DNA from: Candidatus Methanomethylicia archaeon
GTDB lineage: Archaea; Thermoproteota; Methanomethylicia; Nezhaarchaeales; B40-G2
Direction: 5' to 3'
NCBI GenBank assembly: GCA_029259155.1
Contig: JAPDJI010000014.1
Span: 30,280 to 94,279, forward strand
Length of the DNA: 64,000 bases
Positions 1-64,000 of this stretch are shown here, in pieces. The notes beneath the pieces are model-generated. The model ran no database searches and was not told the DNA's origin. It saw only the letters and a program-made list of their open reading frames with translations. The position numbers and the translations under genes are program-made. Numbering within the stretch: the stretch's first letter is position 1; the number at the start of each line of letters is the position of its first letter.

Positions 1-65
1 CAGGCAACCTCGCAAGCCCTACATCCAGTGCATTTGGATGGGTCAAACACCAGCTTGAGCTCCAC
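1..65 (-). CDS. 4Fe-4S dicluster (ferredoxin-like) protein, 5' part only, runs off window start; not in ORF track
   Basis: Minus strand GTG after GAGGAAGGTG reads MELKLVFDPSKCTGCRACEVA(C), a CxxCxxCxxxC motif. Confidence 0.8.
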   Translation of the reverse strand, partial: MELKLVFDPSKCTGCRACEVA

Positions 66-227
66 CACCTTCCTCATCCTCCCCGGGAGCTGCCTTATCG
101 TTCGAAATTCGCTTTAAAGCAGTTTCGCTCCTGTCCACATCGATTTTATCTAGAGCAATAGCTCTCAGGGTTACAGTTCTCATTAAACTTGAGAATAAAA
201 AACGGTGGAGCAAAAAAGCGGAGTGGC

Positions 228-1568
228 TTAAGCTTTCTTTAAGGCAGCCTCCGCTGCTAGCGTTATGGCGCTCCAAGTATCGGCTAAAGGAGGCGTATAG
301 CAGGTATCAGCTTTAGCTAGCTCATAAGCAGTCATACCCTTCTGGATAGCTAACGACAGTGCGTCTACGCGAGGCGCTACACCTTCACCGCCTAGGATTT
401 GAGCGCCGATGAGCTTCATGGAAGCCTTCTCGAAGATCAGCTTCACCCTTATGTCCTTAGCTCCAGGATAGTACTCCGCCCTTGTCTTCCAAGGTATAGA
501 GCCGACAACAACCTCCATGCCTGCTTGCCTGGCTTGCCACTCAGTCAGGCCTGTGAAGCCCACTTCAACGTCGAATAGCTTTGAAACCGCTGAACCTAAT
601 ACCCCTGGGAAGGTAGCATAGCCGCCTGCAGCGTTTATGCCTGCCACCTTACCCTGCTTCACTGCCGTGGTTCCTAGCTGACAAAGTACGGGCTGCATGG
701 TGACTAAGTGTACGCTCTCCACGCAGTCACCTGCTGCATAGATGTCTTCTACCGTAGTCTTCATCCTGGCGTCTACCTTAATCCCTCCAGTTACACCTAG
801 CTTACATCCAGCCTTGACCGCTAGGTCGGTGTTGGCTCTGACGCCTATCGCCATGACTACAAGGTCTGCGTCAACCTGTTCGCCTCCAGCAGCTACTGCC
901 TTAACGTGGTCATCGCCGAGTATCTCATCTGCCTTCGTGTTTAACATCAACTTGACGCCGTGAGCAGATATCTTGGTTTGAAGCAGCTTAGCCATGTCCT
1001 CATCTAGGATAGGTCTAAGAACTTGGTGTAGAGCTTCAATGACAGTTACCTTTACTCCTCTCTTCACCAACCCTTCAGCGGCTTCCAGCCCTACTAAGCC
1101 GGCGCCTATGACCACGGCGCTTTTAGCCTTCAAGGCTTCTTCAAGAATAGCTGAGGCATCAGGTATTGTTCTAAGCGGGTACACACCTTTCTTATCGTAG
1201 CCCTTAATACGGGGGACCACTGCTCTGGCTCCTGTGGTTAAGATTAAGGAGTCGTACTCGAAGGTTTCCTCCTTTCCATCAGGCCCTACTGCTTTAACTA
1301 CCTTAGCGCTATGGTCTATCTCTGTGACGGTGGTCTTGAGATGTAAGTCTATCTTCATCATTTTGTAGAACTCTGACTTATAGATGATGATATGGTCAAA
1401 CCCTTCGATGTCGCCGCCTATCACGAAAGGTAGGGCACAGCGTGAGTAGGCTGGTTTATCCTCAGCATCGATAACTTTTACCTCAACTTCTCTGCTGGTC
1501 CGTCTAGCATTGAGCGCAGCATCTAATCCAGCAGCTCCACCTCCGATCACAACTACTCGTTTAGCCAT
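228..1568 (-). CDS. FAD-dependent pyridine nucleotide-disulfide oxidoreductase (NADH oxidase / CoA-disulfide reductase family)
   Basis: GGGAAG FAD motif, YSRCALP single redox Cys, GAGLVG NAD motif, AAGD, C-terminal dimerisation domain. Confidence 0.9.
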   Translation of the reverse strand: MAKRVVVIGGGAAGLDAALNARRTSREVEVKVIDAEDKPAYSRCALPFVIGGDIEGFDHIIIYKSEFYKMMKIDLHLKTTVTEIDHSAKVVKAVGPDGKEETFEYDSLILTTGARAVVPRIKGYDKKGVYPLRTIPDASAILEEALKAKSAVVIGAGLVGLEAAEGLVKRGVKVTVIEALHQVLRPILDEDMAKLLQTKISAHGVKLMLNTKADEILGDDHVKAVAAGGEQVDADLVVMAIGVRANTDLAVKAGCKLGVTGGIKVDARMKTTVEDIYAAGDCVESVHLVTMQPVLCQLGTTAVKQGKVAGINAAGGYATFPGVLGSAVSKLFDVEVGFTGLTEWQARQAGMEVVVGSIPWKTRAEYYPGAKDIRVKLIFEKASMKLIGAQILGGEGVAPRVDALSLAIQKGMTAYELAKADTCYTPPLADTWSAITLAAEAALKKA

Positions 1569-1592
1569 CTTCCTCAGCCTTTCTTAGAGAGA

Positions 1593-2000
1593 CTACATAA
1601 TGGTCTTAAGCCACCCAGCCGCCTTATCGGCGGTCATTAAATTCTTTAGCTCTTCATCGAGGTTGCTAGCCTCTATTACCACCAGCCAGCCCTTACCGTA
1701 GGGGTCCTCGTTAAGTACTGAAGGGTTGCTTTGAACCTCAGCGTTAACCTCCTTAATGGTTCCGGATATCGGTGATATTAGGTCTACGGCTGCTTTTAAC
1801 GACTCGGCGCTGCCGAAGGCGTCGCCAACGTTCACGGTAGAGCCGGGATCTAGCAGGCTTATGTTTATGACCTGTTTCAGGTTCTTCTGTGCATAGTCTG
1901 TTATGCCAACTCTAGCCTTGCCGTCCTCCACCTTAACCCACACGTGGTTCTCTGAGTAATACAGTCCTTCGGGAACCTCGTATTCTCCCACCGTAACCAA
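1593..2000 (-). CDS. gcvH: Glycine-cleavage H-like lipoyl carrier protein
   Basis: HVWV, VGITDYAQ, ESLKA lipoyl-Lys motif, NEDPYGKGW; TTG start. Confidence 0.92.
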   Translation of the reverse strand: MVTVGEYEVPEGLYYSENHVWVKVEDGKARVGITDYAQKNLKQVINISLLDPGSTVNVGDAFGSAESLKAAVDLISPISGTIKEVNAEVQSNPSVLNEDPYGKGWLVVIEASNLDEELKNLMTADKAAGWLKTIM

Positions 2001-2260
2001 ACTTTACGCACCCCTTTGAGCTTCGGTTGTAAGGTGTATTTAGAGTTTCTGCGCTGATTCCATGAACTAATGTAAACGTGAAGTCTTTTCGGGAAGAACT
2101 GGTAGGGCTGAGGCCTTAATTCAGCTACGAGAAATGATGGATCGGGGATAAGGGTTAAGAGGGGGATCGCTAAATCACTTCAAGTGAGTTGCCTAAAAAT
2201 ACAAAGCCTGGGAGGATCTAAAGCTCTCAGGCTTCTGGATAGCTTTGCTATGAGGGGTCA

Positions 2261-3382
2261 TTGATGTCGGAGGAGCTAAGAAGAGAGCTATCCTCCTGTA
2301 CAGATTGTAGGATGTGTGACAATGTCTGTCCCTTCTACCTCGCTACGGGAGACGAGTCCATAGGTGCCTGGAACAAGGTTAAAGTTGCTCAAGCTGTGCT
2401 AGGGGGCGATAGGCAGGTCAGCGATGTATTGAGAGAACTGTACCTATGTACCTGCTGCGGAACCTGTGAGCTTGCCTGCCCCTTTAATATCCCGATATCT
2501 GAGGCAGTTAGAGCTTTAAGGAGCTTAGCTGTCAAGGAGCGTTGCGCTCCGGAACCTGTCGTTAAGCTGTGTGAAGGGATAATCAACCAGGGATCGATGA
2601 CTGGTGAGGGGAAGGAGTTCTGGAGGAGCTGGATCCCCACTGAGGTGAATTTCCCTAGTGAAGCTGAGTACCTCTACCTTGTAGGTTGCATGATCCCCTT
2701 TAGGCTCCGTGATGTAGGCAGGGCTACGGTGGATATCTTGAAGGCAGCTGGCGTGGACTTCACAATTTTAGGTGAGGATGAGAGGTGTTGCGGCCTCCTC
2801 CTCGTGGATCACGGCTTCCTAGAAGAAGCTAAGACGGTCGCGGAGAGAAACCTATCGAGCGTAGAAGGGAGGAAGCCTAGCGTCGTTCTGATGGCGTGCG
2901 CCGCCTGCTACTATACGTACAAGCATGTTTACCAGAGGATCTATAGGAAACCTGAGTTTGAGGTGATACACGTAGCGGAGGCCTTAGCCGACCTCATCGA
3001 TCATGGGAGGATAAGCTTCAAGAAGCGGATTGATGAGAAGGTGGCCTTCCTTGACCCCTGCCACTTCGTGAAGGTCTCTGGTAAATACGAGATTCCCAGG
3101 AAGGTGATCGAGAACATTCCCGGGCTGAAGTTAATTGAGTTCCCGAGAAGCAGGGCTGAAGCGCTTTGTTGCGGCGCACCCGGAGGTATTAGGCTGGTGT
3201 CTAGGGATGTAGCGTTCTCCGCGGCTGGAATGATAGTTAAGGAGGCCCTCAAGCTGGAGGTTTCAAGGATCGTAACCTCCTGTCCGCTCTGCATGTATCA
3301 GCTTTCATGGGCTGCTGAAAAGCTGGGGGCGGGGAGGTTAAAGGTAACTGACCTTCCCTTGTTAGTGAAGGAAGCTCTCTGA
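2261..3382 (+). CDS. HdrD/GlpC-like Fe-S oxidoreductase (2x4Fe-4S plus two CCG domains)
   Basis: CTDCRMCDNVCP and CTCCGTCELACP; CCG motifs ERCCG..CAAC and DPC..LCCG..CPLC. Confidence 0.88.
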   Translation: MMSEELRRELSSCTDCRMCDNVCPFYLATGDESIGAWNKVKVAQAVLGGDRQVSDVLRELYLCTCCGTCELACPFNIPISEAVRALRSLAVKERCAPEPVVKLCEGIINQGSMTGEGKEFWRSWIPTEVNFPSEAEYLYLVGCMIPFRLRDVGRATVDILKAAGVDFTILGEDERCCGLLLVDHGFLEEAKTVAERNLSSVEGRKPSVVLMACAACYYTYKHVYQRIYRKPEFEVIHVAEALADLIDHGRISFKKRIDEKVAFLDPCHFVKVSGKYEIPRKVIENIPGLKLIEFPRSRAEALCCGAPGGIRLVSRDVAFSAAGMIVKEALKLEVSRIVTSCPLCMYQLSWAAEKLGAGRLKVTDLPLLVKEAL

Positions 3383-3451
3383 ACTTTGATCTCCACGCCC
3401 CGTTCTCATGGCTTATCACGCATGTAAAGCTTTAATGAAGAATTAATTAGG

Positions 3452-4486
3452 ATGGTAGACGTGAGACTGGTCGACGAGATGAGGCACTTGAAGCCTAGGT
3501 TAGTCAGGGTTTCCTACGGCTCAGCGGTAGTCTTAGGCTTAGCTAGGGGATGGCTTAAGACTAAACCGACCACCAGCTATCTCTTAACTTACTTAGAAGA
3601 GCGCTGCCTAGCTAACTGCGGTTTCTGTCCTCAAGCTAAAGATAGTAATGCTAGCCTAGACCTCCTATCCAGGGTGGAGTGGCCTCCTTACCCTGCTCAA
3701 GAAGTAGTGGAGAGGGCCGTGAACGCTTTAAGGCGAGGCTTATTGAAGAGAGCCTGCGTCCAAGTTGTTAACAGGCCTGAGGGCTTAAATCAGGCTTTAT
3801 GGCTCGTGGAACATGTAAGCCTAGGAGGAGAATTACCTGTATCAGTTTCTATACCTCCGTTAGGGCGTAGTGGGCTTGAAGCCTTTAAACGGACAGGGGC
3901 AGGCAGAGTCTCCATAGCGTTAGATGCTGCTAATCGCAGGGTCTTCGACGAGGTTAAAGGACTTAATGCTGGTGGGCCCTACACTTGGGATGGACACTGG
4001 AATGCGCTTAGAAAAGCCCTCGAGGTTTTTGGCCCTGGAAACGTGACGACCCACCTTATTGTGGGTCTTGGGGAAACTGAGAGAGACCTAGCACGCGTCA
4101 TCGATAAGCTATTATCGATAAAGGTACTCCCAGCCCTCTTCGCCTTCACTCCTATACCTGGTACTAGGCTTGAAGCGTTACCTCAACCTGAAGTAGCAAG
4201 CTATCGCCGCATTCAGCTTGTGAGACACTTACTGGTAAAGGGTATAGTTTCTCTTAAGGACCTGGAGTTTAACCATGTAGGGAGGCTTGTTCGCATAAAA
4301 GCTTCCAGCGAGGAGGTAATGAGAGAGATCGAGAGCGGTGAACCTTTCGAGACTTCAGGGTGTCCTGGATGTAATAGACCTTTTTACAACGAGAAACCTG
4401 GAGGGCCTCTCTATAATTACCCAAGACCTTTAAGCAGAAAAGAGGTGGAGGAGGCCTTAAGCCTGCTGAGAGACGTGGTAGCCTGA
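3452..4486 (+). CDS. lipS2: Radical SAM lipoyl synthase subunit, LipS2 type
   Basis: CLANCGFC plus C-terminal TSGCPGCNRP matching the LipS2 TxGCPxC(N/D)RP motif; adjacent to gcvH and lplAB. Confidence 0.8.
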   Translation: MVDVRLVDEMRHLKPRLVRVSYGSAVVLGLARGWLKTKPTTSYLLTYLEERCLANCGFCPQAKDSNASLDLLSRVEWPPYPAQEVVERAVNALRRGLLKRACVQVVNRPEGLNQALWLVEHVSLGGELPVSVSIPPLGRSGLEAFKRTGAGRVSIALDAANRRVFDEVKGLNAGGPYTWDGHWNALRKALEVFGPGNVTTHLIVGLGETERDLARVIDKLLSIKVLPALFAFTPIPGTRLEALPQPEVASYRRIQLVRHLLVKGIVSLKDLEFNHVGRLVRIKASSEEVMREIESGEPFETSGCPGCNRPFYNEKPGGPLYNYPRPLSRKEVEEALSLLRDVVA

Positions 4487-4595
4487 GAAGGAAATATTAA
4501 GGAAGTTGAAGGCTTATCAGCGACCTATATTGGGCGCTAAGGTCGTAGAGGAGTAAAAGATTATCTAATAGAGCTCTTTCTTTTGGGGGGCTGAA

Positions 4596-5045
4596 ATGAG
4601 GGTAGACAAGATGCAACCTGAATTAACTTTCCATGTACAGGTAGAGTGGGATGGCTCTACTGGAGGTGAGGCTAAACTCTCAGTACAGCCTCCCTTAAGG
4701 TTTGATACCCCAAGGGACTTCGGAGGCTCTGAAGCTGGCTATTGCCCAGAAGAGCTTTTCTTAGCGTCGTTGGCTGCTTGCTTAACCACAACCTTTGCTT
4801 ATCTAAGGCCTAAGCTAGGCTTAGAGGCTTCCTCGCTGAGGATAAATGCCACTGACCGCGTCGAGTTTAGAGACGGAGGCTACATGGTGACCGAGGCCTG
4901 GATGAAGGTGAAGCTGGAAGTTAGGAAAGGTCAGGCTGAGTTAGCGAGACAATGCGTGGAACTTGCTGCTGAGTACTGCCATGTAACTAGGTCAATAAGG
5001 AGATGTATACCTGTTCACTTAGAAGTAGAGGTGGTAGAGGTTTAA
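4596..5045 (+). CDS. OsmC/Ohr family protein
   Basis: FGG..PEELFLASLAAC and second Cys in AEYCHV. Confidence 0.88.
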   Translation: MRVDKMQPELTFHVQVEWDGSTGGEAKLSVQPPLRFDTPRDFGGSEAGYCPEELFLASLAACLTTTFAYLRPKLGLEASSLRINATDRVEFRDGGYMVTEAWMKVKLEVRKGQAELARQCVELAAEYCHVTRSIRRCIPVHLEVEVVEV

Positions 5046-5169
5046 TGAATAGGTCCATCCCCAACATTTACGAATTTTCTTTCAAGTCCTCTGCGGCGCA
5101 TTGATTAATCTAAAAGGCTTAATTAGATCTATGAGAGGATGAAATAATCCACCTAAGAGGTGGTGAAGG

Positions 5170-5946
5170 CTGACTGAGGAGTGGAGGCTTCTGAAGACAG
5201 GTAGTGGTGATGCCTACTGGAACATGGCTGTAGACGAAGCTATCTTAACAGCGAGAACTGAAGGCAAAGTGCCGAATACCTTGCGCCTATACACTTGGAA
5301 GCCCTCTGCAGTATCAATAGGCTTTTTCCAGAGCTTACACCACGAAGTGGACTTGGAGGAATGTCGTAATCTAGGAGTAGACGTAGTTAGACGCATAACT
5401 GGTGGAGGGGCAGTGTTTCATGACAGTGACGGTGAAGTGACCTATAGCGTAGTGGTGGCGGAGGCTGACTTGAAACGTATAACTCCTCACTCCACTATAC
5501 AGGAATCCTATGAAGCTCTATGTAAAGGTTTGCTGGAAGGGTTGAAAGAGCTAGCTATAGCAGCTGAGTTTAAACCAATAAACGATATACTCGTTGCTGG
5601 ACGTAAGATCTCAGGCAGTGCTCAGACTAGGCGTAGGGGCATTATTCTTCAGCATGGCACTTTACTGCTTAAAAGCGATATAAGAACCATGTTCAGGGTG
5701 TTGAAGGTCTCCAAGGAAAAAATAAGCGACAAGCTGATCAAGGAGGTGGAGGAGAGAGTTACCAATATATATCGTGAAACTGGCCGTGAACTAGCTGTCG
5801 AGGAGGTTATAGGTGCTCTCGTCAAAGGTTTTCAACGCGCATTAGGGGTCAAATTAAAGGAGGGCGAGCTGTCCCCATATGAGCTTAGCTTAGCTGAAGA
5901 GTTTAAGCATAGATATGCCTCAAAGGAGTGGCTTGAGCTTAGGTGA
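5170..5946 (+). CDS. lplA: Lipoate-protein ligase A, catalytic subunit (probable CTG start at 5170)
   Basis: WRLL..NMAVDEA, RRITGGGAVFHD, KISGSAQ, QHGT; frame opens after TGA 5164-5166, CTG follows SD GAGGTGGTGA. Confidence 0.9.
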   Translation: MTEEWRLLKTGSGDAYWNMAVDEAILTARTEGKVPNTLRLYTWKPSAVSIGFFQSLHHEVDLEECRNLGVDVVRRITGGGAVFHDSDGEVTYSVVVAEADLKRITPHSTIQESYEALCKGLLEGLKELAIAAEFKPINDILVAGRKISGSAQTRRRGIILQHGTLLLKSDIRTMFRVLKVSKEKISDKLIKEVEERVTNIYRETGRELAVEEVIGALVKGFQRALGVKLKEGELSPYELSLAEEFKHRYASKEWLELR

Positions 5947-6245
5947 ACGAGTTGAGGGTCGAGGCTGAACATAAGGTAGCTGGGGGTAAACTGGTTAGAG
6001 TAGAGCTTGAAGTAGAGGAAGGAGTGATTAAGAGGATCAAGATAACCGGTGACTTCTTTCTTTACCCAGAGGAAGCCGTTTTTAAGCTCGAGGAGGCTCT
6101 AAAAGGAGTTCGTGCTAGCAGTGAACTTGAAAAGCTCATAGAGCATGAACTATCTAAGCAGGGAGCTGAGCTCTTAGGGGCGTCTCCGGCAGACATAGCT
6201 ACGGCTATTAATAAGGCTTTAACCTCCATTAATCCTTGGCAATGA
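5943..6245 (+). CDS. lplB: Lipoate-protein ligase accessory (C-terminal) subunit
   Basis: HKVAGGKLV, ITGDFFLYPEE; GTGA overlap with lplA. Confidence 0.85.
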   Translation: MNELRVEAEHKVAGGKLVRVELEVEEGVIKRIKITGDFFLYPEEAVFKLEEALKGVRASSELEKLIEHELSKQGAELLGASPADIATAINKALTSINPWQ

Positions 6246-6356
6246 CAGGCCGTCTGCTAGTTGTAGAGAGCGAGGATGCAGTAGAAGGTCTTAAATAATT
6301 TTTTAAGCAAATCAGGATTAGTGGACTAAGCTTTATGATGCTTAAGGTGCTCTACA

Positions 6357-7571
6357 GTGAGGAGAGACCTCCTAGCTCTTATCGGTAACAGTATCTGTGT
6401 ATGGTTTCCAGGAGCCGTAACCTTCGGCCTCATAGGTCTCCTCACCCCTACTTGGGCAGAGATGTTTGGTGTAGGTCGTGGCCCTCTAGGTTTAGTCATG
6501 ACGTTTCTTCTAGCATCGCTAGGGTTATTCATGTTTCTTGGAGGAAGATGGTCCGATAGGTATGGAGCCAGACTGATAGCTACTATAGGTTCAATAATCG
6601 CAGCGGTATCCTTGGCACTCTTCACTTTCTCTGAAAGCTTAGACATGTTATACCTACTAGCCTTTAGCTGGGGCGCTGGGATATGCCTAGTATACGTACC
6701 TACGGTCAGTAGCGCGCAGCGATGGTTTCCTCGAAGGAGGGGGATGGCGTCAGGAATAGTTAGCATGCTTTTCGGTATATCAGCGGCCTTCATGATCCCC
6801 GTCTTTCGTTACTGGATGGATAACCTAGGCTACTCTGCGACGCTTCTCATTACAGCTATACTTACTGTGGTGGTTGGAGTGCTTTCAGCCCAACTCATAG
6901 AGTTCCCGGAGAGATTAAGCCCTGTTTTGTTAGTTATATCTAAAAGGCTTGAAGAAAGTAAGGCTGAGAGAAAACAAGAGACTCTCTATACTTTGCGTGA
7001 AGCGCTGAAGACTAAGGCCTTTTGGCTTACATGGCTTACATGGGCTCTATGTGGAGGGGCAGGTATAGGCATGGTTGTATTTTCCACGTCGATCAGCTTA
7101 GAACTGGGGCTCACCACTGCGATGGCGGCTACTGCCTTGGCTGCCTTTAACCTAACCAATGGGCTTGGGAGGATGATGAGCGGAATACTTTCTGACAGGA
7201 TTGGGAGGGTCACGGTTATGTCTTCGCTTTACATAGCGGGTGCAGGAGGCTTCTTCCTTTTACTGGCTGGTAAAGGCCTTCCACACATTGTATTGCTATC
7301 CAACCTCCTTGCTGGACTAGCTTTCGGGACGTTGTTCGCGGTGTCAGCCCCCTTCATCATGGATTGCTTCGGCACTAAACACTATGGTGCCATCTTTGGC
7401 TTCACCTTCACTGCCTATGGTTTTGTTGGAAGCTGGATAGGACCCTTCATAGGAGGCCTTCTAAGAGATCTGACAGGTAGTTACCAAGTAACTTGCTTAG
7501 TGTTTGGCTTATACTGTTTAGCCTCAGCAGCCTCGATTTTTCTAGCTAAACCCCCTCACTCTAAACCCTAG
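6357..7571 (+). CDS. MFS transporter, oxalate/formate antiporter-like
   Basis: About 12 hydrophobic segments, GRWSDRYG, QRWFPRRRGMASG, NGLGR..SDRIGR. Confidence 0.85.
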   Translation: MRRDLLALIGNSICVWFPGAVTFGLIGLLTPTWAEMFGVGRGPLGLVMTFLLASLGLFMFLGGRWSDRYGARLIATIGSIIAAVSLALFTFSESLDMLYLLAFSWGAGICLVYVPTVSSAQRWFPRRRGMASGIVSMLFGISAAFMIPVFRYWMDNLGYSATLLITAILTVVVGVLSAQLIEFPERLSPVLLVISKRLEESKAERKQETLYTLREALKTKAFWLTWLTWALCGGAGIGMVVFSTSISLELGLTTAMAATALAAFNLTNGLGRMMSGILSDRIGRVTVMSSLYIAGAGGFFLLLAGKGLPHIVLLSNLLAGLAFGTLFAVSAPFIMDCFGTKHYGAIFGFTFTAYGFVGSWIGPFIGGLLRDLTGSYQVTCLVFGLYCLASAASIFLAKPPHSKP

Positions 7572-7610
7572 AATCGAGTACGCTTCAGTTAATCTTAGAT
7601 TTGTTTCTAC

Positions 7611-8642
7611 TCAACATACTCTAGGTATCGGTTCCCCTATAGGAGTCTCCACGATCCTTTTACCGCCTACCTCAGTCTCTAGGATAACGAAGCCAGACCT
7701 CTCAGCTGTAGCCTCACCGATAATGGCTGCCCCTCTACCATGCTTTGTAGTCTTAATGGCGCTGAGGACTTCCTCGGCCTTATCACGCTTAACCCCTAGC
7801 ACTGCTCTACCTTCACAGGTAACCTCTAAAGGATCTAGGCCAAGCATCTCAGAGGCGGCCCTAACCTCAGGCTTAACGGGTATAGAGGCCTCCCAAAGAC
7901 TTATGCCCACTCCTGACTTGCTAGCCATTTCATTTAACGCAGCTGCTAGTCCTCCGCGCGTCGGGTCTTTAGCAGCTGTCACTCCCCCTACTTTGAGAGC
8001 AGCCTCTATCACGTCCCATATCGGTGCTACGTCAGATACGAGCTTTGTTTCAAAGCTTAAACCTTCCCTGACGGAGGCTAAGGCTATTCCATGGTCGCCA
8101 ACCGTACCCGTCACTATTATTAAGTCTCCTGGCTTAAGCCCTGAGTCTCTAAGCGCGTTTCCCTGCTTTATGAACCCTACACCGCATGTAGTGATCACCA
8201 TATTGTCTAGGCGGCCTTTAGGCATCACCTTGAAGTCCCCGCTTATAATGGCGACCCCTGCTTCCTTGGCTGCCTCGTCCATTGACTTAGCTATACGTCG
8301 AAGGTCCTCCACGGGGAGGCCTTCCTCCACCACTATGGCGTCGACTATAGCTACTGGCTTAGCACCCATAACAGCTAAGTCGTTGACTGTTCCTGCCACG
8401 GCAAGCCTACCTATATCACCTCCCGGGAAGAAGATAGGATCCACGGTGTGGGAGTCTATTGTGACCACCACCTCAATGTCTCCTACAGGTATGGTAGCTC
8501 CATCGTCCAGCTCGTCGAGACCTATCCCCTCACCAACCTTCCTTAACGTAAAGTTAGGCATTAACACCTTAGCTAGCAGCTCTGACATCGCTGCGCCTCC
8601 ACCGCCATGTATTAGTTGGATGACATCCTTTGACAACTTCAA
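7611..8642 (-). CDS. hypE: Hydrogenase maturation carbamoyl dehydratase
   Basis: HGGGG, FFPGGDIGRLA, DPTRGG, C-terminal PRVC. Confidence 0.97.
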   Translation of the reverse strand: MKLSKDVIQLIHGGGGAAMSELLAKVLMPNFTLRKVGEGIGLDELDDGATIPVGDIEVVVTIDSHTVDPIFFPGGDIGRLAVAGTVNDLAVMGAKPVAIVDAIVVEEGLPVEDLRRIAKSMDEAAKEAGVAIISGDFKVMPKGRLDNMVITTCGVGFIKQGNALRDSGLKPGDLIIVTGTVGDHGIALASVREGLSFETKLVSDVAPIWDVIEAALKVGGVTAAKDPTRGGLAAALNEMASKSGVGISLWEASIPVKPEVRAASEMLGLDPLEVTCEGRAVLGVKRDKAEEVLSAIKTTKHGRGAAIIGEATAERSGFVILETEVGGKRIVETPIGEPIPRVC

Positions 8643-8686
8643 CGCCTCACCTCGACTACTCTCAACCCTCTTAAAAGTGCATTTAT

Positions 8687-11011
8687 CTAGCTAGCAAGCC
8701 TTGCTGCTGCTATTGCTACTTGGCCTAAGGATATCCCTCCGTCGCCGCTTGGAGCTTTAATATGTCTATAGAACCTTAACCCTCTAGCTTCAACCATCTC
8801 CCTTATCTTCCTAGTTATGCGGTCGTTATAGGCGACGCCGCCGCTGAAACCGATAGCCTTAATCCCTTCTTTTTCAGCAGCCTCAATGGCCATTAGCGCC
8901 AATCCTTTAGCTAATGCTTCCTGTACCGCAGCCGCTACATCAGCTCTTCCAGCCCCCCTCCTATAAGCATCTAGAGCCTCGACCAGGATAAGCGGGGTGT
9001 CTAACCACATGCAGTTATCTCCACCACTTTTAACCCTCACCGGCAGGTCAAGGTAGCTTGGATCACCGCTGGAGGCTAGTGCTTCAAGCTTTATGGCAGG
9101 CTCACCTTCATAAGTCCTCTCCAGACAGGCCTTAAGCATAACCGAGGCTGCATCCAAAACCCTACCGGTGCTAGTCGTGTAGGGGTGGCTTTGCTTCTCG
9201 AGCTGTTTAGCTACGACCTCGACTTCAGCCTCACCGTGTCTAAAGCCTTCCAGGTACTCTGACATGACCACTTGGATGGCTTCGCCAATACCGAGTACCT
9301 GGCTCAACGCCGACATGAGCATCCTGGCCGGGTAACGAGCGCAAAGATCTCCTCCAGGCATTGGTAGCCTAGCTAGCCTTCCAACCCTCTTGAAGCCAAG
9401 GTAGCTGGCGACGAGTACTTCTCCTCCCCAAGCCTCTCCGTCAAGGCCATAGCCTATCCCGTCAGCCGCTATACATATGAAGGTTTCATCCAGCCCTAGG
9501 CCGTGTTCAGCCATGAGGCTGGCGGCGTGAGCATGGTGGTGCTGCACTTCCAACAGCTCGGCATCAAAGCGCTCTGCCAGCTCCTTAGCTAACCTCCTCG
9601 TCAAGAAGCGTGGGTGAAGGTCGCAGGCTACCACTTCGACCTTATCGATGCTCAGCAGCCTCTTTAAGGACTCTAGGCTTGAAGCTAGGTAATCGTAGGT
9701 TTCAAGCCTATCTACATCGCCTATATACTGAGTTGGATAGCAGTGGTCTCTCTTTAGTATCGCTCCGGTGACGTTTTCTTCAGCTCCTACAGCTATTGCT
9801 GAGCCTTTAGACGTAAAGCTTAGCTTAAAGGGCTCCATTACGTAGCCCCTGGACCTCCTAATGGGGTTAGGTTTACCGTCGACCAGCTTTACCACGGAGT
9901 CGTCGCAGCGGTTTACGATGCGGCGGTTATGTAGTAAGAGGTAGTCAACTATGCCTTGTAGCTGTTTAAAGGCAGCCTCGTTATCTATGGCCATGGGCTC
10001 ACCAGGCTCGTTGCCGCTCGTCATGATGACTGCAGGCTCGTTGAGGTGGCTTAGTAAGACATGATGTATGCCTGAGTAAGCTAACATCGCACCTACGCTA
10101 TCAAGCCCTGGAGCTATCAGCTCAGAGAGCCTAAATGGCTCAAGCTTCTTCAATAGTAGGATAGGCCTCCTAAATGAGGTTAGGAGTTCCTCCTCAAGCT
10201 TCGATACGTTAGCGTACGTCTTGACCTGCTCCAGCGTCCTAGACATGACAGCTAAGGGTCGCTGAGGTCTACGTTTACGTCTACGCAACTTAGCTACTAC
10301 CTCATCGTCCGTAGCTAGAGCAGCGACATGTACTCCACCTATTCCTTTAACGCCTACCACGTAGCCTTCCTTTATGAGGCGCGCAGCTTCCCTTAATGGA
10401 TCGTCGACCGCAATTTCCTCCTTATCAATGGAGTAGAGCTTCATCTGTGGGCCGCAGCGCCAGCAACATACAGGCTCAGCGTGATGTCTCCTATCTAGAG
10501 GATCATGGTACTCTCGAGCGCAGTCTTCACACATAGGAAAATCTACCATGGAGGTCCTGACGCGGTCGTATGGCAGGTCTAGTATAATGGTGAACCTCGG
10601 CCCGCAGTAACTGCAAACTATGAAGGGGTAGAGGTATCTTCTACCTCCAGGCGTGAAAAGTTCTTTCAAACATTCTTCACAAGTAGCTATGTCAGGCGGA
10701 GGGTTAGAGAAGCCTCCTGCAGCGGCTTCCTTATCGCTCTCCTCTATTTTAAACTCGGTTAGGCCTTTAGTTTCTTCCCACTTTACGTCTAGTCTCTCAT
10801 ATAGGGCTAAAGGAGGCTTCTCTTCCACGAGCTTCTTCAAGAAGTTCTCCAGCCTTCCCTCCTCGCCTTCTACTACTATCTCTACGCCTGCATCGCCAAG
10901 GTTCTTAACATAGCCTTTTAACCCATTTCTAACAGCTATGCGGTAGACGAATGGCCTAAATCCTACCCCCTGTACTACACCGCTGCAACGTATCACAGCT
11001 CTCCTCAACAA
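8687..11011 (-). CDS. hypF: Hydrogenase maturation carbamoyltransferase
   Basis: VQGVGFRPF acylphosphatase domain, Zn fingers, KGIGG, QHHHAH, DGGISLGQ. Confidence 0.97.
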   Translation of the reverse strand: MLRRAVIRCSGVVQGVGFRPFVYRIAVRNGLKGYVKNLGDAGVEIVVEGEEGRLENFLKKLVEEKPPLALYERLDVKWEETKGLTEFKIEESDKEAAAGGFSNPPPDIATCEECLKELFTPGGRRYLYPFIVCSYCGPRFTIILDLPYDRVRTSMVDFPMCEDCAREYHDPLDRRHHAEPVCCWRCGPQMKLYSIDKEEIAVDDPLREAARLIKEGYVVGVKGIGGVHVAALATDDEVVAKLRRRKRRPQRPLAVMSRTLEQVKTYANVSKLEEELLTSFRRPILLLKKLEPFRLSELIAPGLDSVGAMLAYSGIHHVLLSHLNEPAVIMTSGNEPGEPMAIDNEAAFKQLQGIVDYLLLHNRRIVNRCDDSVVKLVDGKPNPIRRSRGYVMEPFKLSFTSKGSAIAVGAEENVTGAILKRDHCYPTQYIGDVDRLETYDYLASSLESLKRLLSIDKVEVVACDLHPRFLTRRLAKELAERFDAELLEVQHHHAHAASLMAEHGLGLDETFICIAADGIGYGLDGEAWGGEVLVASYLGFKRVGRLARLPMPGGDLCARYPARMLMSALSQVLGIGEAIQVVMSEYLEGFRHGEAEVEVVAKQLEKQSHPYTTSTGRVLDAASVMLKACLERTYEGEPAIKLEALASSGDPSYLDLPVRVKSGGDNCMWLDTPLILVEALDAYRRGAGRADVAAAVQEALAKGLALMAIEAAEKEGIKAIGFSGGVAYNDRITRKIREMVEARGLRFYRHIKAPSGDGGISLGQVAIAAARLAS

Positions 11012-11157
11012 GTTTTACCATGCTCCTAATGTTTTAAGCCGGTTTAACATCAATCCTCCTGCATTATAGCTTTGCGTTGCTTTTCAAGGATCTTTGCCGT
11101 TGAAGCCTTTATTAAGCAGTAATCGTGCTTGCACCTAAAAACCTGGCGGATGAAAAA

Positions 11158-11796
11158 ATGAGCCTAGGGTTTCTCTTAAAGATCTCATTGATCAGTTGCT
11201 CGGGAGCTTTAGCTCCAGGACCCTTGACAGCAGCGACGGCGGCGCTAGGCGTTAAGAGAGGCTGGAGAGGTGGTTTTTGGGTTGGCATGGGTCACATGTT
11301 AGTGGAAGCTCCACTGGTATTGTTGGTTGGGCTAGGTTTAGTAGTAGCTCTTACATCAAGGATGGCAGTGGTTGGGCTTAGTCTAGCTGGCGGGTTTTTC
11401 ATGTTGGGATTTGCGGCTTTAACCTTTAGGGATGCCTTCAAGTTCAAGGGGCTGGAGGGTGGAGGTGAAGGTGGACGGTTTTCCTCGCCTATACTGGTGG
11501 GAGTAGGCTTGACAGCTTTGAACCCCTTCTTCATTATCTGGTGGGGCACCGTGGGGGCGCCCTTAATCCTCGAAGGACTTGGTTATTGGGGTCTGCCTGG
11601 TTTAATACCGCTTTACGCGGCTCACGTATGGTTGGACTATGCTTGGCTTAGCTTAGTGGCCCACTTAACCTCGCTGGGTGGCAGTAGGGCTAAGATATAT
11701 AGGGCTATGCTGATTGGCTTCTCCATCTTCTTGGTAGTGTTCGGCGTCGACTTCGTATACTACGCTTTGACGGAGACCTACCTTCTTCCGCTTTAA
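11158..11796 (+). CDS. LysE family transporter
   Basis: SGALAPGP, GH..VE, LNPFFIIWW; ATG 11158 preferred over GTG 11125. Confidence 0.85.
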   Translation: MSLGFLLKISLISCSGALAPGPLTAATAALGVKRGWRGGFWVGMGHMLVEAPLVLLVGLGLVVALTSRMAVVGLSLAGGFFMLGFAALTFRDAFKFKGLEGGGEGGRFSSPILVGVGLTALNPFFIIWWGTVGAPLILEGLGYWGLPGLIPLYAAHVWLDYAWLSLVAHLTSLGGSRAKIYRAMLIGFSIFLVVFGVDFVYYALTETYLLPL

Positions 11797-11853
11797 AGCA
11801 CGGTTGCAACGTTGTAGAGAATAAGTTTAAGGCAAGCCTCCAAGTCGAGGTTA

Positions 11854-12963
11854 TTGAAGGAAACGGTGTTTGATGTGAAGTTCAGTAAAGCCATCGAGAT
11901 TGGAGAGATCAAGGTCTGGCTGGTCTGGTTTGATAGCTTAGGTGCGAAGTCAAGCTGCATTTTAGTTGAGACCCCTGACGTGAAAGTTCTCGTGGACCCT
12001 GGCGTAGCTGAGATGCAGCCTAGTTACCCATTAAGCTGGGACGAGAAGCTACGTCTACGCGACGAAGCGTTCAACGCTATCTTAGAGGCTTCAAAGCAGG
12101 CAGACGTGATTACAGTGAGCCACTACCACTACGATCACCATACGTTGCCGTCGGAGGCGCCCGCGCTTTATGCTGGCAAGAAACTATTAATCAAGGACCC
12201 TAACACCTGGATTAACGGGTCACAGTGGGATAGAGCCAGGCTTTTCCTAGATGAACTACACCGCGTACTGGGTGGAGGAGGACTTGAGGAACTGCTCATA
12301 GAGCCCAGCAGCTTAGAAGTAAAGGATCCACTCAGCGAGCTACCGTTGGCTTCATCCAAGGATTATGGAGATTATGGTACTAGGAAACGGGAGCTTCTGC
12401 TGAAGGGTAAGAAGTGGTTTGAAGGTTTAGTGGAGGATTGGCGTAGTAAACCTTGGGTCAGGGAGTTTAAGCTGAGCGGTGTGGAGGTTTACTTCGCTGA
12501 TGGTAAAAGCTTTCATTATGGCTCTACAGAGCTTAAGTTCTCAAAACCGTTGTTCCACGGATTGGAGTATGATAAGCTTGGCTGGGTGCTTATGTTAACT
12601 GTGAAGCACCAAGGCGTTAAAGTGGTGCATTCTTCTGATCTTCAAGGCCCAGTAATAGAGGACTACGCCGAGATGATCATAGCTGAACGCCCGGACCTCG
12701 TGGTGCTTGATGGTCCACCTACCTACCTCTTTGGTTACACTTTAAACCGCATTAATTTGAAGAGGGCGGAGGAAAACGCTAAACGTATAGCTGAGGAGTC
12801 GGGGGCCAAGCTGATAATTTATGATCACCACCTCCTCCGGGACCGCCTTTATAAGCATAGGCTTGAAGGTCTTTACAGCTCGGTTTCGAGCAGTAAATTA
12901 ATGACCGCAGCTGAGTGGCTAGGGGAGCGGCCTCTAATATTGAAGGTGGCAGGCGAAGTCTAA
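11854..12963 (+). CDS. Metallo-beta-lactamase-fold hydrolase (UPF0282/COG2248-like)
   Basis: DSLGAKS, SHYHYDH, SSDLQGP, DGPPTY, DHHLLRD. Confidence 0.8.
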   Translation: MKETVFDVKFSKAIEIGEIKVWLVWFDSLGAKSSCILVETPDVKVLVDPGVAEMQPSYPLSWDEKLRLRDEAFNAILEASKQADVITVSHYHYDHHTLPSEAPALYAGKKLLIKDPNTWINGSQWDRARLFLDELHRVLGGGGLEELLIEPSSLEVKDPLSELPLASSKDYGDYGTRKRELLLKGKKWFEGLVEDWRSKPWVREFKLSGVEVYFADGKSFHYGSTELKFSKPLFHGLEYDKLGWVLMLTVKHQGVKVVHSSDLQGPVIEDYAEMIIAERPDLVVLDGPPTYLFGYTLNRINLKRAEENAKRIAEESGAKLIIYDHHLLRDRLYKHRLEGLYSSVSSSKLMTAAEWLGERPLILKVAGEV

Positions 12964-13024
12964 AACCTAATCTCTCTACACCAAGTTTTATTTAAGAGCG
13001 TGGAGCGTTAGGCTTGGTGGGACG

Positions 13025-15106
13025 ATACCTGTCGTAGAAAAGGTCAGGAAAAGAGATGGTAGATTAGAGGGCTTTAATATAGATAAGATAGCCTCTGCCA
13101 TAGCTAAGGCGTTCGCAGCTGTAGGTGAACCCGATGGAGAACGTGCGCGTCAATTAGCGCTGAAAGTAGTGAGCGTGGTAGAGGAGAGGTTTAAGGAGGC
13201 GGTGCCTAGCGTCGAGGACATCCAGGACATAGTTGAGGAGGAGCTAATTAAGGCTGGTTACGCGAAGGTGGCAAAGGCCTACATCCTTTATAGGCAGAAA
13301 AGAGCTGAGGTAAGAGGACTTAAGAGCATCTACGGCGTCAAGGATGACCTTAAGCTCTCCGTAAACGCGATAAGGGTGTTAGAACGCCGCTACCTCCTTA
13401 AGGACCGTGAAGGCAGAGTGATAGAGACCACGAGCCAGCTATTTTGGAGGGTGGCTAGGGCAATAGCAGCGGTCGATGAGTTTTACGGGGCTTCACGAGA
13501 CGAAGCGGCTAGGTCGGAGGTAGAGTTTTATCGAATGATGGCTGGACTAGAGTTTCTACCTAACTCTCCCACCTTAATGAACGCAGGGACAGATATAGGT
13601 CAACTCTCAGCTTGTTTTGTATTGCCTGTAGATGACTCGATTGAAGGTATCTTCGACGCCTTAAAGCTCATGGCTATAATCCATAAAAGTGGTGGTGGAA
13701 CTGGCTTCAGTTTCTCTAGGCTTAGGCCTAGGGGCGACGCAGTAGCCTCCACTATGGGTGTAGCCTCCGGCCCACTCTCTTTCATGAAGATTTTCGATGT
13801 AGCTACAGAAGTAATCAAGCAGGGAGGTAAACGTAGAGGAGCCAATATGGGTGTGCTCCGCGTAGACCACCCTGACATACTTGAGTTCGTAGATGCAAAA
13901 TCTACGCCGGAAGCCTTCAGCAACTTCAACCTCTCCGTGGCGGTTACCGACGAGTTTATGGAGGCAGTTAAGGAGAACAGGGACTATGCACTCGTCAACC
14001 CTAGGACGAGGGAGACCGTTAAGAGGCTTCCTGCTCGCGATGTCTTCGACTTAATCGTAGCTAATGCTTGGCGGACAGGCGACCCAGGCCTACTTTTCAT
14101 AGATGAGATCAATAGGCATAATCCTACCCCTAAACTAGGGACGATCGAGGCCACTAATCCCTGTGGAGAGGTACCTTTGCTGCCTTATGAATCCTGTAAT
14201 TTAGGGTCTATCAACCTCTCCAAGATGGTTAAGAGAGGCGAGGTAGATTGGGAAAAGCTTGAAAGGACCGTGGAGAAGGCGGTCCACTTCCTGGATAACG
14301 TAATAGACGCTAATCGTTACCCTGTCCCTGAGATCGAGCATATGACAAAGCTGAACCGTAAGATAGGCTTGGGTATAATGGGCTTCGCAGAGATGTTAAT
14401 CCAGATGGAGATACCTTATGACTCCGAGGAGGCTTTGAAGATAGCAGAGAAGGTGATGAGTTTTATCTCGGAAAGAGCAAGGGAAGAATCAGTGGAATTA
14501 GGGAGGCTTAGAGGCTCTTTCCCTAGCTTTGAAGAAAGTATCTGGTCTTCTAAATTTGATGCGCTGCGCAACGCCACAGTAACCTCCATAGCTCCAACCG
14601 GCACGATAAGCATCATCGCGAATACCACGAGCAGCATCGAGCCCATCTTCGCTCTAGCTTACGTTAGACAGGTTCTAGAGGGGGTTAGGCTCCTTGAAGT
14701 AAACCCGCTATTTGAAAAAGTGGCTAAAGAGAGGGGTTTCTATAGCCAAGAATTAATGTTGAAGGTGGCGAAGGCCGGGTCTGTCAGGGAGCTTTCCGAA
14801 GTACCCAGTGACGTTAGGGAACTCTTCGTGACGGCTTTAGAGGTAGAACCGGAGTGGCACGTCAAGGTACAAGCAACTTTTCAGAGGTACGTGGATAACG
14901 CGGTGGCTAAGACCATAAACCTTCGGCCTGAAGCCTCCATGGAGGAGGTTAGGAAAGCCTTCATGTTAGCTTATGAGCTCAAGTGTAAGGGTATAACCAT
15001 ATATAGATATGGTAGTAAACCCACTCAGGTCCTATACATCGGGCTAGGCCTAGAAGCTGAGGCGGAACCAACTTCAGGTTGTCCTTCCAGTGTATGTGCG
15101 CCGTGA
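13025..15106 (+). CDS. nrdJ: Class II (adenosylcobalamin) ribonucleotide reductase with N-terminal ATP cone; probable ATA start
   Basis: PNSPTLMNAG, QLSAC, GGGTG, NPCGE, APTGTIS; ATP-cone KVRKRDGRLEGFNIDKI lies in frame upstream of the tracked GTG 13169. Confidence 0.92.
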   Translation: MPVVEKVRKRDGRLEGFNIDKIASAIAKAFAAVGEPDGERARQLALKVVSVVEERFKEAVPSVEDIQDIVEEELIKAGYAKVAKAYILYRQKRAEVRGLKSIYGVKDDLKLSVNAIRVLERRYLLKDREGRVIETTSQLFWRVARAIAAVDEFYGASRDEAARSEVEFYRMMAGLEFLPNSPTLMNAGTDIGQLSACFVLPVDDSIEGIFDALKLMAIIHKSGGGTGFSFSRLRPRGDAVASTMGVASGPLSFMKIFDVATEVIKQGGKRRGANMGVLRVDHPDILEFVDAKSTPEAFSNFNLSVAVTDEFMEAVKENRDYALVNPRTRETVKRLPARDVFDLIVANAWRTGDPGLLFIDEINRHNPTPKLGTIEATNPCGEVPLLPYESCNLGSINLSKMVKRGEVDWEKLERTVEKAVHFLDNVIDANRYPVPEIEHMTKLNRKIGLGIMGFAEMLIQMEIPYDSEEALKIAEKVMSFISERAREESVELGRLRGSFPSFEESIWSSKFDALRNATVTSIAPTGTISIIANTTSSIEPIFALAYVRQVLEGVRLLEVNPLFEKVAKERGFYSQELMLKVAKAGSVRELSEVPSDVRELFVTALEVEPEWHVKVQATFQRYVDNAVAKTINLRPEASMEEVRKAFMLAYELKCKGITIYRYGSKPTQVLYIGLGLEAEAEPTSGCPSSVCAP

Positions 15107-15300
15107 ATCGCCTTTAAACCATGTTCATGTATATTTGCCCTATATGGGTGGTCGTTGGCTGGTGCCTATCTTAGCTCGAGAAGGTGATGTGGAGTGGAAA
15201 ATATAAATAACACATTTCTAAAAAAACTCACACTGAGGTGCCTGTGGATGCAGACCGCTAACCCCCTCCTTTCACCTCCTTTTCTGGGTTAAGTTTCGTT

Positions 15301-15711
15301 ATGGAGGAATGGAGCTTGAGACGTTTGTCGTTGGATGAGGCGGCTGTCTTTCATGGCCACCTAGGGCCATTCTTAGCGTTAGGGTATCGAGCAGGAGAGA
15401 TTGTTGTTGAGATCCTGAAGCCTAGCTCCTTCAACGAATTGAAGGCGGTGGTACGTTGTCCCCTCAAGACGCCTTATTCCTGCTTCATCGACGGCGTCCA
15501 ATGCTCCACCTGTTGTACTGTGGGAAAGAGGACTCTGGAGATTGTTGAAGGAGATGGTATAACCTTAGAAGTAGAGGGACCTAGAGGAGGTAGGTTGAGG
15601 TTGAAGGTACGGGAAGAGGCCTTCTCCAAGATAAGGTCTACCAATAAGCTTGAAGAAGCTGCGAGATGGGTCTTAGACGCACCGTTAGAGGCTCTCTTCG
15701 AAATATTGTGA
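15301..15711 (+). CDS. FmdE-family protein
   Basis: FHGHLGP, SCFIDG, CTVGK motifs. Confidence 0.85.
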   Translation: MEEWSLRRLSLDEAAVFHGHLGPFLALGYRAGEIVVEILKPSSFNELKAVVRCPLKTPYSCFIDGVQCSTCCTVGKRTLEIVEGDGITLEVEGPRGGRLRLKVREEAFSKIRSTNKLEEAARWVLDAPLEALFEIL

Positions 15712-15968
15712 GGGGGATACGCCAACTTTATTGACACGTACGGTAAGGTGAGGCCATATATTGGGCCAACCTTGGTTAAGATGCATTAAAACCACCTTAG
15801 TTAAGGATCAGACCACGCATGGTTGAACCGTAATGTTGAAGCAAGTTGCTGGGATAAGAAGTAATAAGAGGGAGGTATACGAGATTAAAGGTAGGGGAGC
15901 ATAACAATCGGTCAATTTTGGCCATGTTTTCTCATGAAAATAGAGCTCATGTCGAGCATCTTCCCTAG

Positions 15969-16571
15969 GTGGTTAAGTTGACGCTGAAGGATGAAGTGGA
16001 AGATAGGTTTAGGAAGCTTTCAGCTATAGCCTTAGGGTTAGACCTCCGTGAACTTGAAGAGGCCTCTGCCATGTTTATTGGAGGGAAAAGGAGGCTGCCC
16101 GTGAAGCCGAACCTTGTAGTGGACTACCTTGACCTTTTTGAAGCTTCGCTTATAGCTTCTTCACTGAAGAAGAAGGGGTTAAAGCTGGATGAAGCCTTTA
16201 CACTTATCCCTGAAGGGGAAGGAAGTAGGTTCATCTTGGTGGCGAAGGCTTGTAGGGAGGTGGAGGAGGCGGTAAGTAAGTTAGATAAGGTAAGGGAGCT
16301 TGGCTATGCAAAGCCTATTGCCTTGAGGATCTTGAAGGAGTGGAGGGCACGATCAGGTAGACGTGAAGGGGATGTGGATGAGGCGCTACACTTAGCCATG
16401 GAGGTAATGAAGGCTAAGGAGGAAGCGTTGTCAAAGAGGTGTCCTAGGTGTGGCGGTGCTGTAGCAAGGGTAGTGGAGAGAGCGAGAGGTGAGGTGTTCG
16501 TGGTTACTATTGAGAGGACTTGCTGTGGTTATGTAGAGCGCCTTAAGGTACCCATTAAGCAGCCGCGGTAG
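15969..16571 (+). CDS. Hypothetical protein with C-terminal Zn-ribbon
   Basis: 200-aa ORF with host-like composition, CPRCGG...TCCG. Confidence 0.6.
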   Translation: MVKLTLKDEVEDRFRKLSAIALGLDLRELEEASAMFIGGKRRLPVKPNLVVDYLDLFEASLIASSLKKKGLKLDEAFTLIPEGEGSRFILVAKACREVEEAVSKLDKVRELGYAKPIALRILKEWRARSGRREGDVDEALHLAMEVMKAKEEALSKRCPRCGGAVARVVERARGEVFVVTIERTCCGYVERLKVPIKQPR

Positions 16572-16636
16572 TCAGGATTAAGGCGAGGTAGATTTATTTA
16601 AGAGGCTACGCTTCACCTCGTCACGAAGGTGGCTCT

Positions 16637-17404
16637 ATGACCCGCATGGTGATCTCAGTATCGGGTAAAGGTGGAGCAGGTAAGAGTACGGTGGCAGCGC
16701 TCTTATTGAAGCTTCTCGACGAGAAAGGTGGTAGGACTGTGTTGGCGGTGGATGCGGATCCAGCTTCTAACTTGGCTGACATGCTGGGCTTTCAGGTGGA
16801 GAAGACTGTAGCTAAAGTGGCTGAGGAGTTACGTAGAGACATAGAAAGAGGAGCTATTCCTCCTGGAGTTAGCAAAAAGGATATATTGGAGTTTAAGGTG
16901 TACTCTGCCCTCAAAGAGGCGAAGAACTTCGACTTACTGGTCATGGGTAGAGGCGAGGGTGAAGGCTGTTACTGTTACGTTAACTCGGTGCTCACAGGGA
17001 TCTTGGATACCCTTACCAAAAATTACGACGTTACCTTGATGGATATGGAGGCTGGGCTAGAACATGTCAGCAGGAGGACGGATAGAGATGTGGATTACAT
17101 GTTAATAGTAGTAGACCCGAGCAAGATGAGCTTTGAGACGGCGAAGAGGATTAAGGAGGTAGCCGAGGAAGTTCATGTAGAGTTTAAACATATGGGGCTC
17201 GTAGGTAACAGGTTCAGCTTGGAGGATGAAGATTACCTCAGGAAAAGAGCTGAGAGCCTAGGGATGGAGTATGGAGGGCTAATACCTGAGGACATAAATG
17301 TTCATAGATTTAACCTCGAGGGAAGGCCTCTGCTAGAACTACCTGACGATAGCCCAGCGGTTATAGCGGCCAAGAAGCTCTTGGAGTACATGGGTCTTCT
17401 ATGA
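16637..17404 (+). CDS. cooC: CODH/ACS nickel-insertion ATPase (CooC/AcsF family)
   Basis: SGKGGAGKS, DADP, EGCYC, DMEAGLEH. Confidence 0.9.
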   Translation: MTRMVISVSGKGGAGKSTVAALLLKLLDEKGGRTVLAVDADPASNLADMLGFQVEKTVAKVAEELRRDIERGAIPPGVSKKDILEFKVYSALKEAKNFDLLVMGRGEGEGCYCYVNSVLTGILDTLTKNYDVTLMDMEAGLEHVSRRTDRDVDYMLIVVDPSKMSFETAKRIKEVAEEVHVEFKHMGLVGNRFSLEDEDYLRKRAESLGMEYGGLIPEDINVHRFNLEGRPLLELPDDSPAVIAAKKLLEYMGLL

Positions 17405-17413
17405 GCCCCTCCT

Positions 17414-17767
17414 TCACTCTTCAACCTCTTCGAGAAGCTTAAGTACCGCTTCGTAAGCCTCTCTTGCCCTCTTAAGCTCTTGCTCTGCAGCTTCTGCGTT
17501 GACTTCGCCTTCAAAGAAGGCTTCTTTAGCCTGCCTCCTAATCCAGTCCTCGAGAAGCTTAGCTCTCTCAGCTAGACCAAGGCTGAACCAAGAAGTGCCT
17601 ATGAGTTTGGAAGAAGCTTTAAAGCATAGTTCAAGGCAGGCCTCAGAGGAGTTAATGGACAAAGCATATAGCCCCTTACGGTGGGCCTCTTCAGCCTCCT
17701 TAAGTATAGCCTCAGCCTGTTTAAGCTCTTTTTTGACGGCCTCCACTATGTCCATGGAAAAAGACAC
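17414..17767 (-). CDS. HEPN-domain-like protein
   Basis: AE..LKEA...GLY....SEACLELCFKA helical pattern; no Rx4-6H motif. Confidence 0.6.
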   Translation of the reverse strand: MSFSMDIVEAVKKELKQAEAILKEAEEAHRKGLYALSINSSEACLELCFKASSKLIGTSWFSLGLAERAKLLEDWIRRQAKEAFFEGEVNAEAAEQELKRAREAYEAVLKLLEEVEE

Positions 17768-17801
17768 CTAAAACTTAAACGGAGTTGCCTGCACCTATAA
17801 A

Positions 17802-19268
17802 TTGACTAGTGAATTGAGGGTCCTTTTGTTTAACCCTCCTCCTCCCAAGGGAGGTTACTCCGAAGAGCTTCAAGCTCCTCACGTGGGTTTAGCTTACCTA
17901 GCTGCGGTATTGGAGGAGCACGGACACAAGGTATGGGTGGTAGATAGCCACCCGCTAGGCTTAGAAGGCTTGAACATACTTCCGTTGCTAGTCAGGAAGC
18001 TTAAGCCTAACTTGGTGGGAATTACTTCTACGACGCTGACCATAAATCAAGCCTTAAAGGCTGCTAGCTTGGTCAAGGGAGTGGATCCTGATATATTAGT
18101 GGTTATGGGCGGGCCTCACGTTACCTTCCTTGACCTTGAAACCTTAGCATCCTCCAATGCAGTGGACGCAGTAGTTAGAGGAGAAGGGGAAGAGACGTTA
18201 ATCGACCTCGTGGAGAAGGTGGAGGCTGAAGGGAATTTTGAGGGGGTTGAAGGTCTCACCTACAGAGACGAAGAGGGTAAAATCAAGAGGGAGGGTGATA
18301 GGCCACTTATTGAAGACCTCGACAGCTTACCTTTTCCCTCATATAGACATTTACCGCTTAGTGCTTACAGGTCCTTTGGGCTTAAGCCGCCTTCCCTGCC
18401 CATAGTCACCAGCCGAGGCTGTCCTTTCAGGTGCAGTTTCTGTGTTTCTTGGAAGATATATAGAGGTAGGTGGAGGCAGCGGAGTGCTAAAAACGTGGTT
18501 GATGAGCTAGAGCACCACGTTGAGGAGTATAGGGTAACCGATTTCTCCTTTGTCGATGACATATTTACCTTGAACCGTAAGAGGGTGAAGGAGATCTGTA
18601 AGGAGATCCGTGAGCGAGGATTAGAGATCACATGGGGGTGTAGTGCAAGAGTGGACACTGTGGATGAAGAGCTGTTAAAGACCATGAAGAGGGCAGGCTG
18701 CCACACTGTCTACTTCGGCGTGGAGGCCAGATCTCAACGCACCTTAAATGCCATGAGGAAGGGCTTTGTTCCTGAAAAGGTTGAAGAAGTGTTTAAGTTA
18801 TGTAGGAAGTTGGGGATAAACACCGTAGCCTCGGCCATCCTTTTCTGGCCTACAGAAACTAGAAAGGAGGTGAAAGAAACCATTAGGTTCGTTAAGAGCC
18901 TAGAAGCTGACATAGCTCAGTTCTGCATAGCTACACCTTTCCCAGGAACGGACCTATACCAAGAGATGGAACAGGTTGGTTTAATAAAAGAGAAGGACTG
19001 GTCTAAGTATGATATCGTAACACCCGTCTTTGAAACTTCTCAGTTTAATAGTAAATACATGGTTAGGCTTTGGAAAAAGGCTTACTTGACTTTTTATCTT
19101 AGACCTAGCTATGTGGCTAAGCAACTAGCAAAGCGTAGCTTACCTTTATTTAAAGCCATGCTTCACATGGTTAAAAGAGCCTTATATTATAGGCTTAAGC
19201 TACCTTGTCCTGAAGCTAGTTTAAGGATGATGGTAGCTGAACTCTCTCTCAAGGAAGTATTGCCATAG
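17802..19268 (+). CDS. Cobalamin-binding radical SAM protein
   Basis: PHVGLAYLAAVL, GGPH, RGEGE, TSRGCPFRCSFC, TPFPGT. Confidence 0.9.
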   Translation: MTSELRVLLFNPPPPKGGYSEELQAPHVGLAYLAAVLEEHGHKVWVVDSHPLGLEGLNILPLLVRKLKPNLVGITSTTLTINQALKAASLVKGVDPDILVVMGGPHVTFLDLETLASSNAVDAVVRGEGEETLIDLVEKVEAEGNFEGVEGLTYRDEEGKIKREGDRPLIEDLDSLPFPSYRHLPLSAYRSFGLKPPSLPIVTSRGCPFRCSFCVSWKIYRGRWRQRSAKNVVDELEHHVEEYRVTDFSFVDDIFTLNRKRVKEICKEIRERGLEITWGCSARVDTVDEELLKTMKRAGCHTVYFGVEARSQRTLNAMRKGFVPEKVEEVFKLCRKLGINTVASAILFWPTETRKEVKETIRFVKSLEADIAQFCIATPFPGTDLYQEMEQVGLIKEKDWSKYDIVTPVFETSQFNSKYMVRLWKKAYLTFYLRPSYVAKQLAKRSLPLFKAMLHMVKRALYYRLKLPCPEASLRMMVAELSLKEVLP

Positions 19269-19310
19269 CCTCAACCACTCGAGAGTTTTACCCATGACTG
19301 AAGGAGCTTC
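19166..19310 (+). repeat. 145-bp direct repeat, copy 1
   Basis: CATGGTTAAAAGAGCC...GACTGAAGGAGCTTC, identical by eye to 26335-26479 (offset 7169). Confidence 0.97.
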
Positions 19311-19331
19311 TTGGTCACGGATGGGAGGATG

Positions 19332-19365
19332 TTATTACGAACTTAAAAAAGGTAACACTTAAATA
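19332..19365 (+). promoter_or_regulatory. NikR-like inverted repeat adjoining the TATA box of the cobN operon
   Basis: TTATTAC-N13-GTAACAC (19332-19358) running into CTTAAATA. Confidence 0.45.
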
Positions 19366-19452
19366 GTCCAACACAAACGCGTACTATGCCATGGGATGTT
19401 TCGTAACAGCGGGTAGGCAGCATTGCTGTTGGGCTTATGGAAGTGACAGTTA

Positions 19453-21825
19453 ATGAAGCCTAGAGTGGCCTTCATAATAGGCTATGGAGCATCCCCCCTC
19501 CCCACGCTAAGGAAGGTCCTTGAAGAGGAAGCTAAGGCCTTGAGCTTCGAAGGAATAGCAGTAAGCAATGCTACCTGCGAGGCTGAGCTTGACTTTATAA
19601 GGAGCGCTGACGTCGTCTTCGTTTATTCCCATGAATTGCCCCCGAGCGTTGTCGAAGCATTGGAGAACCATGGGGGGAAGATCGTAGCCTTATCCGGGCC
19701 ATATGCCCATCTATCATCCATCCCTGGCGAGGTGCTTGCGAAGGCTAGCGCTTTCTACACGACCGGAGGGGAAGGTAATCTAAGAAAACTAGTCAGGCTT
19801 ATGGTAAAGCTGGCTGGCGTAGATATCGAGGTGGGAGAAGTCGAAGACGTCCCCTGGCACGGGATATACCATCCACAGCTCGGAGTTTTCACCAAGTTGC
19901 AAGATTACCTAAACCTTTATCCTTACGCTAACCGTCCGCTCGTCGGGATTCTATTCCCCAAGAGCTACTGGCTTTACGGGCAGACTGAGCCCGTTTCAAA
20001 ACTCATTGAGGTTCTCGAGCAGGAAGGTCTTGGAACCATCCCAGTATTCACATATGGATATAGGTCTTCCTTCAACTGCTTGGGCTACACAAAGGAGGAT
20101 TCGATACATGAGTTCTTCTTCATGGATGACAAACCAGTTATTGAGGCGCTCGTCAATCTCTACTTTTTCTTCCTACTCGACCATGGGCCTAACTCTGAGC
20201 AGCAGTTTAAGGAGGCGAGGGGTATTGAGCTACTGAAGCGCCTCGGCGTACCCATAATCCAAGTTGTTACTTCGTTTTACCGCTCAGTTGAGGAGTGGCT
20301 AAGGGATAAGCAAGGAGTCGACTACCTTACGCAGGTTTACTGTGTAATAATGCCTGAGGTCGACGGCCTCATCGAGCCGATCTATGCCGTGGGGTCTGTT
20401 GTGAACTCGCTCGGCGTCAAGGAACATCATTCCTATAAAGAACACCTTCAATACATAGCGCGTCGCGTAAAGCATTGGGTGAAGCTTAAGCTCAAGAAGC
20501 CGGAGGAGCGTAAGATAGCAATAGTGCTAATAAACCCACCGTGCAAGGGCCTTGAGGCGAACGTAGCGGTTGGCCTTGGCCTTGACGTGCCGGAGAGCGT
20601 TGTCAAGCTTCTATGGGAGCTAAAGAGGCAAGGTTACGACGTCGGCGACGAGCTACCAAAGTCCGGCGAGGAGCTGGTGAGGATGATCATGGAGAGAAAG
20701 GCTATCAGTGAGTTCAGGTGGACGAGCGTCGATGAAATCGTGAAACTCGGTGGCGCAGTTGCTTTCGTCGATGCTGAGACCTACAGCGATTGGTTCAAGG
20801 AGTTATCACCGAAGGTTAAAGAAGAGATGGTCAAGGAGTGGGGGGATCCGCACGACGTACTTGCAGGCAGGGTTTCGAAGGAGCTTGTAGGGATGGTGTA
20901 CGATGGCAAATTTGTCGTCCCAGGCCTCTTGTTCGGCAATGTGTTCATTACAACCCAGCCGAAGTTCGGCTGTGCAGGCCCAGTGTGCGACGGCAGGGTC
21001 TGTAGGATACTGCACAACCCCACGATACCTCCTCCGCACCAGTGGCTCGCCGTCTACCGGTGGATTACGAGGGTGTTCAGGGCTGACGTCGTGCTACACT
21101 TCGGGACTCACGGCTACTTAGAATTTAGACCTGGCAAAGGAGTGGGCCTATCACCTGAGTGTTGGCCTGAAATAACGATCGATGAAGTCCCACACCTGTA
21201 TGTCTACGTCGTCTCTAACCCTATGGAAGGCGTAATAGCGAAGCGCAGGAGCTACGCAGCGCTCGTAGACCACCTCTACCCGCCGATGACGATGGCCAAC
21301 GTCCTAGACGAGCTCGACGATCTGCTCAACCAGTACGCTAGGGCTAAGCAGCTAGGTGAGCATGCGCGGGCCAAGGTTCTCTACGAGAAGCTCCTCGAGG
21401 CCGCGAGGAAGCATAACATTTCAGTGGAGCGTCCTGAGGATGCTGAGAAGACCATTGAGGGGATACATAGATACGTCGACTTAATTAAGGGGAGCCAAGT
21501 TAACCTGGGCCTACACGTGTTTGGCAATCCTCCTAGGGATCCCCGTAGGCTCAGCGAGTATGTAGTGACGGCAATGAGCTACGACTCGCATTACTCTCCG
21601 TCAATCAAGCGTGTTCTTGCTGAGTACCTTGGCCTCGATTATGATGAGCTCAGGAAGGAGCCGATGAAGATCAATAGAAGATATGGTGCACCAAACCGTG
21701 AGGTGCTGGATAAGCTCCACTCCGTTGCAGTTAACGTTCTCGAGAAGCTCATTTCACTTGGCTCAAGCGAGCCTGATCTAGTAGTTAAGCTTGTTGAGGA
21801 GGAGGTGACGAAAACCCTTGGCTAA
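19453..21825 (+). CDS. cobN: CobN/magnesium chelatase H-family subunit, N-terminal half
   Basis: MPEVDG, GLDVPES, HFGTHGYLEFRPGK, IAKRRS, GLHVFG. Confidence 0.88.
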   Translation: MKPRVAFIIGYGASPLPTLRKVLEEEAKALSFEGIAVSNATCEAELDFIRSADVVFVYSHELPPSVVEALENHGGKIVALSGPYAHLSSIPGEVLAKASAFYTTGGEGNLRKLVRLMVKLAGVDIEVGEVEDVPWHGIYHPQLGVFTKLQDYLNLYPYANRPLVGILFPKSYWLYGQTEPVSKLIEVLEQEGLGTIPVFTYGYRSSFNCLGYTKEDSIHEFFFMDDKPVIEALVNLYFFFLLDHGPNSEQQFKEARGIELLKRLGVPIIQVVTSFYRSVEEWLRDKQGVDYLTQVYCVIMPEVDGLIEPIYAVGSVVNSLGVKEHHSYKEHLQYIARRVKHWVKLKLKKPEERKIAIVLINPPCKGLEANVAVGLGLDVPESVVKLLWELKRQGYDVGDELPKSGEELVRMIMERKAISEFRWTSVDEIVKLGGAVAFVDAETYSDWFKELSPKVKEEMVKEWGDPHDVLAGRVSKELVGMVYDGKFVVPGLLFGNVFITTQPKFGCAGPVCDGRVCRILHNPTIPPPHQWLAVYRWITRVFRADVVLHFGTHGYLEFRPGKGVGLSPECWPEITIDEVPHLYVYVVSNPMEGVIAKRRSYAALVDHLYPPMTMANVLDELDDLLNQYARAKQLGEHARAKVLYEKLLEAARKHNISVERPEDAEKTIEGIHRYVDLIKGSQVNLGLHVFGNPPRDPRRLSEYVVTAMSYDSHYSPSIKRVLAEYLGLDYDELRKEPMKINRRYGAPNREVLDKLHSVAVNVLEKLISLGSSEPDLVVKLVEEEVTKTLG

Positions 21826-23338
21826 GCTGGAGTTAAAGAGACGTGAAGTGGATGGGCTTGTCGCCGTCTTCGCTAAAGCCCTTGACGTAGCTCAGAGGAT
21901 TGCGAGGTGCGAAGAGATACCAGCTCTCCTCGAAGGCTTCTCTGCCTCTTTCATAGAGCCTGGCGCCTCTGGCGCAATTACCCGAGGTAAGTTTGAGATC
22001 CTTCCGACTGGGAGGAACTTTTACGCCGTAGACCCGCGTATGCTTCCAACGCGGGCAGCATGGGAGGTCGGTGTTAAGACCGCCCATAAAATGCTTAATT
22101 ACTATTTGGAAAAACATGGCAGGTACCCCGAGAGCGTGGGCCACGTCCTATGGAGCATTGACGCTTACAAGGCTGATGGAGAGCAGCTTGCCCAGATACT
22201 TTACCTCTTGGGCGTGAGGCCGGTGTGGGGACCTGATGGGGCTGTGCAGGGCTTAGAGGTCATTCCTCTCGACGAGCTTAAGCGCCCTAGGATAGACTGC
22301 GTGACGCGTATCAGCGGCATAGTTCGCGATACGCTCCCAAACTATCCCTACCTGATAGATGACGCAGTTGAGAAGGTCGTTGTGCTTGACGAGCCGCTGG
22401 ATCTGAACTTCGTCAGGAAGCACTACATCGAGTACGTGAGGGAGCTGCTCCGGCTGGGAAGAAGCGTCGAGGACGCTAGGGTAGCAGCTAGATACCGTGT
22501 CTTCTGCTCGCCTCCAGGGAGCTACGGCGCTGGTGTGAACTACGCAGTTGAGGCGTCAGCTTGGGAGGAAGATGAGGACTTAGCGAAGACTTGGGTTCAG
22601 TGGGCTGGCTACGCTTATGGCAAGTCCTCTCACGGCGCCAAGGCTCACGACGTACTCGTACTCACGCTCAAAGATGTTGACGCTGTGTCAAGGAGCCACC
22701 CGAGCGATGAACACGACCTCTTAGCCTGCTGCTGCTACTTCGCCTACCATGGCGGCTTCTTCAACTCGGCCAAGGCGATTTCGGGGAAGGACATCGATGC
22801 CATACACGTTGATACCCGCGACCTCTCGAACTTAGACGTTAGAGACGTGAAGGTTGAGATCGAGAGGGTGGTGCGCGCCAAACTCCTCAATCCCGCGTGG
22901 ATCGAGGAAATGAAGAAGCACGGCTATAGAGGTGCCAACGAGTTCTCGAAGAAGATACTACACTTATACGGCTGGTCAGCGACCACTAAGCTAGTTGAGG
23001 ATTGGGTCTTTGACGAAATAGCGAAAACCTATGCCCTTAATGAGGAGATGCGGAAGTGGTTCGAGGAACACAATGTCTGGTCTCTCGAGGAAATAGTTAG
23101 ACGCTTGGTGGAGGCTGCGGAGCGCAATCTCTGGAGGCCACCCAACGAGCTACTTGAACAGCTGAGGGAGGTTTACGCTGAGCTAGAAGGAATACTCGAG
23201 GAGACTGCAGTCGGCGAAGGAGATAGGCAAGGAGGGTCAATCAACATCATCACGGCTGAAGCGGTCGACCACTGGAAGAATTCCATCTTGGAGGTGGAAG
23301 CTATATGGAGGAGAGTGAAGCAAGAAGCAGGAAGCTGA
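21818..23338 (+). CDS. cobN: CobN/magnesium chelatase H-family subunit, C-terminal half
   Basis: LPTGRNFY, RPRID, SGIVRD, LLNPAWIEEMKKHGYRGA; own SD GGAGGTGA, TTG start with 8-nt overlap. Confidence 0.88.
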   Translation: MAKLELKRREVDGLVAVFAKALDVAQRIARCEEIPALLEGFSASFIEPGASGAITRGKFEILPTGRNFYAVDPRMLPTRAAWEVGVKTAHKMLNYYLEKHGRYPESVGHVLWSIDAYKADGEQLAQILYLLGVRPVWGPDGAVQGLEVIPLDELKRPRIDCVTRISGIVRDTLPNYPYLIDDAVEKVVVLDEPLDLNFVRKHYIEYVRELLRLGRSVEDARVAARYRVFCSPPGSYGAGVNYAVEASAWEEDEDLAKTWVQWAGYAYGKSSHGAKAHDVLVLTLKDVDAVSRSHPSDEHDLLACCCYFAYHGGFFNSAKAISGKDIDAIHVDTRDLSNLDVRDVKVEIERVVRAKLLNPAWIEEMKKHGYRGANEFSKKILHLYGWSATTKLVEDWVFDEIAKTYALNEEMRKWFEEHNVWSLEEIVRRLVEAAERNLWRPPNELLEQLREVYAELEGILEETAVGEGDRQGGSINIITAEAVDHWKNSILEVEAIWRRVKQEAGS

Positions 23339-25245
23339 TCTTTCCTTTCACAGCAATCATAGGCTTGGATAAAGCCAAGCTGGCTCTCCTATGCGCAGCC
23401 GTCAACCCCCTGATCGGTGGAGTACTGCTAAGGGGGGACAAGGGCACGGGTAAGTCGACGCTCGTTAGGGCTTTAGCCAACGTCCTCCCTGACATAGAGA
23501 TTGTCGTGGGTTGCCCCTTCAACTGCAATCCACACGACCCGCTGGAGATGTGCGATGTATGTCATGAAAAGTGGACCCACGGCGAAGAGCTCCCTATAGT
23601 TAGGCGACGCATGCGTGTCGTTGACCTCCCACTCAGCATAACGGTTGATAGGCTCGTCGGCACACTGAATATTGAGAGAGCCCTAAAGGAGGGTATAAGA
23701 GCTCTCCACCCAGGCCTCCTAGCTGAGGCTAATCAAAACATTCTATACATTGACGAGGTGAACCTCCTCGACGACTACGTTGCTGATGTGCTGCTTGACT
23801 GCGCAGCGATGGGCTGGAATATAGTGGAGCGTGAGGGGGTCTCCGTTAAACATCCATCGCGCTTCATCCTCGTCGGTAGCATGAACCCAGAGGAGGGAGA
23901 GCTGAGGCCTCAGATCCTTGACCGCTTCGGCCTCTCCGTCACTATAGAGGCTCCGATGGAGCCTGAGGCACGCTGCGAAATAGTAAGGCGCGTCGAAGAA
24001 TTCCACGCAGACCCGCTAGAGTTTTACAGAAAGTTCGAGCAAGCGGAGGCAGAGCTACGTGAGAAGGTGGTAAAGGCTAGGAAACTGCTAAAGAAGGTCT
24101 CGATTAGCGATGACCTACTCAGCCTCTTGGCCAAGACCATCGTCGAGCTCGGCATCAGGACGAGTCGAGCAGAGATCATTACGGTGAAGGCGGCGAAGGC
24201 GATAGCTGCGCTCGAGGGGCGGACGAGGGTAACTTTAGAGGACCTCGAGCGGGCCATGGGCTTGGCTCTTCCACATAGACTGAGGGCGAAGCCCTTCGAG
24301 ACCCAGCCCCCTGAACTGCCACGGCTGGCACAGCAAAACAGCAGGGCTGAGGAGCAGAATTGTGAGCAGCACGGTGACCCTCATGACGTCCACAGCCAGT
24401 CTCTCAAATCACACAACTCTCCTCCCAATGACCGCAAGGTCGGTGAACAGGAACGGACCTACGAACCAGACCGCGAGGTTAAGGCTAAGAGCCTACCATG
24501 TGACCGTAAGTCTGAAGCTGGTCGACCCAAGCCAAGAGGAGCAAGAGATGTACGCCTGACAGTGATTGGCTATCCTCACGGCTATCCCGTCTCCTACGCC
24601 CCGCCGCGAGGCGAACCAACCGACGTGGACATAGTGGCAACTCTTGTCCTCGCGTCGCTGAGGGGTCTAAACATGCCCCTCGCTATAAAATCTGATGACT
24701 TGCGTGTGAAGGTTAGAAAGGTAAGAGCACCAACTCTCACAGTGTTCTTGTTAGACTCGAGCGGAAGCATGGCTGCTCTAAGGAGGATAAGCCTGGCGAA
24801 GGGGATAGCTTCCAGCCTCGTGGAGGAGGCTTACATTAAGAGGAGCCCTGTATCCCTTGTCGTATTCCGAAACAAGGCGGCGGACGTCGTTGTGCCGCCG
24901 ACGAGAAATTATCTCGAGCTGACTTCGGCGTTGGAGAACGTACCGACCGGAGGTCGTACACCTCTTTCGTCGGCTCTTCAAGCATTGCTCGACCTCTCTA
25001 GGCACGCGAGGGCTAAGTGTAAGAACCTTAAGGTCAAGGCAGTCCTGATCTCCGATGGAAAGGCCAATGTTTCGCTAGGCGGAGGCAGCGTGAAAGAGGA
25101 GCTGGTAAAGCTTGCGGCAGAGGTCAAGCGGAGTGGCATCGAATTAACCGTGTATGACACAAGGCCTTCAGGTGTAATCGATCCAGCCCCTTCATACATC
25201 GACTTACTGAAGGAAGCGGCTGGCGCCCATGTATTCGGAGTCTGA
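23305..25245 (+). CDS. Chelatase AAA+ ATPase with vWA domain (ChlI/ChlD type)
   Basis: GDKGTGKS, DEVNLL, NPEEGELRPQILDRF, MIDAS DSSGS, GGRTPL, SDG. Confidence 0.9.
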   Translation: MEESEARSRKLIFPFTAIIGLDKAKLALLCAAVNPLIGGVLLRGDKGTGKSTLVRALANVLPDIEIVVGCPFNCNPHDPLEMCDVCHEKWTHGEELPIVRRRMRVVDLPLSITVDRLVGTLNIERALKEGIRALHPGLLAEANQNILYIDEVNLLDDYVADVLLDCAAMGWNIVEREGVSVKHPSRFILVGSMNPEEGELRPQILDRFGLSVTIEAPMEPEARCEIVRRVEEFHADPLEFYRKFEQAEAELREKVVKARKLLKKVSISDDLLSLLAKTIVELGIRTSRAEIITVKAAKAIAALEGRTRVTLEDLERAMGLALPHRLRAKPFETQPPELPRLAQQNSRAEEQNCEQHGDPHDVHSQSLKSHNSPPNDRKVGEQERTYEPDREVKAKSLPCDRKSEAGRPKPRGARDVRLTVIGYPHGYPVSYAPPRGEPTDVDIVATLVLASLRGLNMPLAIKSDDLRVKVRKVRAPTLTVFLLDSSGSMAALRRISLAKGIASSLVEEAYIKRSPVSLVVFRNKAADVVVPPTRNYLELTSALENVPTGGRTPLSSALQALLDLSRHARAKCKNLKVKAVLISDGKANVSLGGGSVKEELVKLAAEVKRSGIELTVYDTRPSGVIDPAPSYIDLLKEAAGAHVFGV

Positions 25246-26206
25246 GCTACTCCTGCAGCTTGTCCTGTTCGCTGTTAGGTTGATCCCGCTGGTTTTCGTC
25301 GGTGCAGTATTTGCGAATCTCTGCGTAGAGCTGGGTGTAGCTGACCGTATTGCGCGATTTATTAACCCTCTACTTAGGGCAGCCGCCCTCCCTAAGGGGC
25401 TATCCATCCCTCTCATCATGGTGCCGCTGGAGCCGAGGGTAGGACACGCTATGATTTCATCTATGTTGGAGCGAGGCGAGATTGGGGAACGCGAAGTTAT
25501 AGCTTCAAGTTTCTTGGTAACTCCTCTGGTCATTGCGATCTTTCTTGTGCCCAGGTATTACCTTCCAGTGGCTTTCCCAGCTCTCGGCGTGACAGTTGCG
25601 ACCATCTATATCCTCTGCACCCTCCTCTGCTCTCTCGCCAAGATGGGAATAGCCATAGTCTATGGCCAACTAACTGCTCACGGTGGCAAAACACCTACAG
25701 CCATCGAGAAGCTGCACAGCAGCTCAGCCGAGGCATCTAAGAGGAGCTCTCGACGTGACGTTTTTATCGTAGCCCTCAAGGAGGCAGCAGTGTTAACAAA
25801 AAAGGTGGCAGTGAGAACTCTTGCTGTAGTATTGTTCCTTGCCGTTGCAGGCTACGTAGGCCTGTTCCTGTGGCTTGAGAATGGCCTTAGTAGCGCCATT
25901 GGTTTTATCGGACTACCTGCCCACACGATAACTATTGCAGCGACTTACGCAGTCTCTCCTCTCGCTGGGATAGCCCTCGCCGGAGCGGTGCTTTCTCAAA
26001 CTGAAGTTTCGTGTAGGGGGGCATTAGCGGGCCTCCTGCTTTGGAGCGCTCTCTTCAGACTTTCCTCCGAGTATCCACGACATTCCTTCCCGTTCTATGC
26101 GTCGGTTTACCCTGTGAAGGTAGCCTTCAAGTTAGTCGCGCTTTCGATTGCTATCGACCTACCGGTTCTATTGGCACTGACTGCTGCGGTTCTAATTTTC
26201 ATGTAA
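25229..26206 (+). CDS. Polytopic membrane protein, nucleoside-recognition Gate-domain-like
   Basis: Two hydrophobic halves, INPLLRAAALP pattern; overlaps chlI/D stop. Confidence 0.6.
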   Translation: MYSESELLLQLVLFAVRLIPLVFVGAVFANLCVELGVADRIARFINPLLRAAALPKGLSIPLIMVPLEPRVGHAMISSMLERGEIGEREVIASSFLVTPLVIAIFLVPRYYLPVAFPALGVTVATIYILCTLLCSLAKMGIAIVYGQLTAHGGKTPTAIEKLHSSSAEASKRSSRRDVFIVALKEAAVLTKKVAVRTLAVVLFLAVAGYVGLFLWLENGLSSAIGFIGLPAHTITIAATYAVSPLAGIALAGAVLSQTEVSCRGALAGLLLWSALFRLSSEYPRHSFPFYASVYPVKVAFKLVALSIAIDLPVLLALTAAVLIFM

Positions 26207-26334
26207 TGCAAGTTTTTTCGTACTGCTGCCTCATTCAAGACTTGTTGCTTTATCATGTCACATCGGCACCGCCGATATGTTAGTTGCCGGCATCGCTATG
26301 AAGGCTTTCAGTGACTTGAGTTTCCTGCTAATCG

Positions 26335-26479
26335 CATGGTTAAAAGAGCCTTATATTATAGGCTTAAGCTACCTTGTCCTGAAGCTAGTTTAAGGATGAT
26401 GGTAGCTGAACTCTCTCTCAAGGAAGTATTGCCATAGCCTCAACCACTCGAGAGTTTTACCCATGACTGAAGGAGCTTC
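26335..26479 (+). repeat. 145-bp direct repeat, copy 2
   Basis: Identical to 19166-19310. Confidence 0.97.
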
Positions 26480-27463
26480 CACGAAATCATCCTTAAACCT
26501 TAAGATAAGGCCTTCACGCAGTTTATCGATTACCTCGAAGAGCTTCTCTTCAAGCTGAGCTTCTACGTAGCGTTTCACTTCCTCTACATTTTTCCCTTGA
26601 ACCTTCTCGATATGGTTTAGCAGCCTCTCAACCCTCCACCAAGCTGAAGGTCCTCGTGGACAAAGCCCATGCTTATTCATAAGCTTCCTTAAAATCTCGT
26701 CTCTTGCTGCTTGGAGCCTAAGCCTTCGTTCTACCCGGTCGTTTAACCCCAAGGTTGAAGCTACTTTTTGCTCTGCCCAGAGCGCTGGTGTCTCCATTAA
26801 TATGTCTACTTCAAGGCTCATGGATCTAAGCGCTTCTATGTCATTGTCGTCTAGGAAGGGAAGCTGCATGGCCAACCTTAGGTCAAGGCATGCCCTCCTA
26901 ACAAACTCTAAGTCAAGCTTTCCTGAGAGGAGGAAAGCCACATGTGCAAACTCATGTATTAAAGCCGGAAGCATCACCGGCGAAGTCCATTTTGAAGCCA
27001 TGCCTTCAAAGTAGTATACGTACGGATTCACTGCTACAACTGGTCTATGGAACTCGGCTATGTATTGGCCGCTGTAGTACCTGAGAAACATGGGAAGGGA
27101 GGAGAAGGCTCCGCCAGCGATGAAGTTCTGGTGTACCATAAATAGGGGACCTTTAACCACCTTAAATACAGGTGGGCTATGCTTAACCTTAAAGAGTGTT
27201 GATATTAATCTCCAAGCCTTAGCCCTAACGGCCACTGTGTTCTCGACCTCCTCCATCATAGGTCCCTCGTACATTTCCTCTAAACGTTGACAAGGCAGCA
27301 GCAGCTGGATCTTCTCGCCGTCTACTTCAAGGCTTAAGCTTGGTAGAGGCATAGCTGAGAGCCATAGTATACAGAGAGCCTTAAGTCTCTTCTCTATGAG
27401 CCTCATTGGTAGCCTGCCGACCCGCCGCGTATTGCTTGATGAAGTTCCATGGGAAAAGTCCAT
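26390..27463 (-). CDS. Hypothetical protein with HEXXH motif (start uncertain, possibly MRLIEK at about 27406)
   Basis: LIHEFAHV followed by a downstream Glu; 3' end lies in the repeat. Confidence 0.6.
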   Translation of the reverse strand: MDFSHGTSSSNTRRVGRLPMRLIEKRLKALCILWLSAMPLPSLSLEVDGEKIQLLLPCQRLEEMYEGPMMEEVENTVAVRAKAWRLISTLFKVKHSPPVFKVVKGPLFMVHQNFIAGGAFSSLPMFLRYYSGQYIAEFHRPVVAVNPYVYYFEGMASKWTSPVMLPALIHEFAHVAFLLSGKLDLEFVRRACLDLRLAMQLPFLDDNDIEALRSMSLEVDILMETPALWAEQKVASTLGLNDRVERRLRLQAARDEILRKLMNKHGLCPRGPSAWWRVERLLNHIEKVQGKNVEEVKRYVEAQLEEKLFEVIDKLREGLILRFKDDFVEAPSVMGKTLEWLRLWQYFLEREFSYHHP

Positions 27464-27502
27464 GAGCGAGAATATTATATTCTGCCTCGCTTAGTTTACC
27501 GA

Positions 27503-27564
27503 GGGAGCGATGAGGAAGGCAGGTATTGATGAGGGGTGATGAGTGACACCAGAGCCGAGCTCCC
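27503..27564 (+). ncRNA. Box C/D guide sRNA candidate
   Basis: GGGAGC/GCTCCC terminal stem, C ATGAGGA, 12-nt guide, D' ATGA, C' GTGATGA, 12-nt guide, D CCGA. Confidence 0.75.
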
Positions 27565-27588
27565 ACTTTTAAGATGAAGGTGAGTTTT

Positions 27589-28314
27589 GTGGAGGAAGCA
27601 GTGAGCGTGGAGAGGTTGGTGAAGGCGTATGGAAGGGTCGTAGCTGTAGACAAGCTGACCTTTAAGGTAAATAGAGGCGAGGTCTTCGGCCTTATAGGCC
27701 CTAATGGCGCGGGGAAAACTACGACGCTTCGAGTCCTTGCGACCCTGATAAAACCTACGGCTGGCCAGGTAGAGATCTACGGTTTAGACGTGGTCCAAGA
27801 AGCGGGGAAGGTTAGGAAGCTTATAAGTTACTTGCCTGAAGAGGCAGGAGCCTACAATAATCTAACGGGGTTGGAGTTCCTTAGGTACATGGCTTCACTA
27901 AGCTTAATAGGAGACGTAGAAGAGGCGGTGTCTAGGGCAGCCGAGCTCTCAGGGCTGGAAAATAGGCTTAAAGATAAGATTAAGACGTACAGCAAGGGGA
28001 TGAAGCGTAGGCTCCTTGTTGCCAGGGCGTTAATGGTTAGGCCTAAGCTGGCTATCCTTGACGAACCGACTAGCGGCTTAGATGTGGTGAGTGCGTCGCA
28101 GGTTAGGGATATGATCAAGCGCTACGTAGCGGAGACGAAGACGGCAGCGGTGATATCCAGCCACAATATGTTGGAGGTGGAATACCTCTGCGACCGCGTC
28201 CTTATCATCAATGAAGGCAGATCTCTAGTGGAAGGTCCTCCTCAAGAACTTAAGGAGAGGTTCCAGGCTTCAAACCTTGAAGAAGTGTTCATGGCAGCGG
28301 TGAGAAAAGCTTGA
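27589..28314 (+). CDS. ABC-2 exporter ATP-binding subunit (NatA-like)
   Basis: GPNGAGKT, YSKGMK, LDEPT, SSH; SD AAGGTGAG before GTG 27589. Confidence 0.92.
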   Translation: MEEAVSVERLVKAYGRVVAVDKLTFKVNRGEVFGLIGPNGAGKTTTLRVLATLIKPTAGQVEIYGLDVVQEAGKVRKLISYLPEEAGAYNNLTGLEFLRYMASLSLIGDVEEAVSRAAELSGLENRLKDKIKTYSKGMKRRLLVARALMVRPKLAILDEPTSGLDVVSASQVRDMIKRYVAETKTAAVISSHNMLEVEYLCDRVLIINEGRSLVEGPPQELKERFQASNLEEVFMAAVRKA

Positions 28315-29624
28315 CGAGAATGTTTCTACAGATGGTCAAGAAAGAAATCATGGAAATTGTGAGGGATCCTAGGCTGCTTTTAGGCATGATCCTTGTGCCC
28401 ATCATCCTGCTACCGGTGATGGGCTTAGCTATTAGAGGTGCCATCGAATCTACGGCAGAGCAGCGACAGACGATGGTAGCCTTGTTAAACCTCGATCAAG
28501 GACACCTCGCTGAAGAAGTGTTAGGCACCGAGGTTTTCAGTACTAAGCTGGCTGAGGCAGGGGTTACTTTAAGGGAAGTTGAGGCTTCTAACCTAGAGGA
28601 AGCATTAACAGTAGTGCTAAGCAACAGCAGCTATAGCTCTCTCCTCATCATACCTGAGGACTTTACCCAAAGTTTACTTAACCATAACAAGGCAGAGGTT
28701 AAAGCATACGTTACCATCAGGTCCATGAGCCCGACGAAGATAGCTCAAAGCTTAGCTGTCGAGATCGTTATGGAAGCCTTTGAGCAGAGCTTAACCGAAC
28801 TACTACTTCATGAAGCAGGTGAGGTTGAGCCTGAATTTTTAATGAACCCCTTAACCTCCAATCTATCCACGGTGTATAGGGGGAAGATACTGGAAGGCGT
28901 TAGACCTAGCGTCTTTATAGGAATGGTCACCTCTCAGCTATTTGCCCTAGTTTTTGCCATGGTGATCCTCCTAGTGTTGGCTTCTCAGCTAGTCGCCACT
29001 TCGGTAGCCTCGGAGAAGGAGCAGAAGACCTTAGAGACGCTGCTTACACTACCTGTGTCCAGAACCACTATTATTGTGGGAAAGCTGGCTGGCGCTCTCC
29101 TAGTCTCCATTGTGGGCGCGATCGGATTTATGGTAGGCTTAAGCTTTTACATGTCCTCCGTCATGTATATGAGCTCGCCTCGAGGACTTGAAGCAGCCTA
29201 CATAGCAGCTGCGTTAAGCATACCCATGGAAGGGTACTTGCTCCTAGGAGGCTCATTAAGCTTATCGCTTATTGCATCCCTCTCCGTTGTAGTGGTGTTA
29301 GCAGCCTTCGCTGAGGATGTCAGGTCGGCTCAAAGCTTGTTAAGCTTCGTGTTTATACCTGTATTCATAGTCGCCTTCATAGCCTCCTTCGCGGCGATGG
29401 AGAGTGGAGCAAACCTCTTAACCTGGGGCATGCTTGCCATACCGTTTACTAATCCCGTGATCTCTATCATCTTCATCCTCAACGGGGAGTACCTACCAGT
29501 GACCATTAGCCTAGCTGTGCTATTGGTTGAGACCCTCGCGCTCATCTACTTGGCTACAAAGTTTTATTCCTCGGAGAAAGTGTTACTGGTCAGGTTAAGG
29601 TTAAAGCGGAGGAAGGAAGGTTGA
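28311..29624 (+). CDS. ABC-2 exporter permease (NatB-like)
   Basis: KKE..RDPR, SEKEQKTLETLLTLPV, GKL, multiple TM segments. Confidence 0.88.
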   Translation: MTRMFLQMVKKEIMEIVRDPRLLLGMILVPIILLPVMGLAIRGAIESTAEQRQTMVALLNLDQGHLAEEVLGTEVFSTKLAEAGVTLREVEASNLEEALTVVLSNSSYSSLLIIPEDFTQSLLNHNKAEVKAYVTIRSMSPTKIAQSLAVEIVMEAFEQSLTELLLHEAGEVEPEFLMNPLTSNLSTVYRGKILEGVRPSVFIGMVTSQLFALVFAMVILLVLASQLVATSVASEKEQKTLETLLTLPVSRTTIIVGKLAGALLVSIVGAIGFMVGLSFYMSSVMYMSSPRGLEAAYIAAALSIPMEGYLLLGGSLSLSLIASLSVVVVLAAFAEDVRSAQSLLSFVFIPVFIVAFIASFAAMESGANLLTWGMLAIPFTNPVISIIFILNGEYLPVTISLAVLLVETLALIYLATKFYSSEKVLLVRLRLKRRKEG

Positions 29625-29818
29625 AGGAGGAGATTCTAGAGGAAGGGGAGGTTAAGTTAGCTATGGAGAAGTGTGGGCCTATAGTGTCGAAGGAGATGTT
29701 AGATTACTTTAAGGAGAAGTATGGAGATGATGTGGAGCTTCGAGTTGAATTTATTAGGGCTGAAGGAGGACCTAAGTTAAGGTTTAGGGTCGTAAAATTA
29801 GCTGAGAGAACGAGTTGA
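29621..29818 (+). CDS. Small hypothetical protein
   Basis: TTGA overlap with permease stop, SD GGAGG, 65 aa. Confidence 0.6.
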   Translation: MKEEILEEGEVKLAMEKCGPIVSKEMLDYFKEKYGDDVELRVEFIRAEGGPKLRFRVVKLAERTS

Positions 29819-29824
29819 GGCTGG

Positions 29825-30820
29825 ATGGAGCTTGAAGGAATTAAAGCCCTCATTACAGGTGGGGCAGGCTTCGTGGGGAGCCACCTAGCTGATGAGCTGC
29901 TCAAGACAGCGTCTCTCGTCATAGTTTATGACAACTTCGACCCTTTCTATGGAGGTAAAGAAGAGAACGTTGCTCACAACCTGAGCAACCCTAAGTATAA
30001 GCTGGTTAGAGCTGACATCTTAGACTTCAGCTTATTGCTAAGCTTAGCTAAAAAGGTGGACGTGATCTTCCACCTAGCTGCCCAACCAGGAGTAAGGTTT
30101 TCGGTGGAGAATCCCCAAAGGACTGTGAAGGTCAACGTGGATGGAACCCTCAACGTATTAATGGCAGCTAAGCAGGCAGGTGTAAGGAAAGTTGTATTCG
30201 CCTCTTCATCTTCAGTATACGGGAACCCTTCCTACGTACCCATGGATGAAGAGCACCCCAGACGACCTACCTCGCCTTATGGAGCTAGTAAGGTTGCTGC
30301 TGAAGAGTACTGTAGGGTCTTTAATCAAGTCTACGGGGTAAACGTGGTTTCCCTAAGGTACTTCTCGGTTTACGGTCCGAGGCAAAGGCCTGACCAGGTG
30401 ATACGAGTCTTTGCTGAAAGAGTGGCTAGAGGGGAGAGCCCTGTTATCTATGGTAGTGGTGAACAGACTAGGGACTTCACCTACGTTATGGACGTGGTGG
30501 ACGCTACCATTAGGGCTGCTCAAAGTGACGATGTCGAGGGCGAGGTATTCAATATCGGTTTCGGCGCGGAAGTGAAGATAGTTGACTTAGCTGAGAAGAT
30601 CATTGAATTAATGGGAGCGAAGGGAAAGGTTCAGATGATCTTTAAGCCAGCCTATAAAGGAGATTTCCCTAGGACCTTAGCCGATAACCGTAAGGCTGGT
30701 GAAATGCTAGGATGGCGCCCTAAGGTAAGCTTAGATCAAGGGTTGAAGCTCTTCTTGGCTTGGTTTAACGCTAGGAAAAGCGAGAAAGGAGGAAGTCGAA
30801 GTGTTTCTTCTGCTCTTTGA
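29825..30820 (+). CDS. NAD-dependent nucleotide-sugar epimerase/dehydratase
   Basis: TGGAGFVG, SSSSVYG, YGASK, QTRDFT. Confidence 0.92.
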   Translation: MELEGIKALITGGAGFVGSHLADELLKTASLVIVYDNFDPFYGGKEENVAHNLSNPKYKLVRADILDFSLLLSLAKKVDVIFHLAAQPGVRFSVENPQRTVKVNVDGTLNVLMAAKQAGVRKVVFASSSSVYGNPSYVPMDEEHPRRPTSPYGASKVAAEEYCRVFNQVYGVNVVSLRYFSVYGPRQRPDQVIRVFAERVARGESPVIYGSGEQTRDFTYVMDVVDATIRAAQSDDVEGEVFNIGFGAEVKIVDLAEKIIELMGAKGKVQMIFKPAYKGDFPRTLADNRKAGEMLGWRPKVSLDQGLKLFLAWFNARKSEKGGSRSVSSAL

Positions 30821-32084
30821 AGATGAGTGCTACGTAAACTTCCTGCCGCTAACCTACACTAAACCTGTATATGAACTTAAGTGTGGGGCTTACACGCTTT
30901 GCGATCGGTTATGGAGAGCTCTCCCTGAGGCTAAGGTCGCTTTAGCTTGTAGAAGTTACTTAGCTAAGGTGATAAGTAAGCTAAGGCCTCAAGCCTACGT
31001 TAACCGCCCTGACGAGCTTAGCGAGGAGATCCTGTTAGTTAATGGGAGGGCTTTACCTCTTCAGTCAGGTCTAGCCGAGTTGGCTGTGAAGGGGACAGTG
31101 TGGGTGAAGGATAACGAACTGGTAGCTTGCCTACTTAGCGGTGAGGAGGTTAGGGAGTTATGGGAGCTAATAGAACAAGGTAGGAGCAACGAGTTATTGA
31201 CAAAGTTGAAGGAGGAGCGCGAGGTCAGGGAAGCTACAGGGTTGAGGTTAATCGACCACCTATGGGAACTGGTGGAGCTAAACCCTCAACTTTTAGGCCT
31301 CGACCTTTCACGAAACCCTGGAAGAATTGATGGTGTGGTCGAGGACTTAGCTGTAATTAAAGGTGATAGGTCTAGGCTAACCGTTGAGGAAGGAGCTGAG
31401 GTTGAAGCTTTATCACTCATAGACTTGAGGGAAGGCCCTGTCTTTATAGGTAAAGGTAGCAGGATAGAAGCGGGATCTAGAGTAGTGGGCCCAGTATATA
31501 TTGGGAGAAACGTAGTTGTCCAGGGAGCTTTCATTAGGAAAGGTTGTCATATAGGTGATGGCTGCAGGCTCGGTGGAGGAGGGGAGGTGGAGGAAACAGT
31601 TCTTCACGGTTACACCAATAAATACCACTTCGGCTTCCTAGGCCACTCCTACATAGGGGAATGGGTTAACTTAGCGGCAGGGACCACTAACTCTGACCTT
31701 AAGAATACCTACGGGACGGTGAAGGTGAAAGAGGGAGGAAGGCCTGTAGATACAGGGCTGCTCAAGCTAGGCTGCTTCATAGCTGACCATGTAAAGACTA
31801 GTATAGGCACTTATATCTACACGGGGGTCAAAGTAGGGGTGGGCTCCCATATACATGGCTTCATAACTCAAGATGTCCCCAGCTTCACCATCTGGGCTCT
31901 GAGCTTAGGTAAACGTCCAGTAGAGCTTAGGTTGCAAAGCGCGGTGGAGACTGCTAGACGAATGTGTTCCCGTAGAGGAGTAGTGTTCGGTGAAGAGGAG
32001 GCAAAGGTACTGGAAGAGGTCTTTAAAGCTACGGAGAGGGAAAGGGAGGAGGTTGGAGTAGTTAAAGGAGAGTTTAAGCCCTAA
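30801..32084 (+). CDS. Putative sugar nucleotidyltransferase with left-handed beta-helix (GlmU-like)
   Basis: NFLPLTYTKPVYEL, hexapeptide repeats, GFLGHSYIGEWVN, NSDLKNTY. Confidence 0.82.
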   Translation: MFLLLFEDECYVNFLPLTYTKPVYELKCGAYTLCDRLWRALPEAKVALACRSYLAKVISKLRPQAYVNRPDELSEEILLVNGRALPLQSGLAELAVKGTVWVKDNELVACLLSGEEVRELWELIEQGRSNELLTKLKEEREVREATGLRLIDHLWELVELNPQLLGLDLSRNPGRIDGVVEDLAVIKGDRSRLTVEEGAEVEALSLIDLREGPVFIGKGSRIEAGSRVVGPVYIGRNVVVQGAFIRKGCHIGDGCRLGGGGEVEETVLHGYTNKYHFGFLGHSYIGEWVNLAAGTTNSDLKNTYGTVKVKEGGRPVDTGLLKLGCFIADHVKTSIGTYIYTGVKVGVGSHIHGFITQDVPSFTIWALSLGKRPVELRLQSAVETARRMCSRRGVVFGEEEAKVLEEVFKATEREREEVGVVKGEFKP

Positions 32085-32095
32085 ATGCTTCATGG

Positions 32096-32518
32096 TTAGA
32101 GGTAGCCATGTTTTGTTAATAGTTCTCTTAGAGTACTCGTTATAGGCATGGTTTGTAGATCGCTTAGCTTAACCCAAGCTGCGTCTAGCACTTCAGGGGA
32201 AGGTTTTACCTGAAGGTTTAAAGGTTCTCCCAGAAAGTCGACGATGACGAAATGATACTTAACTCTCCCATCTTCATCTAGGACTATCTTGTTGACCACG
32301 TCTAGAAGCCTCTTTAGCTTAACCTTAATCCCTGTCTCCTCCTCCACTTCCCTTACAGCGGCGTCTTCAACTTTTTCACCCAGCTCTACTAGGCCTCCTG
32401 GAATGGTCCAGAGCCCCACGTCGGGCTCTCCTCTCCTCCTAATCATCAAGATCCTATCTCCATCTAAAACTAAAACACCTACTCCTACGAGAGGAGCGGT
32501 AGGGTAAACCCTTTTCAT
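32096..32518 (-). CDS. Nudix hydrolase
   Basis: GGLVELGE...AVREVEEETG Nudix box. Confidence 0.92.
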   Translation of the reverse strand: MKRVYPTAPLVGVGVLVLDGDRILMIRRRGEPDVGLWTIPGGLVELGEKVEDAAVREVEEETGIKVKLKRLLDVVNKIVLDEDGRVKYHFVIVDFLGEPLNLQVKPSPEVLDAAWVKLSDLQTMPITSTLRELLTKHGYL

Positions 32519-32624
32519 ATCTGTGCCCCTGCGTTAGCCAGATGAGAACTTTATTTAAGGTTACTTTCATAGATACCAAAAAACAGTAAATATTATAATT
32601 CAGGTTATTAAGAATAGAACTTTA

Positions 32625-32954
32625 ATGGCCAAAGAGAAAGAGGATCTTCGCGAAGCCGTGCTTAAGGCCATAGACTATGCCCTACAGCTCTTCGGGGAGA
32701 GCGTGTATCGGGTAGTGTATTATTATTGTGAGGCGAAGTTTAACGTTAAGCGTGATGAATTAACTGACCCGGAGAAAATTGTGTGTTTAGCTGATTGTAT
32801 TACTGAGATTTTTAAGGGGGCCTCAAGTTTCTTGGAGGAGCAGATTATATCTTCTATTTGTAGAAGTCTGAATGTTGACCGCAAAACCTTGCCCAAGGGG
32901 TTTAAGGAAGCCTTAAAGAAGCTCACCGCCTACGCGAGTGGAGCTAAGCCTTGA
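32625..32954 (+). CDS. Small helical hypothetical protein (DUF3227/NitrOD-like)
   Basis: AID.AL..FGE..VVYY, TEIF.GA..LE pattern; upstream TATA-rich region. Confidence 0.55.
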   Translation: MAKEKEDLREAVLKAIDYALQLFGESVYRVVYYYCEAKFNVKRDELTDPEKIVCLADCITEIFKGASSFLEEQIISSICRSLNVDRKTLPKGFKEALKKLTAYASGAKP

Positions 32955-33705
32955 AGTACCATCCTCCACTAACGCATATGGTCTCTCCTGTTATGTAGTT
33001 AGCATCGTCACTAGCTAAGAAGGCTATAACGCTAGCTACTTCCTCAGGTCTTCCACCTCTTCCTAAGGGGATCTGCGATTCAAGTTCTCTAAGCACTTCC
33101 TCCGGGTATACTTTAACCATGTATGGATGTGGTATTAAGCCAGGAGCCACTGCGTTTACCGTTACTCCTGTGCCGGCTACCTCGAGAGCTAAGCAGCGAG
33201 TAAAGGCGAGTATGCCTGCCTTAGTGGCTGCGTAGCAAGCATCGCCGTGCCTAGTAGGCATCCATGCATACACCGAGGATACGTTTATGATCCTGCCATA
33301 GCGCTGCTTAAGCATGAAGGGTAACACGGCTTTACAGCAAAGGAATACGCCTTTCAGGTTCACGTTAACTATATAATCCCAAGACTCTTCGTCCATCTCC
33401 AAGACGGGCTTAGGCTTATTCACCCCGGCGTTATTAACTAGGATATCTACCCTACCATATTCCTTCACTGTGCCCTTTACCAACTCCTCAACTTGGTCGC
33501 GGCGTGATACGTCACAGGGTATGGCTATTGCCCTATACCCCTTAGACTTTAAGTCCTCAGCCACCTTCATGGCCCTACCTTCATGGATGTCGGACACTAC
33601 CAAGTATGCTCCTTCACTAGCCAGCCTTCTAACGGTAGCTTGACCTATACCTGCACCTGCTGAGGCTGTAACTATTGCCACCTTACCTTCAAGCCTTCCG
33701 GCCAA
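32944..33705 (-). CDS. Short-chain dehydrogenase/reductase (FabG-like)
   Basis: TASAGAGIG, NNAG, YAATK, NAVAPG. Confidence 0.9.
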   Translation of the reverse strand: MAGRLEGKVAIVTASAGAGIGQATVRRLASEGAYLVVSDIHEGRAMKVAEDLKSKGYRAIAIPCDVSRRDQVEELVKGTVKEYGRVDILVNNAGVNKPKPVLEMDEESWDYIVNVNLKGVFLCCKAVLPFMLKQRYGRIINVSSVYAWMPTRHGDACYAATKAGILAFTRCLALEVAGTGVTVNAVAPGLIPHPYMVKVYPEEVLRELESQIPLGRGGRPEEVASVIAFLASDDANYITGETICVSGGWYFKA

Positions 33706-33746
33706 GGCAGTTCACCAGTGATGATTTAGGGGGCGAAGGCTTAAAC

Positions 33747-34616
33747 CTATATGTGGTTTATAGAGGTCCCAAGTGAAGCTTTTCTTAAAAACTCAGCCAT
33801 TCTCACCGCGTCCAGCGTGGCTGCTACATCATGTGTCCTGACTAGATCTGCTCCGTTATACACGGCTATGGCTGTGGAGGAGAGGGATCCGTAAAGCCTC
33901 TCCTCAGGTTTTTCTCTACCTAGCAATGCACCTATGAAGGACTTTCTCGACACTCCGATACATATAGGTCTCTTTAACTCCTCTCTAATTCTTTTAAGCC
34001 CGACGATAATTTCGCAGTCCCATAGATACCAAGGATGCTCCGTGTGTCTAAAGAAACCTATAGCTGGATCTACGACTATTGCTTCCTCCTCTACGCCTGC
34101 CAACGAAGCCATTTGTAGGCTTTCCTTGAGAGCTGCGATCACTCTTGTCACCGGCATGCCTCTTGTCGGTATTGCTTCTCTAGCTGAGATTATCAATGCA
34201 GCGTGGTGATCAGCCACTACCCTAGCCATTCGAGGATCTCCTTTAAGCCCTGAGACATCATTGATTATCTCCGCCCCAACGCTCAGCGCTCTTTCAGCCA
34301 CTATACTGCTCGTGGTATCTGCCGATACGGGTTTATCGACGACATCCTTCACTGCTTTCACAGCTTCTACCATTCTTCTAGCCTCTTCTTCGAGCGGTAT
34401 GCCTGTGTCTAGGTAAGGAGCGGTTGACTTAGCGCCAATATCTATGATATTAGCGCCCTCCTCCGCCAGTTGAAGTGCTGCCCTTGCTACCTCGTCACGG
34501 CCTGTTTTAACCGAACCTTTATAGAAAGACTCGGGGCTCACGTTGATGACCCCCACTATCTTGACTGAGCATCCGTCGCCTACCTCTACACCAGCTAGCT
34601 TAGCGTAGATCCTCAC
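33747..34616 (-). CDS. folP: Dihydropteroate synthase family protein
   Basis: INVSPESF, DIGAKST, INDVSG, DPAIGF, SRKSF, RTHDV. Confidence 0.9.
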   Translation of the reverse strand: MRIYAKLAGVEVGDGCSVKIVGVINVSPESFYKGSVKTGRDEVARAALQLAEEGANIIDIGAKSTAPYLDTGIPLEEEARRMVEAVKAVKDVVDKPVSADTTSSIVAERALSVGAEIINDVSGLKGDPRMARVVADHHAALIISAREAIPTRGMPVTRVIAALKESLQMASLAGVEEEAIVVDPAIGFFRHTEHPWYLWDCEIIVGLKRIREELKRPICIGVSRKSFIGALLGREKPEERLYGSLSSTAIAVYNGADLVRTHDVAATLDAVRMAEFLRKASLGTSINHI

Positions 34617-35539
34617 CCTACCACCTCTACCCTAGCTCCAACGTTATCGGGGTGAGCTAGAAAGACTTCAGCCTTACTAAGCGCTCTTTCAGCCTCATCG
34701 AGTAACTCCTCCGCTTTCTTGGTTTCAACTAAGCCGTAGACCGATGGCCCCCAGGAGCTTTGCCCAACGCCTTTAATGCCCAGCGACATCAAAGCTTCTA
34801 TCGCTTCCTGCGAAGGTTTTCCGTAGACTCCTCCTTGAGCAGGGGAGAACATGCTTCCCACGATTTGCTGCAACTCTGTTAACCATTTGCTGAAGCTTTC
34901 GAAGTCGTGTTCCAGTAAGGCTGGTATAAGTTTCAGGAGGATGACGTAGCTAGCTCTATAGATCAGTTCCTTGGGAGGTTTAAGAGACCTAAAGGCCTCA
35001 GCTTCTCCACCTCCATGGAGCCCTAGACCCTTAGGGATAGCTACTATGAAGGACCATTCCTCTGGGAAGGGGTGGTTAAAGATTAAGGGTGGGAAGGAAG
35101 TGTTGGCTCCTCTACCTCCATCAACTATGAAGCCTCCATGCTTGAAAGCATAGGTACCTACCCCAGACCTAGTACCTCTACCCATGACGATAGAAGCTTC
35201 AAGAGGATCGAGGTCTAATTTATGAGCCTTTGCTGTGGCCATTGCTATGGACAGCGCTAGCTGAGTAGAAGAACCTAAACCTACATGGACAGGCGCTATC
35301 GATAAAACCTTTAGCTTAACCCCGCGCAAACCTAGGGTTGAAGTTATTTTCCTAGCGAAGTTTTCAGCATCCTCGGTTCTTAGGCCCTCTGCCTTAACCT
35401 CCCCGTAAGGCTCAGCTTCCACAACTGTGCGAGGCCTATCTATCGCTAACCCTACTGAGCCGTAACCTCTACCCTCAAGCTCTGAGGGGTTTAAGATACC
35501 GAAGTGGAGTCTAGCCGGCGAAGATACTTTGACCTTCAA
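34613..35539 (-). CDS. mptG: Beta-ribofuranosylaminobenzene 5'-phosphate synthase (GHMP family, methanopterin pathway)
   Basis: PARLHFG, HVGLGSSTQ, GGFIVDGG, GQSSWGP. Confidence 0.85.
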   Translation of the reverse strand: MKVKVSSPARLHFGILNPSELEGRGYGSVGLAIDRPRTVVEAEPYGEVKAEGLRTEDAENFARKITSTLGLRGVKLKVLSIAPVHVGLGSSTQLALSIAMATAKAHKLDLDPLEASIVMGRGTRSGVGTYAFKHGGFIVDGGRGANTSFPPLIFNHPFPEEWSFIVAIPKGLGLHGGGEAEAFRSLKPPKELIYRASYVILLKLIPALLEHDFESFSKWLTELQQIVGSMFSPAQGGVYGKPSQEAIEALMSLGIKGVGQSSWGPSVYGLVETKKAEELLDEAERALSKAEVFLAHPDNVGARVEVVG

Positions 35540-35621
35540 CTCAGAAGGGCTAGCTAAACCCTAGCGTTTAAAGCTTCCTAGGCATATGTTAAGCCGCTTA
35601 GTAAACTAGCTGGCGAGGGGG

Positions 35622-36725
35622 ATGGAGGTCAGCAAAGCTTATCGAGATAGGAGGCTCGTTGAAAAGGTAGCTGAAGCTATCAGGAAGGAGGCTCCTCCTC
35701 AAAGGCTTAAGATCATGCATGTATGCGGTACTCATGAACAAGTAATCTCTCATTACGGGCTGAGATCCCTCCTACCCGACAACGTAGAAGTGATAGCTGG
35801 CCCAGGCTGCCCTGTATGTGTCGTGCCAGCTCGAGAAATCGATGAAGCCGTGACGCTGGTGCTTCAGAGAAGCGAGGTGATGCTAACTACCTTTGGAGAC
35901 ATGTATAGGGTTCCTGGCACCCATCTATCTTTAGCTGAGGCTAGGGCGCAGGGGGGCGATGTGAGGATAGTTTACAGTGTTAGCGATGCTGTTAAGCTGG
36001 CGGAGGAGCATCCTTCAAGACAGGTAGTGTTCTTCGCTATAGGCTTTGAAACCACTGCTCCTACCACTGCCAGTGAGGTGTTTAATGGTCCTCCGAGGAA
36101 CTTTAGCGTGCTTACCTCCCATCGCTTAATCCCTCCAGTCATGGAGTTATTGATGGGGGTGGCTGAGACCTACTTCGACGGCTTTATCTGTCCAGGGCAC
36201 GTGGCCACTATCATAGGCACTAAGCCCTTCAAGCTTTTCCCAGAAGCCTACCATATGCCCACAGTCATAGCTGGCTTTGAACCTCTAGACATTATGGTGG
36301 CGGTGAAGCACATTGTCGACCAGGTGGCTAGGAATGAAGCATACCTCGTCAATGAATATAAAAGGATGGTTAAGGAGCAGGGTAATCCACGCGCGCTCAG
36401 GTTGCTTGAGGAAGTCTTTGAAGTTGTAGATGGGTACTGGAGGGGTATAGGTAGGGTGCCGCTCTCTGCTCTGCGGTTGAAGGAGAGCTACGTTGAGTAC
36501 GATGCTAGGGCTAAGTTTAACGTGGAGGTTAAGGCTTCTAGAGACCTTAAGCCAGGCTGCTCATGTCACTTAATCTTGACAGGCAAGTTAACGCCTAATG
36601 AATGTCCTCTCTTCGATAAAGCCTGTACGCCCAGGACCCCTCAAGGACCTTGCATGGTATCCAGTGAAGGAACCTGCAATATATGGTATAGGTATAGAGG
36701 TTACCCTCAGAAATACTTAAGGTAA
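35622..36725 (+). CDS. hypD: Hydrogenase maturation protein
   Basis: CGTHE, GPGCPVC, GFETT, PGHV, GPCMVSSEGTC. Confidence 0.97.
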   Translation: MEVSKAYRDRRLVEKVAEAIRKEAPPQRLKIMHVCGTHEQVISHYGLRSLLPDNVEVIAGPGCPVCVVPAREIDEAVTLVLQRSEVMLTTFGDMYRVPGTHLSLAEARAQGGDVRIVYSVSDAVKLAEEHPSRQVVFFAIGFETTAPTTASEVFNGPPRNFSVLTSHRLIPPVMELLMGVAETYFDGFICPGHVATIIGTKPFKLFPEAYHMPTVIAGFEPLDIMVAVKHIVDQVARNEAYLVNEYKRMVKEQGNPRALRLLEEVFEVVDGYWRGIGRVPLSALRLKESYVEYDARAKFNVEVKASRDLKPGCSCHLILTGKLTPNECPLFDKACTPRTPQGPCMVSSEGTCNIWYRYRGYPQKYLR

Positions 36726-36803
36726 ACTCTCGCAGAAATGAAGAGTAGCCTTACATCATGATACAGTCTTAAAAGTTAAGGTAGACCGGTAGTTAATCCC
36801 ACT

Positions 36804-37022
36804 TTAAGCTATCCCTACTTCTTTTAAGAGGCTCCAGACCTCTTCAGCTTCTTGTTTGTCCACTATTTCAATAGCGTAACCTGTATGTACAAGCACATAG
36901 TCACCAGGCTTAACCTCTCGAGGTAGAAGAGTTAAGGCAACTTCTCTACGCACTCCTCCAAAGTCAACTAGGGCTTTAAGCCCCTTCACCTCTACTACGA
37001 GGCCTGGGATCGCCAGACACAT
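36804..37022 (-). CDS. hypC: Hydrogenase maturation chaperone
   Basis: MCLAIP, GDYVLVHTGYA. Confidence 0.96.
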   Translation of the reverse strand: MCLAIPGLVVEVKGLKALVDFGGVRREVALTLLPREVKPGDYVLVHTGYAIEIVDKQEAEEVWSLLKEVGIA

Positions 37023-37104
37023 CGAAGTGCGCCGAACCTACCTTAAAACGGCTAGGATTTAATTTTGGCGCTTATCCTATACTTGAGCTGTTGAGGGGTG
37101 GATG

Positions 37105-38178
37105 TTACGGAATTATCTCCGTAGTGTTATTGTAAGGCGGGTAGAGAAGTTCACTAAGCGACACCATACCCTTCCGTACAAGGTTTGTTACCTCCTGCTT
37201 AATCTTGGTTAAAGGCTTAATTAAACCCAAAGTGAGCCTACACACGGCTCTAAATCCTCCCATCCCCCATAACCGTTCTATATGGCTGTAGAGGCATCGT
37301 CCTCCGCAGAGATGAAAATAACGACATGAGGAACAGGGCTCCCCTATAGTTACCTTACCTCTGACACTCCTCCAAGTAGTCTCCTCAAGTTTTCCTAGGT
37401 AGGCCCAATCCTCCTCCACGGCTATAGGGCAAGCTAGGACCCTACCGTCAGTTGAGATAGCTACTGCCGTCGACCCTGCACCGCAGGGGGGAACCTCTAT
37501 TGGTTTTCCTGTAAGTAAGGTTTTCAAGACGCCTAGGAAGGGCACTATGCCCAAGACTTTACCTTTCCTTAAAGCATCGAGCCAGCAGTCCATAAGCATC
37601 CTTAAACCTTCAATGTACTGCTTAGCCCAAGCATTGAAGTGAAGCCACCTAGGACTCCATATGACGTCTAGCTGCCAGTGAACATGGTCAAAGATCTCTA
37701 AGGATAAGAGGTGAATCACGTCAAGGTATACGTCGCTTTTTTCAGACAACGTCATCCTTGCTATGAGATCTCCTCTAAACCCTTGTTCTCTCAGCTTCTT
37801 GGCTCCTTGGACTACAGCCTCATATACTCCATGACCACGGTAGCCATCAGTAACCTCTCGCCTACCATCAATAGAGACGAGTACAGTATCCATCTTGCGC
37901 CAGTACTTAGCTGGAAGGGCATCGATGAGCGTAGCGTTGGTTTGTATCACAAACTTAGCGTCGGGTTTTTCATCCATCACCTTTTGAATGAAGGAGGGGT
38001 TTATCAGGGGCTCTCCACCATAAAAGGCGATGATGGGCTCCTCGTCGCCCTTCATGAAGCGCTTCAAGCTCTCTAGACTATATCTAGGTCTATTGGGCAC
38101 CTTAAACTCGGGGAAACTACCGCCACAGTACTTACAGTTAAGGTTGCAGCGGCCAGTGGTGAACACTATGTACAGCAT
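37105..38178 (-). CDS. Radical SAM/SPASM protein, AF0577 (TIGR04084)-like
   Basis: CNLNCKYCGGS, YGGEP, CGAG, CSSC..CGGRC, C-terminal TEIIP. Confidence 0.82.
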   Translation of the reverse strand: MLYIVFTTGRCNLNCKYCGGSFPEFKVPNRPRYSLESLKRFMKGDEEPIIAFYGGEPLINPSFIQKVMDEKPDAKFVIQTNATLIDALPAKYWRKMDTVLVSIDGRREVTDGYRGHGVYEAVVQGAKKLREQGFRGDLIARMTLSEKSDVYLDVIHLLSLEIFDHVHWQLDVIWSPRWLHFNAWAKQYIEGLRMLMDCWLDALRKGKVLGIVPFLGVLKTLLTGKPIEVPPCGAGSTAVAISTDGRVLACPIAVEEDWAYLGKLEETTWRSVRGKVTIGEPCSSCRYFHLCGGRCLYSHIERLWGMGGFRAVCRLTLGLIKPLTKIKQEVTNLVRKGMVSLSELLYPPYNNTTEIIP

Positions 38179-38238
38179 CCTAAGTTAACAGCCATACAGG
38201 CAGGTTTTAAGATTAGTCTCCAACCCTCTGTCGTGATA

Positions 38239-38475
38239 TTACTCTACGGCTTTCGGAGCGGAGGTTAGGTCCAAGCGCTTTATCTCGATGTAGATGAACT
38301 TTTCATTGTCCTTTAATCGATCAAGGTAAGCATTCAGGCAGCTACGACAAACAGCGAAGCGCATAGTACCAGTAGAGGACCTTGAAGGGTGCTGGGTCAC
38401 GTACAGCTCCTCCACGGTAAACTGAGCTTTATGTGTACGGCATAGGCTGCAGAGCATGGTCATAGCTAGCCCCAT
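38239..38475 (-). CDS. Small Zn-finger-like hypothetical protein
   Basis: CSLC...CRSC. Confidence 0.55.
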   Translation of the reverse strand: MGLAMTMLCSLCRTHKAQFTVEELYVTQHPSRSSTGTMRFAVCRSCLNAYLDRLKDNEKFIYIEIKRLDLTSAPKAVE

Positions 38476-38532
38476 CGACGTCGGAGGGTGGTCAGGTATA
38501 TCTTGTACAGCTTCCTTTTTAAGGGGTGAAGG

Positions 38533-38998
38533 TTAAACGACCAGTTCAGGAGTTAACATCCAAAGTAACGCCCATTTGCCCTTAACGTCTCTTTCAAGGC
38601 ATAGGACCCCAGCCATCCTGAACTTGATGGGCTCTATATCTGGGCTTCCGGTGAGTAGGAGGCCGGCTAGCTTGCTTAAGTGAGGTAGGTGGCCAACCAG
38701 CATTAAGTCTTCCTTAATGTTCAAATAGCCTATCAGCCCAGGTTTTAGGGTCAGCGAGAGGCTCAAGCGCGTCGGCTTGTTCGAAGCCTCTAGATGGCTT
38801 TAGGTGCTGAGCAAAGATTTCAGCTGTCTGCGCAGCTCTAAGCTTACCGCTATGTAGGATCTTATCCATATGAATGCCTAGCTTAGCTATGTGTTGGGCA
38901 ACGCGCTCGGCTTCTCTTCGTCCTTTATCAGTTAAGGGCCTTGAAGGATCTTGGCTTTCAGGTACAGCCTCACCATGTTGAACGAGGTAAAGCTTCAA
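38533..38998 (-). pseudogene. sixA: Phosphohistidine phosphatase, frameshifted by one extra T at about 38723-38725
   Basis: LYLVQHGEA...RAAQTA in one frame and LVGHLPHL in the next; removing one T of CTATTTGAAC joins them. Confidence 0.8.
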
Positions 38999-39085
38999 GG
39001 CTCCTCCCCATAACTAGTTAGTGGCTACCTATGTTAAGCTTGACGGCGCGCTAGGCTTAAACTATGCTTCGACTCAGCTTTTAGA

Positions 39086-39145
39086 GGGGCAGTGAGTATG
39101 CATGCCGCGTCTGAAGCGTGATGAGAATAGTCCTTCACGAGCCCC
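39086..39145 (+). ncRNA. Box C/D guide sRNA candidate
   Basis: GGGGC/GCCCC stem, C-like GTGAGTA, 12-nt guide, D' CTGA, C' GTGATGA, 12-nt guide, D-like ACGA. Confidence 0.65.
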
Positions 39146-39146
39146 C

Positions 39147-40040
39147 TTAGTCCAACTCCTCGACTTGTGGTTTAGGCTTCTTAAACCTTGAAGTTTTCCT
39201 AGGCTTAATTAAGGTCTTGACGGCGGTGGTAAACACATATTCAGCTACGTCTACCCTTGATCCTCCGCCGGTAACAATGACGTATCTACCCCTACATAGC
39301 TCGTCAGCACAGGCCTTTACAGCAGCCACCAGCCTCGGGTAGAAGTCGGGGGTTAAGCCTCGATCTCCATAGTCCCCTTGACAAGTATCGTGGCCTAAGA
39401 AATGGAAGATGAAGTCCGGCTCGAAGGCGTAGGCTCGTTTAATAAACTCCAGCTCGACTTTACGTAAGTACTCGTCGTCAGTAGTCCGCCAACCTACATT
39501 TACATCTACCTTTAACCCCCCCTCCTCTACACGATCGTAGCTACAAAAGCATACATGTAGTATAGAGGAGTTGCCTGAGAAGACTTCTCGATCACCGTCT
39601 CCATGGTGGCTGTCGGTATCGAGAACGGCTATTTTACTGGCTCCAAGCTTCAGTAGATGCTCCACGGCAGGCCCAAAACATGAAAGGTATGTCCCTCCCC
39701 AAGCATATGAGCGCCCTGCATGATGACCTGCAGCCACGCTGAAAACTAGGGCACTGGTCAGTTCCCCTTTCCATACCTTCTCCGCGGCCTCTATGCATCC
39801 TCCTACGCTTAGCAAGGCACCTTGATAATACCACCTAGACTTAACATCCCTTAAGTATTCCTTTGTGTGTACTTTGAGAAGTAGTTTTTCAGGAGCAGGC
39901 TTAGGCTCTATTAGAACAGCTTTCCCCTCCTTGAATAGCGGGTTTAAGGCTTCAGGGAAAGCTCTAAATTTATCTCCTATGATGGGCCAAGGTTTACCCT
40001 TAAAGGATCTATGAAAGAAAACGCCTACAGTAGCCATCAA
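39147..40040 (-). CDS. Histone-deacetylase/amidohydrolase family protein (divergent)
   Basis: KVHT.EY, AAGHHA, DTDSHHGDG, GHD, TGGG. Confidence 0.8.
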   Translation of the reverse strand: MMATVGVFFHRSFKGKPWPIIGDKFRAFPEALNPLFKEGKAVLIEPKPAPEKLLLKVHTKEYLRDVKSRWYYQGALLSVGGCIEAAEKVWKGELTSALVFSVAAGHHAGRSYAWGGTYLSCFGPAVEHLLKLGASKIAVLDTDSHHGDGDREVFSGNSSILHVCFCSYDRVEEGGLKVDVNVGWRTTDDEYLRKVELEFIKRAYAFEPDFIFHFLGHDTCQGDYGDRGLTPDFYPRLVAAVKACADELCRGRYVIVTGGGSRVDVAEYVFTTAVKTLIKPRKTSRFKKPKPQVEELD

Positions 40041-40148
40041 CTAAATAAATTCATCCCTTTAGAGTTAAACCTTGCGTTAAATCTACGTCGCGTTGAACCA
40101 GAGAATTAATAATCATCGTATCCCTATGCCGAGAAGCGGGGGAGGAAA

Positions 40149-40958
40149 CTGAGGTTCCTAGTAGCTTTCATGGCTCTCATGGCTCTCGCCGTCATTTCAA
40201 CCAACAGCCTAAATACTGGAGTGACCGTGGACTTGAAGAGTGACGGTTCAGCGATAGTCACCCATAAAGTAACGGTCCACGAGATGACGGAGTTCATAGA
40301 GATTAAGCTGCTAGGCGAGCCTGAGGAGATAGTGGCCTATAGTGAAAGCGAAGCATACTCCACCGAAGTATACAATAACGTGTCAGGCTGGTTTGCCAAG
40401 GTCCTTTACCCCGATGCCTCCTTCACTTTAACCTATGCGACAGTCTCCATAGCCAACTACAGTGAAGGGTTTTGGACGGTGACCTTTTCCTCTGAAGAGG
40501 AGGTTGAGGTTAAGCTTCCGCCAAATGTTGTACCTGTTAGCGTGCCTGAAGAGGTTCTCGATATAGATCTGGAGGATGATAGGTATGTCTTATGGCTCCC
40601 TCCAGGTACCTATACGGTTGAGTATGTGGTGCTCGTGGAACTACCCAGTGTTGAGGAGGAAGGAGGTACCACCAACCTGTTATGTTCAGCTATGTACCTG
40701 GCCATTGGCGCGGTGGCTGGCTTATCTATCTACGTGGTAATTAAACTGTTGAGACGTAGGAGGCTTCTACCTGAGCTTGATGATACTGACAAGGCTATCT
40801 TAGATCTGATTAGGCGTAGAGGACCGCTTAGTATAGGCGAGATAGCTGACCAGTTAAGTCTCCCCCGAAGCACAGCTCATAGAAAAGTGTCCAAGCTTGC
40901 CAGGTATGGTTTAATAAAGCTTGAGAGGGTGGGATCAAGACTTGTGGCTAAGGAATAG
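40149..40958 (+). CDS. Membrane-anchored transcription regulator: signal peptide, extracellular beta domain, TM helix, C-terminal winged HTH (COG2512-like); probable CTG start
   Basis: GGAGG-AAA-CTG gives MRFLVAFMALMALA; TM YLAIGAVAGLSIYVVI-KLLRRRR; HTH IGEIADQLSLPRSTAHRKVSKL. Confidence 0.78.
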   Translation: MRFLVAFMALMALAVISTNSLNTGVTVDLKSDGSAIVTHKVTVHEMTEFIEIKLLGEPEEIVAYSESEAYSTEVYNNVSGWFAKVLYPDASFTLTYATVSIANYSEGFWTVTFSSEEEVEVKLPPNVVPVSVPEEVLDIDLEDDRYVLWLPPGTYTVEYVVLVELPSVEEEGGTTNLLCSAMYLAIGAVAGLSIYVVIKLLRRRRLLPELDDTDKAILDLIRRRGPLSIGEIADQLSLPRSTAHRKVSKLARYGLIKLERVGSRLVAKE

Positions 40959-41010
40959 TTTCTCGAGCTTTTCTCGAATTTTTCTCGAATGCTTCTTGAT
41001 GGTTTCTCTT
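40959..41010 (+). repeat. Five phased direct repeats (TTTCTCGA consensus) at 11-bp period
   Basis: Units start at 40959, 40970, 40981, 40992 (CTTCTTGA) and 41003 (TTTCTCTT). Confidence 0.85.
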
Positions 41011-41035
41011 ATCACTCCCAACCCTGCAGGGTTAG

Positions 41036-42064
41036 GTGGTGGCCGCGTTGAAGGCTAAAGTATTTGCCCTTATCTTCACAGCGTTGATGTTAACATCCAT
41101 AGCTATACCAGCGGTGACGGTTAAGGCTGAAGAGAGCGGTGCCCCCCGGAAACTGAGAGCTCTTAGACAGGCTATATCCTGCATCCTATATAGGGCAGAG
41201 GTTCTAGCAGAGGAGCTTAACGTTGAGGAAGTAGAACAGGCCATAGATGAGTTAAAGCAGGAGCTAAGTACTCTGGACTCGCTTATAGCGGAAGGAAACT
41301 ATGAGGAGGCTTGGACCTTAGCTATAGAACTGCTAAGAGAGACTAGGCAACTTTTAAGGCAACTCTATGGCTGTGAGTGCGTGCAAGAAGTATTAGATGA
41401 ACTAAGCGAAGAAATGATTCAGCAAGGCGTTAAAGCACGTGGACTTGCTATGGCCTCCATATTGATAACCGTCGCTGAGGCCAGCAACGCTACAGAGATT
41501 ACGCAAATCCTCGCGCAGGCTCAAGAACTTTTTGAGGAAGGCAATGTAACGAGCGCTAAAAGCCTAATGGCTCAATGCATGCTTCAACTTAAAAGGAAAG
41601 CTATGGTCCACACCGCGTTAAGAGCTCTAAACTTCACAGGATGTGAACTAAAAGCAGCCGCTAACGCAACCAATGGATTAGAGGTAGCGGCCGTAAAGAT
41701 CGAAACAGCCATAGACAGGTTAGAGTCGGTGGTTGAACACTTACAGTCCGTGAATGCTAGCGAGACCGCAATAACCTCGGTGGAGGAGGCAATCGAGCAT
41801 TTAGAGAATGTAAAGGAGAGATTAGAGGAGAGGCTTGAGGAAGGGGTTGGCCCTCACGGCTCTCATGGCCCTCAAGGCGCTGGGGACCTTCTGAACGAAG
41901 CGCAGTGTGCTATAGAAGAGGCTCAGCATCGCTTCGGTCATGGACAAGGCTCCAACCAAGGCTCTGGTCATGGACAAAGCTCTGGTCAGTGCCAGGGTCC
42001 TGGACATGTACATCATCCACACGGGCAACCTGAGATAAACAAACCATGCGGCGCTCATCATTAA
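41036..42064 (+). CDS. Secreted helical/coiled-coil protein with His/Gly/Gln-rich tail
   Basis: Signal peptide KAKVFALIFTALML..VKA, Glu/Ala/Leu heptads, several NxS/T sequons, HGQG repeats ending in HH. Confidence 0.75.
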   Translation: MVAALKAKVFALIFTALMLTSIAIPAVTVKAEESGAPRKLRALRQAISCILYRAEVLAEELNVEEVEQAIDELKQELSTLDSLIAEGNYEEAWTLAIELLRETRQLLRQLYGCECVQEVLDELSEEMIQQGVKARGLAMASILITVAEASNATEITQILAQAQELFEEGNVTSAKSLMAQCMLQLKRKAMVHTALRALNFTGCELKAAANATNGLEVAAVKIETAIDRLESVVEHLQSVNASETAITSVEEAIEHLENVKERLEERLEEGVGPHGSHGPQGAGDLLNEAQCAIEEAQHRFGHGQGSNQGSGHGQSSGQCQGPGHVHHPHGQPEINKPCGAHH

Positions 42065-42152
42065 CCAGCGCTCTCGCTTCAACCACTCGCCTTTTTTCAT
42101 TACAGAGCTGATAGGCTTAAGTTTTCTTAAATAGGCTGAGTTAAAGGAGAGC

Positions 42153-43322
42153 TTGATGTACGACGTGGTGGTAGTGGGGGCGGGTCCAGCGGGTTCATCG
42201 ACCGCTCTCTCAGCCTCTAAGAGAGGTCTGAAGGTTCTTCTATTAGAAGAACACCGTGAAGTAGGCCTTCCATTACATTGTGCTGGCATCATTCACCCTC
42301 CGAGCTTTGAACGTTCAGGGCTTAAAGTACCTGAAGAAGTGGTGGAAAGCCGAATTAGAAGAGTATGTGTCTTCACCGGTTACGGGCAGCCCTTAACGGA
42401 GCCTTTTAGACTGGGCTTGCTTGTGGTGAATAGGGCTAGGTTTGATAAGTGGCTGGTTAGATTAGCGGTAGAGGCAGGGGCAGAGCTTAAGCTGCAAAAT
42501 CGGTTGATGTCAGCAGAGCGAGCAGAGGATGGGTGGAGGCTAAGTATTAAGGCTCCTCAAGGTTACGTAAATGAGGAATGTAAATTATTGGTAGCGGCCG
42601 ACGGTGTAGGGAGCACTACGATTAGGCTGGTTGGCTTTCCGGCTAGAAAGGAATTGGCTTCTTGCTTACAATACGAACTTGAAGGTGTAGAGCTCGAGGA
42701 CCCTGAACGCATAGATCTTTACTTCACCAGCTCTATTGCCCCTGGTGGCTATGCCTGGGTTATCCCATTGGAAGGTGGTAAAAGGCTTAGAGTGGGGCTA
42801 GGGGTTAGGAAGGCTGAGAAGCCAGCTAAATATTACTTGGATCTCTTCGTACGCCGCCTCTTCAGTGAAGGTAGGGTGGTCAAGGTTTATGGAGGCTGCG
42901 TTCCGGTGGGTGGGCCGGTTAAACCTAGCTATGCGGATGGTTTCTTAGTGGTAGGTGACGCTGCAGGACATGTAAATCCATTGACAGGGGCTGGCATCGT
43001 TGGGGCGGTCAGGTGCGGGTTAATAGCGGGTGAGGTGGCTGCATCTAAGCTTTCTAGACCTAAAGCTGAGGAGCTTAAGGTTTATGAGGATAAATGCGAC
43101 GAAGCGGTCGGTAAAGGATATAGAAGAGTGTTAAGAGCTAGGGCCGACCTAGAGAAGCTGTCTAGCGCTGAGATCAAGGCTTTTATAGATAGGGAAGGGT
43201 TGATAGAGGATCTTAGGAGAAGGAGGTACTTCAGGGCTTTCCTTAAAGTACTTCTCAAGAAACCTAGCTTAGCCTTCACTGCGGTGAGAATTTTTAGAAT
43301 AAGAGATGCTATATTGACTTAG
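42153..43322 (+). CDS. Geranylgeranyl reductase family flavoprotein
   Basis: GAGPAG, CAG, ADG, PGGYAWVIP, GDAAG.VNPLTGAGI. Confidence 0.88.
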   Translation: MMYDVVVVGAGPAGSSTALSASKRGLKVLLLEEHREVGLPLHCAGIIHPPSFERSGLKVPEEVVESRIRRVCVFTGYGQPLTEPFRLGLLVVNRARFDKWLVRLAVEAGAELKLQNRLMSAERAEDGWRLSIKAPQGYVNEECKLLVAADGVGSTTIRLVGFPARKELASCLQYELEGVELEDPERIDLYFTSSIAPGGYAWVIPLEGGKRLRVGLGVRKAEKPAKYYLDLFVRRLFSEGRVVKVYGGCVPVGGPVKPSYADGFLVVGDAAGHVNPLTGAGIVGAVRCGLIAGEVAASKLSRPKAEELKVYEDKCDEAVGKGYRRVLRARADLEKLSSAEIKAFIDREGLIEDLRRRRYFRAFLKVLLKKPSLAFTAVRIFRIRDAILT

Positions 43323-43334
43323 CTGGGGTTAGTC

Positions 43335-43982
43335 TTGGCTAAGCCCAAGGTGCTGCGCGTCCTAGACTCTAAGGACATAGAGGAAGCAGTGGAAGAAGCT
43401 GCACGAACGGTTAAACATAGAGGATTGATAGTGTATCCCACTGATACGCTTTATGGTTTAGGGGCCGACCCCTTCAGCGAGGCTGCGGTTAATAGAGTGT
43501 ACGAGGCTAAACATAGGGAAGCTAAACCTATGCCTCTTTTAGTGTCAAGTAGGGATTACGTTGGGCGTATCGCTTACGTTACAGATGAAGCTAGGAAGCT
43601 AATCCAACTGTTCTGGCCAGGTCCATTAACCCTAGTCCTATCAAAGAAGGCTGTACTTCCAGACCTAGTTACCGCTAACCTACCTAAGGTTGGAGTTAGG
43701 ATGCCTAACCATGAAGTCGCCTTAAGGATTATTGAAGCATGTGGAGGCTTTCTGATCGGTACTAGCGCCAACATTTCTGGGCAGTCTCCGCCTAGGACCA
43801 TTGAAGAGGTGTTAAGGCAGCTCAATGGCAGCGTAGACCTAGTGGTGGATGCAGAACCGTTGCCGATAGGCGTGCCCTCTACGGTGATAGATCTTACCAG
43901 TGATAAACCCCTATTGATTAGGGAGGGAGCGGTGAGGTTGGAGGAGCTTGAGAAGGCCTTAGGCAAGATTATTGAGCGTTAA
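43335..43982 (+). CDS. sua5: L-threonylcarbamoyladenylate synthase (Sua5/TsaC)
   Basis: YPTDTLYGL, K.R...P, WPGPLT, TSANISG, PSTV. Confidence 0.92.
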   Translation: MAKPKVLRVLDSKDIEEAVEEAARTVKHRGLIVYPTDTLYGLGADPFSEAAVNRVYEAKHREAKPMPLLVSSRDYVGRIAYVTDEARKLIQLFWPGPLTLVLSKKAVLPDLVTANLPKVGVRMPNHEVALRIIEACGGFLIGTSANISGQSPPRTIEEVLRQLNGSVDLVVDAEPLPIGVPSTVIDLTSDKPLLIREGAVRLEELEKALGKIIER

Positions 43983-44025
43983 GGCGTCAAGAATATGTAA
44001 GGGGCGTTGCTGGCTACTAAAGAGG

Positions 44026-44078
44026 GGATGAAGAGGAAGGGAAGAGGAGATCAGTGACCGGAATCCGCGGGTCTGACC
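44026..44078 (+). ncRNA. Weaker box C/D guide sRNA candidate
   Basis: C ATGAAGA 44028, 12-nt guide, degenerate D'/C', D CTGA 44073-44076, only a GG/CC stem. Confidence 0.4.
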
Positions 44079-44204
44079 AAGGCAATATGCAATTTAATCT
44101 TTTCCTCCGCGATAAAGATGAAGTCGATAAATTTATGCTGTTCTCCCCCATTTTGGCAGCGTTTAGCGTTCTAGGGGTAATTCGTAGTTAGTAGAGGTGC
44201 TGTA

Positions 44205-45410
44205 ATGGTACATCTACACTCGAATGTTAAGATCTTGATATCGACTTCAGCCTTACTCAGCGCCTTCATGGGCATAGCTTACCCATACTTCTCGGAGTAC
44301 GTCTATGCATTGACGGGGAGCGCCTTTGTAGCGGGTAGCGTAGCTTTCATCCGCAACGTGATGTGCGTCTGTATCTTCATCCTCGGTGGCTATTTAGCTG
44401 ACGTTGTTGGTCGTAAACGACTTATCTGGGTTGGAACCATGTTGCTGGGCATCGCCCAGCTGCTATATGCTGCTGCTTCCTCGACCTATGAACTGATCTG
44501 CGCTGCTCTCTTTGAAGGTGTTTCCTTCTTCTACTTCCCCGCCTTCAATGCCATGATTATGGACTCCACCCCGGATGAGGAGTTACTGAACGTTTTCACC
44601 TTAGGGCTCATTGCCTCTCACTTACCCTACATGGCTTCCCCTTTGGTGGGCGGTATCCTTAGAGACACTTATGGTGTTTTTGGCCTGAGACTAGGTTTTG
44701 CCTTATTTGGTCTTGTCACGTTGACTATTTCGGCTATCAGGTTGAAAATGTTGTTTGAGACCCTTGATCGGGTCGAGAAGGTCAAAAGAGGGATGTTCAT
44801 TAAGGCATACATGGAGGTTGTTGAGTACTTTAGGCGGCTGCGTAACCCCATTAAGAAGCTTCTGGCTCTTCGCTCCTTTCTGCTTTTATCCGCTATCTTT
44901 ATGCTTGAGCTTTTCGCTGTGCTCTACGTTACCAGATATGCAAACCTTTTGTCGTTCACCGAGTGGGGGCTGGTGCAAGCCTTAGCTTCACTAGCGTTTT
45001 TAGCTGCTTTACCTCTAAGTAAACTCATTAGTGGGTGGAGACCGCCCTTAATCTATGCAGCTCTTATCGTGATGGAAGCTTCAACCCCTCTTCTCATTCT
45101 CACCAACCTCAGGCCGATGATCTTTCTTTCCTTAGCCCTACTGAATGTCTGCGGAGCCTTGACCTACTCTATTGAGAGAACGCTGATAGCCAAATTAGTG
45201 GAGCCGGTTATGAGGGGTAGAGCTGAAGGTTTTATGAACATATCACTTTATGTAGGTGCAGCCATAGGCTCGATGCTTGGAGGCTACTTATTTTCAGTGC
45301 ATCCACCCTTCTTACTTTTGGCAGCCTCCTTCAGCCTAATATTAGGTGCTACGCTGTCTCCCATGATATTTAAGGATGTTAAGCTTAGTCAACGAGAGGT
45401 CTATAGCTAG
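44205..45410 (+). CDS. MFS transporter
   Basis: GYLADVVGRK, about 12 TM segments, MRGRAEG. Confidence 0.85.
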   Translation: MVHLHSNVKILISTSALLSAFMGIAYPYFSEYVYALTGSAFVAGSVAFIRNVMCVCIFILGGYLADVVGRKRLIWVGTMLLGIAQLLYAAASSTYELICAALFEGVSFFYFPAFNAMIMDSTPDEELLNVFTLGLIASHLPYMASPLVGGILRDTYGVFGLRLGFALFGLVTLTISAIRLKMLFETLDRVEKVKRGMFIKAYMEVVEYFRRLRNPIKKLLALRSFLLLSAIFMLELFAVLYVTRYANLLSFTEWGLVQALASLAFLAALPLSKLISGWRPPLIYAALIVMEASTPLLILTNLRPMIFLSLALLNVCGALTYSIERTLIAKLVEPVMRGRAEGFMNISLYVGAAIGSMLGGYLFSVHPPFLLLAASFSLILGATLSPMIFKDVKLSQREVYS

Positions 45411-45422
45411 CTCAATTTTTCA

Positions 45423-46163
45423 TCATTTGAATCCCTCGAGGAAGGCTTTAACGTTTCTACCTAGTACCTCGTGGTTATAGCCTCCCTCCAATACTGCAAA
45501 CCTACGCCCGTCACATTTACGTTGGGAGAACTCTCTTATCACTTTGCCCACCTCCTCGTAGTCCCGAGCGCTCATTAATCCTCCCCAGTCCTCGAGCGCT
45601 CGGTCAAAGCCAGCCGATACCGCTATTACGTCAAAATCCTTGGCCTCGAGGAAGCGTTCTAGGTCAGACGTGAAGTCCAAGGCTGGTAGGTGATGATATT
45701 CCACATCTCTCCTGTTTTTGAAGGCTTCATTGGTACCGTCGCCGAAATGCAGGTCAAAATCTACAATAACCGCTCTCTTAGCCTTGCCTGTTCTCATCAG
45801 TTTCTCAACAGCTATCGCCACGTTGTTGAAGTAGCAGAACCCCCAACACTCGTTTGGGCTTGCGTGGTGTCCTGGAGGCCTTATTAAAGCAAAGGCTGGC
45901 TCACCTTCAAACGCTATTTCAGCAGCTTTTAGGGCTCCTCCAACAGCTAATAGAGCTACCTCGTAGACCCTCGTTAAGCTCTTGACATAGTTTAGATGGT
46001 TTATCGTGTGGATAAGCAATACGTCGTTATCAGTGGCAGGCTTGGGCTCCACGAACTCATATAAGCCCTGGAGGGCTGAAGCTATAGCCTCCATGCGTCC
46101 AGGTGCTGCTGCAGGATCAGATGTATAAGCTTCCTTATACTTTTCATGGAACACAACCTTCAA
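45423..46163 (-). CDS. Histone deacetylase family protein
   Basis: RPPGHHA, GFCYFNN, DFDLHFGDG, SAGFD, LEGGY. Confidence 0.9.
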   Translation of the reverse strand: MKVVFHEKYKEAYTSDPAAAPGRMEAIASALQGLYEFVEPKPATDNDVLLIHTINHLNYVKSLTRVYEVALLAVGGALKAAEIAFEGEPAFALIRPPGHHASPNECWGFCYFNNVAIAVEKLMRTGKAKRAVIVDFDLHFGDGTNEAFKNRRDVEYHHLPALDFTSDLERFLEAKDFDVIAVSAGFDRALEDWGGLMSARDYEEVGKVIREFSQRKCDGRRFAVLEGGYNHEVLGRNVKAFLEGFK

Positions 46164-46229
46164 TGAAGCCCACCTCGAAGGTTCTTGAAACCCATCTACA
46201 ACTAACTATCATGTCAGTAAAGTTTTACG

Positions 46230-46994
46230 TTACTCGTAGAATCTCCGGTATTTCTTAGGCAAACCTATGATAGTGTCGGCCTGTACACCTAGGTAAGGTA
46301 TAGGGTACCTAACTCCTCTCATGTATAGCTGTTGCAGCCCCTCCGCCATGTCGGCTAAGGCTTCAGGGGGCAGGGAAAGTACGAGTTCATCGTCCTGTAA
46401 GTGGCCAAATCTACGCTCACCGAAGCAAGGCACAGTCAACGAGGGCTCATGGGTTACCATACATTTGGCTATGGAATCGGCGCACGCCGACTCTCCAGAG
46501 TAAGTGAAGGTAAACCTCCTATATCTATGCCACTGTAAAGCTGATAGGGCAATACATGCTTGAGCTGGATTTAAGTACCATAAAATTAGGTTGGGCGTAA
46601 ACCTAGCTTTATCTAGGGGTGCGGTAATCACGACGGAATGTCTAAGCTTAGGCACTCTATAAAGCTCTTTGAGCTTCACGAGGCCGTCCTCTACGTTTCT
46701 AAACCAATACTTCGCATATTCGTTAGCTAGTTCAGGGGGCAGCTCATCTATGAGTCCAGCTACGTAGCTGCAAGTATAGGCTAAGGTATTCTTATCGGCT
46801 TGTATTATCCAACCATGGGTCCTAGAAAGCGTGATCATTTGACATAGCCTTAACACCTTAACGTCCAGCTTATCGGCCTCAAGCGCTCCATCAAGCTTCT
46901 CTTTAAGAAAGCCTAGAGCTACAGGCTTAGACCTAGACCTTAACAATGCCTCAATCCTTGAAGCCAACTCCTGTAATCTCGCGGCTTCAAACAA
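46230..46994 (-). CDS. DUF169 family protein
   Basis: LCQMITLSR, ESACAD, PCFGERRFG..DDEL. Confidence 0.78.
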   Translation of the reverse strand: MFEAARLQELASRIEALLRSRSKPVALGFLKEKLDGALEADKLDVKVLRLCQMITLSRTHGWIIQADKNTLAYTCSYVAGLIDELPPELANEYAKYWFRNVEDGLVKLKELYRVPKLRHSVVITAPLDKARFTPNLILWYLNPAQACIALSALQWHRYRRFTFTYSGESACADSIAKCMVTHEPSLTVPCFGERRFGHLQDDELVLSLPPEALADMAEGLQQLYMRGVRYPIPYLGVQADTIIGLPKKYRRFYE

Positions 46995-47130
46995 GTTCTC
47001 ACCGAGCTATGTTCATTTAAAGCACTTTTTAGCTTCTCGGCTAGCGATGGAGAACCCTTGAAGGTTAGAGATCTTGTAAATGATGGGGGGATAGCGATGG
47101 TGCTTCCATTTCTCGTAGTTCCGTCTAGGT

Positions 47131-47535
47131 CTATGAGCACGACTTTAAAACACGCTTCTCCTTTAGTTTCCTGGTTAGCGAAGCCATCCTTAACGCTGTC
47201 TCCTTGCTTATGAGATGTTCCAGTATACAGCTTTCCTTTGCTGCTAGGTCTTGGTCTATTCCTAAAACTTCGTTCAGGAAGCTGAGTATGCTTCGGTAGC
47301 GTTCCTCCAATTCCTTGACTGCTTTCATGCCTTTTTCGGTGAGGCTGACCTCGCCATAGTTCTCATGCCTTATCATACCAGCCCTCATAAGTCGCTTGAC
47401 AGCCTCGCTAGCACTCGGCACTTTAACCCCTAGAGCCAAGGCTATCTTTTTCACGGTGGCCTTACCTTCTCTGCGCTGGATGAAATATATCGCCTTTAAG
47501 TAATTCTCAAGCTTAGGAGTAAGGGTCCGCGGCAA
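47131..47535 (-). CDS. DtxR/MntR family metal-dependent repressor
   Basis: ENYLKAIY, HTH, LTEKG, ESCILEH; TTG 47535 preferred because the tracked ATG lies inside an operator. Confidence 0.88.
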   Translation of the reverse strand: MPRTLTPKLENYLKAIYFIQRREGKATVKKIALALGVKVPSASEAVKRLMRAGMIRHENYGEVSLTEKGMKAVKELEERYRSILSFLNEVLGIDQDLAAKESCILEHLISKETALRMASLTRKLKEKRVLKSCS

Positions 47536-47548
47536 GGCTGAATTTTTC

Positions 47549-47587
47549 TGTGCATATGCACATATTTTTGTTTTGTGCATATGCCCA
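47549..47587. promoter_or_regulatory. Two TGTGCATATGCACA-type palindromic operators
   Basis: TGTGCATATGCACA 47549-47562 and TGTGCATATGCCCA 47574-47587. Confidence 0.8.
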
Positions 47588-47607
47588 TAATAATGCTTAT
47601 ATAGGAG

Positions 47608-47636
47608 TTAGGCAAGCCTAAGTTAGGCTAGCCTAA
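47608..47636. promoter_or_regulatory. Tandem DtxR-type boxes TTAGG-N4-CCTAA downstream of the feo TATA box
   Basis: TTAGGCAAGCCTAA 47608-47621 and TTAGGCTAGCCTAA 47623-47636 after CTTATATA 47596-47603. Confidence 0.8.
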
Positions 47637-47651
47637 AACAGGGGGCAGGTC

Positions 47652-47879
47652 ATGAGGCTATCGGAGGCTAAGACCGGCTGCTACTACGAGGTCATTAAGG
47701 TCGAGGGCTCAGGCCCTGTAAAGAGGAGGTTTATGGACTTAGGCTTAGTTTCCAAAACCAGGCTAAAGGTGGTTCGACTTGCCCCCCTCGGCGATCCTAT
47801 TGAAGTTGAAGTGAGAGGTTATAACTTGTCTATCAGGAGAGATGAAGCTTCACTCGTCATCGTGAGGGAGGTGAGTTGA
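47652..47879 (+). CDS. feoA: Ferrous iron transport protein A
   Basis: RRFMDLGL, APLGDP, LSIRRDEA. Confidence 0.93.
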   Translation: MRLSEAKTGCYYEVIKVEGSGPVKRRFMDLGLVSKTRLKVVRLAPLGDPIEVEVRGYNLSIRRDEASLVIVREVS

Positions 47880-48178
47880 TGTATAGCTTTCCTCTAGCTT
47901 TTGCACCTGAAGGCACCTACGTCATCGTGGAGGACGTCAAGGCTGGTCATGGCATTCAGCGTAGGATGGCTGAGCTGGGCATAGTAAAGGGTTCGGTGTT
48001 GAGGGTGGTTAGAGCAGGGCCTGGACCTGTAATTATAGAGAGGGTTTCATCTATCTCTAAGGAAAGTTCGTGTCGTTGTTTCGTAGGGCCTCTCTCTAAT
48101 GGCTTTGGTCGATCTTGGAGGCTTTTGATTAGCCTTGGCATGGCCTTGAAGGTTTTAGTCAGGGTGAAGGAGGCTTGA
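47876..48178 (+). CDS. feoA: Second FeoA-family protein with an internal insertion
   Basis: RRMAELGI, GPVII, LGMALKVLV. Confidence 0.8.
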   Translation: MMYSFPLAFAPEGTYVIVEDVKAGHGIQRRMAELGIVKGSVLRVVRAGPGPVIIERVSSISKESSCRCFVGPLSNGFGRSWRLLISLGMALKVLVRVKEA

Positions 48179-50190
48179 AGGTCGCACTTGCAGGGAACCC
48201 TAACGTAGGGAAGTCCGTGATCTTCAACGAACTAACTGGTGGTAGGGCTTGGGTTGGTAATTGGCCTGGAGTAACGGTCGAGAAGAAGGTGGGCAAGACC
48301 CGCATCGACGGGTTAGACGTCGAAGTTGTAGACCTTCCAGGCATCTACAGCCTGACAGCCTATAGCGTCGATGAGCTCATAGCTAGAAACTTCATAGTTG
48401 AAGAGAAGCCTGACGTCGTAGTCAACATTGTCAATGCATGCAGCCTAGAACGCAACCTATACCTAACCTTATCCCTCATTGAGATGGGCGTAAGGGTTGT
48501 AGTAGCGTTAAATATGGTTGACATCGCCGAAAGTGAAGGCTATAGTATCGATTCTGCTAAGCTATCCGAACTCCTCGGGGTCCCCGTAATACCCACGGTG
48601 GCTATTAAGCGTCAAGGGCTGGCTGAGCTCAAAAAAACCTTGGTCGCTAAAGAGACACCGAAGAAGAGGAAGGTGGTGAGCTATGGTAGGGTTGAGGAAG
48701 CCATCGAGAAGCTTAGAGCTCTCATTGAGCAGGAATCTGACCTTAAACGACTATATGAGCCTCGCTGGGCTGCTATCAAGCTGTTTGAAGGAGACGCAAA
48801 CGTGGAGGAGAGGTTTAAACGGATTCCTTCAGGTGAGAGAATTGTCTCTTTAGCTAGAGAACTTAAAGCCGAGCTCGAGAAGGAGATGGGGGTGGACCTC
48901 GAAGGGTGGATTGTTGAACGTAGATATGAAGCGGCCTCACGGATAGCACAGGCTTGCATTGCTGCGGTTAGGCCAAGAGTTTTAACCATGACCGACGTCG
49001 TCGACATGGTGGTCACTCATAAGGTCTTAGGGATCCCCGTCGCCTTGGCAGTATTCTACATGATGTTCCAGTTTGCTTTCGCCGTCTCCGCTCCGCTCTC
49101 AGACTTAATAGATTGGTTTTTTGGGTGTGCACTTTACGAGGCGGTACTCAGTGTACCCATGCCTGAGGTACTTCAGTCCTTCCTAGCGGATGGTGTTGTG
49201 ACGGGGCTAGGCGCTATAATGGTCTTCCTTCCGCCCATAGCCTTCCTCTTCTTGGCGTTTTCAGCTTTAGAGGACGTAGGTTACATGGCACGGGCAGCCT
49301 TCGTTGTTGATAAAATCATGCATAAATTCAAGCTCACAGGGCGCTCAATTATTCCACTGATATTAGGCATAGGTTGCAACATCCCCGCCATCATGGCGGC
49401 TAGGCCCATTGAAGATGAAAACGACCGCAAGACCACTGCCTTGGTGGCGCCTTGCATTTCATGTAGCGCTCGCCTACCTGTCTACCTAGTCATAGCTGGG
49501 GCTTTATTCACTGGGTACGAGGGCTCTGCTGTGCTGAGCATGTATCTCATGGGCTTCATCTTCGCGCTGCTGCTAGGTTTACTGTTCAGGAAGTTGTTGT
49601 TTAAGGGCCCTTCAGCAGGCTTCGTCATGGAATTGCCCCCATATATGGCGCCCACCGTTAAGAACGTCGGCATTAAGACGTGGGAGCGGACGAAGAGGTT
49701 CCTCTACAAGGCTGGTGGCGTGATATTATTAGCCACGATACTAGTGTGGGTCCTCTGTGTAACAGGGCCTGGTGGCTGGCTAGGGCCAGCTGCCTTCGAA
49801 GACCCAGAGCTGATAGAGGCGAGCTGGGTAGGTGTCCTTGGATATTCTTTGAAGCCTATCTTCGCCCCGATGGGATGGGGCTGGAGGGAAACTGCGGCTT
49901 TATTCTTCGGCTTCGTGGCCAAGGAGGTAGTGGTGGGCGCCATGGCCATACTCTACGGAGTTGGTGAAGAGGGCTTGACAGGGATCTTGGCTGGATACTT
50001 CACACCAGTTTCCGGCTTCGCCTACATGGCCTTTGTCCTACTGTATGTACCGTGCCTGGTAACCGTGGCTACCCTCAAGAGTGAGCTCGGTTGGAGGTAC
50101 GCAGGCTTGGCTGTAATCTATGAATTAATGTTGGCCTATACTGTTGCTCTCGTGATTGTTGGCATAGGTGCGTTGATCGGGGTGGGCTAG
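48175..50190 (+). CDS. feoB: Ferrous iron transporter B
   Basis: GNPNVGKS, GNWPGVTVE, DLPG, NMVD, GCNIPA, AKEVVV, YVPC. Confidence 0.97.
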   Translation: MKVALAGNPNVGKSVIFNELTGGRAWVGNWPGVTVEKKVGKTRIDGLDVEVVDLPGIYSLTAYSVDELIARNFIVEEKPDVVVNIVNACSLERNLYLTLSLIEMGVRVVVALNMVDIAESEGYSIDSAKLSELLGVPVIPTVAIKRQGLAELKKTLVAKETPKKRKVVSYGRVEEAIEKLRALIEQESDLKRLYEPRWAAIKLFEGDANVEERFKRIPSGERIVSLARELKAELEKEMGVDLEGWIVERRYEAASRIAQACIAAVRPRVLTMTDVVDMVVTHKVLGIPVALAVFYMMFQFAFAVSAPLSDLIDWFFGCALYEAVLSVPMPEVLQSFLADGVVTGLGAIMVFLPPIAFLFLAFSALEDVGYMARAAFVVDKIMHKFKLTGRSIIPLILGIGCNIPAIMAARPIEDENDRKTTALVAPCISCSARLPVYLVIAGALFTGYEGSAVLSMYLMGFIFALLLGLLFRKLLFKGPSAGFVMELPPYMAPTVKNVGIKTWERTKRFLYKAGGVILLATILVWVLCVTGPGGWLGPAAFEDPELIEASWVGVLGYSLKPIFAPMGWGWRETAALFFGFVAKEVVVGAMAILYGVGEEGLTGILAGYFTPVSGFAYMAFVLLYVPCLVTVATLKSELGWRYAGLAVIYELMLAYTVALVIVGIGALIGVG

Positions 50191-50706
50191 GTGGTTGTTG
50201 AAGCACGCCAAGAAATTTTAAGGATAGCTTCCCTATTGGCGGGCTGTTCATACCTTTTCTTTACACTAGTCTTGTTGCATAACTGGTTCGTCTCTACCTT
50301 TCCACTAGGCCTCGTAGCCGTGGAGGAGATGGTTTGGTTACTGGTACCATGTGACTTAGGCCTTGGGCTAGCTTTACTCGCTGTTGCTCTTCTCTTCCTT
50401 TCCTCGGCCTACTGGGGCTTAGGCGAGGCTAAAGGTGTAGCATCTCTACTAATGGCATGTGTTGTAGGCTTAAGCCTACTTGTACTGCAGCTCCTCATCT
50501 GCATAGCCAATATAGCAGATGTGGGTGTACTTGTCGTCCTCATTGGCGAGGAGGCGGATTATTCCGTCGTTGAGGACCTGCTAAGGCCAGACGTTGTGCT
50601 TGGACTATTGCCGCTAGCGCTCTTCCCATCGTCTTGGAAGAGTTGTAAATTGTTGATTAAAGCATCGTCCGTGTCAGGCGTGGGCTCTCAAAAACGACTA
50701 ACATGA
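50191..50706 (+). CDS. Hypothetical membrane protein in the feo operon
   Basis: Four hydrophobic segments, abuts feoB stop. Confidence 0.65.
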   Translation: MVVEARQEILRIASLLAGCSYLFFTLVLLHNWFVSTFPLGLVAVEEMVWLLVPCDLGLGLALLAVALLFLSSAYWGLGEAKGVASLLMACVVGLSLLVLQLLICIANIADVGVLVVLIGEEADYSVVEDLLRPDVVLGLLPLALFPSSWKSCKLLIKASSVSGVGSQKRLT

Positions 50707-50825
50707 TGTATCTAGGCTCCATGGCTTGGCTTTACACCGCGCGATGGAATGTAGGCTGAAGGAATGTATGTACATTTAAAAACGGTAGCTTTATCTTGCG
50801 GGACAACAAGTTTCTCGTGAAGTTT

Positions 50826-50996
50826 ATGTCTAGCGGAGGATTTGGACGAGGAGCAGGTAGAGGTTTAGGAAGAAGGGTTGGCCCTCCAGGAGATTGTATC
50901 TGTCCACGCTGTGGCTATAGGACTGCGCATATGCCTGGCATGCCTTGTAGACAGCAGCTATGTCCTAGGTGCGGCACACCTATGATGAGGGCTTAA
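50826..50996 (+). CDS. Small Gly/Arg-rich protein with double CxxC (Zn-ribbon-like), a type found with DUF134/NifX loci
   Basis: GRGAGRGLGRR, CICPRCG..H.PG.PC...CPRCG. Confidence 0.75.
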   Translation: MSSGGFGRGAGRGLGRRVGPPGDCICPRCGYRTAHMPGMPCRQQLCPRCGTPMMRA

Positions 50997-51876
50997 TCCT
51001 TGCCTCTACCTTTGAAGCTAAGTCCATAAGGGCCTGGCGGGCAGGGGTATGTATAGACGACTTTATGAGGGGCTCGCCTCTGACGTAGGCTTTGAAAAGC
51101 TCTTCGTCGTAGGGCACCTCTACGGCAACCTCAATGCCCCTAACTCTACAGGCTTCCAGTATTTTTTCCCTAATTCCTCCAGGGATGTCTGCTCTATTGA
51201 GGACGACCCAGGCTTCTATGCCTAGCTGGCTCAATAGGTCTAGTATTAAGAAGAGATCATTAAGTCCGAGAGGGGTAGGCTCTGTAACCACGAGCGCTAA
51301 ATCGACTCCCCATAAAGCCTGGACAACGGCGTTATGTAGGCCTGGGGAAGTGTCTATGATCATTACGTCGTAGTCTCCTCTCTTAAGCTCCTCATCCACC
51401 TCTAGTTTAAGCTCCCTCGCTACAATAGGCGATCTGGCTTCCCCAGGGTTTAATTCACCTATCTTTAACCTGATAGGTCCTGCTTGAGCACTGTGGAGGA
51501 ATCCTATCGTCTTTGAGTCTTCTTTAATGGCTCCATAGCTACAGACTATCTGACAGGCCTTACAGCCTGAGCACAGTTCCTCGAAGAGTATCGGAGGAGC
51601 CCCTTCCATAAAGGCTAAGGCGTGTTCACGGCAAACCTTGGCGCAGCTTCCGCAGGGTTTACATAAGTCTCGATCTATCAAAGGCTTAAAGATCTTAACG
51701 GGCTTGCTTTCAGTAAGCTTAGCGTTGATGAGGATGGAGGTGCAAGGGCCATCCACATCACCATCAGCCAATAACACCTTAAAGCCCCAAGCGCTTAGCG
51801 CTGCCGCTAAGTTGACCGCTACAACGGTCTTACCTGTGCCTCCCTTACCACCGGTAACTGCCAGCCTAAACGTCAA
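50980..51876 (-). CDS. MinD-superfamily P-loop ATPase with inserted 2x4Fe-4S domain
   Basis: GGKGGTGKT, CKPCGSCAKVC, CSGCKACQIVC, VTEPTP. Confidence 0.9.
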   Translation of the reverse strand: MTFRLAVTGGKGGTGKTVVAVNLAAALSAWGFKVLLADGDVDGPCTSILINAKLTESKPVKIFKPLIDRDLCKPCGSCAKVCREHALAFMEGAPPILFEELCSGCKACQIVCSYGAIKEDSKTIGFLHSAQAGPIRLKIGELNPGEARSPIVARELKLEVDEELKRGDYDVMIIDTSPGLHNAVVQALWGVDLALVVTEPTPLGLNDLFLILDLLSQLGIEAWVVLNRADIPGGIREKILEACRVRGIEVAVEVPYDEELFKAYVRGEPLIKSSIHTPARQALMDLASKVEARIKPSS

Positions 51877-51888
51877 GCTTTTCTCACC

Positions 51889-52788
51889 TTAAAGCCCAAC
51901 TATCTCTTCTACGCGATCAGCTAAGCTTCTCAAGGCCACGCTTATCCTAGCTTTGGGATTAAGCTCTGGAGGTGTCTTCATGTTTGCCAGTGCCCTCACT
52001 GCTTCATAATCTACAGGCAGCTCTACTAATATAGGGACCTTTAGGTTAAAGAGCGCCCACTCCTCTAGCTTCCTAGCGTAGTCACTTGATAGCTCAGCTT
52101 TATTGAGCACAAGCCCGACAGGTACGTTAAAGTGGCGAGCTACCGCCACTAACCTCTCAAGGTTCCTCTTGGACGTAGGAGTAGGCTCGGCCACCGCTAT
52201 GACATAGCTAGCTCCTGACAGTGAAGCTATAACTGGGCAGCCTATGCCAGGTGCAGCATCAACAATGAGAAGCTCTGCTCCCTCCACTTTTGCTCTCTCT
52301 CTGGCCATCTCCTTAGCTGCAGATACCAGTTTCCCTGAGTTGTGTTCACCAGCCCTCAGCCTACCGGTAATGGTTACGAACCTGTGTCGCGTGCGTTGAG
52401 CCACCAACACGCCAGTTACGTATGGCTCTATGCGTATGGCTCCATTAGGACAAACTAAGCTACAGGCGCCGCAACCTTCACATAGAAAGTCGTATACCTT
52501 GGCTATGCCGTCCTCTACCCTGATGGCTCCATAAACACAGGCGGATTCACAGGCTCCACAGCCATTACATAGATTGTCGTTTACCCTAGCTTTCTCGGAG
52601 GCCTCTATTTTACGCTCTTCAAGTTTTTCTCCTCCTCCAAGCGCTAGTATGAGGTCGGGGGCGTCGACATCTGCGTCTACGGCGACTAGCTTTAACCTTT
52701 GGTGCAGGAGGTAGGCGAGGGAGGAAGCTACAGTGGTTTTCCCTGTACCCCCCTTACCACTAGCCACTACTAATTCCCTTAGCTCCAA
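51889..52788 (-). CDS. MinD-superfamily P-loop ATPase with inserted 2x4Fe-4S domain (paralog)
   Basis: SGKGGTGKT, CNGCGAC, CEGCGAC, PGIGCPVIAS, AEPTP. Confidence 0.9.
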   Translation of the reverse strand: MELRELVVASGKGGTGKTTVASSLAYLLHQRLKLVAVDADVDAPDLILALGGGEKLEERKIEASEKARVNDNLCNGCGACESACVYGAIRVEDGIAKVYDFLCEGCGACSLVCPNGAIRIEPYVTGVLVAQRTRHRFVTITGRLRAGEHNSGKLVSAAKEMARERAKVEGAELLIVDAAPGIGCPVIASLSGASYVIAVAEPTPTSKRNLERLVAVARHFNVPVGLVLNKAELSSDYARKLEEWALFNLKVPILVELPVDYEAVRALANMKTPPELNPKARISVALRSLADRVEEIVGL

Positions 52789-52793
52789 GACGT

Positions 52794-53630
52794 CTACCTT
52801 CCGAGCACATACCTATTGATAGCATCTCTAACCTTTATTCCTGGAGGCACGGTTATGGGCTGGATGCCGAACTGTGTCATAGCCTGATAAGCCCATGGGC
52901 CAAACCTACCTGCTATCGCTATCCTAACTCCCATGTTAGCTATTGCCTGGACAGACGCTATCCCAGCTCCGTGAGGAGCATACATAGCTTGGTTGGGCAA
53001 GGTCTCTATGCTCTTCACCTCTCCACCTTCGATTTCGATCACCGTAAAGACTGGACATCTACCGAACATCGGTGAAACCAGATCGTCAAGCCCTCCCTGA
53101 CCCTGCGACGCTACCGCTACTTTAACTCTACCTGACACTTCGAGAGGTCTCTGAGCTGGCATAGGTACTTGAGGAGGGGTTACTGGAGGGGTAGGCCATG
53201 GCCTCATAGGCCCTGGGAAGGGAGGTCTCCAAGCCGAGGTAAAACCTTGTTCTTCTAAGCCATATTCACCCGCGCAGGCTTCTTCAGCTGTCATTTCCTG
53301 AAGTTCGCCTCTCAAGATCTGGTTGATGGCCTCCTCGACCCTATCTGCAGTTACTCGGTAGACCTTGATTCCAGCTTGGTTTAGCCACTCCAGGGCTTTG
53401 ACTCCTAGTCCTTTAACTGCGACGGCGTCTACGTTTAGCGACGTTAAAGCTTCAGCAGGCCTACGGGGATAACCGTAATGCTGCCCCACACTGTCTACGA
53501 CCTCTACCTTCACTAGCTTAGCGCCTTCAACCTCCACTACCGTGATCACTTCTGCGCGTCCAAAGTGAGGACATACCTCTGCACTTAAACCGCCAGGGCT
53601 ATAACTTGGTACAGCTATCCTCATCCTCAA
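52794..53630 (-). CDS. Double NifB/NifX-domain protein with Pro-rich linker (IssA-like domains)
   Basis: CPHFGRA and SPMFGRC motifs, GAG/FGP, linker WRPPFPGPMRPWPTPP. Confidence 0.85.
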   Translation of the reverse strand: MRMRIAVPSYSPGGLSAEVCPHFGRAEVITVVEVEGAKLVKVEVVDSVGQHYGYPRRPAEALTSLNVDAVAVKGLGVKALEWLNQAGIKVYRVTADRVEEAINQILRGELQEMTAEEACAGEYGLEEQGFTSAWRPPFPGPMRPWPTPPVTPPQVPMPAQRPLEVSGRVKVAVASQGQGGLDDLVSPMFGRCPVFTVIEIEGGEVKSIETLPNQAMYAPHGAGIASVQAIANMGVRIAIAGRFGPWAYQAMTQFGIQPITVPPGIKVRDAINRYVLGR

Positions 53631-53715
53631 CCCTCCCTAAACACTTCTTTTCTCGCTGAATGATCTAATAAATAATGCGTAGGTCGCGAATGCATACATA
53701 CACACCTTTACTTAC

Positions 53716-53727
53716 GTGCATATGCAC
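53716..53727. promoter_or_regulatory. GTGCATATGCAC operator upstream of the NifX gene
   Basis: Perfect 12-bp palindrome just downstream of minus-strand CTTATAGC. Confidence 0.8.
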
Positions 53728-53755
53728 AGAAAGCTATAAGGATTACGCAAAAAAG

Positions 53756-54610
53756 CTAAGCCGAGTACGTGGAACCAGCTTTCAAAGGTATGCAGGAGTC
53801 GCCGAAGACTTTTCTAAGCTCCTCTAACCCTCTTTCGCCTGTACAGTGGCAGGGAGCTACCTTACTCACGTTCATCCTCTTAAGCTCCCTGGCGATGTCC
53901 TCAGCCTTCCTCCTAGGGACGTTGAATAGGTGTAGTCCTCCTATGAGGATAGCTATGGAGTTTGCTCCTGTAAGCCTCAAGGCTTCATCCACTAGGTTCA
54001 AGACACCGGCATGAGCACACCCAGTCATAATCATTATCCTCCCGTTAACATTTAAGATAAGGGCGCGGTCATCAGGTACCTCGTCCTTCACAATAACTCC
54101 ATCCTTGACGACGTAAAGCCCTTTAACGCTGGGCTCATCTATCCTCCTCTCTATCCTTCCAGTCAACGTTACTCCTCTAGCCAAGAGAGTAGGCTTAACT
54201 GTTAACACTAAGGTTCCTCCAGCTGCTTCTATTTGCCAAGGCTGGAAGGGGGTTCCTATGTAGGTTAAGGCAGGTTTATAGGCTAGCTTCGTACTGAAGG
54301 CTTCAGGATCTACAACTATAGGTATCCTTCTCCCAATAGTCTTGATCGCGTCTAGTAGTCCACCTGTGTGGTCGTAGTGGCCATGGCTCAGCGCGATTAC
54401 ATCAACTTTTCCCAGCTCTGTCTTCATTGCTAGGGCATTGTTTAATAAAGTGGTGTCAGGTCCGGTATCGAACAGTATCTTAACCTCTCCCTTCCTATAA
54501 AAGCAGTTAATTAACGCGGCGAAGCCGTGAACTGCGTGTAAACCGCTTTGTGCGTTATCATCAACTAACACTACTACCTCTACTTTAACAAGGTCTCCGT
54601 TCTCCGTCAA
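53756..54610 (-). CDS. MBL-fold hydrolase (COG1237 / MJ0301-like)
   Basis: LFDTG, SHGHYDHTGG, DD.AL, GCAHAG, GGLH, PCHCTG; TTG 54610. Confidence 0.85.
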   Translation of the reverse strand: MTENGDLVKVEVVVLVDDNAQSGLHAVHGFAALINCFYRKGEVKILFDTGPDTTLLNNALAMKTELGKVDVIALSHGHYDHTGGLLDAIKTIGRRIPIVVDPEAFSTKLAYKPALTYIGTPFQPWQIEAAGGTLVLTVKPTLLARGVTLTGRIERRIDEPSVKGLYVVKDGVIVKDEVPDDRALILNVNGRIMIMTGCAHAGVLNLVDEALRLTGANSIAILIGGLHLFNVPRRKAEDIARELKRMNVSKVAPCHCTGERGLEELRKVFGDSCIPLKAGSTYSA

Positions 54611-54620
54611 GCCTCTTCGC

Positions 54621-54950
54621 CTAAACAGCCTGTGGTGGAACTTCATGTGTAACTATTAAAGGTCTTTTCTCAGCCAACATCGTGGCCAGCTTCTTACGGG
54701 CATTCTCTAGGCAGCGCCATAAAGTCCCTCTAGATATATTCATCCTCTTGGCAGCCTCCTCCTGCGTTAACCCTTCATAGAACACAAGCCTATAGGCTTC
54801 GAACTCGTCAGGAGTCATGTAAATGGGTGGTGGAGGCCTTGAGGTGTCTTGCGGGAAAGGTATGAACTGGAAGATCTGAGGCTCAAAGCCTAGGGACCTA
54901 GGCTTCACAGGCCTTCCACGAAATCGGCCTCGCGGCCCCCACCGCCACAT
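54621..54950 (-). CDS. DUF134 family HTH protein
   Basis: GRP.KPR, DEFEAYRLV..EGLTQEEAAKRMNISRGT..R.L..AR.K. Confidence 0.9.
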   Translation of the reverse strand: MWRWGPRGRFRGRPVKPRSLGFEPQIFQFIPFPQDTSRPPPPIYMTPDEFEAYRLVFYEGLTQEEAAKRMNISRGTLWRCLENARKKLATMLAEKRPLIVTHEVPPQAV

Positions 54951-55017
54951 AGATTGTCCTCCTAGCTAAAAGGAAGCTGGATGAAAAATAAGTTTACGGC
55001 TATAAAAGAAGGGGGCT

Positions 55018-55326
55018 TTATGGGCCTCCTAGGCTTTTCTTGAGCTCGTTTATCCTAGCTTCTACGCTCTTGAGCTCCTCCTCTAACCATTTCTTATACT
55101 CTTCGAGAGCTTTAAGCTCCTCTTCAGGGCTGGGCGGAGCCCATGGAGGAGGCGTTGGATAGTAGTAGGGCGGCGGAGGCGGATAATACCACCATTGAGG
55201 GCCGTAGCCGGGCGGCGGTGATGGTGGTGGAGGAGAGCCCTGATCTGTTGGCGTTTGTTGACCAGTAGGTGAACTCTGCATCCACCAAGGACCCCATCTT
55301 CTACCTCTTTGCCAACCGTAGCTCAT
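55018..55326 (-). CDS. Pro/Trp/Tyr-rich small protein with C-terminal coiled coil (DUF5320-like)
   Basis: WYYPPPPPYYYP, EEELKALEEYKKWLEEELKSVEARINEL. Confidence 0.75.
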   Translation of the reverse strand: MSYGWQRGRRWGPWWMQSSPTGQQTPTDQGSPPPPSPPPGYGPQWWYYPPPPPYYYPTPPPWAPPSPEEELKALEEYKKWLEEELKSVEARINELKKSLGGP

Positions 55327-55338
55327 TCGCTATATCCC

Positions 55339-55563
55339 TCACCAATACCATACCGGTGGCCATAGATAAAGGTATGGCCACATCCACATCGTTAAGAGCC
55401 ATGGAGCGAACCCTGCGAAGGGCCACCAAGCCATGAAGGGGAACATGGGCGGCATGAAAGGCCATGAGTAGCCCCAAGGGACGCTGTAGTAATCTGTGCT
55501 ATACCTAGTAGGCTGATAGCTTTGAGAGGTGGTGCTCCAAGGATCATAACCATAGTAGGCGAT
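55339..55563 (-). CDS. Tyr/Trp/Pro-rich 74-aa protein, probable ATC start; not in ORF track
   Basis: SD GGTGA 6 nt before ATC; (M)AYYGYDPWSTTSQSYQPTRYSTDYYSVPWGYSWPFMPPMFPFMAWWPFAGFAPWLLTMWMWPYLYLWPPVWYW; fills the gap between neighbours exactly. Confidence 0.6.
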   Translation of the reverse strand: MAYYGYDPWSTTSQSYQPTRYSTDYYSVPWGYSWPFMPPMFPFMAWWPFAGFAPWLLTMWMWPYLYLWPPVWYW

Positions 55564-55569
55564 GATACC

Positions 55570-55749
55570 TCACCACCAGTAAGGCGCTAGGAACCAAGAC
55601 CTCCACATCCATGGGCCAAAGAGCCACCAGCAAGCTCCTCTACCAAATACCCAGCCGGGCCTCATCCATGGAGGCAGCCAGCTGAAGGGTCCTCTGCCTG
55701 GCCAGGGGCCCATCCAGCCCCATCCTCTACCCCAACCCCACCAAGCCAC
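55570..55749 (-). CDS. Trp/Gly/Pro-rich 59-aa protein; not in ORF track
   Basis: SD GGAGGTGA then GTG; MAWWGWGRGWGWMGPWPGRGPFSWLPPWMRPGWVFGRGACWWLFGPWMWRSWFLAPYWW. Confidence 0.78.
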   Translation of the reverse strand: MAWWGWGRGWGWMGPWPGRGPFSWLPPWMRPGWVFGRGACWWLFGPWMWRSWFLAPYWW

Positions 55750-55764
55750 TTAGACATCACCTCC

Positions 55765-55788
55765 TTTTCTGTGCATATGCACAGAAAA
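55765..55788. promoter_or_regulatory. Perfect 24-bp palindromic operator TTTTCTGTGCATATGCACAGAAAA
   Basis: Lies between minus-strand TTTATA (55795-55800) and the SD of the first operon gene. Confidence 0.9.
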
Positions 55789-55889
55789 CTCGGATATAAA
55801 CTTTATGCAAAAAAGATGGTTAACCTTTCTCCTCGAACAGGTCGAGGAGGCCATAGAAACTAATAATGAGTTAGAACACTTTTTCCTTA

Positions 55890-56468
55890 ATGGTCTCTAA
55901 CTGCATGGTTTTTAGGGCCTTAGTCCTCTTAGTTCTCTTAGCCTTCGGCGCAAACTTTGCTATGGAGTCTGAGCAAGTACCTGAAGCTCATGTAGGACAG
56001 GAACCACTTGAAACGTCTTCTTGAAGCTGAGTTCATACTCATCGGGGGGTACATGCAAGCATTAGTGAAAACGAGATAAGGTACATTAAGGATGGGGAGG
56101 GGGTTTACTAGGTATTTTCATGAGAAGTTTGTTCCACCTCTTGGGTATATTAAAGCAAACACTTTTGAGGACGCTAGGTTTCTCTGTTGGTGGGATTATG
56201 GACTATGATCATAGACTACGAGGAAAGAGGCTCCGTGCTTTATGCTCCTTCAGCTGAAACATTATGGACTGTGTTATGAGAAGTACAGGATCTCGCTCCT
56301 CACGGAGTGGTCTTAGATGTAGCTGTAGCGCTGACTACATGCAACGTTACAGAAACAGTCTGTATAGCTGAGAGGTACGGCGAGATAACCTTCTACGTGG
56401 AGTTTCCTGGTGAAGAAACATTATATTACGGTATTTTCGAGGTGATGGGAGGGCATAGCTACGCTTAA
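55890..56468 (+). pseudogene. Degraded gene for a secreted stand-alone AglB/STT3 C-terminal-like domain
   Basis: Signal-like MVFRALVLLVLLA; YIKANTFEDARFLCWWDYG (WWDYG 56188-56202); frameshift about 56203; internal stops; DVAVAL segment. Confidence 0.6.
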
Positions 56469-56730
56469 AATACAGTGAACACTCGCGTCCATTGTCCTTC
56501 TCAGACCAAGCCCTTACCTCCGTGGTTCGATCGCAAATGGAACCTAGACGCGAAGTACGCGAAAGGTTCCCTGATCTCCCACCATTGTAATGTATTCTTA
56601 ATATCATGGAGAAGCCCGTTAAATAATGTTTGTAAAAGAAGGGGGTTGACTATAGAGTTTATTATTAGGAGTCTCCTCTACTGCTTGAAAGCTCTATGAT
56701 AAAGGTCTTGGAAGTGTACCTTAATCAATG

Positions 56731-57573
56731 CTAGGAAGGTCGCTGCTTCTCTAACATGTTCTCTAGCTTCTCTACTATGGACATGAACGCTTTCGCCACA
56801 GGGGTGTCTGTATGTTCGACTATGAAGGGCATTCCCTTATCAGAAGCTTCACAAACTCTAGGGTCTAGCGGAACCTTACCTAAGAATGGAACCCCCATTT
56901 CCCTCGAGATTCTCTCTCCACCTCCTGAGCTGAAGATATCGACGTAGTGGCCGCAGTTAGGACATACAAACCCGCTCATGTTCTCGACTATGCCTAGCAC
57001 CCTTGTCTGTAAGTTACGGGTAAAGGTGACTGCTTTTTTCACCACGAGTTGGGATAGGTCTGAGGGTATTGTGACTATTACTGCGCCATCCACACCGGGT
57101 ATTGCTTGGAACACTGTGAGTGCTTCATCACCTGTGCCTGGAGGAAGGTCGATAAGCAGGTATTCAAGATTGCCCCAAACAATCTCTGCGAGGAACTGTT
57201 TAATGGCCATAGATTTCATGGGGCCCCTCCAAATAACAGGTGTCTCGTCGCTTGGGAGGAGGAAGTCCATGGAAACTACCTTCACCCCAAGCGGGCCCAT
57301 TACTGGGAAGATCCCTGGAGGACCGCCCGTAAGACCTTGTCCTCTTACGCCTAATATCTTTGGTATGCTGGGACCTGTGATGTCAGCATCTAGTATGCCC
57401 ACTAAATTAGGCCTACCCTTCCAAGCGAGCGCCACCGCTAAATTAGCAGCTACAGTACTCTTACCTACACCGCCCTTACCGCTCAGTATAACCACTTTAT
57501 GTTTTACTTTAGACATCCAGGCCCTTATCTTCTCATCCAACTCTTGAAGCCTTGACTTTGCCTCTCCACTCAT
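56731..57573 (-). CDS. apbC: Mrp/ApbC/Nbp35 Fe-S cluster carrier ATPase
   Basis: GKGGVGKS, WRGPM, DLPPGTGD, ENMS..CPNC. Confidence 0.93.
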   Translation of the reverse strand: MSGEAKSRLQELDEKIRAWMSKVKHKVVILSGKGGVGKSTVAANLAVALAWKGRPNLVGILDADITGPSIPKILGVRGQGLTGGPPGIFPVMGPLGVKVVSMDFLLPSDETPVIWRGPMKSMAIKQFLAEIVWGNLEYLLIDLPPGTGDEALTVFQAIPGVDGAVIVTIPSDLSQLVVKKAVTFTRNLQTRVLGIVENMSGFVCPNCGHYVDIFSSGGGERISREMGVPFLGKVPLDPRVCEASDKGMPFIVEHTDTPVAKAFMSIVEKLENMLEKQRPS

Positions 57574-57591
57574 CGAAATCCTCCCTCAGAG

Positions 57592-57611
57592 TTTTGTGCA
57601 AAGGCACAAAA
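57592..57611. promoter_or_regulatory. Variant operator TTTTGTGC-AAAG-GCACAAAA upstream of apbC
   Basis: Inverted repeat 7 nt downstream of minus-strand TTTATA. Confidence 0.7.
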
Positions 57612-57638
57612 TCCTCGATATAAAGCTTCCGTGAAGCT

Positions 57639-57818
57639 CTACGTCTTCTCCAACCTTAAGATCTCCTTCTCCACGTCTACCTCTGTGATCCTACAGTTTT
57701 CCAGAACCTTCTCTTCGCCCAGCACTGTCCTGAGGAGAACTCTACCAGTTTTCTCCACTGCGTAGATTACATCGCTAAATACTTGTTCCCCGCTCAAGAA
57801 AACCTTAAATTCACACAC
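57639..57818 (-). CDS. cooT: CooT-family nickel-binding protein (59 aa); not in ORF track
   Basis: MCEFKVFLSGEQVFSDV...LRTVLGE...ITEVD; Cys2; SD GAGGGG. Confidence 0.82.
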   Translation of the reverse strand: MCEFKVFLSGEQVFSDVIYAVEKTGRVLLRTVLGEEKVLENCRITEVDVEKEILRLEKT

Positions 57819-57976
57819 GGAAATCCCCTCCTTAAAGAGGACAACCTACCCTTAAACCTTTTTGATAGCCCTTCTCCTCTGCTAAGCAGGGGTGATGCAG
57901 CTTAGAGATAGAGTTTCAGGTAGGAGGGAGTGTTAAGATCTTCCAGCTGCTGAGAGATCCTTACCCTCACATATTA

Positions 57977-59152
57977 GTGCCTACGCGTAAGAAGGTGGTT
58001 CACGGCTGGTTCTATGGATATAAAGATAGGGGGAGACGGGAATGTTCTGCTGAGCGTATCTTATTGAACCCTTACAACGGCTGCTCCGTGAACTGTCCTA
58101 TGTGTTATGCTAGAGGTTTCAAAGGATACTTCGACCTCTGGAACCAGAAGGGCATAGTCACGGTGTTTCAAGGCTTCGACGTGAAGTGTGCAGAAGAGCT
58201 CGACCAGCTCTACGTAGCCTCCTGCGGCTACCTAAGCCCAATAACGGAGCCTTTCCAATACCCCCTCGAAAATAAGTATGGTCTGAGTGAACGTACGGCT
58301 TACGTGTTTCTTGACCGAGGCCTCCCCGTGGAGTTTATCACTAAGATGGGAAGTAACGTGCCTAGTAGACTGCTCACCCGCATGGCTGAGAACCCTCACA
58401 GCTTTGCTCAATTTACCATTCTCTCAGCGGACGATGAGGTTAGGAAGGTCTTCTCCCCAGGAGGATCCACAGTAGAGGAGCAGTTTAAGGCTGTGCGTAG
58501 AGCAGCTGACCGTGGCCTCTACGTGGTAGTTAGGATGGACCCTATGTTCCCCGGCATAACGGATGACCGTAGGTCCATAGAGGAAGTAGTATCTAGAGCA
58601 GTGAAAGAAGGAGCTAGGCACATGATTTTCAGTATTTGCGACTTGGCAGACGCTTGGTTTAAGAGGACATTGAACGAAGTCAAGGAACACTTCCCCTCTG
58701 CTTTAAAGCTATGGAGAGAGGTGTACAGAGAGAGACGCGGAGACCGGTTAGAGGCCAACGTGAAGTACAGGAGGAAGGTGTTTGAAACAGCAAAGGAAGT
58801 ATGTACGTCTCACGGGGTCACCATGGCCCTCTGCATGGAGTTCGAGGAGACGCGAAGGGGGAAGAAAATTTGGTATCGGGGCCTCAATGAAGACTACATG
58901 ACCTCTTCCTGCTGCGAAGGAATGGAAACCCCAATTTATTATAGGAAATCTCTTAGCGAGCATTTCAAGCCTCTTAATGGATGTAACGGCAACTGTTTAG
59001 CTTGCGCTAAGAGGATTCAAACTCCCGTCTGCGGTTTATCTCTGCTAGCTAAAGCAGAGGCCCTTAAATTCAAAGATTATAAATCACTCAAATTACCTGA
59101 ATCTTCAAGCTTAGAGAGGTGGACACCTCGAAAATATGAAAATACAGCGTGA
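57977..59152 (+). CDS. Radical SAM protein, spore-photoproduct-lyase-like (true start may be about 57902-57908)
   Basis: LNPYNGCSVNCPMCYA, TEPFQ, ITK, RMDP; C-terminal Cys cluster. Confidence 0.8.
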   Translation: MPTRKKVVHGWFYGYKDRGRRECSAERILLNPYNGCSVNCPMCYARGFKGYFDLWNQKGIVTVFQGFDVKCAEELDQLYVASCGYLSPITEPFQYPLENKYGLSERTAYVFLDRGLPVEFITKMGSNVPSRLLTRMAENPHSFAQFTILSADDEVRKVFSPGGSTVEEQFKAVRRAADRGLYVVVRMDPMFPGITDDRRSIEEVVSRAVKEGARHMIFSICDLADAWFKRTLNEVKEHFPSALKLWREVYRERRGDRLEANVKYRRKVFETAKEVCTSHGVTMALCMEFEETRRGKKIWYRGLNEDYMTSSCCEGMETPIYYRKSLSEHFKPLNGCNGNCLACAKRIQTPVCGLSLLAKAEALKFKDYKSLKLPESSSLERWTPRKYENTA

Positions 59153-59163
59153 AACAAGTGGTC

Positions 59164-60351
59164 TCAGGGATTTTTTGCTAAGGTTTCCTGCATCTTGAAG
59201 GCGCTATAGAGTCCTCCTATAGCTGAGAGCCCAGCTGCTATGAACATGTAGTTTCTGAGGCCTACGAAACTCACGGTGGCTGCTGCAAGGCTTGAACCAA
59301 TTATCCATGATAAACCGGTAACCGTGAAGAGAAGGCTCATCATAGCCCCATGAGCATCCTCGGGAGACTCGTCGCCTATGTAGGAGGTGGAGGCGGTTAT
59401 GAGGGAACACCATGAAAGTCCTAGTAGTATGTGGATGGGTATGATCCATAAATGGTTTTGGGCCAAGCCATAAAACATAAACACTAACGAAGAGCCGAAG
59501 AGACCGATAAGGAAAACAGGTTTTCTCCCGGCTTTATCGGTTAGGTTCCCGACACACCCCATTAAGGCTGTCTGCGAGGCTAGGTTTACCATGTATAGTA
59601 GGCCTACCCATAGATCTGAGGCCCCTAGACTGGCTAGGTAAATGGGTAGCAAAGCCCAGATTCCTGTGGCGCCTATGTTACGGAGAGCGAAGCCTACATA
59701 CACAACCTTAACCTTCCTTAACTCAACCTTCCCCTTGATTCTTCTGGGTTCAGGGGTTTTCCATCCTCTTAGCCCCAACGCCATGAAGGCGGCGAGGATC
59801 GCTGAAACGCCTCCTAATAGGAAAACAGCTTCTAGGCCGTAGAGCTCTGAGACTGCTCCTCCAACTATGGAGCCAGCTAAGTAGCCTGAAGATACGCTTA
59901 GATTGAAAACCCCCATGGCCCTACCTCTTAGGGCTTTCGTGGTGCTCATGGAAGCCATGGCTGCTCCCATTGGTGCGACCAACGCCCAGGAGACACCCTG
60001 CGCTGCTCTAAGCATCATTAGCTGCTCTATGCGTCCTACTGTTGGTATTAACATGCAAGTGATGCCTGTGGCCGCTGCACCTATGGCTGTAAAAGCAAAG
60101 TACGTCCCTATTCTATCCGAGAGCCTCCCGTAGAGTGGGAGGCTAGCTGTGAAAGCTAGGTAGTAAGCGGTGGTGAGCAGGCTGATTAAGGATAAGCTAT
60201 CCGTTAATTTTAGGGCGTAGAGAGGGATAAAGACGATGGCCATGTAGGTGGCTAAGGAGGTGAAGAAGAAGGTGGTGAAAAAAAGCGCAGCTCTCTTGCG
60301 GCCTTCCCCTAAGGCTTCGAGGGGGAGTAAGTGAGCTAGTGTACTGGTCAA
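59164..60351 (-). CDS. MFS transporter
   Basis: GRLSDRIG, RGRAMG, DKAGRK; TTG 60351 after GGAGG. Confidence 0.85.
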   Translation of the reverse strand: MTSTLAHLLPLEALGEGRKRAALFFTTFFFTSLATYMAIVFIPLYALKLTDSLSLISLLTTAYYLAFTASLPLYGRLSDRIGTYFAFTAIGAAATGITCMLIPTVGRIEQLMMLRAAQGVSWALVAPMGAAMASMSTTKALRGRAMGVFNLSVSSGYLAGSIVGGAVSELYGLEAVFLLGGVSAILAAFMALGLRGWKTPEPRRIKGKVELRKVKVVYVGFALRNIGATGIWALLPIYLASLGASDLWVGLLYMVNLASQTALMGCVGNLTDKAGRKPVFLIGLFGSSLVFMFYGLAQNHLWIIPIHILLGLSWCSLITASTSYIGDESPEDAHGAMMSLLFTVTGLSWIIGSSLAAATVSFVGLRNYMFIAAGLSAIGGLYSAFKMQETLAKNP

Positions 60352-60376
60352 AAAATGGCCTCCATAAAAAGGAGGC
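60350..60376 (-). terminator. Hairpin plus U-tract after cdhE
   Basis: GCCTCC-TTTTTAT-GGAGGC followed by CATTTTTT. Confidence 0.5.
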
Positions 60377-60385
60377 GGGAGAGTT

Positions 60386-61804
60386 TTACTCGAACTTAAC
60401 TTCCTTGCTCCACACTTTCTCGATGAAGTCAGGGATGCCGGAAGATTCCTTAGGGCCAACGAACACCTTCCATCCCTGTAGTAGGTCCTCGAGCTCGCCG
60501 CTTATCCTTGCAGCCTTGCCGGGTATGATAATGGTCCTATGCTTAACCTTATTCTCTATGCCAGCCTCCTTTAACGCCTCAACCACTTTATCAGCCGTAA
60601 ACCTCCTACCGGCTACTGATGACTCTACGCTTATGCCCTCCGTGTCCACGCATATTAAGTAGCCTTTACCGCTCTTCTCCACGTCGCCCCTAACTAAGAA
60701 GTATGTTAAGGCTGAGTTCCCGGTTACAAAGATAGGTGCTTTTTCATCTACTAGGCCTATCTCGTAGAGCCCTGCCTTCACCGATAACGGTACTCGTGGA
60801 TCAGTGTAAACGTTCTGTCTCCAGACCAAGATTGGTAGGAGGGCCCAGATATCGATGGTATGCATGACTAAGAGGTCAGCGAACCTTGTTATCAAGGCGT
60901 TGGCTACATAACATTCTTTCATCTCAGTGGCCACTTCGTCTCCTTCAAGTGATAGCCATACCGCTGCTGGTACGCCCATGAGCGGGTAGCCTACGTCCTT
61001 ATCCTCCTTCTCTATGGCTTCCCTTCTAAGCATTGTGAACATGTTTATGGTCTCGGCGAAGGAATCCCCCTCAACGAAGGTGCCAGGGTCTAGGATCAGG
61101 TCATCTAGCCCAGCTTTTCTAGCGGTAGCTGCTAGCGACTTAAGCAAGGAAAGGTCTCCCGGTGCCGATAAGGCTAATGGACAATTATACTTAGAAGCCA
61201 GCTTTATCATCTCAGACCAGTTATCCTTGGTGGCGGCGTAGATCAACGGTTTCTTGGAGCCTGCGACTATTAGCGCCTCCTCCATGACGTTGGGGTCATA
61301 CGAGCATAATATTAAAGGCAGGTTACTAACCTCGGTTATCTTCGCCACTCTCTTAGCAAACTTTTCAGGGCTGCCTGATACGCACCGCACAGCAATGCCA
61401 TTAAGCTTAAGCTTGACGCCTATACGTTCAAACTCGAAGTCCTCAACATACTTAACTTTCTTAATGACCTCATCTTCGGGCATTTCATCATCCACGTCGA
61501 AGAAGAGCGCGGTCGGCCTATACCAGGTCAGCTCATGTCTATATACGCAAACCTTACCGCCCACGGTTATAGCGCGATCGCCCACCCCTATGGTAACCTC
61601 CTTTACTGGCGGTCGGAGGACCTCCAATAGCTTCTCTAGCTTAGCCTTATACTCGGGCTTAAAGAGAGGCTTGCAGTCCTCTATGCTTTTTTGCCTCTCG
61701 ATGAGCTTGGCAGCGAAGGCCATACAGTTTACTTCGCCACACTCTCCACAGTTGGTTCCAGGTAGGTGTCGGTAGACGTCTAAGGGTCTTAGAAGCTTAG
61801 GCAT
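60386..61804 (-). CDS. cdhE: ACDS gamma subunit (corrinoid Fe-S protein, large subunit)
   Basis: LPGTNCGECGEVNCMAFA, RQNVYTDP, VGPKESS. Confidence 0.95.
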   Translation of the reverse strand: MPKLLRPLDVYRHLPGTNCGECGEVNCMAFAAKLIERQKSIEDCKPLFKPEYKAKLEKLLEVLRPPVKEVTIGVGDRAITVGGKVCVYRHELTWYRPTALFFDVDDEMPEDEVIKKVKYVEDFEFERIGVKLKLNGIAVRCVSGSPEKFAKRVAKITEVSNLPLILCSYDPNVMEEALIVAGSKKPLIYAATKDNWSEMIKLASKYNCPLALSAPGDLSLLKSLAATARKAGLDDLILDPGTFVEGDSFAETINMFTMLRREAIEKEDKDVGYPLMGVPAAVWLSLEGDEVATEMKECYVANALITRFADLLVMHTIDIWALLPILVWRQNVYTDPRVPLSVKAGLYEIGLVDEKAPIFVTGNSALTYFLVRGDVEKSGKGYLICVDTEGISVESSVAGRRFTADKVVEALKEAGIENKVKHRTIIIPGKAARISGELEDLLQGWKVFVGPKESSGIPDFIEKVWSKEVKFE

Positions 61805-61815
61805 GAAGCCACCTC

Positions 61816-63117
61816 CTATAGCTTAGCCGAAGCCCATTTCTCGTAGGCTATCTCCTTCAATTCTTTCTCTACCTTGGGCTTCGCTAGTACCTCAGCTATC
61901 TTCCTCAGCGTCATGGCCGCGAGCGGGTGGAGCATCATAAATAGATCGGCGCCCGCAAGCATGTTAACTAACCCTGTGGTTATCTCCCATAGTGGTCCAC
62001 GGTACTCTCTAGGACCCCACTCAGCCATCTCCATCCACGCCTCCCTAGCAGCCCAAGCATTGGTGGCGGCGCAGGAGATAGGGACCTGCATGGTCTCCTC
62101 GCCCATTAGGCCAGCGAGCCTCATTCGCTCCATGACGCTGAACGTGTACTCAATGCCGTAGCCCAGCCCGCCCGTCGAGGGGTCGGTTATGATGTGGTCC
62201 TTGGGCACCCCTGCCTCCATCACCTTCCTATTGAGCTCCTTGACTTGGTTGATGTCAAGGAACGCTAGGGCCAGCACGTTGTGCCCGTGCTTGTAGATGG
62301 CTCGAGCCGCCCTCTCGACGTCCATGTCTATGGTCACCGAGGCCATGACCAACCTCTCGCCAGGAGTTGCTTCAGCCACCTTCTCGAACACGACTAAGTC
62401 CTTCTCGGGGTTCCCTGAGCCGCCGACGATGACCGGTATGTCGACCTGGTCCAGTATCTTCTTAACGAACTTAGCGGCCTCCTCAGCGGGTCGGTTCTCG
62501 AGGGCTGGATCGGTGCTAATGAGGTGGAGAGTGACGAGGTCTGCCTTGAACTCCTCGACGCACTTATTGACCCAGGCTACGTGGTCCTTGAACACGTCTC
62601 GGTAGTAGCTCTTAATGGTCTTGGGGAGCGGGGGCAGGGTGTCGAACACGTCTAGGGCCACGACGGGCCTATTGGGTGGGACGGCCTCGAAGCGATAGAA
62701 GGGCGGGCACTTCTCACCGCCTATCTTAATCACCTTCTTCCTCGTCCCGCCCTCTGAGCTCGTAGCTCCTATCTGAACCTCTGCTATGCTGCCCGGGTAG
62801 CTGAACACCGGTGGCTCGAAGGCTGTCTTCACCAGCTCAGGTACAGGCACGGTAGGTGCAGGTGGAGTTGGCGGAGCTAAGGGGGCAGAAGGCGGTGCCG
62901 CAGGTATTCCTAAGGCCTGCCTGAGCAGTTTAACTGCCTCCTCGAGGTATGCGTGAGCTTGATGTACTGATGGAGGTACAGCCTGCGCTGCCTGAGGAAC
63001 TAAATGTAAAACAAGTTCCTCAGCTAGTATCTCGACGTCCCTAAGCTCAAGCTCCTTCGCTTCGTCTAGAGCATCTAAAAAAGACTTAACCTCTTTAGGA
63101 TACTTTTCCTTAGCCAC
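61816..63117 (-). CDS. cdhD: ACDS delta subunit (corrinoid Fe-S protein, small subunit)
   Basis: GGSGNPEKD, LGYGIEY, NAWAAREAW, RGPLWE, MLHP; GTG 63117. Confidence 0.95.
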   Translation of the reverse strand: MAKEKYPKEVKSFLDALDEAKELELRDVEILAEELVLHLVPQAAQAVPPSVHQAHAYLEEAVKLLRQALGIPAAPPSAPLAPPTPPAPTVPVPELVKTAFEPPVFSYPGSIAEVQIGATSSEGGTRKKVIKIGGEKCPPFYRFEAVPPNRPVVALDVFDTLPPLPKTIKSYYRDVFKDHVAWVNKCVEEFKADLVTLHLISTDPALENRPAEEAAKFVKKILDQVDIPVIVGGSGNPEKDLVVFEKVAEATPGERLVMASVTIDMDVERAARAIYKHGHNVLALAFLDINQVKELNRKVMEAGVPKDHIITDPSTGGLGYGIEYTFSVMERMRLAGLMGEETMQVPISCAATNAWAAREAWMEMAEWGPREYRGPLWEITTGLVNMLAGADLFMMLHPLAAMTLRKIAEVLAKPKVEKELKEIAYEKWASAKL

Positions 63118-63253
63118 CCTTACCACCTTGCTTAGTTGGTGAAGGCAACTCTAGGACTAAGAGATCCGCTTCCAGCTCCACGTTCTCCAGCTCAACCTCC
63201 TTAGCTTTATCAAGTAAAAGTAAAAGCTCTTCTAGTTTAAGTTCCTCAGCCAT
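63110..63253 (-). CDS. 47-aa protein resembling the CdhD N-terminal motif; not in ORF track
   Basis: ATG after GGGAGAG; MAEELKLEELLLLLDKAKEVELENVELEADLLVLELPSPTKQGGKGG; GTGGCTAA overlap with cdhD start. Confidence 0.75.
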   Translation of the reverse strand: MAEELKLEELLLLLDKAKEVELENVELEADLLVLELPSPTKQGGKGG

Positions 63254-63273
63254 TCTCTCTCCCACAGCGCTTT

Positions 63274-64000
63274 TCACTGCTTCTTGATCACTATCTTATC
63301 GATGCGTATCTTTGCTCCTTTAAGCTCTACCCTCAAGCCTCCCACGGCAGGGATGGTTATTGCTCCTGGTGCTGTAGGCGCAGGCATGAAGGGCATGGGC
63401 GAAGCAGCCTGGACGGGAGCAGCTGTGGGAGCTGCAGCTTCAGGGGCTGCAGCCTCGGCTGGAGCGGCAGCTGCTACTTCCGGAGCCTCCATTTCCTTGA
63501 TCCTAACAGCTAATGGATGCTCTCTCTCGACGAGGAATTTCTTCAGCGATTCTATGTCGCGGGCTTCATTCTCAGTAGCTATTTTGTCTTTCAACTCCTC
63601 AGGTATGGCGTCCTCAATTCTCTTCCAAAGTGTGGAGCAGATCCAAACTATCCTTCCCCAACCGCCATCGGCTTGGAAGAACTTAGGAGACCTGAAGTAC
63701 TCCATCCCAACGCCCAGGAATCCCTCGGTCTGGATGCCTCCGCCGGTCTGGGCAGCCATCGTGGAGAACGGCAAGCCATTAACGGTGGGTTCCTTGAACC
63801 CCCTATCGACCACGCCGAAGCCATCCACCTCTGGAATGTAGAAGGCAATACACTCGAAGCAGCCACACGAAGTATGCGGGCATCCAAAGGCGCTATACAG
63901 GAAGAACCTCTTATTTGCACCCAGCGAACGCTCCTCTACCACCTTGTTTACTCCTTCGTACTCGCCTTTAATAGGGTCTATGAGCTTCCCTTTAGGTATG
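63274..64000 (-). CDS. cdhC: ACDS beta subunit (acetyl-CoA synthase), 3' part; starts beyond window end
   Basis: PHTSCGCFE A-cluster ligands, FFQADGG, Ala/Pro linker, C-terminal LKGAKIRIDKIVIKK. Confidence 0.93.
   Translation of the reverse strand, partial: IPKGKLIDPIKGEYEGVNKVVEERSLGANKRFFLYSAFGCPHTSCGCFECIAFYIPEVDGFGVVDRGFKEPTVNGLPFSTMAAQTGGGIQTEGFLGVGMEYFRSPKFFQADGGWGRIVWICSTLWKRIEDAIPEELKDKIATENEARDIESLKKFLVEREHPLAVRIKEMEAPEVAAAAPAEAAAPEAAAPTAAPVQAASPMPFMPAPTAPGAITIPAVGGLRVELKGAKIRIDKIVIKKQ

What the first reader, a model, noticed from the sequence alone, without database searches (positions are those of the whole stretch)
55018..55749. Three tandem Trp/Tyr/Pro/Gly-rich microproteins head a DUF134-NifX-FeS ATPase operon: possible split iron-sulfur storage or condensate system
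Seen: the first three genes behind the 24-bp operator encode a 59-aa protein with 16 Trp (WGRGWG, a single Cys, ends YWW), a 74-aa Tyr/Trp/Pro protein (ends WYW) and a 102-aa poly-Pro/Tyr protein with a coiled coil. Two of them are absent from the ORF track. Downstream are DUF134, an MBL hydrolase, a double NifX protein and two MinD-FeS ATPases. Known: Pyrococcus furiosus IssA stores Fe and S as thioferrate nanoparticles using a NifX-type domain, a Pro-rich linker and a Gly/Arg/aromatic tail. The NifX protein here has the domains and linker but no such tail. Inference: the tails are supplied in trans as separate self-assembling peptides, forming a multi-component Fe-S storage or scaffold particle fed by Feo.
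Basis: partly seen in the sequence, partly recalled or inferred. Interest (0 to 1): 0.82.

Follow-up and report, generated by a model that had tools for sequence, protein, structure and literature searches.

The report
Trp-rich archaeal microproteins beside NifX genes
Two of the three tiny tryptophan/proline-rich genes are real and conserved across many archaeal phyla, always next to iron-sulfur handling genes and behind a shared DNA switch, so they probably help hold or pass on iron-sulfur material, although this has not been shown.

Summary
The sequence features are there, with one caveat.

**The three ORFs**
- **ORF1** (55570-55749, minus strand, 59 aa, 16 Trp, one Cys) is a real gene. It founds an unannotated archaeal family with an almost invariant core, PWPGRGPFSYLPPWxRPGW(L/V)FGRGACWW. 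There are 73 database homologues, all named "hypothetical". A species-genome scan found 296 loci across many phyla.
- **ORF3** (55018-55326) is a DUF5320 member through its coiled coil.
- **ORF2** (55339-55569) is doubtful. It has no ATG/GTG/TTG start, no significant homologue, and mostly non-synonymous strain differences.

**Neighbours.** In 71 of 80 foreign loci the ORF1 family lies beside DUF134, DUF5320-like, NifX, MinD-ferredoxin ATPase or Mrp genes.

**Fusions.** Other archaea fuse the DUF5320 coiled coil and Gly/Arg/aromatic stretches directly to NifX domains. The ORF1 core is also found fused to the DUF5320 coiled coil.

**Operator.** The 24-bp palindrome is one of five such boxes in the 1.55-Mb genome, all in this window. 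They lie at ORF1, NifX, Mrp and twice at dtxR/feoA. A TGTGC-N4-GCACA box precedes the family's gene in 63 of 80 loci. It tracks DUF134, not DtxR, which has its own TTAGG-N4-CCTAA boxes.

**Verdict.** This is an IssA/ORP-like Fe-S handling cluster with new microprotein accessories. Strict "tails in trans replace a missing tail" is not supported. Function remains inferred.

The parts
55765..55788 (.). 24-bp perfect palindrome TTTTCTGTGCATATGCACAGAAAA. It is an operator of the TGTGC-N4-GCACA type, lying downstream of the TATA box of the ORF1 promoter.
   Evidence: 0 mismatches. The same box type lies within 250 nt upstream of the family's gene in 63 of 80 loci; the reversed control gives 0 of 80.
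55794..55800 (-). TTTATAT, a TATA-box-like element about 48 nt upstream of the ORF1 start.
   Evidence: Read. The same TTTATAT abuts the box in relatives. Its promoter function is inferred.
55570..55749 (-). ORF1: a 59-aa Trp-rich cationic microprotein and founding member of an unannotated 'W-core' family. Core: PWPGRGPFSWLPPWMRPGWVFGRGACWW, with a single Cys at residue 40.
   Evidence: No Pfam or NCBIfam hit. Zero differences in a ~99% identical strain from 4 other studies.
55339..55563 (-). ORF2: a doubtful 74-aa Tyr/Trp/Pro-rich frame. It needs an ATC start, is in frame with ORF1 behind its TGA, and ends WYW.
   Evidence: frame, no canonical start. (1 synonymous and 3 non-synonymous differences; ATC and TGA unchanged). 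(no significant homologue). (positional analogues in 14 of 78 loci).
55018..55326 (-). ORF3: a 102-aa DUF5320-type protein with an Arg/Trp head, a Pro/Gln/Tyr-rich middle and a C-terminal coiled coil.
   Evidence: Pfam PF17253 scores 33.8 bits against a cut-off of 27, matching residues 53-95. 5 of 5 strain differences are synonymous. Homologues occur in 34 of 80 loci.
54621..54950 (-). DUF134 (UPF0251) protein with an Arg/Gly/Pro N-terminal arm plus a sigma-70 region-4-type HTH. It is the candidate regulator that binds the palindromes.
   Evidence: Pfam 72.8 bits. It lies within 1 kb of the family's gene in 43 of 80 loci. Boxes lie in DUF134's divergent intergenic region also in genomes without the W-core gene. 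Binding is inferred.
53756..54646 (-). MBL-fold metallo-hydrolase.
   Evidence: Pfam Lactamase_B. Present in 18 of 80 loci.
53712..53731 (.). Second operator copy (TTACGTGCATATGCACAGAA on the + strand, 2 mismatches), between the MBL stop and the NifX start.
52794..53630 (-). Protein with two NifX-type (Nitro_FeMo-Co) domains joined by a Pro-rich linker. It has no Gly/Arg repeats and no C-terminal tail.
   Evidence: Pfam, 2 stretches, 129 bits. Alignment with orthologues whose linkers carry GRG/GMG repeats.
51889..52788 (-). MinD/CbiA-type P-loop ATPase with two 4Fe-4S ferredoxin motifs (Orp3/Orp4-like).
   Evidence: Present in 33 of 80 loci.
50980..51876 (-). Second MinD/CbiA-type ATPase with two 4Fe-4S motifs.
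   Evidence: Present in 29 of 80 loci.
57592..57611 (.). Operator-like palindrome TTTTGTGCCTTTGCACAAAA (minus-strand reading; 4 mismatches to the ORF1 box), between a TTTATAT box and the Mrp start.
56731..57573 (-). Mrp/NBP35 (NUBPL-type) Fe-S carrier ATPase.
   Evidence: Pfam PF10609, 320 bits. Directly follows the W-core gene in L016, L019, L044 and L066.
47546..47590 (.). Two further operator copies (47546-47565 with 2 mismatches; 47571-47590 with 3 mismatches) in the dtxR/feoA divergent region.
47608..47636 (.). Two tandem TTAGG-N4-CCTAA palindromes (TTAGGCAAGCCTAA, TTAGGCTAGCCTAA) between a TATA-like box and feoA. They are candidate DtxR boxes, distinct from the TGTGC boxes.
   Evidence: 14 genome hits at 2 or fewer mismatches, 0 for the reversed control. 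Likeness to the IdeR/DtxR consensus is recalled, not tested.
47131..47580 (-). DtxR-family iron-dependent repressor. The true start is probably the TTG at 47538, because the longer frame runs through the palindromes.
   Evidence: Pfam Fe_dep_repress and Fe_dep_repr_C..
47652..50190 (+). feoA (47652-47879), feoA (47876-48178) and feoB (48175-50190).
   Evidence: Pfam.

Best explanation
ORF1 and ORF3 are real small proteins. They head a conserved archaeal gene set: a DUF134 regulator, a Trp-rich 'W-core' microprotein, a DUF5320 coiled-coil protein, NifX-domain protein(s), two MinD-ferredoxin ATPases, and Mrp/NBP35. In this genome the set is one local regulon marked by TGTGC-N4-GCACA palindromes.

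Shown:
- The genes, their families and their cross-phylum synteny.
- The conserved operator.
- That the low-complexity and coiled-coil modules occur fused to NifX domains elsewhere.

Inferred:
- The acid-free, Arg/Trp/Gly/Pro-rich ORF1, with its invariant single Cys, and the Arg/Trp-headed, Pro-rich, coiled-coil ORF3 co-assemble with the NifX-domain protein.
- The cationic-aromatic segments wrap anionic Fe-S species bound by the NifX domains, as proposed for the IssA tail.
- The Cys gives a thiolate ligand, and the coiled coil multimerises the assembly.
- The MinD-ferredoxin and Mrp ATPases load or unload clusters.
- DUF134 binds the palindromes through its Arg-Gly-Arg-Pro arm plus HTH and represses the set. 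In this organism it also acts on feoAAB/dtxR, beside DtxR's own boxes.

The microproteins add to NifX tails and linkers rather than replace them. ORF2 is probably not a conserved component.
For: **Genes are real**
- ORF1 homologues reach E 1e-12 to 1e-20 at 65-88% identity in 13 of 60 relatives from 6 other families.
- 73 of 75 candidate proteins passed E <= 0.01, all named 'hypothetical'.
- 20 columns are invariant in 21 sequences.
- Of the 73 homologues, 69 have exactly one Cys, 58 have no Asp/Glu, and 69 end in an aromatic residue.
- In a ~99% identical strain seen in 4 other studies, ORF1 has 0 changes, ORF3 has 5 of 5 synonymous, and DUF134 has 1 of 1 synonymous.

**Synteny** (80 best of 296 loci)
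- Within 1 kb of the W-core gene: NifX 46, DUF134 43, DUF5320-like 32.
- 71 of 80 loci hold at least one of DUF134, NifX, MinD-Fer, Mrp or DUF5320-like.

**Fusions**
- NifX + Gly/Arg/Met stretch + DUF5320 coiled coil (L025, L026, L085).
- DUF5320-like coiled coil + GRGW stretch + NifX (L052, L088, L097).
- W-core + DUF5320 coiled coil (P0012 and P0030, Pfam; several; G012).
- A Cys-rich module is shared by Thermococci NifX proteins and two W-core proteins.
- In Thermococci the W-core gene overlaps the end of the NifX gene.

**Regulon**
- All 5 genome hits at 4 or fewer mismatches lie in this window, at the ORF1, NifX, Mrp and dtxR/feoA promoters. The reversed control gives 0 at 3 or fewer mismatches.
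- 63 of 80 loci have the box upstream, against 0 of 80 for the control.
- G031's three perfect sites precede two W-core genes (one followed by Mrp) and NifX-MinD-MinD.
- DUF134 is present in 13 of 13 relatives with the W-core gene.
- Variant boxes TGTGA-N4-TCACA flank DUF134 in genomes without the W-core gene.

**Literature**
- IssA tail chemistry (PMC5524996, passages).
- In M. voltae, FeoB, DtxR and two IssA homologues rise together on FeS2 (PMC8516115, passages).
Against: - No experiment and no expression data exist here.
- The AlphaFold model of ORF1 is low-confidence: mean pLDDT 53, with only a helix at residues 31-53.
- No W-core/NifX fusion was found among 77 representatives.
- The W-core gene often stands with only a DUF5320-like gene, far from NifX. 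This is so in L002, L004, L006-L008 and L012 and in L059, L062 and L082.
- It was found in only 15 of 81 Thermococcaceae genomes and in 0 of 3 genomes of the window's own family at a significant E-value. It is therefore dispensable for NifX/IssA-type proteins.
- Homology of the W-core to the DUF5320 head is not established (hhalign probability 2.9% over 15 columns).
- The regulator assignment is by association only. DtxR is also nearby: 11 of 80 loci, and adjacent to and divergent from the W-core gene in L023.
- A first search found no TGTGC box in five DUF134-positive genomes. Only variant boxes were then seen in three of them.
Confidence: 0.5

Rival explanations
1. Membrane-interface anchor. 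The Trp-rich peptides sit at the membrane-water interface. They tether or localise the MinD-type/Mrp ATPases and NifX proteins there, rather than binding Fe-S material themselves.
For: - Trp content is extreme: 27% in ORF1 and a median of 18% in 73 homologues.
- Aromatic C-termini occur in 69 of 73 homologues.
- The only element in the AlphaFold model is a helix at residues 31-53 (low confidence).
- In one family the gene pair lies next to a multi-pass membrane-like ORF (L002, L004, L006-L008, L012).
- Orp3/Orp4 are reported to carry MinD-like amphipathic membrane-targeting helices (PMC6345978, passage).
- Trp preference for membrane interfaces is established knowledge (recalled).
Against: - There is no hydrophobic stretch of transmembrane length. 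GRAVY is -0.25, with Arg, Gly and Pro throughout.
- The invariant 30-residue core with one Cys suggests a specific partner or ligand rather than generic lipid contact.
- The fusions are to soluble modules: a coiled coil or a Cys-rich module.
- The membrane-protein neighbour is seen in one lineage only.
Confidence: 0.15
2. Regulatory partner. The W-core microprotein is a small sensor or co-regulator of DUF134, for example a cluster- or thiol-dependent anti-repressor. It would be the first gene behind the operator because it feeds back on it.
For: - DUF134 lies within 1 kb in 43 of 80 loci. It is often divergent, with two boxes in the shared intergenic region.
- The W-core gene is the first gene behind the box in most loci.
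- There is a single invariant Cys.
- DUF134 is present in 13 of 13 relatives that have the W-core gene.
- DUF134's N-terminus is itself Arg/Gly/Trp/Pro-rich.
Against: - 27 of 47 relatives without a strong W-core hit still have DUF134, with boxes. DUF134 therefore works without it.
- The W-core is fused to DUF5320 coiled coils and to a Cys module shared with NifX proteins, not to DNA-binding domains.
- Several genomes carry two copies, one of them in an operon with Mrp.
Confidence: 0.12
3. This NifX protein lacks an IssA tail, and the three peptides supply it in trans. Together they build a thioferrate-type Fe-S storage particle fed by Feo.
For: - The window's double-NifX protein has a Pro-rich linker without the GRG/GMG repeats that orthologues in Hadesarchaea and Hodarchaeaceae MAGs carry.
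- ORF1's chemistry matches the published description of the IssA tail.
- feoAAB shares the operator.
Against: - Tailed or repeat-bearing NifX proteins coexist with the W-core and DUF5320-like genes in G014, G031 and G023. There is therefore no complementary distribution.
- ORF2 is not conserved.
- The W-core was found in only 15 of 81 Thermococcaceae genomes.
- Sharing an operator with an uptake system gives no reason to prefer storage over cluster trafficking.
- No data on the mineral form exist.
Confidence: 0.12
4. Secreted or modified peptide. ORF1 would be a ribosomally made peptide precursor processed by the nearby radical SAM or MBL enzymes.
For: - The ORF is small and is followed by an MBL-fold hydrolase in the operon.
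- A radical SAM gene lies at 57977-59152.
- Radical SAM relatives occur in 4 of 80 loci.
Against: - The core is nearly invariant across phyla and the variable part is the tail, with no leader/core pattern.
- No consistent maturase, protease or exporter is present: MBL in 18 of 80 loci and radical SAM in 4 of 80.
- The constant partners are cytosolic Fe-S proteins.
Confidence: 0.03

Closest known systems
IssA of Pyrococcus furiosus (iron-sulfur storage protein; Vaccaro et al. 2017, PMC5524996, passages read)
   Same: - The operon holds a NifX-type (IPR003731 / Nitro_FeMo-Co) domain protein.
- ORF1 and the head of ORF3 share the tail's described character: Pro-rich, cationic, aromatic and Gly-rich, with a single Cys and a high pI (ORF1 pI 11.8, against 10.7 reported for the tail).
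- Other archaea in this gene set carry such stretches on the NifX protein itself.
   Different: - Here the low-complexity parts are separate genes, with a strongly conserved 30-residue core that the IssA paper does not describe.
- The window's NifX protein has two domains and no tail.
- The family was found in only 15 of 81 Thermococcaceae genomes.
- No thioferrate or particle evidence exists.
- The IssA sequence itself was not compared, and the paper's supplementary tail alignment could not be seen.
ORP (orange protein) complex genes of Desulfovibrio vulgaris: Orp3, Orp4, Orp5, Orp8, Orp9 (PMC6345978 and PMC8359166, passages read)
   Same: - Two paralogous MinD-type ATPases, each with two 4Fe-4S motifs (like Orp3/Orp4).
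- A NifX-type domain protein (like Orp8).
- An Mrp/NBP35 protein (the N-domain of Orp9). NCBIfam's MrpORP model hits the NifX and ATPase proteins below its cut-off.
- A dedicated local regulator.
   Different: - The setting is archaeal. The regulator is a DUF134 candidate with palindromic boxes, not sigma-54/OrpR/IHF.
- Mrp is not fused to a NifX domain.
- Trp-rich and DUF5320 microproteins are part of the set.
- Whether Orp5 or Orp7 correspond to DUF5320 or DUF134 was not tested. The 2011 paper that describes them is not held.
Pfam DUF5320 (PF17253), family of unknown function
   Same: - ORF3 passes the curated cut-off through the C-terminal coiled coil.
- The ORF1 core is found fused to the same coiled coil.
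- ORF1 shares a short LP(P/G)W(M)R..PGW motif with the head of canonical members.
   Different: - ORF1 itself gets no Pfam hit, and the profile comparison is not significant (probability 2.9%).
- ORF3 matches only profile positions 62-99.
- No function is known for the family. Only two incidental mentions were found in print.
Pfam DUF134 / UPF0251 predicted DNA-binding proteins
   Same: The operon's fourth gene is a clear member (72.8 bits) with a sigma-70 region-4-type HTH.
   Different: A cognate operator (TGTG[C/A]-N4-[G/T]CACA) and a target set are proposed here from comparative data only. No description of either was found in the searches made.

Membership tests
DUF5320 (PF17253), for ORF3 | Pfam model score at or above the gathering cut-off | tested here: met
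   33.8 bits against 27, E 8e-8. Only residues 53-95 match, on profile positions 62-99 of 99. Whole-genome scan: 35.7 bits with neighbours.
DUF5320 (PF17253), for ORF3 | N-terminal and middle part of the profile (positions 1-61) | tested here: inconclusive
   Not aligned in ORF3. The relative in L010 aligns from profile position 34.
DUF5320 (PF17253), for ORF1 | Pfam model score at or above the gathering cut-off | tested here: not met
   No Pfam or NCBIfam family at E <= 1. hhalign against 8 canonical heads gives probability 2.9%. The Atlas feature hit to a DUF5320 cluster scores 0.78, a lead only.
IssA (iron-sulfur storage protein) | N-terminal IPR003731 / NifX-type globular domain | tested here: not met
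   None in ORF1, ORF2 or ORF3. The domain is present twice in the separate protein 52794-53630.
IssA (iron-sulfur storage protein) | Cationic, Gly/aromatic-rich C-terminal tail on the same polypeptide as the domain (the criterion in the legend of Fig. 6 of PMC5524996) | tested here: not met
   The window's NifX protein ends with its second domain, and its linker is Pro-rich without Gly/Arg repeats.
IssA (iron-sulfur storage protein) | Binds Fe and S as thioferrate and forms nanoparticles | not testable with these tools
   Needs purification, XAS/EPR and EM.
ORP-type gene set | Two MinD-type ATPases with two 4Fe-4S motifs each, plus a NifX-type protein and an Mrp/NBP35 protein | tested here: met
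   Pfam CbiA/ParA plus Fer4 (twice) in 51889-52788 and 50980-51876. Nitro_FeMo-Co in 52794-53630. PF10609 at 320 bits in 56731-57573.
ORP-type gene set | Mrp fused to a NifX-type domain (MrpORP), with sigma-54/OrpR control | tested here: not met
   Mrp here is 280 aa without a NifX domain. All NCBIfam MrpORP hits are far below the cut-off of 450. The promoters are archaeal, with TATA boxes and palindromes.
DUF134 (PF02001) | Pfam model score at or above the gathering cut-off | tested here: met
   72.8 bits against 27. Sigma70_r4_2 scores 35.8 bits.
DtxR regulon | A DtxR-type TTAGG-N4-CCTAA box at the promoter of the microprotein operon | tested here: not met
   In this window, boxes at 2 or fewer mismatches lie only at 47608, 47623 (feoA) and 50419, none near 55018-55800. 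None of the foreign loci carrying DtxR (11 of 80) or FeoB (11 of 80) has a TGTGC box at a feo or dtxR promoter.

The most novel reading that the evidence does not exclude
The W-core microproteins and DUF5320 proteins are the protein matrix of a widespread archaeal Fe-S depot or hand-over station. Acid-free Arg/Trp peptides cage anionic Fe-S chains or clusters by cation-pi and thiolate contacts, using the single invariant Cys. DUF5320 coiled coils bundle them. NifX domains nucleate the assembly, and MinD-ferredoxin and Mrp ATPases charge and discharge it. The whole is switched by a DUF134 AT-hook/HTH repressor through a box conserved across many archaeal lineages, from Thermoproteota to Hadesarchaea, Thermococci and Asgard-labelled MAGs. 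This would generalise IssA from one Thermococcales protein into a modular, multi-gene system.
Probability: 0.25. Interest if true: 0.8.

Novelty: new variant of a known kind. Interest (0 to 1): 0.62.

Why it matters
How strict anaerobes store and traffic iron and sulfur is largely open. IssA is the only characterised Fe-S storage protein, and the ORP-type genes have no settled function.

This locus yields three testable things:
- A compact, unannotated microprotein family. Only 77 cluster representatives were found among 1.84 billion proteins. It has an almost invariant Trp/Pro/Gly/Arg core and one Cys.
- Domain-fusion evidence that DUF5320-type coiled coils and Gly/Arg/aromatic stretches belong functionally to NifX-domain proteins.
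- A candidate operator and target set for the uncharacterised DUF134 regulators, conserved across archaeal phyla.

The locus also shows how gene callers miss such proteins, which have 59 aa, a GTG start and an odd composition.

Tried and rejected
- **Complex prediction.** NifX protein (alignment A2) with ORF1 (alignment A1) scored 0.00 in two runs. No verdict; controls were not run.
- **Monomer fold.** The AlphaFold2 model of ORF1 with 21 sequences has mean pLDDT 53. It is too poor for a fold search, so none was run.
- **Expression.** No RNA holder was listed among 13 sequencing runs, so there is no expression information either way.
- **ORF2 homology.**
  - BLASTP against the two most similar positional analogues gave E 0.34 and 3.4.
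  - There was no hit better than E 0.13 in 30 relatives.
  - The closest-order relative, G004, has DUF134, the box, the W-core gene and a short DUF5320-like ORF, but no ORF2-like frame.
- **Assembly error at the ORF2 start or the ORF1 stop: rejected.** One contig from each of X2 and X3 spans the site, with all its differences listed. None falls at 55561-55572. The X4 and X5 contigs that carry the same differences also cover it.
- **The ATG at 55455 as the ORF2 start: weakened.** It reads ACG in the related strain.
- **CODH/ACS maturation.** The window has cdh genes and cooT next door. Cdh relatives lie in only 2 of 80 foreign loci, so this is not a conserved link.
- **DtxR as binder of the TGTGC boxes: considered less likely.**
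  - Distinct TTAGG-N4-CCTAA boxes sit at feoA.
  - No feo or dtxR promoter in the foreign loci carries a TGTGC box.
  - DtxR-family genes are in 58 of 60 relatives, so their presence says nothing.
- **First box search.** Five DUF134-positive genomes without the W-core gene showed nothing near DUF134. Reading three of those loci showed variant TGTGA-N4-TCACA boxes.
- **Earlier notes of this scan.** Nothing for this place.
- **Papers.**
  - DUF5320 appears in 2 papers, both incidental by title and abstract.
  - The DUF134/UPF0251/COG1342 search returned 37 papers, 20 listed. None was about this family by title, and most were word-start matches to other DUF numbers.
  - 'tryptophan-rich' with NifX and archaea gave nothing relevant.
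  - Fievet et al. 2011 on the ORP complex is not held.
- **Supplements.** Supplementary Fig. 7 of the IssA paper (tail alignment) and the M. voltae proteome tables may bear on the tail comparison and on co-expression.
Full report
**1. What is at the coordinates**

All genes of the finding lie on the minus strand.

- **ORF1** (55570-55749) starts with GTG, 7 nt behind AGGAGGTGA. It encodes 59 residues with 16 Trp, 11 Gly, 8 Pro, 5 Arg, one Cys and no acidic residue. Its pI is 11.8 and it ends YWW. Trp is 27% of the protein, against 1.2% in a proxy of this genome's long ORFs.
- **The ORF2 frame.** Directly behind ORF1's TGA, and in the same frame, 76 codons stay open (55339-55569). They contain no ATG, GTG or TTG before the ATG at 55455.
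- **ORF3** (55018-55326, ATG start) has 102 residues with 24 Pro, 8 Trp and 8 Tyr, and a C-terminal coiled coil.
- **The operator** is a perfect 24-bp palindrome at 55765-55788, between a TTTATAT box and the ribosome-binding site.

- DUF134 (72.8 bits).
- An MBL-fold hydrolase.
- A protein with two NifX-type domains.
- Two MinD/CbiA ATPases, each with two 4Fe-4S motifs.
- An Mrp/NBP35 ATPase upstream.
- feoA-feoA-feoB and a DtxR-family gene downstream.

Both missing ORF calls have an ordinary cause. ORF1 is one residue short of a 60-aa threshold and uses GTG. ORF2 has no canonical start.

**2. ORF1 founds a real, unannotated family**

ORF1 has no Pfam or NCBIfam match at E <= 1. Evidence that it is nevertheless a conserved gene:

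- Relatives at E 1e-12 to 1e-20 and 65-88% identity occur in 13 of 60 related genomes. These come from six other families of the same class. None of three genomes of the window's own family had a significant hit.
- 73 of 75 candidate proteins in the large protein collection passed E <= 0.01. All that carry a name are "hypothetical protein".
- The names point to Thermoproteota of many orders, Methanomethylicota, Korarchaeia (Methanodesulfokora), Bathyarchaeia, Hadesarchaea, Thermococcus aggregans and Pyrofollis.
- A scan of one genome per species found 296 loci. The best 80 add Brockarchaeota, Hodarchaeaceae, Methanocellales and Wolframiiraptor MAGs.
- A profile search of 1.84 billion representatives returned only 77 proteins at E <= 0.001, 53-165 aa long apart from one of 1225 aa. 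In the 15 longer ones I read, the core lies at the N-terminus, allowing for mis-called upstream starts.

In an alignment of 21 members, 20 columns are invariant. The core is W-P-G-x-G-P-F-x-x-L-P-P-W-x-R-P-G-W-x-x-G-R-G-x-C-x-x-L.

Among the 73 homologues:

| Feature | Count |
|---|---|
| Exactly one Cys | 69 of 73 |
| No Asp/Glu | 58 of 73 |
| Aromatic last residue | 69 of 73 |
| Ends in WW | 28 of 73 |
| Median length | 85 aa |
| Median Trp content | 18% |

This is a specific motif, not mere low complexity.

**3. ORF3 and ORF2**

ORF3 passes Pfam DUF5320 (33.8 bits, cut-off 27), but only through its coiled coil, on profile positions 62-99. Proteins of the same build occur in 34 of 80 loci. 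That build is an Arg/Trp/Tyr head, a Pro/Gln-rich middle, and a PEEEL..LE.YK..LEEELK..E.RI.ELK coiled coil.

ORF2 is different.

- *Against:*
  - No significant relative in 30 related genomes.
  - No significant BLASTP match to the two most similar positional analogues (E 0.34 and 3.4).
- *For:*
  - A small aromatic-rich ORF follows the W-core gene in 14 of 78 loci. Two are of the ORF2 type and twelve are of a different "MAYPYY..." type.
  - The window's frame reads (I)AYYGY at the ATC.
  - GGTGGTGA lies 6 nt upstream of that ATC.

I put ORF2's reality at about 0.4.

**4. Strain variation**

Contigs from four other studies hold a ~99% identical strain. X2's 29-kb contig spans 54900-55814 with 10 substitutions and one intergenic insertion.

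| Gene | Differences |
|---|---|
| ORF1 | none |
| ORF3 | 5, all synonymous third positions |
| DUF134 | 1, synonymous |
| ORF2 | 1 synonymous; 3 non-synonymous (V73I, M39T, P37L) |

- M39T removes the ATG at 55455.
- The TGA and the ATC-ATC are unchanged, so they are not errors of this assembly.
- The coverage peak over 55614-55749 comes from other organisms' copies of the core that still align at 85% identity or more.

**5. Conserved neighbours**

I searched ORFs of the 80 loci with the window's own proteins (phmmer, E < 1e-4).

| Family | Loci (of 80) | Within 1 kb of the W-core gene |
|---|---|---|
| NifX | 53 | 46 |
| DUF134 | 48 | 43 |
| DUF5320-like | 34 | 32 |
| MinD-ferredoxin ATPase a / b | 33 / 29 | 9 / 5 |
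| MBL | 18 | 11 |
| Mrp | 14 | 5 |
| DtxR | 11 | 2 |
| FeoB | 11 | 0 |

- 71 of 80 loci hold at least one of DUF134, NifX, MinD-Fer, Mrp or DUF5320-like.
- The window's order is found almost gene for gene in a Hodarchaeaceae MAG (L080) and in Hadesarchaea MAGs (L022, L028, L065).
- In some lineages the W-core/DUF5320-like pair stands alone.
- A second W-core copy can precede Mrp (L016, L044, L066).
- Cdh genes, which neighbour the cluster in this window, recur in only 2 of 80 loci.

**6. Fusions link the modules to NifX**

- *NifX + Gly/Arg/Met stretch + Pro-rich stretch + DUF5320 coiled coil:* L025, L026, L085.
- *DUF5320-like coiled coil + GRGW-rich stretch + NifX:* L052, L088, L097.
- *Orthologues of the window's double-NifX protein* in Hadesarchaea and Hodarchaeaceae MAGs carry GRG/GMG repeats in the inter-domain linker. 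The window's protein has only a Pro-rich linker.
- *W-core + DUF5320 coiled coil:* P0012 and P0030 with Pfam hits, several representatives, and G012.
- *A Cys-rich module* (C-x-H/F-x-N-G-x-C ... A-C-P-x-F) ends the Thermococci NifX proteins and also two W-core proteins.
- *In Thermococci* the W-core gene overlaps the end of the NifX gene.

No direct W-core/NifX fusion was seen. A profile comparison of the W-core with canonical DUF5320 heads found only a 15-column motif, LPPWMR..PGWVFGRG against LPGWMRFGYSPGWV-GR, at 2.9% probability. Common descent is therefore not shown.

**7. The operator and its likely reader**

*In the window's 1.55-Mb genome:*
- All five matches to the 20-nt core at 4 or fewer mismatches lie within about 10 kb of this window. 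They are in front of ORF1, NifX and Mrp, and twice in the dtxR/feoA region.
- The reversed control has none at 3 or fewer mismatches and four at 4. An 18-nt version at 2 or fewer mismatches did not differ from its control in number, only in placement.

*In other genomes:*
- TGTGC-N4-GCACA at 1 or fewer mismatches lies within 250 nt upstream of the core in 63 of 80 loci, against 0 of 80 for the control. Elsewhere there are 29 sites in 733 kb.
- In Thermococci the box precedes the NifX gene that heads the pair.
- It abuts a TTTATAT box.
- In G031 the three perfect sites precede two W-core genes (one followed by Mrp) and NifX-MinD-MinD.

- DUF134 is in 13 of 13 relatives with the W-core gene and in 27 of 47 without it. 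DtxR-family genes are in 58 of 60.
- Genomes with DUF134 but no W-core gene carry variant boxes, TGTGA-N4-TCACA. In two of the three loci read these come in pairs, in DUF134's divergent intergenic region next to DUF5320-like and NifX genes. The exact pattern had missed them.
- The feoA promoter of the window carries two different palindromes, TTAGGCAAGCCTAA and TTAGGCTAGCCTAA. A third lies upstream of the genome's second DtxR paralogue. They resemble the IdeR/DtxR consensus as I recall it.
- None of the foreign loci with DtxR or Feo has a TGTGC box at those promoters.
- DUF134's N-terminus holds an Arg-Gly-Arg-Pro stretch followed by Lys-Pro-Arg, which is AT-hook-like by recall. The boxes have A/T-rich centres and flanks.

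DUF134 is therefore the likely reader. This rests on association only.

**8. Mechanism**

*Shown:* the genes, families, synteny, fusions and operator.

*Inferred:* the acid-free Arg/Trp/Gly/Pro peptides and the Pro-rich coiled-coil protein assemble with NifX-domain proteins and hold anionic Fe-S species, as the IssA authors propose for the IssA tail. The invariant Cys acts as a ligand and the coiled coil as a multimeriser. The MinD-ferredoxin and Mrp ATPases act as loaders or unloaders.

*Physiological fit:* FeoB, DtxR and two IssA homologues rise together in M. voltae grown on FeS2 (PMC8516115, passages).

*Limits of the evidence:*
- The model of ORF1 is low-confidence.
- The peptides add to NifX tails and do not replace them. 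Tailed NifX proteins coexist with them in G014, G031 and G023.
- The family was found in only 15 of 81 Thermococcaceae genomes.

In-frame UGA read-through joining ORF1 and ORF2 is possible on paper and untested.

**9. Comparison and novelty**

The cluster is closest to two known things:
- IssA, by its NifX domain and tail chemistry.
- The Desulfovibrio ORP gene set, by its two MinD-ferredoxin ATPases, NifX-type protein and Mrp.

It is a member of neither by their defining features (see the membership rows). ORF3 and the DUF134 gene belong to known families of unknown function.

The W-core family, the module fusions and the cross-phylum operator were not found described in the searches made. 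Those searches cover open-access papers and preprints only, and supplements were closed. I rate the finding a new variant of a known kind, with interest 0.62.

Noticed in passing
window 47596-47654: The feoA promoter appears to be doubly controlled. Two TGTGC-type boxes lie just upstream of a CTTATATA box. Two tandem TTAGG-N4-CCTAA palindromes lie between that box and the feoA ATG at 47652. A similar TTAGGTTAACCTAA lies about 140 nt upstream of the genome's second DtxR-family gene, on contig C15.
   Followed up: partly
window 47652-48178: There are two feoA genes in tandem (75 aa and 100 aa, overlapping by 4 nt) ahead of feoB. The first is below the 80-aa listing threshold that I used at first.
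   Followed up: yes
window 47538-47580: The longest dtxR frame starts at an ATG inside the second palindrome and reads through the first. The Pfam domain begins at residue 20, so the TTG at 47538 is the more likely start.
   Followed up: partly
window 55570-55572 and 55561-55566: ORF1's TGA stop is followed in frame by GGT ATC ATC and a 76-codon open frame. UGA read-through would give a fusion of about 136 aa. Both features are unchanged in a ~99% identical strain from four other studies.
   Followed up: partly
L038, L046, L049-L051, L074, L075, L079, L083, L091, L095, L099 (about 200 nt directly behind the W-core gene): There is a second family of microproteins of about 60-75 aa (one copy cut short at 49 aa by the end of its locus). 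They start MAYPYY... and continue with a conserved ...YY.E/M..W.K..E segment. They directly follow the W-core gene in 12 loci, mostly of Thermofilum/Thermoproteales-, Desulfurococcales- and Thermoprotei-labelled MAGs plus two Bathyarchaeota MAGs. They matched none of the window-derived queries, and Pfam was not run on them.
   Followed up: no
L035, L036, L060, L061, L078 (Thermococci) and proteins P0095, P0106: A small Cys-rich module (C-x-H/F-x-N-G-x-C ... A-C-P-x-F, three Cys) ends the Thermococci NifX proteins. It also ends two W-core proteins. It may be a metal or cluster site shared between the two protein types.
   Followed up: no
window 54909-54950 and DUF134 genes of L015, L017, L018, L026: The N-termini of DUF134 proteins are themselves Arg/Gly/Trp/Pro-rich (for example W-R-W-R-R-G-G-P-G-R-P-x-K-P-R). 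They resemble the heads of ORF1 and ORF3 and contain an AT-hook-like R-G-R-P.
   Followed up: no
window 57639-57818 and 60386-63999: A CooT-family gene (Pfam 33.4 bits) lies just upstream of Mrp, and CdhD-type CODH/ACS subunit genes follow. This neighbourhood recurs in only 2 of 80 foreign loci.
   Followed up: yes
window 55614-55749 (depth table): In four vent or sediment metagenomes the summed contig depth over the W-core rises about 10- to 50-fold above the flanks. The extra depth comes from short contigs of other organisms that still align at 85% identity or more. The core is therefore conserved even at the DNA level and is common in these samples.
   Followed up: no
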